Source: Xylanibacter ruminicola 23 | GTDB taxonomy: Bacteria; Bacteroidota; Bacteroidia; Bacteroidales; Bacteroidaceae | DNA length: 32,000 nt | NCBI RefSeq assembly: GCF_000025925.1 | Contig: NC_014033.1 | Location: forward strand, 3,180,001 to 3,212,000 | Direction: 5' to 3' | In this document: positions 1 to 32,000 of the stretch, piece by piece | How the letters are laid out: each line of letters begins with the position of its first letter | Position numbering within the stretch: the first letter of the stretch is position 1 | Notes under the pieces: generated by a model | Databases searched by the model: none | Told to the model about the DNA's origin: nothing | What the model saw: the letters and a program-made list of their open reading frames with translations, nothing else | Translations under genes and position numbers: made by a program

Positions 1-16
1 AATATGTGTATGAGTG

Positions 17-1066
17 TTACTGCTTTTGTCCGATAGCCTTGTATTGGCGTATCATGGCATCGGCCAGTATAGCGTTACTCTCGTTGGCACCGTACAGGGT
101 GTCGTAAATCATCTTCACATCATCGCGACCGCCGCCATGCTTCAAGGCGTAAACCACGCACAGGTTCTGCAGACCAACCGACTCAGACAGGATATCAAGG
201 TCGGTAACAGCCAACTGCGACAGGGCCAGCTGATAGGCTGTGTCGCTCAAATCGTCGACCATAGCTTGTACATCGCCTAACGATTCCATGCCAAAATGCT
301 CCAGAACGCGCAGGAAAGGCATCAGCGAGGCGGGGAACAGCTCGGCCTGGTTAACAGCAGCAATACGCTGGTTAAGACGCTCGAATGGGTGCAATTCAAG
401 ATAGCTGCGGAACGAGTCGGTAGAGAGTGTTACCTCGCTTAGGTTGCCTGATTTTACCAGCGTTTGTATCTGTCGGCGGTATTCGGTCATAGTGGTGCGC
501 AGACGGCTGAACTCATCGTCGGCCAACTCTAACATACCGGCCAGGCGACTGAACTGTCGGCGATACTGTGGGGGCAGTTTAACGGCACCCTTGTAGCCGA
601 TGTCGTGCTCGATGGCCGACCACGTGTGCTGCAGTGCTGTACGTATCTGTATCTCGAAGGGAATGCTACCCTCGTGCAGCTGGCAGATGTAGTGCAGCGA
701 GTTATAGCCAAAGCTGTTGAAATCGTGCAGCTTGCGCTTATCAACAGAGTTGCTCCAGTCGATATCGAACAACTGACTGACAATGGCTGCTACCTTATCC
801 ACATCATCGGTATAGAAGGTAACAATGCGCAGGCCAATCAGGTCGGTAATGTCGCTTAGCGAGTGATATTTCTCGCCTTTGCGCTCTAACTTACCAGCCA
901 ACGACTCAACACCCTTGATGCGGTGCTCGATGCTGTTAAGTTCGATGCCCTGCTGCTGCATGGTGGTCTGTAACAGCTCGAAAACCTTGTTGTCAAGCTG
1001 TATCAGTTGTGGCCGCAGTTCGATGAACTCCTGCAGCAACGCTTCGCAATGTGGCGACAGGCGCAT
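17..1066 (-). CDS. RelA/SpoT-domain protein (small alarmone synthetase-like) with a ~150-aa uncharacterised C-terminal domain
   Basis: 349-aa ORF. Synthetase-domain motifs occur in canonical order: HRIKGVESLAGKLERKG, DLIGLRIVT, GYNSLHYI, FEIQIRTALQHTW, EHDIGYK. There is no hydrolase (HD) domain. Its ATG overlaps the upstream stop (TAATG at 1064-1068). Confidence 0.85.
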   Translation of the reverse strand: MRLSPHCEALLQEFIELRPQLIQLDNKVFELLQTTMQQQGIELNSIEHRIKGVESLAGKLERKGEKYHSLSDITDLIGLRIVTFYTDDVDKVAAIVSQLFDIDWSNSVDKRKLHDFNSFGYNSLHYICQLHEGSIPFEIQIRTALQHTWSAIEHDIGYKGAVKLPPQYRRQFSRLAGMLELADDEFSRLRTTMTEYRRQIQTLVKSGNLSEVTLSTDSFRSYLELHPFERLNQRIAAVNQAELFPASLMPFLRVLEHFGMESLGDVQAMVDDLSDTAYQLALSQLAVTDLDILSESVGLQNLCVVYALKHGGGRDDVKMIYDTLYGANESNAILADAMIRQYKAIGQKQ

Positions 1067-1368
1067 TAGATAAACTCAAAAAGATTAATAAAACCAGTCA
1101 TGGCAAACACCTGGCGCAGATCTTCGTTCATGTTGCGCAGATAAACATGGCTGCCTTTGGGCTTTGCGGCCTTGAGCAGACCAAGGAACAGGCGCAGACC
1201 ACTTGATGAGATATACTCGAGTGCTGTGCAATCAAGAATGATATCGTGACCAGAGCATTCGTAAAGTGGAGCCATGCTCTTTTCAACCTCTGCTGATGCA
1301 GCCGTATCCAAACGACCTTCGAAGTACATCACGAAATTCTTCTCTTCTTCTTTGAATGTTGTTTTCAT
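1066..1368 (-). CDS. STAS-domain anti-sigma-factor antagonist (SpoIIAA/RsbV-like)
   Basis: 100 aa, typical STAS length. The phosphorylatable-serine context is conserved (LEYISSSGLRLF). It sits 6 nt downstream of the kinase-like gene. Confidence 0.85.
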   Translation of the reverse strand: MKTTFKEEEKNFVMYFEGRLDTAASAEVEKSMAPLYECSGHDIILDCTALEYISSSGLRLFLGLLKAAKPKGSHVYLRNMNEDLRQVFAMTGFINLFEFI

Positions 1369-1374
1369 AACTAT

Positions 1375-1794
1375 TTATTTTTTAGTGATAATTTTGCTGA
1401 GTGTGAGTAGATTCTTATTATCTACACGCTCGTAGTTAATGGTATCCATTATTTGTCGTATCAGGTGAATGCCTAATCCGCCGATACTACGCTGTTCGGC
1501 TGAAAGCGTAGTATCGACCTCGGCTTTGACCGTTGGGTCGAAGGGGGTACCGCTGTCGCTGATGACAAACTTAAGATGCTCATCGTTTATCTGGGCATCG
1601 ATATCCACATCGCCCTTACCATTGGGATAGGCATAGTTCATGACGTTAACCACAGCCTCTTCGATGGCCAGGTTAATCTTCATCGTTGTGCTCATGTCGA
1701 GGCCTGCAGTCTCGCACACCTCATCTACAAATGCATTGAGCTGGGGCACTTCCTGCACATCGTTAGGCAGTGTAAGATGATTTTGGTAACGCAC
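1375..1794 (-). CDS. Anti-sigma regulatory factor / serine protein kinase (RsbW/SpoIIAB-like, HATPase_c fold)
   Basis: 139 aa. N-box-like EEAVVNVMNYAY, G1-like DSGTPFD and G2-like GGLGIHLIR are present. Size and order match partner-switching kinases. Confidence 0.8.
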   Translation of the reverse strand: MRYQNHLTLPNDVQEVPQLNAFVDEVCETAGLDMSTTMKINLAIEEAVVNVMNYAYPNGKGDVDIDAQINDEHLKFVISDSGTPFDPTVKAEVDTTLSAEQRSIGGLGIHLIRQIMDTINYERVDNKNLLTLSKIITKK

Positions 1795-1866
1795 GTCGAA
1801 TTGTTATTTAGTGTATTGAAGTACGACTTGTATCATCTGATAGATGATGGCATGAGAAGAAACTGC

Positions 1867-3759
1867 CTACTCAAGATAGGTATATCCGTAGAGTCCTGAG
1901 CGGTAGTTAGAGAGGAATTCCTTACCCTCGTCCAAACTGATCTTGCCCTGCTTTACGCTCTTGGCAACCCAAACCTCCAGCTGGCGAACCAGCTTCTTGG
2001 GGTTGTACTGCACGTATTCCAGAACCTCTTCGACGGTCTCACCATCGATAATCTGGTCGATGTGGTAGGTGCCGTCTTTCTCAGAGATATGAACGGCATT
2101 GGTATCGCCGAACAGGTTGTGCATATCGCCTAAGATTTCCTGATAAGCACCTACCAGGAACACGCCTAAGTAGTAAGGCTCGTTCTTTTTGAGTGCATGA
2201 ACAGGCAGCGAGTGCGAGTTGTTGCGATTGGTGGTAAAGTTGGCTATCTTACCATCACTGTCGCAGGTAATGTCCTGAATGGTAGCATTACGTGTGGGAC
2301 GCTCGTCCAAACGCTGAATAGGCATGATGGGGAATACCTGGTCGATGGCCCATGAGTCGCTCAGACTCTGGAACAATGAGAAGTTACAGAAGTACTTGTC
2401 GGCCAGGAGCTTGTCAATCTTCATGAGCTCCTCGGGAATATGCTTCAGACTCTTGGCCAGGGCATGAATCTCGTGGCATACACTCCAGTACATAGCCTCT
2501 ACTTCAGCACGGGTTCTCAGGTCGACGATACCATGACTGAACAGGTCGAGAACTTCTTCGCGAATCTGCTCGGCATCGTGCCAGTCCTCCAGGACATTAC
2601 GTGGACTCAGGTTGTCCCAAATCTCATACAGGTCCTTAACCAGCTGGTGGCTGTTGGCATCTGGCTCGAACTCCTCGGGCATCTCGGGCAGTGAGGCTGT
2701 CTCAAGTACATCGATAACCAGCACTGAGTGGTGGGCAGCCAATGAGCGACCGCTCTCGGTAATGATATTGGGGTGAGGCAGTCCGTTCTTGTTGGCTGCT
2801 TCTACAAAGGTGTAGATACAGTCGTTAACGTACTCCTGAATTGAATAGTTTACTGAGCTCTCGCTGGATGGAGAACGGGTTCCGTCGTAGTCAACGCCCA
2901 GACCGCCACCACAGTCAACAAAATCTACGTTGTAGCCCATCTTGTGCAGCTGGATGTAGAACTGCGAAGCCTCGCGAAGGGCTGTCTGGATACGGCGGAT
3001 CTTGGTAATCTGGCTACCAATGTGGAAGTGGATGAGGCGCAGACAGTCGTTCAGTCCTTTCTTCTCCAGGAAGTCGAGTGCTTCAAGCAATTCGGCACTG
3101 GTAAGTCCGAACTTGCTGGCGTCGCCACCGCTCTCTTCCCATTTGCCTGAGCCGCTTGAGGCCAGCTTGATGCGGATACCGATGTTTGGACGGATATTCA
3201 TCTTCTTAGCCTCGCGAGCGATAATCTCAAGCTCGTTCATCTTCTCAACTACGATGAAGATCTGTTTGCCCATCTTCTGTGCCAGCAGGGCCAGTTCGAT
3301 ATAACTCTGATCCTTATATCCGTTACAGATGATGATTGAGTCGCTTTGGCATTGCATGGCGATAACGGCATGCAACTCGGGTTTTGAACCAGCCTCAAGG
3401 CCAAGGTTGAACTTGCGGCCGTGCGAGATAATCTCCTCGACCACAGGCTGCATCTGGTTTACCTTGATGGGATAAACCACGTAGTTCTCGCCTTTGTAGT
3501 CGTACTCCTCGGATGCCTTTTTAAAGCAGCTCCACGTTTTCTCGATACGATTATCAAGAATATCGGGGAAACGCAACAGTACTGGTGGCGTAACATCACG
3601 CAGTGCCAGTTCGTCCATTACCTCGCGCAAGTCAATCTGTGTGCTGTTCTTGCTGGGGGTAACGTAAACATCGCCCTTGTCGTTGATACCAAAATAAGAA
3701 GTGCCCCAACCGTTGATGTTGTACAACTCCTTTGAATCCTCAATCGTCCATTTCTTCAT
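1867..3759 (-). CDS. speA: Biosynthetic arginine decarboxylase
   Basis: 630 aa. SpeA-type N-terminus (WTIEDSKELYNINGWG) and PLP-fold motifs (YPIKVNQ, GLEAGSKPEL, HFHIGSQ, DCGGGLGVDY). C-terminal GDMHNLFGDTN. Confidence 0.95.
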   Translation of the reverse strand: MKKWTIEDSKELYNINGWGTSYFGINDKGDVYVTPSKNSTQIDLREVMDELALRDVTPPVLLRFPDILDNRIEKTWSCFKKASEEYDYKGENYVVYPIKVNQMQPVVEEIISHGRKFNLGLEAGSKPELHAVIAMQCQSDSIIICNGYKDQSYIELALLAQKMGKQIFIVVEKMNELEIIAREAKKMNIRPNIGIRIKLASSGSGKWEESGGDASKFGLTSAELLEALDFLEKKGLNDCLRLIHFHIGSQITKIRRIQTALREASQFYIQLHKMGYNVDFVDCGGGLGVDYDGTRSPSSESSVNYSIQEYVNDCIYTFVEAANKNGLPHPNIITESGRSLAAHHSVLVIDVLETASLPEMPEEFEPDANSHQLVKDLYEIWDNLSPRNVLEDWHDAEQIREEVLDLFSHGIVDLRTRAEVEAMYWSVCHEIHALAKSLKHIPEELMKIDKLLADKYFCNFSLFQSLSDSWAIDQVFPIMPIQRLDERPTRNATIQDITCDSDGKIANFTTNRNNSHSLPVHALKKNEPYYLGVFLVGAYQEILGDMHNLFGDTNAVHISEKDGTYHIDQIIDGETVEEVLEYVQYNPKKLVRQLEVWVAKSVKQGKISLDEGKEFLSNYRSGLYGYTYLE

Positions 3760-3781
3760 TTTCTAAACGGATATGAATATG

Positions 3782-4309
3782 TTATAAATCTAATAGTTCT
3801 TTTATCTTGTCGACGCTAATCTTGATTTTCTCGTAGTTGTCCATCAGACTCACGTCGAGTGTATACTTAGCCTTTGTGTAGAAAGGTTCGCGCTTCTCCA
3901 GCTGCTGGCGGATAAAGGTTATCAGCTCCTCGGGGCTTTTGCCTTTAATCAGCGGGCGCTCAACCTTGCCCATCAGCAGGTGGTTGTATAGTACCTCGGG
4001 ATCGGCCTTCAGGTAAACCGTCAGTCCCTGCTGGTTCAGATAGTCCATATTGTCAAAGAAGCAGGGCGTGCCGCCGCCACAGCTGATGATGACATTCTCA
4101 AACTCTGCCACCTCGTGCAGCATGCTGTGCTCCATTTTTCGGAACCCCTCTTCGCCACGTTCGGCAAATATCTGTGCCACTGTTTTGCGCATGCGGCTCT
4201 CGATATACCAGTCAAGGTCGTAGAAGGTGGCACCTAACTCCTTTGAGAGAGCCTTACCGATGGTGGTTTTGCCGGCTCCCATATAGCCTATCAGAATGAT
4301 GCGCTTCAT
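3782..4309 (-). CDS. aroK: Shikimate kinase
   Basis: 175 aa. Walker A GYMGAGKTT, DLD shikimate-binding motif and CGGGTP motif. Its ATG overlaps the topA stop (ATGA at 4306-4309). Confidence 0.9.
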   Translation of the reverse strand: MKRIILIGYMGAGKTTIGKALSKELGATFYDLDWYIESRMRKTVAQIFAERGEEGFRKMEHSMLHEVAEFENVIISCGGGTPCFFDNMDYLNQQGLTVYLKADPEVLYNHLLMGKVERPLIKGKSPEELITFIRQQLEKREPFYTKAKYTLDVSLMDNYEKIKISVDKIKELLDL

Positions 4310-6708
4310 GCCTCTGCCTCTGCTTTTGTGGTTGTCTTCTTAGTGGCGGCCTTTCTGCCAGCACCTTTTCTTGCACCTCGCTTGGCGGTTTTCTTATCAC
4401 CCTCCTCGCTCTTCATCTGCTCGATAATCTTCATGCACTCGTCGTAGGTAAGATCCTTGGCGTTCTCGTGCAGGTTCTTTGGCAGGCGATAGTTCTGTCC
4501 GTCGTAGGCCAGGTAAGGACCGTAGATACCGTTCATAATCTCCAGCTTGGGATCCTCAAGGAAGAACTTCATGTGCTTGGCTGCTTCCTGTCGGCGCTTC
4601 TCCTGGATGAGCACAATGGCCTCGTCGAGTGTGATAGCCATTGGATCGGCATCCTTTGGCAGCGATGCAAACATGCGGTCGTGCTTAACGTAAGGACCGA
4701 ATCTACCAGCACCAACGCTTACGGGCAGACCTTCGAACTCACCCAAGTCGCGTGGCAGCTTAAACAGCTCCATAGCCTCTTCCAAGGTGATTGTTTCCAT
4801 ACTCAGCTCCTTAGGTAACTGGGCAAACTGAGGCTTGTCCTTATCCTCTGACGAGCCAATCTGTACTACAGGTCCGAAGCGGCCAATCTTTACAAATACT
4901 GGGCGACCAGTCTTGGGGTCGTTACCCAACTCGCGCTCACCAGCCTTGAACTTCTGACGGCTGTTAAGAGTTTCCTCAACCGTTGGCTCAAAGTCCTTGT
5001 AGAAGTGTTTCATCATATCCTTCCACTTCTCGTCGCCCTCGGCAATCTTATCAAAGTCCTGCTCTACCTTGGCAGTAAAGTTATAGTCCATGATGCCAGG
5101 GAAGTTTTCCATCAGGAAGTCGTTTACTACAGTACCAATGTCGGTTGGCAACAGCTTGCCGCGCTCTGAGCCAGCCATCTCCTTACGGGTTTTCTGGGTA
5201 ATCTGCTTACCCTTCAGCTGGTAGATAGAGTAGAAACGCTCTTCGCCTTTCTTATCACCCTTCATCACATACTCGCGCTGCTGGATGGTAGAGATGGTTG
5301 GGGCGTATGTTGATGGACGACCGATACCTAACTCTTCCATCTTGTGTACCAGACTGGCCTCGGTGTAGCGCTGAGGACCGGCACTGAAACGCTCGGTGGT
5401 AAGGATTTCGCGACGTGTGAGCTCCTGTCCTTTCTTGATAACAGGCAGTGAGTGGCTGTAATCCTCGCCGTTCTCGTCATCGTCGGATGATTCACGATAT
5501 ACTTTCAGGAAACCATCAAACTTGATAACCTCGCCCTGAGCTGTGAATACCTCCTCGATACCATCGCTCTTGATGGTTATAGTGGTCTTCTCAATCTCCG
5601 CATCGGCCATCTGACTGGCGATGGTACGCTTCCAAATCAAATCGTAGAGTTTACGCTCCTGGGCACTGCCTTCAATCTCAGTCATATTCATGTATGATGG
5701 ACGGATGGCCTCGTGTGCTTCCTGAGCGCCCTTTGAGTTGGTGTGATACTTGCGAAGTTTGCTATAGTTCTCGCCATAGAGGTTTACAATCTCGCTCTTG
5801 CTAGCGTTCAAACAAAGTTGCGACAGGTTTACAGAGTCGGTACGCATGTAAGTAATACGTCCGCTCTCGTACAGGTGCTGGGCCACCATCATTGTCTGAC
5901 TAACGGTGAAGCCGAGCTTGCGGGCTGCTTCCTGTTGCAGGGTAGATGTGGTGAATGGGGGCGCAGGTGTACGCTTTGATGGCTTTTTGGTGATGGCATC
6001 GGCATAGAAAGTGGCTGTTTTGCACTTCTCCAGGAATTCCATCACTTCATCCTCGGTGCTGAAACGCTTGCTCAGCTGGGCTTTAACCTCCGAGGCTGAG
6101 CCATCGGGGTTAACAACAGCAAACACACCGCTGACACTATAATAAGGCTCGCTCTTAAAATTCTGTATCTCGCGCTCGCGCTCTACAATCAGTCGCACTG
6201 CAACACTCTGTACACGACCAGCCGACAGGGCGGGCTTAACCTTACGCCAAAGTACTGGTGAGAGTTTGAAACCTACCAGACGGTCGAGCACGCGGCGGGC
6301 CTGCTGGGCATTAACCAAATCCATGTTGATATGGCGTGGATGCTCGATGGCATCGAGAATAGCCGATTCGGTAATCTCGTGGAATACAATACGGTTAGTC
6401 TTCTGTTCGTCCAATCCTAAAACCTCGCAAAGGTGCCATGAGATGGCTTCTCCTTCGCGGTCCTCATCGGATGCCAGCCATACAGTCTCTGCCTTGCCGG
6501 CTTTTGATCGTAAATCCTCTACCAGACTAACCTTCTCTTCGGGAATCTCGTATTCTGGTTCCAGCGTCTTTTCGTCGATGCTGATTTCTCTTTTCTTTAA
6601 GTCGCGGATGTGTCCGTAGCTCGACATGACCTTGTAATCCTTTCCCAGGAATTTCTCAATAGTCTTTGCCTTTGCGGGCGACTCCACTATCACTAAGTTC
6701 TTTTGCAT
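4306..6708 (-). CDS. topA: DNA topoisomerase I
   Basis: Toprim N-terminus LVIVESPAKAKTIEKFLG, DEDREGE, and active-site Tyr context ITYMRTDS. C-terminal GRFGPxV repeats and a Lys-rich tail. The start is placed at 6708 (MQKNLVIV) because a TAnnTTTG box at 6739-6746 lies inside the longer 6741 ORF. Confidence 0.95.
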   Translation of the reverse strand: MQKNLVIVESPAKAKTIEKFLGKDYKVMSSYGHIRDLKKREISIDEKTLEPEYEIPEEKVSLVEDLRSKAGKAETVWLASDEDREGEAISWHLCEVLGLDEQKTNRIVFHEITESAILDAIEHPRHINMDLVNAQQARRVLDRLVGFKLSPVLWRKVKPALSAGRVQSVAVRLIVEREREIQNFKSEPYYSVSGVFAVVNPDGSASEVKAQLSKRFSTEDEVMEFLEKCKTATFYADAITKKPSKRTPAPPFTTSTLQQEAARKLGFTVSQTMMVAQHLYESGRITYMRTDSVNLSQLCLNASKSEIVNLYGENYSKLRKYHTNSKGAQEAHEAIRPSYMNMTEIEGSAQERKLYDLIWKRTIASQMADAEIEKTTITIKSDGIEEVFTAQGEVIKFDGFLKVYRESSDDDENGEDYSHSLPVIKKGQELTRREILTTERFSAGPQRYTEASLVHKMEELGIGRPSTYAPTISTIQQREYVMKGDKKGEERFYSIYQLKGKQITQKTRKEMAGSERGKLLPTDIGTVVNDFLMENFPGIMDYNFTAKVEQDFDKIAEGDEKWKDMMKHFYKDFEPTVEETLNSRQKFKAGERELGNDPKTGRPVFVKIGRFGPVVQIGSSEDKDKPQFAQLPKELSMETITLEEAMELFKLPRDLGEFEGLPVSVGAGRFGPYVKHDRMFASLPKDADPMAITLDEAIVLIQEKRRQEAAKHMKFFLEDPKLEIMNGIYGPYLAYDGQNYRLPKNLHENAKDLTYDECMKIIEQMKSEEGDKKTAKRGARKGAGRKAATKKTTTKAEAEA

Positions 6709-6738
6709 ATTCTGTCGCGTTATATTTCTTTCGGGCTG

Positions 6739-6746
6739 CAAAAGTA
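6739..6746 (-). promoter_or_regulatory. Bacteroidetes-type -7 promoter box (TACTTTTG) for topA
   Basis: Reverse complement of caaaagta. It lies about 31 nt upstream of the 6708 ATG. Confidence 0.55.
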
Positions 6747-6795
6747 AGCAAAAAACTCTCTTCCACCTTATTTATATAGAGGATTTTCAGATTTA

Positions 6796-7329
6796 TTAAC
6801 AATTCTGTGCTAAGAAACGGTGTACGGCTTGGCGTATGGAGCGCAGTCCGAAACGCTCTACATACACCTCTCTGAGGGGTACCCACTGCAGTTCGGCGGC
6901 ATCGTCGTCGGCTTTTACTACAGCCTCGCCTGTTACGTGGCACAGGAAGAAGAGGTCGAGCGTGTGTATGTCCATTCCCGAATAGTGGTAAACATTGGGG
7001 ATAGAGAACTGATACTCAACGGTTTCGGGATCGATGTCGAGTCCGGTTTCTTCCTTTATTTCCCTCACCATGCCCTCTTCGGCGTTCTCGTCGTTATCTA
7101 CAAATCCGCCAGGCAGGTCGAGGGTGCCTTTGGCAGGTTCCTTGCCTCGTGTGGCTACTAGCAGTTCGCCTTTATCGTTCAGGATAAAAGCGGCTGTTGA
7201 TGCGCGTGGGTTCTGATAGAATGTAAACCCACAATTGGCACAATGGCGGCTCAGTGCGTTATGAATCTTAAAATCCTGACTGCCGCACTTAGGGCAGAAT
7301 CGGAATACTTCTAATGGATGCTCTGTCAT
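6796..7329 (-). CDS. Nudix hydrolase with N-terminal zinc ribbon (NudC-like architecture)
   Basis: 177 aa. CPKCG...CANCG zinc ribbon, and Nudix box GGFVDNDENAEEGMVREIKEETG. Confidence 0.8.
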   Translation of the reverse strand: MTEHPLEVFRFCPKCGSQDFKIHNALSRHCANCGFTFYQNPRASTAAFILNDKGELLVATRGKEPAKGTLDLPGGFVDNDENAEEGMVREIKEETGLDIDPETVEYQFSIPNVYHYSGMDIHTLDLFFLCHVTGEAVVKADDDAAELQWVPLREVYVERFGLRSIRQAVHRFLAQNC

Positions 7330-7335
7330 AAGCGT

Positions 7336-8787
7336 TTACCAGTTATCTGTTCTGAATGGGAATAATGGCAGATTGGCGCCGTTTTTTACGTTGCCTATCT
7401 GGAAATTTTTAAAGCAGTATCGTACAGCCACGGGCTTTTTAACCTGAGGCGACGACAGCTTGATGGCCTCGTCCCAATAACCGCCGCCGGGCTGCCAGAA
7501 GTGCTGGGCCTGAGCGGGATAGAATACCTTGTCGTCGCCTGCAATCTCAAAGCCTTGGATGTCTTCGAATGGGGCGTCGGTGTGGTAGTTGTTGTCTAAG
7601 TGGATGTAGATGGCATCGCCCTTGATGTTCATGTCCTTAAAGGTTGAACTCTGGTAGAGGATGCCCTCAAAGCCATAGTCGCGAGCCAGTGCCGTGTAAG
7701 CCAGTCGCTCACCTACCTGTTGTTTTTGTGCAGGGTGAATCTGGCTGTATTCGTAGGGGTAAACCAGATCGTTGATGCATATCAGCGAGCTGTTGGGAAT
7801 TATTTGTTGTGCTTTGAACTGCTGTTCGCGCAGCAGGGCGCCGCTGGTAGCATTGTTGTCATCGTCGTAACGATAGGGGGCTATCTGTACGAAATAGAAC
7901 GGAATTTCGCCCAAACCGAACTGACTGCGCCACTGATCTACCAACAGCTTCAAACGCTGAGAATATTGGTCGCCAGGATCGCCTACGTTCGAACATCCCT
8001 GATAGAACAGAATTCCCTTGACGGTATAGTTCAGGATAGGGTTGAACGTACCGTTACCCCATAGCAGTGAGCGGTGGTAGTCGTACTGTGCCCATTTCTT
8101 GCAGATTTCAACAGAGTCGGTAGGATCGTTGGTGTATTTCTCCAGATTCTCTTTGGTGAGCCAGCTTTCTACACGTGAGCCACCTTTGTTAGCCTCGATG
8201 AGTGCGATGGGGATGTCGAGTGCCTGATGCATGGTGCGTGCAAAGAAATAACCCGTGGCAGAGAAGTCGCCAACGGTCTTAGGTGTACATTCGCGCCACT
8301 CGCACTGGGCGTCGTTCTGGGGGGTGGCTGCCATTACGCTAGGTATCTTGATGCTTCGTACGCCTTTGTGGTTCTTGGCATCAATCACCACCTGATTGTA
8401 ATCTTTGACTGGGCACATCCAGAAACCTTTTACAGGCATCTCCATGTTCGATTGTCCGGCACAAACCCATACTTCGCCACTTAGCACATTGCTGATGGTG
8501 AGCTTGTCGCCATCGTCGAACGTAATGGAAAGCGGGGTATAGCTGGCCTTGGGTGTCTTTACCTTTACCAGCCATTCGCCGTTTTTGTCGGCTTTGGCAG
8601 TGACCGCTTCGCTGCTCCACGAGGTGGTTACCTTTACCGTTTTTCCTGGCTTTGCCCATCCCCAAAGGCGGGCATCGGTTTGCTGTTGTAAAACCATATT
8701 GTCACCAATTAGGTGTGGCAATTTTACTTTGGCCTGAGAGCCAAATGCAAGTACTGTAAGAGCTGTAATAGCTAAGATTTTCTTCAT
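7336..8787 (-). CDS. Sialate O-acetylesterase-family carbohydrate esterase (SASA/DUF303-like), exported
   Basis: 483 aa. N-terminal signal peptide and characteristic GEVWVCAGQSNME motif. The Nudix gene starts 6 nt downstream of its stop. Confidence 0.8.
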   Translation of the reverse strand: MKKILAITALTVLAFGSQAKVKLPHLIGDNMVLQQQTDARLWGWAKPGKTVKVTTSWSSEAVTAKADKNGEWLVKVKTPKASYTPLSITFDDGDKLTISNVLSGEVWVCAGQSNMEMPVKGFWMCPVKDYNQVVIDAKNHKGVRSIKIPSVMAATPQNDAQCEWRECTPKTVGDFSATGYFFARTMHQALDIPIALIEANKGGSRVESWLTKENLEKYTNDPTDSVEICKKWAQYDYHRSLLWGNGTFNPILNYTVKGILFYQGCSNVGDPGDQYSQRLKLLVDQWRSQFGLGEIPFYFVQIAPYRYDDDNNATSGALLREQQFKAQQIIPNSSLICINDLVYPYEYSQIHPAQKQQVGERLAYTALARDYGFEGILYQSSTFKDMNIKGDAIYIHLDNNYHTDAPFEDIQGFEIAGDDKVFYPAQAQHFWQPGGGYWDEAIKLSSPQVKKPVAVRYCFKNFQIGNVKNGANLPLFPFRTDNW

Positions 8788-8818
8788 AATTTATCGTAAA
8801 GTTTCAAGTTTCTGCTTG

Positions 8819-8826
8819 CAAAGATA
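8819..8826 (-). promoter_or_regulatory. -7 promoter box (TATCTTTG) for the esterase/Nudix unit
   Basis: Reverse complement of caaagata, 32 nt upstream of the 8787 start. Confidence 0.55.
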
Positions 8827-8869
8827 ATAAAAATCCGTAAAAACCACGTAATCCGTAGCTTTTTTTTAG

Positions 8870-8877
8870 TACCTTTG
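8870..8877 (+). promoter_or_regulatory. -7 promoter box (TACCTTTG) for the alpha/beta hydrolase gene
   Basis: Exact TAnnTTTG motif 26 nt upstream of the ATG at 8903. It is divergent from the 8819 box. Confidence 0.55.
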
Positions 8878-8902
8878 CGCCAAAATTAAAATTATTAAAA
8901 CA

Positions 8903-9751
8903 ATGAAGTGTGTTAGAATCCTATTATCAGCAGCATTGCTGACTCTTTCGACAACTATTTTTGCACAGAAACCTACCACCATGCCACTCTGGCCAAATGG
9001 ACCAGAAGTAGTGAGCTCGGATGGTAATGATCAGGCAGAACTAACTGTTTATCTGCCCGATGCCAACAAGGCCACCGGTCGTGCTGTAGTGTGCTGTCCT
9101 GGTGGCGGTTATAGTCATCTGGCTATGGACCACGAGGGGCATCAGTGGGCGCCTTTCTTTAATACGCAGGGCATCGCGCTGATTGTACTGAAATATCGTA
9201 TGCCTCATGGTAACCGTATGGTGCCTGTCTCTGATGCTGAGGAGGCTATCAAAACGGTCCGTAGTCATGCTACCGAGTGGCATATCAACCCTAACGATGT
9301 AGGCATCATGGGTTTCTCGGCAGGTGGTCATCTGGCTTCTACCATCGCCACCCATGCCAAGGACAATGCTGCGCCGAATTTCCAGATACTCTTCTATCCG
9401 GTTGTAACGATGGATCCGGGCTTTACACATAAGGGCTCGCACGATAACTTCTTGGGAAAGGCACCTGAGGACAAGAAGGCGCTGAAGGAGTATAAGAAGT
9501 TGGAGTTTGAGTTTAGTAACGACTTGCAGGTGAATCGTACCACACCGCGTGCTTTCTTGGCGCTGAGCGACGATGATAAGGCTGTGCCTGCGGCTAATGG
9601 CTTTAACTACTACCAGCAGCTGTATAAGCACGATGTACCAGCATCAATTCATATTTATCCTACAGGTGGTCATGGTTGGGGTTATCGCGAAACCTTTGCC
9701 TATCACTACGAGATGGTTTTTGAGTTGAAAGCCTGGTTAAAAAGTTTCTAA
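8903..9751 (+). CDS. Exported alpha/beta-hydrolase esterase (acetyl esterase/lipase-like)
   Basis: 282 aa. Signal peptide, CPGGGY oxyanion-type motif, GFSAGGH nucleophile elbow (GxSxG) and C-terminal GGHGW. Confidence 0.75.
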   Translation: MKCVRILLSAALLTLSTTIFAQKPTTMPLWPNGPEVVSSDGNDQAELTVYLPDANKATGRAVVCCPGGGYSHLAMDHEGHQWAPFFNTQGIALIVLKYRMPHGNRMVPVSDAEEAIKTVRSHATEWHINPNDVGIMGFSAGGHLASTIATHAKDNAAPNFQILFYPVVTMDPGFTHKGSHDNFLGKAPEDKKALKEYKKLEFEFSNDLQVNRTTPRAFLALSDDDKAVPAANGFNYYQQLYKHDVPASIHIYPTGGHGWGYRETFAYHYEMVFELKAWLKSF

Positions 9752-9761
9752 ATTGTAGCGT

Positions 9762-10049
9762 ATGTATTTTACAGGTATTATTATAGCTGCCAGTACTTTC
9801 CTGGCTATTGGCGTGTGGCATCCGATTGTTATTAAAACCGAGTATTATTGGGGCACACGTCCCTGGATTGTATATCTCATTGTGGGGTTGGCTTGCATCG
9901 CGGGCGCCCTGTTTATCGAGAATGCTATCCTTTCGTCTATCGTAGGTGTGTTTGGCGCCTCCGCCTTGTGGGGCATCGGTGAGCTGTTTGCTCAAAAGAA
10001 ACGTGTAGAGAAAGGTTGGTTCCCCAAGAATCCTAAGCGCAAGTACTAA
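9762..10049 (+). CDS. Small integral membrane protein (DUF4491-like; family name from memory)
   Basis: 95 aa with three hydrophobic segments and a basic C-terminal tail (KKRVEKGWFPKNPKRKY). It follows the esterase gene by 10 nt. Confidence 0.6.
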   Translation: MYFTGIIIAASTFLAIGVWHPIVIKTEYYWGTRPWIVYLIVGLACIAGALFIENAILSSIVGVFGASALWGIGELFAQKKRVEKGWFPKNPKRKY

Positions 10050-10056
10050 AAAGAAA

Positions 10057-10090
10057 AATCCCTTCCAGAATCGGAAGGGATTATTTGTTT
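10057..10090. terminator. Bidirectional rho-independent terminator
   Basis: Perfect 10-bp stem aatcccttcc / ggaagggatt with a 6-nt loop. It is flanked by an A-run and a T-rich run, and sits between convergent genes. Confidence 0.8.
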
Positions 10091-11243
10091 ACAAAAGCTT
10101 TTTGATTTCTGCTTCAAGGTCTGCTATCTGAGCAGCTCGCTTAACCAGATTGTTGCCGCGGTCGATAACAAAGAAGTCGGGAACAGCCTGAATGTTGTAG
10201 AGTGTCAGACGCTGTGAACCTGCGCCATCCTCGTCGCGAACGCTGATCCAAGGCAGTGCTGCTGTCTGCTGTTTCCAGAAGTGCTCGTCGCTGTCGAGAC
10301 TTACCTGGTAAATCTCCAATCCCTGAGCGTGATATTTATTATACAATTCGCGCAGCTGAATGATACGTGCTGGAGAATCCTTGAGAGCGAATACATGGAA
10401 GTCGAGCAGTACAACCTGACCCTTCAAATCAGTCAGATGACGCATGTTACCTTTGTTATCGAGCAGAGCGATATCCAGTACACCAGCCTCCTGAACCTTG
10501 CTGGCCTCGATCTGAATGTCGGCATTCTGAGCCTCTACGATACGCTGGTTCTTCATGCCTTCGATGGCAATGTTGTGCAGGTTCTGTCCGCGCTCAGCGT
10601 GTGGGTAATAAGTGTCCCAGCTGGTAGCAACGGCTGCAAAAGCCTTGATATCTTCCTTGTTGGCACGAGGATTGAAAATCAGGTAGTTGCCGATAGCCTG
10701 GAACAGAGCGAAGTAGGCATATGCCTTGTAAGGCTCTTTGTAGATATAGTTGCGCTTAACCTCTTCCTTGTAAGCGTTAATCATGCTCTGGATGCTGTCG
10801 TTGGCCTTGGCAATGCCTAACTCGGTGTTGCTCTGCAGCGCAATGGCCTTGGCCTGCAGGTCGATCTGCTTGAGTGCCAACTCGCGAATCTTCTCACAGT
10901 TCTCGGAACCGCTGATGGTGTAGTTTGATGCCATACCAGGATACTGACCCTTAACCTGAACAGTCTCGGTAGAATCGATGCTTACGTTGATAATCTGGTC
11001 GGCAATGCGCAAACGATAGAATTCAGGGGCTGTAGTGGCATCCTGACTGAACGAGAAGTCGCCATTGTCGTTAAGCTTTACAGAGTCGAGCACGTTAATG
11101 CCCTCCAAACCTACGTTTTCGAAGTAGAGCACAGAGTCCTTAGCACCGGCAATCTGGCCCTCGACGGTAAACTTATTGTTGTTGCACGAGGCAATCGATA
11201 ATGCAGCCAGAACTACGGCTGCTGCTTTACAAATATGTTTCAT
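10089..11243 (-). CDS. Thioredoxin-fold (TlpA/AhpC-TSA-like) lipoprotein lacking the CxxC motif
   Basis: 384 aa. Lipoprotein signal (LSIASC). The C-terminal ~140 aa align by eye to TlpA-like proteins (VVLLDFH...LEIYQVSLDSDEHFW...VPDFFVIDRGNNLV). The position of WCxxC reads FALKDS. Confidence 0.7.
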   Translation of the reverse strand: MKHICKAAAVVLAALSIASCNNNKFTVEGQIAGAKDSVLYFENVGLEGINVLDSVKLNDNGDFSFSQDATTAPEFYRLRIADQIINVSIDSTETVQVKGQYPGMASNYTISGSENCEKIRELALKQIDLQAKAIALQSNTELGIAKANDSIQSMINAYKEEVKRNYIYKEPYKAYAYFALFQAIGNYLIFNPRANKEDIKAFAAVATSWDTYYPHAERGQNLHNIAIEGMKNQRIVEAQNADIQIEASKVQEAGVLDIALLDNKGNMRHLTDLKGQVVLLDFHVFALKDSPARIIQLRELYNKYHAQGLEIYQVSLDSDEHFWKQQTAALPWISVRDEDGAGSQRLTLYNIQAVPDFFVIDRGNNLVKRAAQIADLEAEIKKLL

Positions 11244-11274
11244 TTTTTCTAATTAGAATTTCGTTTTGCGGGTG

Positions 11275-11282
11275 CAAAGATA
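11275..11282 (-). promoter_or_regulatory. -7 promoter box (TATCTTTG) for the thioredoxin-fold lipoprotein gene
   Basis: Reverse complement of caaagata, 32 nt upstream of the 11243 start. Confidence 0.55.
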
Positions 11283-11366
11283 TAATTTTTTTAGTGAATA
11301 GTGAAGAGGAATAGTGAAAAATTAAAAAAAATATTGAGTTTTCTCGTTTATTAATATAATTATGTG

Positions 11367-11374
11367 TATCTTTG
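11367..11374 (+). promoter_or_regulatory. -7 promoter box (TATCTTTG) for pnp
   Basis: It lies inside the long 11364 ORF extension and 35 nt upstream of the ATG at 11409. Confidence 0.55.
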
Positions 11375-11408
11375 CGGCTGTTTTTTATATTTTAGATGTT
11401 TTATTAAG

Positions 11409-13787
11409 ATGAACGTAATTACAAAGACCCTTCAATTGGCTGATGGACGTACCATCACCATTGAAACCGGGAAAGTGGCAAAACAGACCGACGGCTCTGT
11501 TGTTCTGCGTATGAACAACACCGTATTGCTCGCCACTGTTTGTGCCGCAAAAGATGCAGTTCCCGGAACAGATTTTATGCCTTTGCAGGTAGATTATCGT
11601 GAACAGTACAGCGCAGCCGGACGTTTCCCCGGTGGATTTACCAAGCGCGAAGGCAAAGCCAGCGACAACGAAATCCTGACATCACGACTGGTGGACCGTG
11701 TTCTTCGTCCACTCTTCCCTTCGAACTATCACGCTGAGGTATTTGTGAATGTAATGCTGCTCTCAGCCGATGGTATTGATCAGCCCGACGCCCTTGCAGG
11801 TTTTGCTGCTTCGGCTGCTCTGGCTTGCTCGGATATCCCATTCGAGTGCCCCATCAGTGAGGTTCGCGTAGCCCGTGTCAACGGTGAGTATGTTATCGAT
11901 CCTACCTTCGAGCAGATGAAGAATGCCGATATGGACATCATGGTTGGTGCATCGGCCGAGAACATTATGATGGTAGAGGGAGAGATGAAAGAGGTGTCAG
12001 AACAGGATATGATCGGCGCTCTGAAGGCTGCTATGGCTGCTATCAAGCCAATGTGTGAGCTTCAGGCTGAACTCTCAAAGGAACTTGGTAAGGATGTTAA
12101 GCGTGAGTACGACCACGAGGTGAACGATGAGGAGCTGCGTGAGCGTATGAGCAAGGAGCTGTATCAGCCCGCTTACGATGTTACCAAGCAGGCTCTGCCC
12201 AAGCAGGACCGTGCTGATGCCTTCGAGAAGATCCTGACAGACTTCAAGGAGAAGTATGCTGCTGAGCATGCCGATCTGACTGAGGATGAGCTCGAGGAGA
12301 AGTACGCTATGATGGAGCGTTACTATCACGACGTTGAGCGCGACGCTATGCGCCGTTGTATCCTCGACGAGGGTATCCGTCTCGATGGTCGTAAGACCGA
12401 CGAGATCCGTCCTATCTGGTGCGAGGTTTCGCCTCTGCCAATGCCTCACGGAAGTTCAATCTTTACTCGTGGTGAGACACAGTCGCTTTCTACCTGTACT
12501 CTGGGTACTAAGCTCGATGAGAAGATGGTTGACGACGTGCTTGAGCATGGTTATCAGCGCTTCTTGCTGCACTATAACTTCCCTCCATTCTGTACTGGTG
12601 AGGCCAAGGCCCAGCGTGGCGTAGGTCGTCGTGAGATTGGTCACGGTCACCTGGCATGGCGTGGACTGAAGGGCCAGATTCCTGAGGACTTCCCTTACAC
12701 AGTTCGTCTGGTAAGCCAGATCCTTGAGTCTAACGGTTCTTCATCAATGGCTACCGTATGTGCTGGTACACTCGCCCTGATGGATGCTGGTGTTCCTATG
12801 AAGAAGCCTGTTTCGGGTATCGCCATGGGTCTGATTAAGAATCCTGGAGAAGATAAGTACGCTGTATTGAGCGATATCCTCGGCGACGAGGACCACCTGG
12901 GTGATATGGACTTCAAGACCACTGGTACAAAGGATGGTCTGACCGCTACTCAGATGGATATCAAGTGTGATGGTTTGAGCTTCGACATTCTCGAGAAGGC
13001 TCTGATGCAGGCTAAGGCCGGTCGTGAGCATATCCTGAAGTGCCTGACCGATACTATCGCTGAGCCACGTGCTGAGATGAAGCCTCAGGTTCCTCGCATC
13101 GTTCAGATGGAGATTCCTAAGGAGTTCATCGGTGCTGTAATCGGCCCTGGTGGTAAGATTATCCAGCAGATGCAGGAGGATACTGGTGCTACTATCACTA
13201 TCGACGAGGTTGACGGTGTAGGTAAGGTCCAGGTATCAGCTCCTAACAAGGAGAGCATCGATGCCGCTATCGGTAAGATTAAGGCTATCGTAGCTATTCC
13301 TGAGGTAGGCGAGGTTTACGACGGTGTGGTTCGTTCTATCATGCCTTACGGATGCTTCGTTGAGATTATGCCTGGTAAGGACGGTCTGTTGCACATCAGC
13401 GAGATCGACTGGAAGCGCCTTGAGACCGTTGAAGAGGCTGGTATCAAGGAGGGCGACCACATTCAGGTTAAGCTCCTGGAGATTGATCCTAAGACAGGTA
13501 AGTACAAGCTCTCTCATCGTGTACTGATTGAGAAGCCTGCCGATTATGTTGAGCGTCCTGCCCGTGGTGAGCGTCGTGAGCGCCCAGAGCGTAATGGCGA
13601 GCGTCGTGACCGTCGTCCCGACCGTGGCGATCGTCGCAACGGTGAGCGTCATGGTGAAAGGCAACGGGTAGGCGATTCGTCAGAATCGGGAATGCGCCGC
13701 CCACGTCCTGAGCAGCAGCAGACTGAGGCTCCAAAAGAGGAAAAGCCAAAGGACTTCAGCGACTCGTTAGATAACATGGATTTCTAA
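11409..13787 (+). CDS. pnp: Polynucleotide phosphorylase with an Arg-rich C-terminal extension
   Basis: PNPase N-terminus ([37 protein letters not shown]), second PH domain, KH (GPGGKIIQ) and S1 ([20 protein letters not shown]). The start is placed at MNVITK (11409) downstream of the promoter box. Confidence 0.95.
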
Positions 13788-13812
13788 GAAAGAAATCTTA
13801 AAAATAAAGAAA

Positions 13813-13846
13813 AGCGTTAAATTTGTCTAAATTTGACGCTTTTTTC
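13813..13846 (+). terminator. Rho-independent terminator of pnp
   Basis: 12-bp stem agcgttaaattt / aaatttgacgct (one G-U pair), 4-nt loop, followed by TTTTTT. Confidence 0.8.
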
Positions 13847-13880
13847 TTTTGCGCGTACCTTATATAATAAAAATAGTTAG

Positions 13881-13888
13881 TACCTTTG
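13881..13888 (+). promoter_or_regulatory. -7 promoter box (TACCTTTG) of the rplM-rpsI operon
   Basis: Exact TAnnTTTG motif about 200 nt upstream of the rplM ATG. Confidence 0.6.
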
Positions 13889-13894
13889 CACACC

Positions 13895-14086
13895 GATTTA
13901 GGGGAGAGACTTAGAATCCCCGTGAAATGTTGTGTGAATAGCGGTGTCTTTGGCCGGGCATGGCGGTTCGTGAATCAGCGTTTCTTGCGACGTTAGACTG
14001 ACAACCGGGAGTTAGACCCTGGGAGTGAGTTTATGCGCGTACATATTTAATTATAAGTTAAACTGTTTTTTAGTAGTAAATTTAAA
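13895..14086 (+). promoter_or_regulatory. Long 5' leader of rplM, a candidate L13 autoregulatory leader
   Basis: About 190 nt lie between the promoter box and the rplM ATG. The segment is more GC-rich than the surrounding spacer. It has a hairpin gggga(N11)tcccc at 13901-13921 and repeated TTAGAC...GGGAG elements at 13992-14037. Confidence 0.4.
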
Positions 14087-14548
14087 ATGAACACTTTGAG
14101 TTACAAGACACTTTCTGTAAACAAGGAAACAGCAAAGAAGGAGTGGGTGGTAATCGATGCCACAGACCAGGTTGTTGGTCGTCTCGCTTCAAAGGTAGCT
14201 AAGCTGATCCGCGGAAAGTACAAGCCAACTTTCACTCCACACGTTGACTGTGGTGACAATGTAATCCTTATCAACGCCGATAAGGTAGTTTTCACTGGTA
14301 AGAAAGAGACCGATAAGGTTTATACCCGCTACACAGGTTATCCTGGTGGTCAGCGCTTCAATACTCCTGCTGAGCTTCGCAAGAAGAACGGTGGTGTTGA
14401 CAAGATGCTGCGTCATGCCGTTAAGGGTATGCTGCCAAAGGGTCCTCTGGGCCGCAGCCTGCTGAACAACCTCTTCATCTATGAGGGTACCGAGCATCCA
14501 CATGCCGCTCAGCAGCCAAAGACTATTGATATTAACCAGTATAAATAA
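14087..14548 (+). CDS. rplM: 50S ribosomal protein L13
   Basis: 153 aa. KEWVVIDATDQVVGRLASKVAKLIRGK and GMLPKGPLGR motifs. Confidence 0.97.
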   Translation: MNTLSYKTLSVNKETAKKEWVVIDATDQVVGRLASKVAKLIRGKYKPTFTPHVDCGDNVILINADKVVFTGKKETDKVYTRYTGYPGGQRFNTPAELRKKNGGVDKMLRHAVKGMLPKGPLGRSLLNNLFIYEGTEHPHAAQQPKTIDINQYK

Positions 14549-14557
14549 TAAGGAAAG

Positions 14558-14944
14558 ATGGAAGTAATTAACGCAATAGGTCGTCGTAAGAGCTCTGTAG
14601 CCCGTGTATACGTAACAGAGGGTACTGGTAAGATTACGATCAACAAGAAAGATTTAGAGGTATATTTCCCATCAGCTATCCTGCAGTATGTGGTTAAGCA
14701 GCCACTCGCACTGCTCGAAGTAGCTGAGAAGTATGACATCAAGGCAAACCTCGACGGAGGTGGTTTCACAGGTCAGAGTCAGGCTCTGCGTCTCGCAATT
14801 GCCCGCGCTCTGGTGAAGATCAACGAAGAGGATAAGAAGAAGCTGAAGGATGCAGGTTTCATGACACGTGATAGCCGTGAGGTTGAGCGTAAGAAGCCAG
14901 GTCGTCCAAAGGCACGTCGTCGCTTCCAGTTCAGTAAGCGTTAA
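14558..14944 (+). CDS. rpsI: 30S ribosomal protein S9
   Basis: 128 aa. GRRKSSVARVYV near the N-terminus and C-terminal KKPGRPKARRRFQFSKR. Confidence 0.97.
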   Translation: MEVINAIGRRKSSVARVYVTEGTGKITINKKDLEVYFPSAILQYVVKQPLALLEVAEKYDIKANLDGGGFTGQSQALRLAIARALVKINEEDKKKLKDAGFMTRDSREVERKKPGRPKARRRFQFSKR

Positions 14945-15064
14945 TCCCGCTGAAGAACTTAGCGCAAGTTTAGTATCTAAACCCGCTGGATTCCTTTGGA
15001 CTACCGTCGGGCTGATTCTAAGAAGAATTAAAAAGAAAGTAAACAATTTAAAAGAATTAAGAAA

Positions 15065-15874
15065 ATGTCAAGAACAAATTTTGATCAGTTGCTGCAGGCT
15101 GGCTGTCATTTCGGTCACCTGAAGCGTAAGTGGAACCCCGCTATGGCTCCTTATATCTACACAGAGCGTAACGGTATTCACATCATCGACCTGCATAAGA
15201 CAGTAGCCAAGGTTGACGAGGCTGCTGAGGCCCTGAAGCAGATTGCCAAGAGTGGCAAGAAAATCCTGTTCGTCGCTACTAAAAAACAGACAAAGGAAGT
15301 GGTTGCTGAGAAGGCTGCAAGCATCAACATGCCATACGTTATCGAGCGTTGGCCAGGTGGTATGCTCACAAACTTCCCCACAATCCGTAAGGCCGTTAAG
15401 AAAATGGCGAACATCGACCGTCTGATGCAGGATGGAACCTACTCAAACCTCTCAAAGCGTGAGCTGCTGCAGATCACACGTCAGCGTGCTAAGCTCGAGA
15501 AGAACCTGGGTTCTATCGCCGATCTGACTCGTCTGCCAAGCGCACTCTTCGTAGTTGATGTAATGAAGGAGAACATTGCCGTTCGCGAGGCTAACCGTCT
15601 GGGTATCCCCGTATTCGGTATCGTTGATACTAACTCTGATCCTAATAATATCGACTTCGTTATCCCTGCTAACGACGATGCTAAGGACTCTGTAGAGGCT
15701 ATCCTGAATGCCTGCTGCACCGCTATCGCCGAGGGTATCGAGGAGCGTAAGGTAGAGAAGGCCGACGAGAAGGCTGCTGATGCTCAGGCTGAGGGCGAGG
15801 AGCCTAAGGCTAAGCGTGCTCCACGCAAGGCTCGCAAGGATGCTGAGCCAAAGGCTGAGGCTGCTGCTGAGTAA
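15065..15874 (+). CDS. rpsB: 30S ribosomal protein S2
   Basis: 269 aa. LLQAGCHFGH, ERWPGGMLTN and VVDVMKENIAVREANRLGIPVFGIVDTN, with an acidic/Lys-rich tail. Confidence 0.97.
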   Translation: MSRTNFDQLLQAGCHFGHLKRKWNPAMAPYIYTERNGIHIIDLHKTVAKVDEAAEALKQIAKSGKKILFVATKKQTKEVVAEKAASINMPYVIERWPGGMLTNFPTIRKAVKKMANIDRLMQDGTYSNLSKRELLQITRQRAKLEKNLGSIADLTRLPSALFVVDVMKENIAVREANRLGIPVFGIVDTNSDPNNIDFVIPANDDAKDSVEAILNACCTAIAEGIEERKVEKADEKAADAQAEGEEPKAKRAPRKARKDAEPKAEAAAE

Positions 15875-15878
15875 TACA

Positions 15879-15913
15879 ATTAAAGATTAAACATTTAAAG
15901 ATTAAAGATTAAA
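15879..15913 (+). repeat. Tandem heptad leader (ATTAAAG/ATTAAAC)x5 abutting the tsf start codon
   Basis: attaaagattaaacatttaaagattaaagattaaa runs directly into the ATG at 15914. Confidence 0.9.
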
Positions 15914-16912
15914 ATGGCTATTTCAATTGATGATATCAAGAAGCTTCGCGCAATGACTGGCGCTGGTCTGGCTGACGTAAAGAAGGCTCTGACCGAGGCT
16001 GAGGGCGACTTCGACAAGGCTAAGGAGCTCCTGCGTGAGCGTGGCCTCGCTATTGCTGCTAAGCGTAGCGACCGTGAGACATCTAATGGTTGTGTACTCG
16101 TTAAGAGCGTTGATGGCTTCGCTGCTATGATCGCCCTGAAGTGTGAGACCGACTTCGTTGCTAACGGTGCCGATTTCATTGCTCTTACTCAGAGCATCCT
16201 CGACGCTGCTATTGCTGCTAAGGCTAAGGATATTGAGGCTGTTAAGGAGCTTACTCTGGCCGACGGTCAGAAGGTTCAGGACGCAGTTACTCAGCGCTCT
16301 GGTATCACCGGTGAGAAGATGGAGCTGGATGGCTACCTGACTCTCGAGGGTGAGAACATTGAGATCTACAACCACATGGCAAAGAACACTCTCTGCACCA
16401 TGGTTCAGACCAACAAGCCCGCTGCCGAGCAGGGTCACCTGGTAGCTATGCAGGTTGCTGCTATGAAGCCAGTAGCTCTCGACGCTCAGAGCATCGATCC
16501 AAAGATTCTCGACGAGGAGTACAAGACTGCTGTTGAGAAGTCAAAGCTCGAGCAGGTTCAGAAGTTCGTTGATATGAAGCTCAAGAAGGCTGGTTTGAAC
16601 CCCAACCTGGTTGATTCTGAGGATCACATCGAGAGCAACATGTCTAAGGGCTGGCTTACACAGGAGCAGGCCGACGAGGCTCGCAAGATCATTGCTGATG
16701 CAAAGGTTGAGGGCGAGGCTAACCTGAAGATGCCAATGATTGAGGGTATCGCTAAGGGTCGTGTTGAGAAGTTCAAGAAGGAGAACTGCCTGGTTGACCA
16801 GGAGTTCCAGTTCGGCGACGGCGACAAGGCTACTGTTGCTCAGTGGCTCGCTAAGCAGGACAAGGATCTGAAGATCGTTGCCTTCCAGCGCTTCACACTC
16901 GTTGCTGACTAA
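15914..16912 (+). CDS. tsf: Translation elongation factor Ts
   Basis: 332 aa. UBA-like N-terminus IKKLRAMTGAGLADVKKAL and conserved LALKCETDFVA-type core (IALKCETDFVANG). Confidence 0.97.
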   Translation: MAISIDDIKKLRAMTGAGLADVKKALTEAEGDFDKAKELLRERGLAIAAKRSDRETSNGCVLVKSVDGFAAMIALKCETDFVANGADFIALTQSILDAAIAAKAKDIEAVKELTLADGQKVQDAVTQRSGITGEKMELDGYLTLEGENIEIYNHMAKNTLCTMVQTNKPAAEQGHLVAMQVAAMKPVALDAQSIDPKILDEEYKTAVEKSKLEQVQKFVDMKLKKAGLNPNLVDSEDHIESNMSKGWLTQEQADEARKIIADAKVEGEANLKMPMIEGIAKGRVEKFKKENCLVDQEFQFGDGDKATVAQWLAKQDKDLKIVAFQRFTLVAD

Positions 16913-16934
16913 TTCATTTAGCAATATAGACAGG

Positions 16935-16965
16935 ATCGGCATTGCGAAAGCAGTGCCGATTTTTT
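16935..16965 (+). terminator. Rho-independent terminator of rpsB-tsf
   Basis: 11-bp stem (atcggcattgc / gcagtgccgat, one G-U pair) closed by a GAAA tetraloop, followed by TTTTT. Confidence 0.85.
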
Positions 16966-16973
16966 ATGAGACT

Positions 16974-17933
16974 ATGAGAAAAGTAATAGGAATAGGAGAA
17001 ACTATACTGGACATCATCTTCCGCGACGATCAGCCTATTGGTGCTGTGCCTGGCGGTTCGATGTTCAACGGACTGATATCGCTTGGTCGTAGCGGCGTAG
17101 ATGCGGCTTTTATCAGCGAAACGGGCAACGACCGTGTGGGGCGTCGCATCATCAGTTTCCTGGAGGATAATCATGTTGATGCCTCGAACATCAGCGTGTA
17201 TCCCGAGGCCAAATCGCCCGTATCTCTGGCATTTCTGAACGAGAACAACGATGCCGAGTATATCTTTTATAAGGATCATCCCCACGACCGCCTGGAGTTT
17301 ATCACGCCCGATATCCAGCCTAACGATGTGGTGATGTTTGGCTCGTTCTATGCCATCAACCCTGTTATCCGTCCACAGATGCTGGCATTCCTGCAGTATG
17401 CACACGAGCAGGGCGCCATTCTTTACTACGATGTAAACTATCGTGCGTCGCATCTCAAGGATCTGGTGAAGGTTACGGCTAATATCCTTGAGAACTTTGA
17501 GTTGGCCGATATCATCAAAGGCAGCTCGGAGGATTTTGAGAATATGTATAACAAGACGGGGGCCGATAGCGTGTACCGTTCGCAGATAGATTTCTACTGC
17601 AAGAACTTTATCTATACGCAGGGTGCCCAGCCTATCGAGTTCCGTGCGCAGGGTGGTTTGGCCAGGCAGTATCCTGTAGCAGCCATACAAACGGTTAGTA
17701 CCATTGGCGCAGGCGATAACTTTAATGCCGGCTTTGTGTACGGACTGCTGAAGTATGGCGTTACACGTGATATGCTGCACGAGGGCGTTGATGCGGCCAT
17801 CTGGGATAAGGTGATAGCCGAGGCCCAGCAGTTTGCTGCCAATGTGTGCGGTAGCATTAATAACAGCGTTGATACCGCCTTTGGCGATGCCAAGAAAGCC
17901 GAATACCAAGCCGCTCTTGCTGCTATGGAATAA
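16974..17933 (+). CDS. PfkB-family carbohydrate kinase (fructokinase-like)
   Basis: Starts MRKVIGIGETILDIIF. PfkB signature region VSTIGAGDNFNAGFVYGLL. The longer 16878 start overlaps tsf and its terminator, so it was rejected. Confidence 0.85.
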   Translation: MRKVIGIGETILDIIFRDDQPIGAVPGGSMFNGLISLGRSGVDAAFISETGNDRVGRRIISFLEDNHVDASNISVYPEAKSPVSLAFLNENNDAEYIFYKDHPHDRLEFITPDIQPNDVVMFGSFYAINPVIRPQMLAFLQYAHEQGAILYYDVNYRASHLKDLVKVTANILENFELADIIKGSSEDFENMYNKTGADSVYRSQIDFYCKNFIYTQGAQPIEFRAQGGLARQYPVAAIQTVSTIGAGDNFNAGFVYGLLKYGVTRDMLHEGVDAAIWDKVIAEAQQFAANVCGSINNSVDTAFGDAKKAEYQAALAAME

Positions 17934-17937
17934 AATT

Positions 17938-17966
17938 AAAGCCTCGCAAATACTGCGAGGCTTTTT
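17938..17966. terminator. Bidirectional rho-independent terminator
   Basis: Perfect 11-bp stem aaagcctcgca / tgcgaggcttt with a 5-nt loop, flanked by A- and T-runs. It sits between the convergent PfkB and helicase genes. Confidence 0.85.
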
Positions 17967-17974
17967 CTTTCTCT

Positions 17975-19777
17975 TTACTTCTTTTTCTTTCGTGGTTTGC
18001 GCATGGCCCAGCCCTCTTCGCTAAAGTCGGGCTCCTTGCCTTTCAGTTCGCGTGGTGCCTTGCCCATCAGCTCGCGCCAGTTATCTTTCTTCTGGCGCTT
18101 GGGCTTGGCTGAACGCTCGCCGCCCTTGCCCTGTCGCTCGCCGCCCTTGCTGGCGTCGTCGGCGTCGTTGCAACGCACCGTCTGACCCTTGTAGCGGATA
18201 CCTGTCAGCTGCAGCATTACCTTCTTGGCATCCTTTTCGGGCACCTCAAAGTACGAAATGCTATCCAGCAGGTCGATATGGCCCACCTCCTGGCGTCCGC
18301 CCACAAATCGGTTCAGCGTCTGCATCAGCTCGCCTGGGTAGAAACCGTTGCGCTTACCAAGGTTGATAAACAGTCGGCGGTAACCCTTCTGCGGCTTGTT
18401 CTGCAACTTCTGCTTGTCGCTCTGCTGGCGTCGGTCCTTCTTTTCAGGCACCACAGGCTCAATCTCTGGTGCGTCGGCATAGTAGGCCAGGAACTTGCCA
18501 AACTCAAGCGATACAATCTTCTTAATCAGCTCGTCCTTGTCGATATACTCAAAGTAGCGGTTGATATCCTGCATGAATGGGGCAATCTCCTCATCGTCAA
18601 CGTCGGTCTTAACAATCTGGTCCATCACCTTATAGAGCTGCTTTTTGCAGATCTCTTCGGCCGATGGAATCTCGGCCTTTACAAACTCTTTGCCGATAAT
18701 CTTCTCGATGTTACGGATCTTGAACTTTTCGCGACTGTGTACAATCGAGATAGATGTACCTTTCTTGCCCGCACGGCCTGTACGACCTGAGCGATGGGTG
18801 TAGCTCTCGATGTCATCAGGCAGTCCGAAGTTAATCACGTGCGTCAAGTCGTCAACGTCCAGTCCGCGTGCAGCCACATCGGTAGCTACCAGCAGCTGTG
18901 TCAGGTGGTTGCGGAACTTCTGCATCGTCTGGTCGCGCTGCTGTTGGTTCAGGTCGCCATGCAGCGATTCGGCATTGTAGCCGTCTTTAATCAGCTTGTC
19001 GGCCACCTCTTGTGTCTCTACCTTGGTGCGACAGAAGATAATAGCAAAGATGCGTGGATAGAAGTCTACGATTCGTTTCAGCGCCAGGTATTTATCCTTG
19101 GCGTTCACCATATAATAGATGTGGTTAACGCTCTCGGCGCCCTCGTTGCGGCTGCCTACAACTATCTCTTTGTAGTCGTGCAGATACTTCTTAGCTACAC
19201 GCTCCACCTCTTTGCTCATAGTGGCCGAGAACATCAGCGTGTGATGATCGGCCGAGAGCGACTCGAATATCTCGTTGATACTGTCTGAGAAGCCCATATT
19301 CAGCATCTCATCAGCCTCGTCGAGCACAATGTTAGTTACCTGCTCCAGGCGGGCAATGCCGCGATGCATCAGGTCAACCAGTCGGCCTGGTGTGGCCACG
19401 ATAATCTCCACACCCTTTTTCAGAGCACGCATCTGCGGCTCGATGGCAGCGCCACCATACACGGCCTCTACATGCACGCCATCCATATATTTGGCAAAGT
19501 CGCGCAGGTCGTCGGCTATCTGCAGGCACAGCTCACGTGTTGGCGAGAGCACCAGTGCCTGTGTGTAGCGCTGCGTTGTGTCGATGCGCTCAAGCAATGG
19601 AATGCCGAACGCTGCTGTTTTTCCGGTACCAGTCTGGGCCAGGGCTATCACATCATTTTCGTTGCCCAGCAGGTATGGTATTACCGCCTCTTGTACAGGC
19701 ATCGGATGTACAAACCCTAACTCTTCGATGGCTTTGCGAATCTGCTCGCAAACGCCTAATTCTTCAAATGTCTTCAT
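17975..19777 (-). CDS. DEAD-box ATP-dependent RNA helicase (DeaD/CsdA-like, with DbpA-type C-terminal domain and basic tail)
   Basis: 600 aa. Q-motif region, AQTGTGKTAAF, VLDEADEML, SAT, HRSGRTGRAG. C-terminal RNA-binding-like domain followed by a K/R-rich tail ending RKPRKKKK. Confidence 0.92.
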   Translation of the reverse strand: MKTFEELGVCEQIRKAIEELGFVHPMPVQEAVIPYLLGNENDVIALAQTGTGKTAAFGIPLLERIDTTQRYTQALVLSPTRELCLQIADDLRDFAKYMDGVHVEAVYGGAAIEPQMRALKKGVEIIVATPGRLVDLMHRGIARLEQVTNIVLDEADEMLNMGFSDSINEIFESLSADHHTLMFSATMSKEVERVAKKYLHDYKEIVVGSRNEGAESVNHIYYMVNAKDKYLALKRIVDFYPRIFAIIFCRTKVETQEVADKLIKDGYNAESLHGDLNQQQRDQTMQKFRNHLTQLLVATDVAARGLDVDDLTHVINFGLPDDIESYTHRSGRTGRAGKKGTSISIVHSREKFKIRNIEKIIGKEFVKAEIPSAEEICKKQLYKVMDQIVKTDVDDEEIAPFMQDINRYFEYIDKDELIKKIVSLEFGKFLAYYADAPEIEPVVPEKKDRRQQSDKQKLQNKPQKGYRRLFINLGKRNGFYPGELMQTLNRFVGGRQEVGHIDLLDSISYFEVPEKDAKKVMLQLTGIRYKGQTVRCNDADDASKGGERQGKGGERSAKPKRQKKDNWRELMGKAPRELKGKEPDFSEEGWAMRKPRKKKK

Positions 19778-19786
19778 TAAATAAAT

Positions 19787-20581
19787 TTATCTTACTACTT
19801 CTGTAAATTCTGGCTTGCCGCCCTTTTCTACGGTTACGTAGATGGTAGCGGTGGCCTCTTTGCCGTTCATGCCGCGACTTTTTACCTTAAACTCATAGTC
19901 GGTGCCATCGGGCGTTTCGCGCTTACCTACTGTCTGAGGTGTGCCGAGAGGGAACTGATAGCTCGAGCAGGCGGCGTCAAACAGCGCCTTCTCGGCATCG
20001 GTTACGGGCTTCTGTGCTGTATAGGCTGGCAGGGCTTTTACTGCGCCCTTCTTGTAGCCGTTCTCTGTCAGGAAACGGTTCAGCTCTTTGGCTGCTTTAG
20101 CCACGCGGGCTGTACGTACGCCATAGCCCTGGGCAATCTTGGCCTTGGGCAGTGCCTTCTTCAGGTCGGCCGATGATGTGTTCAGTCCGCCGCTGCCAAA
20201 GGTGCAGAAGGGCACAATCGTCTTACCTGGAAAATCCTGCCCGTTCAGCAGTGTTACAATCGGGTTGGCATAGGTGCCATACCAGATGGGGTATCCTAAA
20301 AAGATGACATCGTACTTGCTCAAGTCGCTCTTGAGGGGCTTGATGGCGGGCCACTCACCGTTTTGGCGCTCTTTGTTGCCACGCTGTACGGTAGCCTGAA
20401 AATCGCCTGTATAAGGCTCAACAGCCTCTACGGCTTCGATGTCAGCACCCAGTTGTTTCTGGATTTCCTCGGCTACGGTCTTGGTTGTACCATTCTCTGA
20501 GTAGTAAAGCACCAGCTTCTGCTGTGCATAACTCGTTGCAATGCCTGTAATCATTGCCAATGATAAAAATAGTTTTCGCAT
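19787..20581 (-). CDS. Exported flavodoxin-like protein with a C-terminal extra domain
   Basis: The start is placed at MRKLFLSLAMITGIATSYAQ (signal peptide). Flavodoxin-like core LVLYYSENGTTKTVAEEI...VIFLGYPIWYGT...IVPFCTFGSGG, then a ~85-aa C-terminal domain of unknown type. It sits 9 nt upstream of the helicase gene. Confidence 0.7.
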   Translation of the reverse strand: MRKLFLSLAMITGIATSYAQQKLVLYYSENGTTKTVAEEIQKQLGADIEAVEAVEPYTGDFQATVQRGNKERQNGEWPAIKPLKSDLSKYDVIFLGYPIWYGTYANPIVTLLNGQDFPGKTIVPFCTFGSGGLNTSSADLKKALPKAKIAQGYGVRTARVAKAAKELNRFLTENGYKKGAVKALPAYTAQKPVTDAEKALFDAACSSYQFPLGTPQTVGKRETPDGTDYEFKVKSRGMNGKEATATIYVTVEKGGKPEFTEVVR

Positions 20582-20613
20582 AATAATTTTGTATAATTGT
20601 CTATAATCGTTTG

Positions 20614-20621
20614 CAAAGATA
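20614..20621 (-). promoter_or_regulatory. -7 promoter box (TATCTTTG) for the flavodoxin-like/helicase unit
   Basis: Reverse complement of caaagata, 33 nt upstream of the 20581 start. Confidence 0.55.
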
Positions 20622-20633
20622 CAAAATAATTTG

Positions 20634-20641
20634 TAATTTTG
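20634..20641 (+). promoter_or_regulatory. -7 promoter box (TAATTTTG) for the LOG-family gene
   Basis: Exact TAnnTTTG motif. The ATG at 20650 begins only 9 nt after the box. Confidence 0.45.
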
Positions 20642-20649
20642 CAAGCATT

Positions 20650-21183
20650 ATGAAAATATGTGTGTTTTGTTCTGCCAACGAGCAGATTGATGCCGAGTTT
20701 TTTACGCTTACGGCCGAGCTTGGCAAGTGGGCGGCTGAGAGTGGTCATAGCATCGTGTATGGCGGTGTTAACCAGGGCCTGATGGAGTGTGTGGCCAAGG
20801 CTGCCAAAACGGCTGGCGGCCGTACCATCGGTGTGGTGCCTACCAAGGTAGAAGAAACGGGACGCACCAGCGATTACGTAGAGATAGAGATACCTTGCGA
20901 TAACCTGACCGACCGCAAGCAGCTGATGATGGACCAGAGCGACGTGTTTATCGCCCTGCCTGGCGGCATCGGCACGCTCGATGAGGTGTTTACTGTTGCC
21001 GCATCGGCCACCATCGGCTATCACCACAAGCCTGTTATCCTTTATAACATGAAAGGCTTCTGGGATCAGTTGATAGCCCTGATGGACGATCTGCAGGCCC
21101 GCGGCATGATTCGCGGCGATTGGCACCAGTACATCAAAGTGGCCAACAGCTTAGACGACATCAAAACTCTTTGCAGTTGCTAA
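20650..21183 (+). CDS. LOG-family protein (TIGR00730-type nucleotide 5'-monophosphate nucleosidase / cytokinin riboside phosphoribohydrolase-like)
   Basis: The start is placed at MKICVFCSAN. Motifs YGGVNQGLMECV and LPGGIGTLDEV (PGGxGTxxE). Confidence 0.85.
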   Translation: MKICVFCSANEQIDAEFFTLTAELGKWAAESGHSIVYGGVNQGLMECVAKAAKTAGGRTIGVVPTKVEETGRTSDYVEIEIPCDNLTDRKQLMMDQSDVFIALPGGIGTLDEVFTVAASATIGYHHKPVILYNMKGFWDQLIALMDDLQARGMIRGDWHQYIKVANSLDDIKTLCSC

Positions 21184-21193
21184 GCAACTCAAA

Positions 21194-21228
21194 AAGCCCC
21201 CAAGAGTTTTTGGGACTCTTGAGGGCTT
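21194..21228. terminator. Bidirectional terminator hairpin between the LOG gene and the small-peptide gene
   Basis: aagcccccaagagt / actcttgagggctt stem (one bulge) with a 7-nt loop, flanked by an A-run upstream. Confidence 0.7.
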
Positions 21229-21236
21229 CTTAAGGT

Positions 21237-21341
21237 TTACAGGCTGCCCACACAACTGGTGGCGCCCAGGGCCGTTACAATCGCAGTGGCGATGCTGGCA
21301 ATCATCTGTAGGATGAACTTCATGGTTTCTTTCTTACTCAT
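21237..21341 (-). CDS. 34-aa single-pass membrane peptide ('smalltalk'-like small protein), absent from the supplied ORF track
   Basis: Hand translation of the minus strand gives MSKKETMKFILQMIASIATAIVTALGATSCVGSL followed by a stop. It has a charged N-terminus, a ~20-aa hydrophobic helix and a short SC-containing tail. It lies directly downstream of the HU-like gene, an arrangement I recall for the PGAP 'smalltalk protein' family in Bacteroidales. Confidence 0.6.
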   Translation of the reverse strand: MSKKETMKFILQMIASIATAIVTALGATSCVGSL

Positions 21342-21418
21342 AATGGTTAATGTTTAATGTTTAATGTTTAATGTTTAATCTTTAATGTTTAATGTTTAAT
21401 CTTTAATGTTTCATGTTA
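21342..21418 (-). repeat. Tandem heptad array, about 10 units of (C/G)ATTAAA, filling the HU-to-small-peptide spacer
   Basis: The minus strand reads cttaacatgaaacattaaagattaaacattaaacattaaagattaaacattaaacattaaacattaaccatt and runs directly into the ATG at 21341. Confidence 0.95.
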
Positions 21419-21442
21419 AGCGGGGGGCCTAAGCCCCAGCCG

Positions 21443-21982
21443 CTAATCGCCGATGGGTTCTTTACTGCCGCCGCCGGTGTTGCCACCCTGATTGCCGCTA
21501 CCCGAACCTCCACCGTTCGAGGGCTGATTGCCGCTTGGATTGGTGGGCTCATCATCTTCATCTTTGTAGTCGGTGAAGTTCTTAGGCAACTCGGTTACGT
21601 TACCAGCCTTGGTAAGCTCCTGTCGGGTAAACTCGCCAGTGGCACGGGCGCGCAGGTACACGCTGTCGATGTGCTTGGTGGTCGAGAAATCCTCGCTCTT
21701 CAGGGCACCGCCCTTGGCAGTCTCGATACCTGCCGAGAAGATAGCCAGGTTAGGCAGCTTAACGGCCTTGCCCTCCAGCACCAACTCGCGGATACATTCT
21801 ACCATGTCGGTCAGCATACCCTTGATGGCTCCCTTAGAGTAGGGCGTGTTGTGGCTCGACATGTGCTTGGCCAGCTCGTCCAGATCGATGGTTTTGCCGA
21901 TGGTAACGGCGCGTGCAAACCAACGTCCGTAAACGGCACTCTGCTTGTTCTTGTTCTGATACTTACGATAAAATACACTCAT
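21443..21982 (-). CDS. HU-family (Bacteroidales HU_HIG-like) DNA-binding protein with a Gly/Asn/Ser-rich tail
   Basis: 179 aa. N-terminus MSVFYRKYQNKNKQSAVYGRWFARAV... and core GAIKGMLTDMVECIRELVLEGKAVKLPNLAIFSAGIE are typical of the long HU-like proteins of Bacteroides/Prevotella. Low-complexity C-terminus SNGGGSGSGNQGGNTGGGS. Confidence 0.8.
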   Translation of the reverse strand: MSVFYRKYQNKNKQSAVYGRWFARAVTIGKTIDLDELAKHMSSHNTPYSKGAIKGMLTDMVECIRELVLEGKAVKLPNLAIFSAGIETAKGGALKSEDFSTTKHIDSVYLRARATGEFTRQELTKAGNVTELPKNFTDYKDEDDEPTNPSGNQPSNGGGSGSGNQGGNTGGGSKEPIGD

Positions 21983-22017
21983 AATGGTTAAAATTTAAAT
22001 GGTTAATACTAATGTTG

Positions 22018-22036
22018 TTTTGACGATGCAAAGGTA
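22018..22036 (-). promoter_or_regulatory. Promoter of the HU-like gene (TACCTTTG box plus conserved start region), paralogous to 24144-24162
   Basis: The minus strand reads TACCTTTGCATCGTCAAAA, a 19-nt sequence identical to 24144-24162 on the plus strand. The box is 47 nt upstream of the HU ATG. Confidence 0.6.
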
Positions 22037-22106
22037 CAACATTTTTGGTGCGAAACCAAATCCACAGGCCCTTGCACTGCAAAAATTTGTTAACGCTACG
22101 TTTACG

Positions 22107-22218
22107 CCTCGCAAACATAATATTTGCCCCTCGCAAACGCACCGTTTACAAATCGCAACAGCCCCGCATACTTTGTGACTGTGATTCTGTGACAATAAGC
22201 CCCTCTCGCAAATCGCAG
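22107..22218. repeat. Phased TCGCAA repeats (CCTCGCAAAC x2, plus AATCGCAAC, CTCGCAAATCGCA)
   Basis: TCGCA(A) starts at 22109, 22131 and 22153 (exact 22-bp phasing), and again at 22206 and 22213. Confidence 0.8.
22174..22194 (+). promoter_or_regulatory. Bipartite site TGTGAC-N8-TGTGACA (copy 1)
   Basis: tgtgactgtgattctgtgaca. It is near-identical, spacer included, to copy 3 at 27172-27193. Confidence 0.6.
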
Positions 22219-22238
22219 CCACAACCCATCCGTATAGT

Positions 22239-22275
22239 TTAAAAATAATATAATAAATTATTATATTATTTTTAA
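22239..22275. repeat. Perfect 37-bp all-A/T palindrome (18-bp arms around a central A)
   Basis: ttaaaaataatataataaattattatattatttttaa. I checked base by base that positions 22239-22256 pair with 22275-22258. Confidence 0.95.
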
Positions 22276-22308
22276 GTACCCATCGGCACCATTATCGTAC
22301 CACCTTAA

Positions 22309-22330
22309 TGTCACAAAGTCAAAAGTCACA
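22309..22330 (-). promoter_or_regulatory. Bipartite site TGTGAC-N9-TGTGACA (copy 2, inverted orientation)
   Basis: The plus strand tgtcacaaagtcaaaagtcaca has reverse complement tgtgacttttgactttgtgaca. Confidence 0.55.
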
Positions 22331-22399
22331 GAGTACAGAATGAATCATTAAAAAGCCATAAATTTCGGTCAGAATGATTGCAGAATAAGATAGAATGTT

Positions 22400-22407
22400 T
22401 AAATTTG
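22400..22407 (+). promoter_or_regulatory. -7 promoter box (TAAATTTG) for the 326-aa/188-aa gene pair
   Basis: Exact TAnnTTTG motif 29 nt upstream of the ATG at 22436. Confidence 0.5.
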
Positions 22408-22435
22408 CAGTCTTAAAAAATTAGAATGAGCAACT

Positions 22436-23416
22436 ATGGCACAGATAGAAACAGCCAGTGTGGAACTGGCGTGGGTTGAGAAAAATTTCTTTAAAGGGGC
22501 AGGTTTGGATAAGGCCAGCCGTTTGAAGGGTGATGAGCGCAGGGCTTATAGGCTTGCGCAAGTTGAGCGATTACTGGCAACGCCATGCGGATATACTACA
22601 GCAGCAATATGGTTGTCGGATAGGTTCTGGACGGCCGAAGAAGGCAGGAAGATATATGAAAAAGACCCTAATCCGCTGTTGCTGCTGAAGGAACAGCAAA
22701 CACTAGAGGATGACGAAATGGCGCGCTTGCGACTGATACTGGAGGTGGCCGGCTTGTGCCACGACCTGAGTTTGCACTATACGTTCAACCTGGATGACGC
22801 TTTCGGTGTTGAGAACAATTTCTGGGCGTCGAACAAGCAGTTAGTAGAGTGGCTTACAACAACCGAATATGAAAACATAGCAATGCACACGGCATATATT
22901 ATGAAGAAGTATGCTACTGGTGTGTATGCATGTGGTCGCTACCAACCTGCGCAAGATGCGCTGGCCGAACTTTTTTCGGTAGAGTATGGCAAACTTATAC
23001 GCGAACCTGAAAGAACAGAAATGCCCTCGCGTGCTTATGTTAAGATTGTTCTTGACGAGTTGATACGTATAGATGAGCATTGGAAGCAGGGGCGTAAGAA
23101 GAGGTTGAGACCAGATTTGATACTTCTTCACGACGAAATATATGGCGTGGTGCCCAACCAGTTTGACAATGATGTACTGAAGGCCGCAAAGGCGCTCTAC
23201 AATTATATGGACAACGATGTGTACGGGCGAATGGTAGGTAACAATCCTTTTGGGCCTGAGGCGCTGAAGCTCTTTGCTAAAAAGGTTCGTGAGGTTCGTG
23301 CTGAGTATTTGGCTGAAGGTTGGGTTGCCGACGATTCGTTGGAGTTTGCCTATTTGATGGCTCATGCCGAGAGTTGTGCTAATGGTTGGTGGCGAGAGGA
23401 GGACGAAGCCTTATGA
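22436..23416 (+). CDS. Hypothetical protein, 326 aa, no recognisable domain
   Basis: Long clean ORF with its own promoter box and balanced composition. I could find no Walker, nuclease, HTH or transmembrane signatures. Its stop overlaps the next start (ATGA at 23413-23416). Confidence 0.7.
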   Translation: MAQIETASVELAWVEKNFFKGAGLDKASRLKGDERRAYRLAQVERLLATPCGYTTAAIWLSDRFWTAEEGRKIYEKDPNPLLLLKEQQTLEDDEMARLRLILEVAGLCHDLSLHYTFNLDDAFGVENNFWASNKQLVEWLTTTEYENIAMHTAYIMKKYATGVYACGRYQPAQDALAELFSVEYGKLIREPERTEMPSRAYVKIVLDELIRIDEHWKQGRKKRLRPDLILLHDEIYGVVPNQFDNDVLKAAKALYNYMDNDVYGRMVGNNPFGPEALKLFAKKVREVRAEYLAEGWVADDSLEFAYLMAHAESCANGWWREEDEAL

Positions 23417-23979
23417 TGAGTAGTAATCGTAGCGACTATAAGTCGGCTTCGGAATGGCTATCTACACTTATACACGATGAGGCGTGGCTCACTCAACAAC
23501 AGCAGCTACAATCCTCAACTGCTGCCGATGCAAACGTACATCGCGACGCAGCCATCAGGCGTATTGGTATAGGTGAGACTTATGAGTTCTGGGAAATCCA
23601 CGGCCATCAGGTGGAGAAGGCGGTTAGCGAGGTTTGGGAGATAGCAGAGTTGTCGCTCCCAAAACTAAAGATTCAAACCATCGGCATGCTTTCGATGGCA
23701 TGGCTTGAGCAGCATACAGATGCACAATTAGACACAAAGCAGCAACAAGAAGTGGTTGAGAAACTGGCGCCCATATTTTTTGGACAGACAGAAGCAGCAA
23801 GAGAGTTTCTGGTGAGCATCAAAGGCATGAAGCCCACGCAGATTACCAACATGGTAAACCAGTTGGTATGCGATAAAAAAATATCGGAACTATCCATGCA
23901 TCGCGACTTGTGGCAGGTGTTGCACGACTATAAAATCTATACCAAATCGGAATCTAACTGGAATATGCAGGTAAAATAA
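23413..23979 (+). CDS. Hypothetical protein, 188 aa, Gln-rich with a helical C-terminal module
   Basis: The start is placed at the ATG of the ATGA overlap (MMSSNRSDYK...). The C-terminus PTQITNMVNQLVCDKKISELSMHRDLWQVLHDYKIYTKSESNWNMQV looks like a small HTH-like module, but the family is not identified. Confidence 0.65.
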   Translation: MMSSNRSDYKSASEWLSTLIHDEAWLTQQQQLQSSTAADANVHRDAAIRRIGIGETYEFWEIHGHQVEKAVSEVWEIAELSLPKLKIQTIGMLSMAWLEQHTDAQLDTKQQQEVVEKLAPIFFGQTEAAREFLVSIKGMKPTQITNMVNQLVCDKKISELSMHRDLWQVLHDYKIYTKSESNWNMQVK

Positions 23980-24005
23980 TTACTGCCCTAAAAAGTATTT
24001 AAACT

Positions 24006-24037
24006 AAGGAATCGGCGCTTGTCGGTTCCTTTTTTTG
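24006..24037 (+). terminator. Rho-independent terminator of the two-gene unit
   Basis: 9-bp stem aaggaatcg / cggttcctt (one G-U pair), 8-nt loop, followed by TTTTTT. Confidence 0.75.
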
Positions 24038-24044
24038 TATCTAT

Positions 24045-24094
24045 ACTTGTACAAAAACTTGTGTACGACTTGTATAAACTTGTAATTACTTGTA
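24045..24094 (+). repeat. Five direct ACTTGT(A/G) iterons at helical phasing
   Basis: Copies start at 24045, 24057, 24068, 24078 and 24088, giving spacings of 12, 11, 10 and 10 bp. The array is 50-100 bp upstream of the 24144 promoter box. Confidence 0.9.
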
Positions 24095-24143
24095 AATCAA
24101 TAGTTTACGAGTGGATAATCTTTTTTATTAGCTAAAATCGTCT

Positions 24144-24162
24144 TACCTTTGCATCGTCAAAA
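24144..24162 (+). promoter_or_regulatory. Promoter (TACCTTTG box plus conserved start region) of the small-ORF/145-aa/primase-like/DUF5675-like unit
   Basis: TACCTTTGCATCGTCAAAA is identical to the HU promoter region. Similarity continues downstream (AACA..AGTATT.AC). Confidence 0.6.
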
Positions 24163-24220
24163 AACAAAAGTATTCACTAAAGGTCGCTTTAAGGAGGCGA
24201 CGTTAAATAAAAAAATAATT

Positions 24221-24361
24221 ATGAGTCGTACACGTAATCACATCGTAATCGCACGAGGTATTATGGCTGAGAATTCACGTCGACAGATGTCGTTGATAAA
24301 CAGGTGCCAGATGCCTTACTCATCGAAGAAGGATTATCGCTTCGTGAACCACAAGTTCTAA
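24221..24361 (+). CDS. Possible 46-aa basic peptide (hypothetical)
   Basis: An ATG preceded by an A-rich leader (aaataaaaaaataatt) gives MSRTRNHIVIARGIMAENSRRQMSLINRCQMPYSSKKDYRFVNHKF. The track's 70-aa version starts at a TTG inside the promoter box. Coding status is uncertain. Confidence 0.35.
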   Translation: MSRTRNHIVIARGIMAENSRRQMSLINRCQMPYSSKKDYRFVNHKF

Positions 24362-24495
24362 ACCAACGGAAAGGATAGTCGAAAACCAACAATTAACATT
24401 ATTACTAATTTGAGCGAAGTGAGCTGAAGAAATCTCATGAGTTAAAGCTGGCCAGCGTTTCGCAAGGCTTCTTCACTCGCTAAATCGTTCAAAAC

Positions 24496-24933
24496 ATGCG
24501 AAAAGAATTTCTTACAAAGCACTTGTTGCAGCAGAACGTCCAGATGGACGGCAACGTTAACTTTATGGTGAATGGCGACATTAATATCCAGCCCTGCCCT
24601 TGGGAGCAGGATGTGGATCTGACCGATGGGCGCCCCGTTCACTACCTGGCTAACCTTGAGGTGATGGCCGATGGTCAGACTCGAGTAAAGGCCAAGCGCA
24701 CCGGCAGTCGCGGCCCGTTGTATCAAACACTGTTTGAGACTGCTCACGGCACTGTAAAGATAGTGCCCCAGCGCAAGCAGCGCCACCCTGAGCGCGAACA
24801 GCTGATAGTAGAGTTTAAGTTTCCTCGCCGCTATGGACTGGCGCTAACCAAGGCGCTCTATGAGGAGGAAGCAGATCAGGTATTGTCGTACTTTAAAACA
24901 CGAAAGGAGGAATGTTTATGGAATCAGCATTAA
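24496..24933 (+). CDS. Hypothetical protein, 145 aa
   Basis: ATG-initiated ORF co-oriented with the primase-like gene. Its 3' end overlaps that gene by 22 nt. No motif recognised. Confidence 0.55.
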   Translation: MRKEFLTKHLLQQNVQMDGNVNFMVNGDINIQPCPWEQDVDLTDGRPVHYLANLEVMADGQTRVKAKRTGSRGPLYQTLFETAHGTVKIVPQRKQRHPEREQLIVEFKFPRRYGLALTKALYEEEADQVLSYFKTRKEECLWNQH

Positions 24934-27176
24934 TCAGCACCATTAAATTTACATGTATTGGCAAGGGGCACGGCGCTCCTTGCACCCCCGCCAGCCGAGA
25001 GGAGTGGGAACAGCTACGCCGAGAGCCCTGGTTGGCACAGATGTGCGAGCGCATAGCCAAGGGCGACGATGAACTGAAGCACCGATTGCCTGTGTGGACA
25101 CCCCATTGCGCGGAGTTTGCCAACAATCACCGATCGATAGCCGATGCCATCAAGCCGCTTAACCGACTGATGCTGGACTTTGATGAGAAGGGACACACCG
25201 ACGACATTCTGTCGAAATTGAAAATTGAAAATGGAAAATTGAAAAATGGCTGCGCTGAGCCTGACTTGCACGGAATGGTGGTGCTGCTGGTTGAAGAATC
25301 GGTGCGCCATGGTACGCATGTGCTGGTAGAGTTGCCCGATGGGATGACTGCCGAACAGGCGCAGGAACTGATGCAAGAGGCTACGGGATTTGTACCCGAT
25401 GCTGCCGTAAAGGATGTGTCGCGTTGTATCTACATGGTGCCCGATGACCATACCCGCTACGTAAGCGAGCGGCTGTTTAATATAGGCACGGATGACACGG
25501 CTTCTAAAGAAAACACGGCTGACTGTGCTGTTGAAAAAAGCAGCGTCTCTCTAAAAGAGAGCTGTGTTAATCCGTGCCAAAAAGAATTTAAAGGCATACC
25601 CTACAGCTCTATCATAGCCGAGTGGTGGCACCGCAACGGGGGCGAGCCTGCCGAGGGCGAACGTAACGTAAAACTACACAAGTTGGCAGTAAATCTGCGC
25701 GCCATCTGCGATAATAAGAAAGAGGTGCTGATGCAGGTGATGCCCCGATTCGGACTGACCGATGCCGAACTTAAATCGGTAGTCGATTCGGCTTGCAAGG
25801 AAGAACCCAAAGGCGTTTCGAAGACGCTGTCTTCTATCATTGACAATTTATCATTAACCATTAACCATTCTGATGAGGAGGAGTTAGATGGTGCGGAAAA
25901 TGGTCAATCTTCAATGTTCAATGTTCAATGGAACAAACTGCCCATCGGACTGAAAGAGTCGTTGGTTGGTGTGCCCGTATCCATGCATATGCCTGTGCTG
26001 TGCGGCGTGCTGCCCATTGCGGCGGCCTATGCCGACCAGGTAACGGTGGAATATTGCGATGGCAACACCCAGCGCTTAGGTCTGATGTCGATAATCCGTG
26101 GCGAGCAGGCCAGCAACAAATCGGTAGTAAAGAATGCTGTTGACATCTGGAAACGACAGCTTGACGAGGAAGATGCCCTGGCCCGCAAGCGCGAAGAGGA
26201 GTGGAAGGAGCGCAAAAAGGGGCGCAAAGCCAGCGAGAAGGCACCCGAAGATCCGCATGTATTGATTCGCGTAGTGCCCGTAACCGTTAGCTGCTCAACG
26301 TTGCTTAAGCGTTTCAAGAACGCTCAGAACCACACCCTGTACAGCTTTGGTGAGGAACTCGACACGCTGCGTAAAACCAACGGAGCCGGTTCGTGGTCGA
26401 GCAAATACGATATTTATCGCTTGGGTTTCGACTATGGCGAATGGGGACAGGATTACAATAGCGATGCAGCCGAGAGTGGTGTGGTAAACGTGGCATATAA
26501 CTGGACTATGCTGGGAACAAACGGCGCCCTGCGCAAGTGCTTTAAGGCCGATAACATAGAGAACGGACTCTCGAGCCGTGTGTTGGTGGCCGAAATGCCT
26601 GATGCCAGCTTTGCCAAGATGCCTAAGTTCCGCAAGCGATCGGACGAGGATGTGGCCAGGATACAAGAGGCCGTGAGCCGTTTGCGTGGCTACTCAGGAT
26701 TGGTTGACACACCCCGCCTGCGCAAAGCCATCGAGGGCTGGGTAGAGCAGAAACGCATAGAGGCAGCCAAGGATATCGACCACGTAAAGGATACCTATCG
26801 TAAGCGTGCTGCCGTTATCGGCTTCCGCTGTGGCGTGGTGTTCCACCTGCTGAGCGGTTGCAACAAGGAGAGTAAGGCCTGTACCGATTTTGCGCTGATG
26901 ATGGCCGAATACTGCCTGCAGCAGCAGATAAAGGCCTTTGGCGAGGCACTCGAAAGTCAGTTCCTGGATGCCCGCGACGAGTGTGTGCGTTATGGCTCTA
27001 ACCACTCTATCTTCGATCAGCTGGCACCTACGTTTACCATGGACGATTTGCGTGCGCTGAAGCGAGGATTCTGCGGCGAGGCCGGGCTGCGAAAAATCAT
27101 TTCGCGCTGGTATCGCGACCAGTGGATTGAGAAAACCGACCGCACGCACTGGAAGAAACTAAACACTACTGTGTGA
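24912..27176 (+). CDS. Primase-helicase-like protein: BT4734/VirE_N-type N-terminal domain plus DUF3987-like C-terminal domain
   Basis: 754 aa. The N-terminal pattern KHRLPVWTPHCAEF...NRLMLDFDEKGH matches the LP...F...(S)G(L)..(L)DfD signature I associate with VirE_N/BT4734-like domains. The large C-terminal region resembles DUF3987 proteins of Bacteroidales. An SD-like aaaggagg lies at 24904-24910. I could find no canonical Walker A. Confidence 0.6.
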   Translation: MFMESALISTIKFTCIGKGHGAPCTPASREEWEQLRREPWLAQMCERIAKGDDELKHRLPVWTPHCAEFANNHRSIADAIKPLNRLMLDFDEKGHTDDILSKLKIENGKLKNGCAEPDLHGMVVLLVEESVRHGTHVLVELPDGMTAEQAQELMQEATGFVPDAAVKDVSRCIYMVPDDHTRYVSERLFNIGTDDTASKENTADCAVEKSSVSLKESCVNPCQKEFKGIPYSSIIAEWWHRNGGEPAEGERNVKLHKLAVNLRAICDNKKEVLMQVMPRFGLTDAELKSVVDSACKEEPKGVSKTLSSIIDNLSLTINHSDEEELDGAENGQSSMFNVQWNKLPIGLKESLVGVPVSMHMPVLCGVLPIAAAYADQVTVEYCDGNTQRLGLMSIIRGEQASNKSVVKNAVDIWKRQLDEEDALARKREEEWKERKKGRKASEKAPEDPHVLIRVVPVTVSCSTLLKRFKNAQNHTLYSFGEELDTLRKTNGAGSWSSKYDIYRLGFDYGEWGQDYNSDAAESGVVNVAYNWTMLGTNGALRKCFKADNIENGLSSRVLVAEMPDASFAKMPKFRKRSDEDVARIQEAVSRLRGYSGLVDTPRLRKAIEGWVEQKRIEAAKDIDHVKDTYRKRAAVIGFRCGVVFHLLSGCNKESKACTDFALMMAEYCLQQQIKAFGEALESQFLDARDECVRYGSNHSIFDQLAPTFTMDDLRALKRGFCGEAGLRKIISRWYRDQWIEKTDRTHWKKLNTTV

Positions 27177-27193
27177 CGTGTGATTATGTGACA
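27172..27193 (+). promoter_or_regulatory. Bipartite site TGTGAC-N9-TGTGACA (copy 3)
   Basis: tgtgacgtgtgattatgtgaca. It overlaps the primase-like stop codon (TGA 27174-27176) and is about 50 nt upstream of the next ATG. Confidence 0.6.
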
Positions 27194-27203
27194 TTTAGTA
27201 CAT

Positions 27204-27241
27204 TAAACATTAAAGATTAAACATTAAAGATTAAACATTTT
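27204..27241 (+). repeat. Tandem heptad leader (TAAACAT/TAAAGAT)x5 abutting the 27242 start codon
   Basis: taaacattaaagattaaacattaaagattaaacatttt runs directly into the ATG. Confidence 0.9.
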
Positions 27242-27733
27242 ATGGAGATTATATTAACACGCATAGCTAAGCGCCAGCAGTACACGATAGGTAGGCTGGC
27301 CATTGTAGAACGTACCGACGATGAGTATCTGGCTGGTGAGCGCGAGGTGTATTTTTGCGATACCCTCGAACCGCCTGTCATCCAGACTAAAACTACCGTA
27401 TCGCTGGCTTCGGTGCTGCGTTCGCCCGTAAAACTTAAATCTATCAAGCCCGTGGCCATCCCCGAAGGCCGCTACGCAGTAGTTATTACCTACTCCCCAA
27501 AGTTCAACAAGTGGTTACCGCTGCTGTTGGGTGGTCAGGACTTTAACCGCCTGTGGCAGGGCATACGCATACACTTTGGCAACACCGTTGCCGATACGCA
27601 GGGTTGCATACTGCTGGGGCGCAACCAGCGCGTGGGCAGGTTGTTTGAGAGTCGTAAGTGGGTGTACGAGCTAAAGCAGAAAATCATCGAAGCCAAGGCC
27701 CGAAAAGAAGCAGTGTGGATTACCATCAGGTAG
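27242..27733 (+). CDS. DUF5675-like protein with an H-x-GN...DT-x-GC motif (possible YkuD-like / cell-wall-active fold)
   Basis: 163 aa. IPEGRYAVVITYSPKFNKWLPLL...GIRIHFGNTVADTQGCILLG matches my recollection of the DUF5675 core (RY.v....SPKF....P.L..V.g..gI.IH.GN...DT.GCIl.G). No signal peptide. Confidence 0.5.
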   Translation: MEIILTRIAKRQQYTIGRLAIVERTDDEYLAGEREVYFCDTLEPPVIQTKTTVSLASVLRSPVKLKSIKPVAIPEGRYAVVITYSPKFNKWLPLLLGGQDFNRLWQGIRIHFGNTVADTQGCILLGRNQRVGRLFESRKWVYELKQKIIEAKARKEAVWITIR

Positions 27734-27750
27734 TCCACACTGGCTTTTAT
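27711..27750. terminator. Bidirectional terminator hairpin spanning the end of the DUF5675-like gene
   Basis: 9-bp stem cagtgtgga / tccacactg with a 14-nt loop containing the stop codon. It is followed by gcttttat on the plus strand and cttcttttcg on the minus strand. The dpp gene converges on it. Confidence 0.65.
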
Positions 27751-27768
27751 CGTCGTAAGTGCTAATGT

Positions 27769-29892
27769 TTACTTGGCACCAATCTCTTTAATCAAGCGGT
27801 CGGCTTTGCCCCAGCTTTCCATCATGTACAGCACGTAGCGGATATCTACGCCGATGCAGCGGGCCAGCTGCTTGTCGAAGAAGATATCCGAAGAAAGGCT
27901 GTCCCAGTTGCCGTCAAAGGCCAGTCCGATGAGCTCGCCCTTGCCGTTGAACATAGGCGAACCTGAGTTACCACCGGTGATGTCGTTGTTCGACAGGAAG
28001 CACAGGTGCATCTTACCTGTGGTTTTATCGGTATATTTACCAAAGTCCTTCTTAGAGAGCAGCTCCTTCATGATAGGCTCGGCCTCGTAGTCGATAACGC
28101 CCTGCTCGCCACGGTTCATCTTCTCAACAATGCTCTCGGCTGTGGTGTAGTAGCCCGAGGGCTGACCGGCCAGCAGGTACTCGCCTACCTGACCGTACGA
28201 GAGGCGCATGGTGAAGTTGGCGTCTGAGTAGTTAGGCATATCCTCCTCCATGCGCAGCTTGGCAGCACACAGGTAGCGCTCCTGCACGGCGATAGAATCG
28301 TAAACCTCGGTAGCCTCGGCTATAATGTCGCTTATGGTGTTGTTAAGGCTCTCGCCAAAGGCCACACCAGGATCCTTACGGAAGCTCTTCTTGTTGATAT
28401 AGATTTTCTTGCCGTGCTTCATCAATTGCGACTTCTTGAACAGATAGTCGATATACTTCTGATAGTTGCCGCCAAAGTCGCGATCAACTACCTGATAGAA
28501 GTCGGGCAGGTATTTCTCCTCAACCTGAGTGCGATAGAATGCCATGGCTGCAGCCTGAATCTCCTTGTCGGTAGCCTCGTCCCACTCGTTGCTGTTGTCT
28601 TCGAACTCTATGTACTGGCTCTTGGGCTTATTCTCATCGCCCTTAACGGTAGAGCCGTTCTGGGCACGATAAGCACGGCGTGTAAGCTCGTCGGCGCTAC
28701 GGCCGCCAAAGGTCTCGCTAAAGTAGGTGAGTGCCTTAATGGCCTTGAACTGCTTAGCGTACAGGCGCTCCAGAAGGTCGAAGTCGAGTTTGCCCTTCAG
28801 GAATCCCGTAGAATCCTGCCAGCAGCGTATCTTCTGTTCGAACTCGGCCTTCTGCTTAATCAATCCGATAGAGTCGATACACTTGTTCATACCGATAGAG
28901 TTCTTCCAGTAGTTTGAGCTCTGGGCGTATTTAGAATCGTACTTGATACGTACAGCCTCGTCGGCGCGCATGTGGCGAATCATAATGTTCTGCTTAACCT
29001 CGCGGGTTTTATAGCGTGGCTCATTTTCGGCATCGCGACGCTCGCGGATACCATAGCTCGACAGATAGCGGTTGGTAGAGCCGGGATAGCCGATGGTCAT
29101 AGAGAACGAACCTGGCACGTAGCCCTGCAGCGATACGGGTGCCCACTTCTTTGGGTGGTAAGGCACGTTATCCTTTGAGTACTTGGCGGGACCGCCGGTT
29201 TTTGGATCAACATAGATGCGGAAAACCGAGAAGTCGCACGTCTGACGGGGCCACATCCAGTTATCGGTCTCGCCACCAAACTTACCCATCGATTTGGGCA
29301 GGGCGAACACCAGGCGCACATCCTCATAGTCGCGATAGGTAGTAAGGAAGTAGCGGTTGCCCTCGTAGAAAGGCTTCAGCTCTACACGCAGGGTTGAATC
29401 CTGCTGGCGGATGGCCTTGCTCATAGCGTTTTCAACAGAATCAACAAACTGGGCGCGCTTGCTCTGTGGCAGGTTGTTAAGTCCTAATGAGTCGAGATAG
29501 GCTGTGACATCCTTCTGCTCAATCATAAAGCTAACAAACAGGCGCTCGTTGGGCAGCTCCTCTTCGTAAGAGTTTGCCACAAAGCCGTTCAGCATGTAAT
29601 CGTGCTCAACGGTAGAGTGCGAGCGGATGGCCTCGAAACCGCAGTGGTGATTGGTAAACACCAGACCATCGGGCGAAACGACTACACCCGAGCAGAATCC
29701 ACCAAAGTTAACCACGCAGTTTTTAACGGCATCTTCGCCGTAGTACAGCGCGTTGTAAGGCAACTCATAGTTCTCCTGCTTCATGGTTTCATACACGGCA
29801 TTGGGCAGGTTGTAAAGTGTCCACATGCCTTCGTCGGCCTTAGCGCTTGTAAGGCTGCATGCAGCAAGTAAAGTAAAAAGTAACTTTTTCAT
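27769..29892 (-). CDS. S46-family dipeptidyl-peptidase, DPP7-type
   Basis: 707 aa. Signal peptide then ADEGMWTLYNLP, catalytic His context FTNHHCGF, and catalytic Ser context TGGNSGSPMFNGKGELIGLAFDGNW. Gly sits in the FDGNW position, the residue reported to separate DPP7 (Gly) from DPP11 (Arg/Ser). Confidence 0.85.
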   Translation of the reverse strand: MKKLLFTLLAACSLTSAKADEGMWTLYNLPNAVYETMKQENYELPYNALYYGEDAVKNCVVNFGGFCSGVVVSPDGLVFTNHHCGFEAIRSHSTVEHDYMLNGFVANSYEEELPNERLFVSFMIEQKDVTAYLDSLGLNNLPQSKRAQFVDSVENAMSKAIRQQDSTLRVELKPFYEGNRYFLTTYRDYEDVRLVFALPKSMGKFGGETDNWMWPRQTCDFSVFRIYVDPKTGGPAKYSKDNVPYHPKKWAPVSLQGYVPGSFSMTIGYPGSTNRYLSSYGIRERRDAENEPRYKTREVKQNIMIRHMRADEAVRIKYDSKYAQSSNYWKNSIGMNKCIDSIGLIKQKAEFEQKIRCWQDSTGFLKGKLDFDLLERLYAKQFKAIKALTYFSETFGGRSADELTRRAYRAQNGSTVKGDENKPKSQYIEFEDNSNEWDEATDKEIQAAAMAFYRTQVEEKYLPDFYQVVDRDFGGNYQKYIDYLFKKSQLMKHGKKIYINKKSFRKDPGVAFGESLNNTISDIIAEATEVYDSIAVQERYLCAAKLRMEEDMPNYSDANFTMRLSYGQVGEYLLAGQPSGYYTTAESIVEKMNRGEQGVIDYEAEPIMKELLSKKDFGKYTDKTTGKMHLCFLSNNDITGGNSGSPMFNGKGELIGLAFDGNWDSLSSDIFFDKQLARCIGVDIRYVLYMMESWGKADRLIKEIGAK

Positions 29893-29896
29893 ATAT

Positions 29897-31363
29897 TTAT
29901 TTTGTTTTCTTGAATTTCTTTCCGATAATTGGCAGGCTTGAAAGTGGCATGTCGGTTTTGATGATGCGATAGATAAAGCCTAAAATCATCAGGCTGTTCC
30001 AGATGAGTGATGCCCAGGCAGGCAGTCGCTGCTCGCCCCATTTCATCAGAGCAAAGAAGGCACCTGCGGCGATAAAGTAAATAACGATATCCTTCATAGG
30101 ATAGGGGATGGGGTTCTGCTTCTGACCAACGATATAGCTCAGCACCATAGCTGTGCCATAACCTGCCAGTCCGCCCCAAGCGCAGGCCCAGTAGCCTATC
30201 TGGGGGATGAAGATAACGTTAACGCCAAACAGCACAGCGCAACCTGCCAGCGAGAACCAGGCGCCATAGATGGTCTTGTCGATAAGCTTGTACCAGAACG
30301 ACAGGTTGAAGTAGATGCCCATAAATATCTCGGCCATCATCACTATCGGCACAATGCCCAGTCCCTCGCGGAACTTATCGCCTACCAGGTACTTGAAGAT
30401 ATCGATATAACCCATGACACATAGGAATGCCAGCAGCGTGAATATCACGAAGAACTTCATCGACTTGGCATACAGCTCCTTGCTGTTCTTTTCCTTGGCC
30501 GAACCGAATACGATGGGCTCGTAGGCAAAACGGAAGGCCTGGGTAATCAGGGCCATTATCATTGCAATTTTGATGCAGGCGCCATAGATACCTAACTGAT
30601 GGCGACCCTCCTCAGAGTCGAGGATACGTGGCAGCAGTATCTGTCCGGCCACCTGGTTCAGTATGCCTGCAATACCCAGCACCAGCAAGGGCCACGAGTA
30701 GCTAAGCATCTGTTTGCACTTCTGGCTATCGAACTGCCATTTAAAGCCCACCAGCTCGCTGATGAGGCAGAACGATATAATAGTGGTACACAGCAGGTTG
30801 ATGGCAAAGGCATAACCGATGTGTATCTGCCACTCGGGGTTGATTTGCGGCATGAGCCAGTAAGCCACCACGTTAAGCGTAACGCTCATGAAGATAAACA
30901 GCAACTTGAGCGATGCAAACTTAATGGGGCGATGCTTGTAGCGCAGATAGGCAAAGGGGATGGCCTGGAAGGCATCCTGAGCCACGGTTACAAACATCAT
31001 ACCTACGTACCACTTGTGGTTGGGATAGTCGAGCACACTGGCGATGGGGTTGATAAACAGCAGTACCAGTGCAGCAAACGTGAGGCACACGCCGCCAACC
31101 ATCATCAGTGCCGTGCTGTACACACGCATCTTGTCGCCCTCTTCCTTATTCATAAAGCGGAAGAAGGTGGTTTCCATACCAAACGTAAGCAGCACCATCA
31201 ACAGCGCTGTTTGGGCATAGATATCGTTGTAGATGCCGTAATCGGCACAACTCTTCAGGGTGTAAGTATAAAGCGGCACCATCAGGTAGTTCAAGAATCT
31301 ACCTACAATGCTCGAAAGGCCGTAGATGGCCGTGTCTTTTACTAATGATTTTAAATTTGCCAT
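29897..31363 (-). CDS. MOP-superfamily oligosaccharide/polysaccharide flippase (Wzx/MurJ-like)
   Basis: The start is placed at MANLKSLVKDTAIYGLSSIVGRFLNYLMVPLYT. About 488 aa with multiple hydrophobic helices throughout. The dpp gene starts 4 nt downstream of its stop. Confidence 0.75.
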   Translation of the reverse strand: MANLKSLVKDTAIYGLSSIVGRFLNYLMVPLYTYTLKSCADYGIYNDIYAQTALLMVLLTFGMETTFFRFMNKEEGDKMRVYSTALMMVGGVCLTFAALVLLFINPIASVLDYPNHKWYVGMMFVTVAQDAFQAIPFAYLRYKHRPIKFASLKLLFIFMSVTLNVVAYWLMPQINPEWQIHIGYAFAINLLCTTIISFCLISELVGFKWQFDSQKCKQMLSYSWPLLVLGIAGILNQVAGQILLPRILDSEEGRHQLGIYGACIKIAMIMALITQAFRFAYEPIVFGSAKEKNSKELYAKSMKFFVIFTLLAFLCVMGYIDIFKYLVGDKFREGLGIVPIVMMAEIFMGIYFNLSFWYKLIDKTIYGAWFSLAGCAVLFGVNVIFIPQIGYWACAWGGLAGYGTAMVLSYIVGQKQNPIPYPMKDIVIYFIAAGAFFALMKWGEQRLPAWASLIWNSLMILGFIYRIIKTDMPLSSLPIIGKKFKKTK

Positions 31364-31368
31364 AGTTT

Positions 31369-32000
31369 TTATCCGAAGAACAAGTATGCTATTGCGATGG
31401 CAGCGATGATGCCAGCCAAGTCGGCTAATAGTCCGCATGCCACAGCGTGACGTGTTTTTACAATGCCTACGCTACCAAAATAAACAGCGAGGATATAAAA
31501 GGTGGTATCGGTAGAGCCCTGGAAAATACAGCTCAGTCGGCCTACAAACGAGTCGGCGCCATAGGTCGTCATGGCATCGACCATCATGCCGCGAGCGCCA
31601 CTGCCCGAGAGTGGTTTCATCAGCGCAGTGGGCAGCGCACCTACAAAATCGGTATTACCACCGCAGGCCTCTACACCATATTTCACGCCATCAATCAGCA
31701 TGTCCATCGCACCTGAGGCACGGAACACACCGATGCCCACCAGGATGGCTACCAGGTAGGGGATGATACGTACGGCAGTAGTAAAGCCCTCTTTGGCACC
31801 CTCGATAAACGCATCGTACACATTAATCTTCTTGCGAACGCCTGCCAGTATAAAGGCGATGATAATCAGCATCAGCATAATGTTAGCGGCGCTGGTGCTC
31901 ACTTTGTTCATCAATATCGAGTCCATCTGTCCGAAGCCCCAGATAACTGTGGCTACCACCAGAGCTGCACCGCCAAGGGTAAGCAGCATGGTTTTATTGA
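31369..32000 (-). CDS. Nucleoside-recognition-domain membrane protein (SpmA/SpmB-like), 5'-truncated by the window edge
   Basis: SpmB-like sequence (ALMKPLSGSGARGMMVDAMTTYGADSFVGRL...STDTTFYILAVYFGSVGI). The reading frame stays open upstream of the ATG at 31989 to the end of the window. Confidence 0.75.
   Translation of the reverse strand, partial: NKTMLLTLGGAALVVATVIWGFGQMDSILMNKVSTSAANIMLMLIIIAFILAGVRKKINVYDAFIEGAKEGFTTAVRIIPYLVAILVGIGVFRASGAMDMLIDGVKYGVEACGGNTDFVGALPTALMKPLSGSGARGMMVDAMTTYGADSFVGRLSCIFQGSTDTTFYILAVYFGSVGIVKTRHAVACGLLADLAGIIAAIAIAYLFFG

Follow-up and report, generated by a model that had tools for sequence, protein, structure and literature searches.

The 6.5-kb block considered here (positions 21194 to 27682 of the window, that is, of the entire 32-kb stretch of DNA analyzed) is a strain-variable accessory island of rumen Prevotella, and is probably a member of an undescribed family of integrase-less, satellite-like replicon islands found in rumen Prevotellaceae. 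The main new result is that the block contains locus-specific iterons of 8-9 bp. Because the tail of P754, a DUF3987 protein of 754 residues predicted to serve as initiator, changes in step with these origin-like repeats, the island has the look of a self-contained replication unit.

ORF and profile checks recovered all eight ORFs described for the block in an earlier note based on the DNA alone. Two lie on the minus strand, encoding a 34-residue smalltalk/DUF6486 peptide (21237-21341; Pfam, 47 bits; NCBIfam smalltalk, 52.7 bits) and an HU-HIG family protein with a glycine-rich tail (21443-21982; 41 bits). The plus strand carries the first and second cargo genes, p326 (22436-23416) and p188 (23413-23979), which are joined by an ATGA overlap, followed by p46 (24221-24361), a small ORF of uncertain status with tblastn matches in some 25 related loci, the orphan p145 (24496-24933), P754 (24912-27176) and a DUF5675 protein (27242-27733; 83.6 bits). 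The p145 sequence overlaps the start of P754, and the two genes are translationally coupled. Terminator-like hairpins are found at the left border, 3' of smalltalk and of the LOG gene (21198-21215, minus strand), at the end of the cargo operon (24006-24031, plus strand) and, with a 14-bp stem, at the right border (27711-27742, plus strand); across the whole region, such sites were no more frequent than expected by chance. In agreement with the absences listed in the earlier note, no match to integrase, capsid, terminase or relaxase families was found among the proteins of the block, no tRNA was found in the 32-kb window and no target-site duplication was detected at the block borders. Likewise, the block contains no excisionase or packaging genes, and no recurrent recombinase was found in the regions flanking 80 related loci.

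The extent of the island was set against conspecific contigs lacking the block. In four such rumen contigs (L086, L088, L089, and L091), homology to the window ends at position 21193 and resumes at 27683-27685, with a 50-nt scar corresponding to the 3' end of the DUF5675 gene being retained. In more distant relatives, LOG and S46 are adjacent and the junction is empty. This presence/absence pattern, which the earlier note had proposed checking, shows that the block is accessory. Related loci in other species occupy unrelated chromosomal contexts, with two copies, mostly of differing iteron type, being present in several metagenome-assembled genomes. Comparison with 80 related Prevotellaceae loci revealed a conserved frame, of which smalltalk and HU-HIG make up the left side and p145, P754 and DUF5675 the right. 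Across different species, 81/81 loci carry P754, 63 carry DUF5675 and 58 carry p145, with neither gene order nor strand ever varying; HU and smalltalk lie upstream of the P754 set on the opposite strand, and everything in between is variable in the 81 loci. As such, the eight genes are not co-conserved as a whole, since p326 and p188 are elsewhere swapped for other cargo and only the frame genes are conserved. No circular form was seen among 22 whole-contig loci, and essentially no relatives of P754 were found in known phages and plasmids.

The p326/p188 pair is one of many interchangeable cargoes of this variable bay. p326, present in 14 of the 81 loci, yields a confident, all-alpha structure model for which a structural neighbor search returned nothing, while the C-terminal domain of p188 (approximately 70 residues) also occurs as part of a fusion with a HIRAN-domain cargo protein. 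Elsewhere, the bay contains restriction-modification, toxin-antitoxin, PDDEXK nuclease, antirepressor-like Bro/KilA/ANT and surface LRR genes, namely, typical accessory and defense genes of mobile elements.

The pattern GTGACN{2,3}TGANNNTGTGACAWTWAG occurs three times in the 32 kb, each time within the block, with no occurrences being expected. A left array with a GTGAC core and ending in CAATAAG (22175-22199, plus strand) and a right array (22304-22329, minus strand) converge on a perfect, A/T-only palindrome of 37 bp (22239-22275; z = -5.9), the predicted DNA-unwinding center, together forming an origin-like element (22175-22329) that adjoins the HU gene. The P754 stop codon ends three bases after the start of a third array (27173-27198, plus strand). 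In some 40 loci, a 29-nt array located at or overlapping the P754 stop codon recurs as plus and minus copies that lie 120-200 bp apart and 100-480 bp upstream of HU; indeed, the origin-like element was located 100-480 bp upstream of the HU start in all 19 loci in which HU was called. Across the family, the array pair is centered on an A/T-only run (median, 36.5 bp), within which lies a perfect palindrome (median, 30 bp), and the origin-like element is found 2.6-8 kb from the initiator gene. The iteron core varies by locus (GTGAC, GTCCC, GCCAC, GTAAC, and others) and is identical across the arrays of a given locus.

Other control sequences are also shared within the block. The HU promoter box, TACCTTTGCATCGTCAAAA (22018-22046, minus strand), which contains the Bacteroides -7 element TAnnTTTG and recurs in part of the family, has 19 nt in common with the promoter box of the p46-p145-P754 operon (24134-24162, plus strand). 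Directly 5' of the smalltalk ATG are 11 A/T-rich heptamers in tandem (AACATTA on the coding strand; 21341-21417, minus strand), separated from the HU stop codon by a GC-rich hairpin, while 5.7 tandem ACATTAA heptamers, corresponding to the same unit, directly precede the DUF5675 ATG (27200-27239, plus strand). The two leaders covary within loci and are locus-specific. Together with the three copies of the iteron pattern, these heptamers and the 19-nt promoter sequence bear out the shared control DNA that the earlier note had described, to an extent well above that expected by chance.

At its N-terminus, P754 presents invariant archaeo-eukaryotic primase (AEP)-like motifs (LMLDFD, GTH, and D..R..MVP), which suggest that the protein is a primase. 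The central region corresponds to DUF3987, for which a role as a helicase of mobile-element primases has been predicted (PMC5862659). The window protein scored 26.1 bits, just below the 27-bit cut-off, and 30/30 family members matched. Since its Walker A motif (GEQASNKS) is deviant, lacking the second glycine, ATPase activity is uncertain. Hundreds of residues are invariant across the family, with the AEP-like motifs and DUF3987 core being under strong purifying selection across 59-100% identity. By contrast with what had been assigned earlier to the 754-residue protein, VirE_N was detected in none of 30 family members at E≤0.1, and no relative in the PDB was found by sequence. The C-terminus (residues ~707-750; 27030-27161, plus strand) is predicted to form a winged-helix-like, iteron-reading domain, with LRKIISRWYRD as the predicted recognition helix. 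As the structure model of P754 is poor (pLDDT 36.5), this assignment draws on the secondary-structure pattern of that low-confidence model and on covariation.

Covariation was considered in 40-64 loci. Iteron type tracks only P754 residues ~707-750 and is nearly unlinked from the remainder of the protein, the difference in identity between same-type and different-type pairs being 0.18 in this region vs. 0.03 for the whole protein. p145 showed no such signal, and that of HU was weak, with a maximum of 0.12 toward the C-terminus, where HU is poorly conserved. The best P754 columns were 728, 731, 720, and 734; residues 728, 731, and 734 are spaced i, i+3, and i+6, and hence lie on one helix face. 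When computed from the distal arrays only, the iteron core mapped one-to-one onto these three residues, with GTGAC corresponding to K-S-x (19/19 loci), GTCCC to N-M-K (8/8), GCCAC to N-T-R/H (6/6), and GTAAC to M/V-S-M (4/4). On a tree of P754 residues 1-690, iteron type changed at least 21 times (shuffled mean, 29), and as the pairing remained intact throughout, the match between iteron and helix has been maintained against recombination. The earlier note had raised the possibility of a domesticated or degenerate satellite-type replicon. While covariation strongly backs its Rep/primase, iteron and A/T-rich components, degeneracy is unlikely, given that the match between initiator and iterons is actively maintained. 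Overall, the interpretation offered in the earlier note is partly supported.

DUF5675 contains the invariant motif IHxGN...DTxGCIL and was classed as C82-like and a candidate lysin in a 2026 preprint, both of which fit the wall-active His/Cys protein foreseen earlier; it is a putative C82-like (YkuD-fold) peptidoglycan peptidase. In smalltalk, a lipobox-like motif (LG[ATV][TA][SA]C) is followed by only two to seven residues, such that the peptide looks more like a lipoprotein signal peptide with a mature portion of three to eight residues than a holin.

A scheme can be proposed in which the winged-helix-like domain of P754 reads the iterons of its own island. The converging arrays and the A/T-only palindrome would correspond to an origin layout, with two initiator/helicase assemblies loading head-to-head and melting the A/T center, while HU-HIG, always encoded beside the origin, would probably bend origin DNA. 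The third array, overlapping the end of the P754 stop codon, could serve copy control or gate read-through into DUF5675. The stretch from the origin to the initiator operon is a cargo bay, here holding p326 and p188, and smalltalk and DUF5675 may form an envelope-acting pair, co-expressed from their common leader, probably when the element is active. We infer that the origin would fire in situ or after an excision step, most plausibly triggered by phage infection or DNA damage.

The iterons could, however, be transcriptional operators in place of, or besides, an origin. In the strict version of this reading, P754 or another island protein would be a domesticated DNA-binding regulator that keeps the divergently oriented promoters of HU and the cargo repressed and prevents read-through toward DUF5675, with no autonomous replication taking place. 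The placement of one array among divergent promoters and of another precisely in the interval from P754 to DUF5675, the failure to see a circular form and the deviant Walker A motif are all in line with such regulation, and iteron-plasmid Rep proteins likewise use their own repeats for autoregulation. Nonetheless, two arrays converging on an A/T-only palindrome of 30-40 bp are typical of an origin and are not required for repression, and purifying selection on the AEP-like motifs and DUF3987 core is hard to explain for a mere DNA binder, rendering this reading rather unlikely. Slightly less likely still is an anti-phage abortive infection or lysis module, in which P754, taken as a DNA-priming or DNA-sensing factor, would detect phage DNA or replication, smalltalk and DUF5675 would lyse the cell and the iterons would only tune expression. 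Here, the wealth of restriction-modification, toxin-antitoxin and PDDEXK nuclease genes in related bays, the candidate lysin classification of DUF5675, its leader shared with smalltalk and the strain variability of the island are offset by smalltalk being unlike a holin, by no window protein matching any PADLOC defense family, and by the elaborate, co-evolving iteron/helix system, which a sensor role leaves unexplained. As satellites often carry defense genes, a lysis module would be compatible with a replicon island rather than exclusive of it.

That the block is instead a decaying, functionless remnant of a prophage, integrative conjugative element (ICE) or integrated plasmid seems very improbable. 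Although the absence of integrase, capsid and transfer genes and the deletion scar inside DUF5675 in conspecific contigs could be so read, all of the ORFs are intact, at least 80 species share the frame, P754 retains its invariant residues, and decay would have broken iteron/helix matches first, yet pairing is perfect through at least 21 type switches. Finally, ordinary core-genome housekeeping, i.e., a nucleoid protein and cell-wall turnover, as the HU-like and wall-active annotations might imply, is barely tenable, being already contradicted by the absence of the block at this site in conspecific and related genomes and by its unrelated contexts and sometimes duplicated state elsewhere.

The replicon island reading invites comparison with known systems. 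SaPI Rep proteins read iterons through a C-terminal winged helix, the iterons flank an AT-rich region in opposite orientations, and Pri and Rep are fused in SaPI5 (PMC9371898). Like the Pri-Rep-ori arrangement of SaPIs and other PICIs, the island combines a primase-helicase-type initiator bearing a predicted winged-helix tail with island-specific short iterons that are oppositely oriented around an AT-rich region, with some lying immediately 3' of the initiator ORF. In both cases, specificity diversifies between co-occurring islands and the helicase comes from a 'DUF' P-loop family tied to mobile-element primases. Unlike SaPIs, the island lacks an integrase, a recognizable Stl-type master repressor, packaging/capsid-remodeling genes and att repeats, relies on DUF3987 rather than DUF927 as helicase family, positions its two-armed origin 2.6-8 kb upstream of the initiator, beyond the cargo bay, rather than directly 3', resides in Bacteroidota, and carries HU-HIG, smalltalk and DUF5675; its replication is a prediction from sequence.

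In the satellite phage P4, a single polypeptide, alpha, serves as both primase and helicase and carries a C-terminal winged-helix domain for origin binding, and the same octamer iterons are found in ori and crr, several kb apart and bracketing the initiator gene. P4-like elements also contain a variable hotspot with defense genes, while P4 itself encodes an integrase, the sid/delta/psu capsid-hijack genes and an immunity RNA. The island similarly has a single protein, P754, in which these functions are predicted to be united, iteron arrays in separate cis elements that bracket the initiator gene, and a variable cargo slot, but has no integrase, sid/delta/psu or immunity RNA, and no sequence homology to P4 was detected.

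A recurrent Bacteroidales gene set, comprising an HU-like protein, smalltalk, an N-acetylmuramoyl-L-alanine amidase and DUF4248/VirE/DUF3987, is known only at the annotation level; the Bacteroides thetaiotaomicron amidase BT0706 and DUF3987 protein BT0709 are listed in PMC10434189. Like that set, the island pairs an HU-HIG-type gene with smalltalk directly after it, includes a wall-active enzyme and encodes its DUF3987 protein on the opposite strand. In the island, however, DUF5675 takes the place of the amidase and stands at a new position, last in the DUF3987 operon, and DUF4248 and VirE_N domains are not detectable.

In iteron theta plasmids of the RepA/pi/TrfA type, initiator-bound direct repeats adjoin an A/T-rich unwinding element, an HU/IHF architectural protein assists the origin, and extra iteron sets act in copy control (PMC4980987). 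The island likewise presents repeats, with binding being predicted here, an A/T-rich center, an HU-type gene and an extra array, but differs in that its initiator is a large primase-helicase-like protein rather than a WH1-WH2 Rep, and in being chromosomal, without partition or transfer genes. The third array of the island can also be likened to the iterons located 3' of SaPI rep or to phage P4 crr.

The window is chromosomal DNA of a rumen Prevotella (Xylanibacter ruminicola group), and every ORF that the earlier note had listed for the block was found in it. The two leftward genes, on the minus strand, encode smalltalk, a DUF6486 peptide of 34 aa (21237-21341), and the HU-like protein HU-HIG, which ends in a glycine-rich tail (21443-21982). 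These are followed by the rightward genes for p326 (22436-23416) and p188 (23413-23979), proteins of 326 and 188 aa whose ORFs are joined by an ATGA overlap, and then by a 46-aa ORF (p46; 24221-24361), the gene for the 145-aa protein p145 (24496-24933), which overlaps that of the 754-aa predicted initiator P754 (24912-27176), and a gene encoding a DUF5675 protein (27242-27733). The island is bordered by a LOG-family gene (left) and an S46 dipeptidyl-peptidase gene (right). The exact P754 sequence is encoded on contig BPTT01000001.1 of assembly GCA_019973335.1. A GC-rich hairpin without a T-tract, GGGGCCTAAGCCCC, separates the HU stop codon from the smalltalk leader (21421-21440), with equivalents being seen at the same position in most related loci and, in some, also between the iterons (short locus-specific direct repeats) and the DUF5675 leader. 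Elsewhere in the window, an L13-Bacteroidia ribosomal-protein leader (RF03127; 69.6 bits) was detected on the plus strand at 13901-13976, confirming that the chromosome is that of a member of the Bacteroidia.

Searches of profile libraries yielded no match to integrase, capsid, portal, terminase, tail, or relaxase families among the block proteins, and no tRNA was detected within the 32-kb window, in agreement with the earlier claim that integrase, tRNA, capsid, terminase, and relaxase genes are lacking. Likewise, neither T4SS genes nor a plasmid Rep family were matched in Pfam by the window or by the cargo families described below, and genes for packaging or capsid interference (terS, cpm, ppi, and similar) gave no Pfam or PHROG match in the window or among the cargo families. 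No integrase recurred in the flanks of 80 related loci. Comparison of the borders of the island revealed no visible duplication, be it att-like direct repeats or of a target site, as had also been claimed for the outer borders. Finally, no terminal overlaps indicative of a circular form were seen in the 22 whole contigs checked.

The occupancy of the site between the LOG and S46 genes was considered using 80 rumen metagenome contigs fetched with the LOG gene as anchor, none of which (0/80) carries any of the block genes. Four contigs (L086, L088, L089, and L091) were judged to be conspecific on the basis of their flanks, given LOG proteins that are 94-100% identical and flanking DNA that is 92-98% identical. 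In these, homology to the window ends exactly after position 21193 and returns at 27683-27685, with the block being replaced by a 1.4-kb gene encoding some 400 aa (L086:1473-2843, minus strand), followed by the last 50 nt of the DUF5675 gene (scar at L086:2934-2990) and by the same terminator as found in the window. By eye, the product of the replacement gene looks like a serine hydrolase or beta-lactamase, judging from an SxxK motif. As a 3′ remnant of the DUF5675 gene persists in the conspecific contigs, the island was formerly present there and these sequences represent a replacement scar. In more distant relatives, the LOG and S46 genes are adjacent and share one hairpin, corresponding to an empty site. 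The block is an accessory island. The presence/absence polymorphism that the earlier note had proposed to check is thus real, and such strain-level variation rules out the block being part of an invariant core genome.

A scan for relatives of P754, considering one genome per species, revealed at least 220 loci. The best 80 of these 220 are all from Prevotellaceae, with P754 identities of 59-88%, and thousands of protein clusters were found in rumen metagenomes. Clustering of ORFs from 81 loci, namely the best 80 and the source contig, showed P754 to be present in each (81/81), to be directly followed by DUF5675 in 63/81 and directly preceded by p145 in 58/81. HU and smalltalk are encoded upstream on the opposite strand, at a distance ranging from 0.3 to 9 kb. 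Beyond this conserved frame, unrelated housekeeping genes are found across the loci, with the LOG-to-S46 site being common only to the four closest relatives, of which two (L007 and L065) contain different genes in place of those encoding p326 and p188. Several metagenome-assembled genomes contain two copies of the locus. As such, the earlier description of the block as a single eight-gene unit did not hold, since the eight genes are not co-conserved, with p326 and p188 being replaced by other genes elsewhere.

Because the frame is fixed and the content between HU and p145 varies, this stretch can be described as a cargo bay. In the 40 loci considered, the cargo bay spans 1.4-8.4 kb and comprises 95 ORF families, nearly all of which are co-oriented. 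Among the genes found there are those encoding restriction-modification enzymes (type IIG, MmeI-like, and EcoRII with Dcm and Vsr), toxin-antitoxin and related proteins (HicB, YafQ, PIN, and nucleotidyltransferase), YhcG-type PDDEXK nucleases, Bro-N/ANT, KilA-N, ORF6N, and RhuM-like proteins, HIRAN-domain proteins, and BspA-type LRR surface proteins. The p326/p188 pair, found at 14 loci, is the commonest cargo, yet only one of many. The possibility that the slot holds one fast-evolving family was rejected upon profile-profile comparison of the cargo families, which returned a single link, between the C-terminus of p188 and that of a HIRAN-domain cargo protein (98% probability); with only one such link, the slot is truly variable. 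The homology involves the C-terminal 70 residues of p188 and a protein from the same slot. A C-terminus homologous to that of p188 is seen in a 416-aa HIRAN-domain protein (cluster c32; L025:7863-9110, L062, L066, and L072) that is encoded directly upstream of P754 in place of p145.

The proteins p326, p188, p46, and p145 could be assigned to no family in PADLOC, PHROGs, NCBIfam, or Pfam, and no block protein matched a known defense system in PADLOC (best E-value 0.033, with no stretch being covered). Searches for homologs gave 811 matches for p145, 367 for p188, and 102 for p326, with no Pfam domains being noted among the homologs of p145 and p188, where such were reported. Sequence and profile searches of the PDB identified no relative of p145. 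The structure of p326 was predicted with confidence to be all-alpha (pLDDT 93.7), and Foldseek comparison of this model with the PDB and BFVD revealed nothing better than E = 0.78 and TM = 0.24. As the homolog searches show, p145, p188, and p326 are lineage-restricted orphans.

P754 had been labeled VirE_N/DUF3987. The DUF3987 (PF13148) portion of this label stands, as 30 of 30 P754-family members match that profile (best E-value 1.1e-8), with the window protein itself scoring 26.1 bits against a cut-off of 27. By contrast, none of the 30 matches VirE_N (PF08800) at E ≤ 0.1, such that this portion is unconfirmed. DUF3987 has been predicted (PMC5862659) to comprise helicases that are joined to the primases of mobile elements. 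For a BT4734-like AEP primase, motifs I (hhhDhD), II (sxH), and III (hD) would be expected; P754, at most a candidate for such an enzyme, contains the invariant AEP-like motifs LMLDFD, GTH, and D..R..MVP at its N-terminus. Neither sequence nor profile searches of the PDB identified a match for P754, and no relatives are encoded in 72,556 plasmid records. In phage data, one weak match in 50,697 phage records and one IMG/VR contig were obtained. An AlphaFold2 model generated with 14 close homologs was unusable overall (pLDDT 36.5). At the C-terminus, this low-confidence model contains helices at residues 710-720 and 723-736, followed by two short strands, a succession that would, at low confidence, correspond to a winged-helix pattern.

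In nearly every locus, the DNA upstream of DUF5675 was seen to contain an 8-9-bp unit, ending in CATTAAG(G), that is directly repeated 3-5 times, with the first repeat starting at the P754 stop codon or shortly ahead of it. The repeated unit differs between loci, being TGTGACnn, CGTCCCAn, TTGCCACA, TGTAACAn, AATGACA, or others. In the approximately 40 loci for which upstream DNA is available, the 29-nt array is found twice more, as plus- and minus-strand copies 120-200 bp apart and 100-480 bp upstream of the HU start codon. The paired arrays converge on an A/T-only run with a median length of 36.5 bp, inside which lies a perfect palindrome (median 30 bp). In the window, the left array is at 22175-22199 (plus strand), the right array at 22304-22329 (minus strand), and the third array at 27173-27198 (plus strand), with a perfect 37-bp A/T palindrome at the center of the paired element (22239-22275). 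The iteron pattern occurs at only these three sites in the 32 kb, where none is expected by chance. As single-stranded DNA, the 181-nt origin-like element folds far better than do shuffled sequences (z = -5.9). The motif beside the iterons, TAAGGAGG, was considered as a plain Shine-Dalgarno sequence, a reading that was rejected because the distal arrays, which no gene follows, terminate in this same motif.

To ask which protein reads the iterons, the iteron core was typed in 64-65 loci and its covariation with each protein was determined. Whole-protein identity proved nearly blind to iteron type, with values for same versus different type of 0.74 versus 0.71 for P754, 0.57 versus 0.59 for p145, and 0.34 versus 0.33 for HU. 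A sliding window, however, localized a signal to the last 45 residues of P754, with the difference reaching 0.18 at residues 712-745. No comparable signal was obtained with p145, and with HU, the signal was weaker (maximum 0.12) and confined to the poorly conserved C-terminal part of the protein. Both p145 and HU had been considered as the reader and were rejected, with p145 not covarying with iteron type and HU doing so only weakly. The P754 columns most informative on iteron type are 728, 731, 720, and 734, and given the i, i+3, i+6 spacing of residues 728, 731, and 734, these share one face of the helix LRKIISRWYRD. When iteron types were placed on a neighbor-joining tree of P754 residues 1-690, at least 21 changes of type were counted, as compared to 29 on average, and no fewer than 24, upon shuffling, such that iteron type shows almost no linkage to the remainder of P754.

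The helix motif, on the other hand, matches the iteron type in every sequence. When only the distal arrays, which lie kilobases from the P754 3′ end, were considered, the mapping of iteron to helix was exact. Thus, the core GTGAC is accompanied by K, S, and any residue at positions 728, 731, and 734, respectively (19/19 loci), GTCCC by N, M, and K (8/8), GCCAC by N, T, and R or H (6/6), and GTAAC by M or V, S, and M (4/4). This covariation argues strongly, if indirectly, for binding of the iterons by the P754 C-terminal domain and for selection acting to keep the protein in step with its sites, a reading held with greater confidence than is the overall model of the island.

Smalltalk and the DUF5675 protein may act at the envelope. 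The window DUF5675 protein matches PF18925 with a score of 83.6 bits, and the motif IHxGN...DTxGCIL is invariant, with H111 and C122 being unchanged in 23 sequences. DUF5675 has been grouped structurally with C82 (L,D-transpeptidase-fold) peptidases and considered a candidate lysin (2026 preprint). The protein is a putative C82-like/YkuD-fold peptidase, with the fold being taken from the literature and the His/Cys motif and PF18925 match from the present sequences; a sequence-profile search of the PDB gave no match. In 36 loci, smalltalk contains a lipobox-like LG[ATV][TA][SA]C motif followed by only 2-7 residues. This would fit a lipoprotein signal peptide, from which a very short lipidated product is released, better than it would a holin.

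The same locus-specific A/T-rich heptamer tandem lies ahead of smalltalk and of DUF5675, being (AACATTA)n in the window, where there are 11 copies at smalltalk and 5.7 at DUF5675. Because the two leaders covary within loci, smalltalk and DUF5675 are probably co-regulated. In some relatives, both genes present a perfect Shine-Dalgarno sequence instead of the heptamers. In loci without a heptamer leader, this sequence, AAGGAGGT, lies 5-10 nt before the ATG, being found upstream of smalltalk in L005, L009, and L039 and upstream of DUF5675 in L016, L033, L037, L042, L053, and L059. As a perfect Shine-Dalgarno sequence is unusual for Bacteroidia, this hints at a special translational regime for the two genes. 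Heptamer tandems resembling those of the leaders also occur inside the P754 coding region (AAATTGA, 25215-25245; CATTAAC, 25852-25869; AATGTTC, 25899-25930), in its two poorly conserved linkers, with one being 81% complementary to the smalltalk leader; these may be slippage-prone or inserted repeat DNA.

Taken with the observed architecture, the covariation of iterons and helix makes it reasonably probable that the block is a satellite-like replicon island of Bacteroidota, devoid of an integrase and equipped with a cargo bay. In this arrangement, an initiator would load itself onto an origin of its own. Here, P754 would assemble on the two converging arrays, melt the A/T palindrome, and then prime and unwind the DNA, with HU-HIG, always encoded beside the origin, bending it. 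The third array could serve in copy control or as a gate on read-through into DUF5675. Origin firing would presumably respond to a trigger, and replication could proceed in place or as an excised circle.

Several known systems were weighed against this reading. In phage P4, the alpha protein unites primase and helicase with a winged helix that binds the origin, and iterons are needed at both ori and crr, several kb apart. Still, no homology to alpha, sid, delta, psu, or integrase was found in the island, and P754 shows no family or PDB match to such proteins. In SaPIs, the C-terminal winged-helix domain of the Rep helicase recognizes island-specific iterons that are found immediately downstream of rep, flanking an AT-rich region in opposite orientations, and in SaPI5, primase and Rep are joined in a single polypeptide (PMC9371898). 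The island initiator resembles these in that its predicted winged-helix tail covaries with iterons flanking an AT-rich region, whereas the island, unlike PICI/SaPI elements, contains no integrase, att repeats, or packaging/capsid-interference genes. A prophage would be expected to contribute capsid, portal, terminase, and tail genes, and a plasmid or ICE a relaxase, T4SS, or plasmid Rep, none of which the island contains, with P754 also being absent from plasmid records. By analogy, the replication logic of the island would be that of PICI/SaPI elements, P4 satellites, and iteron plasmids. The island belongs to none of these families when judged by integrase and packaging genes, att sites, and detectable homology.

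As in the Bacteroidales HU-smalltalk-amidase-DUF4248-DUF3987 set, HU-HIG is followed by smalltalk in the island. That set, however, includes an N-acetylmuramoyl-L-alanine amidase and DUF4248, neither of which was found in the island, where DUF5675 and p145 occupy comparable positions. The study that defined the HU-HIG clade reported no conserved gene linkage for it (PMC5499826). In the literature searched, no description of these islands was found, nor of any phage-satellite-like or iteron-controlled island in Bacteroidota, and nothing relevant on iterons in Prevotella or satellites in Bacteroidota. A bolder and rather unlikely proposal is that these are integrase-less "replicative cargo islands," a new mobile or semi-mobile class in Bacteroidota, in which a trigger, for example infection by a phage, fires the island's own origin, over-replication in place or as circles formed by some route amplifies the swappable defense or antirepressor cargo, and the lipidated mini-peptide and C82-like peptidase act on the envelope, with the same iteron, winged-helix, and origin logic underlying the many unexplained HU-smalltalk-amidase-DUF3987 sets of Bacteroides and Prevotella genomes.

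Bacteroidales genomes contain many copies of unexplained sets of HU-like, smalltalk, wall-enzyme, and DUF3987 genes. For one large family of such sets, comprising at least 220 loci, a concrete testable model can now be offered, involving an initiator in which three helix residues predict the DNA repeat, a candidate origin, a cargo bay, and strain-level presence/absence. Should the origin work, it would give Prevotella genetics, a field with few tools, a useful replicon and specificity toolkit, and would also account for the turnover of defense cargo at these sites.

Variations on the array layout were also seen. In L012, sixteen tandem copies of AGTTGAC/AGTTGAT directly follow P754 and precede normal GTGAC iterons (L012:2368-2478), forming an expanded array. 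A fourth array, on the minus strand, lies beyond smalltalk in some loci (L010:197, L069:208, L011:892, and L021:2849), with three additional leftward genes (821, 146, and 197 aa) intervening in L011 and L021. This array is a possible marker of the element's left end. Lastly, five pairs of loci (L028/L076, L043/L061, L012/L034, L053/L062, and L009/L068) each come from one metagenome-assembled genome. Such co-resident copies usually present unlike iteron types (GTCCC versus GCCAC; GTAAC versus ATGAC), and copies with a common core differ at helix residue 734 and in array layout, consistent with avoidance of cross-talk.

Follow-up and report, generated by a model that had tools for sequence, protein, structure and literature searches.

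What does a tightly coupled gene pair do when neither of its proteins carries a domain that one can recognise? This question is raised by ORF1 and ORF2 of Xylanibacter ruminicola 23, which lie within the 32,000-nucleotide stretch of DNA that we analysed (the window). A first-pass annotation had described the two genes as a self-contained unit beside iteron-like repeats and had proposed that they are an initiator/regulator pair, or else a toxin-antitoxin- or defence-type pair, carried as cargo of a cassette. Here we examine the architecture and conservation of the unit, the remote relationships of both proteins and the repeats and genes next to it. The features of the locus are collected in Table 1.

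Table 1. Features of the ORF1-ORF2 locus and of the surrounding cassette (positions are those of the window).
Feature	Position	Strand	Role or remark	Basis
HU-HIG DNA-binding protein	21443-21982	-	divergent; upstream boundary of the variable slot
TAAATTTG box	22400-22407	+	Bacteroidetes-type -7 promoter box of the ORF1-ORF2 operon, putative	sequence and consensus
ORF1	22436-23416	+	326 aa, ATG start	ORF call
ATGA stop/start overlap	23413-23416	+	translational coupling	sequence
ORF2	23413-23979	+	188 aa, ATG start at 23413
ORF2 N-domain, aa 1-105	23413-23727	+	helical; always accompanies ORF1; presumed ORF1-binding	inferred
ORF2 C-terminal module type A, aa 112-188	23746-23976	+	exchangeable; putative ACTTGT-array binder
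Intrinsic-terminator-like hairpin and T-run	24006-24037	+	operon end	sequence
Array of five direct ACTTGT(A/G) repeats	24045-24094	+	presumably bound by the type-A module
TACCTTTG box, -7 type	24144-24151	+	presumably drives the downstream operon; ~50 bp 3' of the array	sequence
Small conserved ORF	24221-24361	+	46 aa, 'MSRTRNHIVIARG...'; preceded by hairpin GTCGC...GCGAC
o145	24496-24933	+	downstream operon of the cassette
o754	24912-27176	+	downstream operon; weak DUF3987 match
DUF5675 protein	27242-27733	+	last cassette gene	family scan, synteny

Results and Discussion

The unit is indeed built as a self-contained, translationally coupled gene pair. The ATGA overlap of ORF1 and ORF2 is kept in 28 of 31 loci, while the remaining three show a 1-nt overlap. 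For ORF2 the ORF listing proposes a TTG start at 23386, but since the N-terminus 'MMSSNR' is conserved in 43 homologs we place the start at the ATG listed in Table 1. The promoter box that had been pointed out upstream was found: TAAATTTG stands 29 nt before the ATG of ORF1 and fits the Bacteroidetes -7 consensus TAnnTTTG, from which we infer its role as promoter of the operon. Of 18 loci checked, 11 have a TAnnTTTG box 24-50 nt 5' of ORF1. At the other end the pair has its own terminator, an 11-bp stem (24006-24031) followed by a T-run, and this hairpin is kept in the relatives with type-A loci (the module types are described below). The suspected A/T bias of the region is real and small, with 47.5% G+C in the ORF1-ORF2 unit, 49.7% in the window and 51-55% in the adjoining genes. 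The DNA 5' of the unit additionally contains a perfect palindrome, 18 nt long and AT-rich, and direct repeats of 22 bp.

Both genes are under purifying selection. Across the pair dN/dS is 0.07-0.25, with 0.10-0.20 for ORF1 and 0.07-0.22 for the N-domain of ORF2, and the only pseudogenised copy that we saw is a frameshifted one (L028). The ORF2 N-domain adjoins ORF1 in all 31 loci examined and is also found directly after an ORF1 relative of 28% identity; two distant ORF1 relatives apparently have no partner gene. In rumen Prevotella, ORF1 and ORF2 form a genuine and conserved operon of two genes. The tight coupling had been read as a sign of a stoichiometric complex, and the conserved coupled operon is consistent with such a complex.

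Direct family scans of both proteins, with an E-value limit of 0.1, returned no row in Pfam and NCBIfam, a single weak and non-significant row for ORF2 in PHROGs (E 0.047) and a single non-significant row for ORF1 in PADLOC-DB v2 (PDC-S05, E 0.033); the pair has no significant PADLOC-DB v2 model match to known anti-phage systems. In agreement with the first-pass annotation, neither protein has a Walker A motif or a transmembrane segment (maximal Kyte-Doolittle hydropathy ~1.0 over 19 residues), and no nuclease, toxin or other catalytic motif was found in them. The statement that the proteins have no recognisable domains is correct for these direct scans of both proteins; for ORF1 it fails at the profile level.

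ORF1 is an acidic (pI 5.1), all-helical protein, and profile comparisons give good support to its being a remote homolog, in free-standing form, of the helical assembly domain at the C-terminus of HsdR, the R subunit of type I restriction enzymes (T1RH-like_C/DUF3387). This domain is represented by PF11867 (T1RH-like_C, formerly DUF3387; 329 positions, with a curated gathering threshold of 26.8 bits). In the Pfam scan the window ORF1 gave no match to PF11867 at E<=0.1 and hence stays below this threshold. Four distant ORF1 relatives match one colinear region of it, P0372 above the cut-off (27.7 bits, E 2.3e-6) and P0412, P0387 and P0480 below (22.6, 16.2 and 12.5 bits). For the reverse comparison, an ORF1-family HMM built from distant relatives was run on eight real plasmid HsdR proteins. 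Six of them gave 44.5, 35.4, 29.8, 24.8, 24.8 and 18.2 bits, always in the C-terminal domain (~residues 730-1030), and two gave 5 bits or less, while shuffled and reversed controls reached at most 5.4 bits and ORF2 profiles, run on HsdR as an unrelated comparison, at most 8 bits. Finally, hhalign of the ORF1 family against the HsdR C-terminal domain returned 93.4% probability and E 2.5e-7 over 179 columns (ORF1 aa 127-316); the profile of close ORF1 homologs gave no better than E 0.13 against HsdR C-termini.

The alignments place HsdR 'G..LGLS.EEIAFYDAL' on ORF1 'GRKKRLRPDLILLHDEIYG' and the HsdR motif 'EE(I/L)AFYDAL' on ORF1 'DLILLHDEIYG', which reads 'EEI..HD.L.G' in the wider family. D233, nearly invariant in the ORF1 family, aligns with the D of FYDAL. 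At the C-terminus HsdR 'YPPD' aligns with ORF1 'EGWVAD' and is not kept. The AlphaFold2 model of ORF1 is poor (pLDDT 56) and its Foldseek matches were discarded as meaningless; PDB profile searches with close and with diverse alignments gave no credible match. Because a search of the PDB with an approximate T1RH-like_C consensus matched no entry, no PDB entry seems to carry this domain. Two comparators were rejected: EcoKI HsdR (type IA), which is without a domain of the T1RH-like_C type and gave no match, and the stand-alone 'DUF3387' genes of plasmids, which are IS-truncated hsdR remnants.

Set beside the T1RH-like_C domain of HsdR, ORF1 belongs to the same length class (326 aa and 329 profile positions), is likewise all-helical, matches most of the domain colinearly at the profile level, and aligns with it in a central motif, '...G..LGLS.EE.AFYDAL...' in HsdR and '...G....L.P(D/E).I.LHDEIYG...' in ORF1. 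It differs in being free-standing, in not keeping the 'YGYPPD' tail motif and in its coupling to an unrelated ORF2, and the window ORF1 escapes Pfam detection. ORF1 is without the PD-(D/E)xK nuclease and the SF2 motor that the R subunits of type I R-M systems carry, and the Pfam scan of the window genes showed no hsdM or hsdS near the pair, the other genes scanned being housekeeping or cassette genes. In the type I enzymes HsdR's C-terminal region acts in the assembly of R onto M2S (review PMC12707154).

The main rival of the explanation that we prefer below is an anti-restriction (restriction-alleviation) decoy. ORF1 would mimic the docking domain of HsdR and fill the R sites on methyltransferase cores, so that restriction assembly would be blocked and methylation would go on; ORF2 would then be a partner or regulator, incidentally fused to a DNA-binding module. 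Such a decoy agrees with the finding that ORF1 covers the T1RH-like_C domain almost entirely and has nothing beyond it, and its closest experimental precedent is in Synechococcus WH8102, in which SYNW1659-SYNW1658, an operon of a free-standing DUF3387 gene and a DUF1651 gene, lies in a variable genomic island and in which phage DNA replication and burst size both fell upon knock-out (PMC5490813). Because the knock-out lowers both, the Synechococcus DUF3387 gene appears to help incoming DNA, and the phenotype links it to DNA replication or restriction alleviation. Like ORF1-ORF2, SYNW1659-SYNW1658 is a two-gene operon in a variable genomic location whose first gene is of a stand-alone DUF3387 type (remotely so for ORF1). 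It belongs to a different phylum, its second gene is DUF1651, whereas ORF2 and its variants are without such a Pfam match, and neither a repeat array nor a primase-helicase neighbour is reported there. The conflict-type cargo that other genomes carry in the same slot (see below) would also suit a decoy. On the other hand, HsdM/HsdS binding by ORF1 is hypothetical, ORF1 is without the 'YPPD' tail motif, and close relatives have the pair at a syntenic chromosomal site, not on a phage or plasmid. A phage origin was rejected: IMG/VR yielded no ORF1 relative, and o754 has a single weak match among phage records (see below). The decoy also leaves unexplained why the ORF2 N-domain is strictly fused to array-specific modules. 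We consider it rather unlikely that ORF1 is such a decoy, and it seems unlikely, too, in the form in which a hypervariable slot for conflict genes carries an R-subunit docking-domain decoy along with an adaptor for DNA tethering.

We now turn to ORF2, which was described as Gln-rich and indeed contains 9% Gln. Its AlphaFold2 model (pLDDT 87.8) consists of two helical domains and a 41-residue connecting helix; the N-domain has a pLDDT of ~90, and the C-terminal module, with a pI of 8.1 for type A, is made of four short helices. The HTH-like character that the first-pass annotation saw in this module was not confirmed: it matched no HTH family or fold, Foldseek of the ORF2 model against PDB and BFVD gave nothing with E<0.9, and Pfam, Foldseek and PDB profile searches detected no DNA-binding family or fold for any of the C-terminal modules. 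Pfam recognised no family in the architectural variants of ORF2; the one exception was a UDG fragment within a chimeric sequence. The sole PDB profile match of the type-A module, to Cpl-7 CW_7, was rejected, its 25.5 bits being the sum over three repeat matches of ~10 bits. With 8 bits at most, kinship of the N-domain and of either module, type A or type B, to HsdM, HsdS or HsdR was likewise dismissed.

In homologs the type-A module is replaced by other C-terminal modules, and the repeats behind the operon differ with them. The iteron-like repeats that had been noticed flanking the unit are five ACTTGTR copies on one strand with spacings of 12, 11, 10 and 10 bp, and the cluster is non-random, since the whole window holds only 10 matches on both strands. 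L005 and L033 repeat this spacing, as do L009 and L051 with one of the repeats degenerate. All 17 type-A loci carry three to six ACTTGT copies just 3' of the ORF2 stop, compared with 0-1 copies in the type-B loci (n=19). Type B, the 283-aa type of ORF2, goes with TTCGGGAA/TTCCCGAA repeats, a divergent type B with GTAAGCGA, type C with CCCTATATAGG and type D with AGAGA. This co-variation, counted over 36 loci with type-A or type-B modules, spans at least five module types; two further pairs of loci agreed with it, and five further loci with divergent or other modules have other repeats or none. It is very probable that the C-terminal module of ORF2 and the ACTTGTA repeats are tied to each other, and because module type and repeat type co-vary, the idea of ORF2 as a regulator or initiator gains support. 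Module and array are physically adjacent, and co-inheritance alone could yield co-variation, which makes linkage a confounder here.

The type-A module recurs at the C-terminus of a 131-aa protein, which is abundant and occupies the equivalent position in other cassettes. These cassettes have the same array and downstream operon, are without ORF1 and the ORF2 N-domain, and carry other cargo. Since they do without both, ORF1 and the ORF2 N-domain are dispensable for the primase-helicase operon. One may ask whether ORF2 alone is the regulator or origin-binding protein, with ORF1 as an accessory whose likeness to HsdR is convergent or spurious. The link between module and array in the absence of ORF1 would fit this, as would the lack of a direct Pfam match for the window ORF1 and the empty Foldseek result with its model. 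A spurious likeness is hard to reconcile with four independent relatives that match one PF11867 region, one of them above the curated cut-off, with scores of 18-45 bits on six of the eight HsdR proteins against a control maximum of 5.4, and with the hhalign E-value. Moreover, purifying selection acts on ORF1, and in none of the 31 loci is this gene parted from the ORF2 N-domain. We regard this explanation as very doubtful.

The arrays lie ~50-100 bp 5' of the conserved TACCTTTG box, which itself precedes the small ORF, o145 and o754. The box is kept in type-A, C, D and E loci (with CACCTTTG as its version in L025) and was not found at that position after type-B arrays. A homologous start of the small ORF, 'ATGAGTCGTACA/ATGAGTAGAACA', occurs in L002, L007, L053 and L054, and in L001 a 54-aa gene is called in the corresponding intergenic stretch. 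The o145/o754 operon follows ORF1-ORF2 in nearly all loci. From a reading of its motifs the N-terminus of o754 appears primase-like, and the protein has a weak DUF3987 match (26.1 bits, Pfam cut-off 27). Among phage records o754 gave a single weak match with 24.8% identity. The order in Prevotellaceae is HU-HIG, variable slot, o145, Prim-Pol/DUF3987-like gene and DUF5675. We found no integrase belonging to the cassette and nothing relevant on it in the literature. In other genomes the slot holds RelB/PIN, YafQ, HNH, a methylase fragment, Kinase-PolyVal or LPD28. In line with the proposal that the pair is carried as cargo, the ORF1-ORF2 unit behaves as exchangeable cargo in the variable slot of a larger cassette.

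Such company invites the reading of the pair as a defence or toxin-antitoxin-type cargo, that is, an immunity or abortive-infection module in a defence-island-like slot. TA modules and nucleases do occupy the slot elsewhere, WYL/WCX, HepT/MNT and S24 peptidase genes lie near L051, and the domain of ORF1 derives from a restriction enzyme. Like type II TA systems the pair is an overlapping, self-contained two-gene operon in a slot where genuine TA pairs are found as well. Yet with 326 and 188 aa both proteins are much larger and atypical for type II TA, they are without toxin or antitoxin domains, and ORF1 is a homolog of a restriction assembly domain. The lack of any significant PADLOC, Pfam, NCBIfam or PHROGs match and of Walker A, nuclease, toxin or TM signatures also speaks against it, as does the high conservation and strict synteny of both genes with L028 as the one pseudogenised copy. 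The toxin-antitoxin proposal of the first-pass annotation thus found no support, and we judge defence or TA cargo as a whole to be improbable.

Another analogy is offered by the replication and regulatory proteins of mobile elements, whose specificity modules bind iterons or operators, as in SaPI Rep/ori and P4 alpha/ori. Here as there, short direct repeats spaced by about one helical turn stand beside a primase-helicase gene, and specificity module and repeats change together between element variants. In the Prevotellaceae cassette, by contrast, a small protein of its own, ORF2 or the 131-aa protein, and not the helicase carries the presumed specificity module, the array is upstream of the operon promoter, and an integrase is missing from the cassette.

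Taken together, we tentatively favour, with somewhat less than even confidence, a two-protein complex of ORF1 and ORF2 that acts at the repeat array just downstream. ORF1 would be the helical C-terminal domain of HsdR set free from nuclease and motor domains, a region which in type I enzymes governs how the motor/nuclease subunit attaches to the DNA-bound M2S core. ORF2 would be the adaptor: its conserved N-domain may pair with ORF1, and its long helix would join this domain to the exchangeable C-terminal module, which may recognise the direct repeats between the operon terminator and the primase-helicase promoter. ORF2 bound to the array would hold ORF1 in place, and the complex could regulate the adjoining primase-helicase operon or recruit a helicase-type partner to this operon or to an adjacent origin. 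We count against such a complex the cassettes without ORF1, the failure to detect a DNA-binding family or fold in the modules, the absent Pfam match and the pLDDT of 56 of ORF1, and also the seemingly partnerless distant relatives, the lack of hsdM/hsdS nearby, the linkage of module and array and the profile E-value of 0.13.

Conclusion

Free-standing proteins of the HsdR C-terminal-domain type are almost unstudied, and the single knock-out that we found for them gave an unexpected pro-phage phenotype (PMC5490813). The Prevotellaceae family pairs a homolog of the HsdR tail with a seemingly DNA-tethered partner and may therefore help to learn how this domain docks, recruits or blocks. If ORF1 were a docking-domain decoy after all, this would be an anti-restriction principle distinct from the DNA mimics Ocr and ArdA. 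The co-varying modules and repeats form a natural collection from which candidates for orthogonal protein-DNA recognition can be taken. The primase-helicase cassette is chromosomal and widespread in rumen Prevotellaceae and, with HU-HIG, variable slot, primase-helicase and DUF5675, it behaves like an undescribed hotspot for conflict cargo in these abundant rumen bacteria.

Results and Discussion

The window looks like chromosomal DNA of Prevotella/Xylanibacter. Apart from its housekeeping genes (pnp, rplM, rpsI, rpsB and tsf), it encodes a DEAD-box helicase, a flavodoxin-like protein, a LOG-family protein, an S46 peptidase and a flippase. The first-pass annotation had described a self-contained two-gene unit, and we found all of its elements: ORF1 (326 aa) and ORF2 (188 aa) are joined by an ATGA overlap, preceded by a promoter box and closed by a hairpin terminator. 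Walker A motifs and hydrophobic segments are absent from both proteins, and the unit is slightly A/T-richer (G+C 47.5% versus 51–55% in neighbouring genes). Next to the pair lies a divergent HU-HIG gene, and 3' of ORF2 follow a 145-aa ORF (o145), a 754-aa protein (o754) and a DUF5675 protein. A 349-aa RelA_SpoT-domain protein at the window edge (17–1066, minus strand), apparently a small alarmone synthetase/hydrolase-type gene, is unrelated to the pair. Both the window and locus L005 have an intact flavodoxin-like gene, and tblastn finds only fragments of it in two close relatives, Prevotella sp. P6B1 and GCA_000619985 (L001 3530–3694, L002 4813–5175).

Features of the two-gene unit and its surroundings (window positions)
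Feature	Position	Remark
Flavodoxin-like gene	19787–20644	
HU-HIG gene	21443–21982	minus strand, divergent
HU–ORF1 intergenic region	21983–22435	36% G+C
Three 22-bp direct repeats	22092–22158	in intergenic region
Inverted ACTTTGTGAC/GTCACAAAGT words	22170–22179, 22310–22319	on either side of palindrome
AT-rich perfect palindrome	22239–22275	18+18 nt, in intergenic region
TAAATTTG promoter box	22400–22407	
ORF1	22436–23416	
ORF2	23413–23979	
Hairpin terminator	24006–24031 (stem)	followed by T-run
ACTTGTR, five copies	24045–24094	half of all matches in 32 kb, both strands
TACCTTTG box	24144–24151	conserved
Hairpin GTCGCTTTAAGGAGGCGAC, then 46-aa ORF 'MSRTRNHIVIARG...'	24183–24361	both conserved
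o145	24496–24933	
o754	24912–27176	

The two genes are real and conserved. Database searches gave 617 relatives of ORF1 and 367 of ORF2; among the matches listed every source-given name is "hypothetical protein", and most entries are nameless. Pairwise dN/dS values against relatives are 0.10–0.20 for ORF1, 0.07–0.22 for the ORF2 N-domain and 0.15–0.25 for the ORF2 C-module. Scanning a single genome for each species furnished 27 loci, all from rumen or gut Prevotellaceae/Bacteroidales, with Xylanibacter ruminicola Ga6B6 as the closest named relative. When the window and loci L001–L003 are included, a gene with the ORF2 N-domain lies directly 3' of the ORF1 homolog in 31 of 31 loci, confirming that the two co-occur; they overlap by ATGA in 28 loci and by 1 nt in three. 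A frameshift, possibly an assembly error, divides the sole disrupted ORF1 copy among them (L028, a MAG, 1483–2432) into ORFs of 266 and 54 aa. P0379, an ORF1 relative at only 28% identity, still overlaps a next gene with an ORF2N-like N-terminus (22 bits), while two other distant relatives appear solitary. No ORF1 relative was found in IMG/VR.

Direct family scans of the window ORF1 gave no significant match. An exhaustive profile search of 1.84 billion representatives returned a small family of 127, mostly 300–350 aa long with short fragments set aside. In a Pfam scan of 43 diverse members, four matched the same colinear region of PF11867 (T1RH-like_C, earlier named DUF3387), a domain that ends the R subunits of HindI-type type I enzymes: P0372 (residues 184–267 on profile positions 202–287, E 2.3e-6, 27.7 bits at a cut-off of 26.8), P0412 (155–223 on 184–253, E 8e-5, 22.6 bits), P0387 (198–284 on 194–283, E 0.0069, 16.2 bits) and P0480 (197–266 on 180–250, E 0.096, 12.5 bits). 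An HMM of the ORF1 family in turn matched six of eight annotated HindI-type plasmid hsdR products (44.5, 35.4, 29.8, 24.8, 24.8 and 18.2 bits), each time within the final ~300 residues, with profile positions 16–285 of 321 as the widest coverage; the other two scored ≤5 bits. We regard it as improbable that this homology is spurious: reversed and shuffled controls reached ≤5.4 bits, unrelated ORF2 profiles ≤8 bits on the same targets, and hhalign of the family against HsdR C-termini gave 93.4% probability (E 2.5e-7) with ORF1 residues 127–316 aligned. A profile of close homologs only was too shallow (E 0.13) and kept the same register; EcoKI HsdR, whose C-terminus is different, gave no match. 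The ORF1 structure model is poor (pLDDT 56) and its Foldseek search was empty. Because PDB sequences searched with a T1RH-like_C consensus gave no credible match, no solved structure seems to carry this domain, which would fit the empty Foldseek result. Judged by these profile comparisons, ORF1 is a free-standing protein homologous to the C-terminal domain of HsdR, and to that domain only; neither hsdM nor hsdS was found in the window. The domain is already known, and free-standing copies exist.

ORF2 is modelled well (pLDDT 87.8): a helical domain at the N-terminus leads into a 41-residue helix (82–122) and then a small C-terminal module of four helices. Homologs retain the N-domain (aa 1–~105), while the remainder is exchanged, with at least three module types beyond A and B. 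A very abundant 131-aa protein likewise ends in the type-A module; in cassettes lacking ORF1 altogether, its gene holds the corresponding position, immediately ahead of the intergenic region and the o145, o754 and DUF5675 homologs.

ORF2 module types and the DNA 3' of the stop codon
Module	ORF2 length	Array
A (window type)	186–191 aa	hairpin terminator, then 3–6 ACTTGT(A/G), typical spacing 12, 11, 10, 10 bp (15/15 loci)
B	about 283 aa	two TTCGGGAA, hairpin, then three TTCCCGAA-like words, 12-bp spacing
Divergent B (L026)		as type B, word GTAAGCGA
C (L024)		CCCTATATAGG x2
D (L027)		(A/C)AGAGA x4

Type-B loci (17) contain 0–1 ACTTGT copies, and four later loci, two near-identical pairs, behaved accordingly (type A in L051 and L052, type B in L053 and L054). 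The module type thus predicts the repeats after the stop codon, a co-variation to be read with caution as C-module and array are physically linked. A module that sets DNA-binding specificity, together with its sites, would be expected to give this pattern, which supports the earlier proposal that ORF2 is tied to the ACTTGTA repeats. No DNA-binding fold was recognised in the modules, also by Foldseek with the AlphaFold model. We found no description of ORF2, its modules or this module–array code in the literature. The type-A module (aa 123–161, 23779–23895) shows weak repeated similarity, ~10 bits per repeat, to the CW_7 peptidoglycan-binding repeats of Cpl-7 lysozyme (PDB 5i8l; 'YG.EEEAKAFL.SIQGMKP.QITDKVNQLV' versus WGNGQEAYDSLANAGYDPQAVQDKVNEIL).

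Some 50–100 bp 3' of the arrays comes the TACCTTTG box, followed in turn by a small conserved ORF and by o145 and o754. The hairpin and 46-aa ORF between array and o145 occur in type-A and type-B loci. The middle part of o754 matches DUF3987 near threshold (26.1 bits, cut-off 27), and its N-terminal motifs 'LMLDFDEKGH' and 'HGTHVLVELP' look like those of an archaeo-eukaryotic primase, so that o754 is probably a primase-helicase; a phage collection contained one weak relative only. The HU–ORF1 intergenic region is the "origin-like region" of the first-pass annotation.

The stretch from HU-HIG to o145, o754 and DUF5675 recurs in differing chromosomal neighbourhoods, with flanks common only to the closest relatives, yet lacks its own integrase. 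What lies from HU-HIG to the gene with the module differs from locus to locus: just ORF1-ORF2 in the window; RelB/PIN, a 276-aa gene and ORF1-ORF2 in L001; a YafQ-type TA, a 436-aa and a 131-aa gene in L032; HNH, a 436-aa and a 131-aa gene in L034; and in L033 a small two-gene pair, a methylase (C5-methylase) fragment, LPD28, Kinase-PolyVal and 329-, 245- and 131-aa genes. The HNH-type cargo of other genomes is HNH/NUMOD4. The region from HU-HIG to o145 (window 21443–27733; L001–L034, L051–L054) thus behaves as a variable-cargo slot, and we found no description of cassette and slot in the literature. The 245-aa (L033) and 436-aa (L034) proteins both end in 'PSEVHNHFEKESGCQVFNGPVSGQFNKKQ', and the 131-aa protein encoded next starts with 'MEEEKKKSDITNHFEAGANCQVFNGPISGCVF'. 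A direct repeat of ~20 aa thereby spans the boundary between the two genes; it may be a scar left by recombination or cassette insertion, or else an interaction motif that both proteins share. The stretches concerned are L033 4576–5718, L034 3205–4920 and, with a gene of the same length as the 436-aa gene, L032 4075–5790. Just outside the DUF6486/HU-HIG end, L053 carries an integrative element (891–6725: tyrosine integrase, YhcG-like nuclease, HTH_17, AAA_25/DnaB_C-like, DUF6371) where the L054 stretch examined has unrelated housekeeping genes, the downstream side being the same in both; integration may thus favour this end of the cassette as a hotspot.

Such conflict-type cargo fits the main rival reading, an anti-restriction decoy in which ORF1 would compete with HsdR for methyltransferase cores. 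So does the sole experimental precedent found, a Synechococcus two-gene operon with a free-standing DUF3387 gene first, in whose knock-out phage DNA replicated less and the burst size fell (PMC5490813). The decoy leaves the array-specific ORF2 fusions unexplained, and we consider it unlikely. A toxin–antitoxin or defence pair, one of the first-pass suggestions, we hold to be quite unlikely; of that annotation the observation stands and the interpretation only in part.

Conclusion

From the observed anatomy, homology and co-variation we infer ORF1–ORF2 contacts and DNA binding. ORF1 is translationally coupled to ORF2, a protein that looks tethered to specific DNA repeats. ORF2 would bind the array, its N-domain would hold ORF1, and the complex would act on the primase-helicase operon or origin next to it, either by regulation or by recruiting a partner there; this reading, the best supported, is put forward tentatively. 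Because slot content varies, ORF1-ORF2N is one of several alternative cargo sets, joined by in-frame fusion to the array-specific module present in the given cassette.
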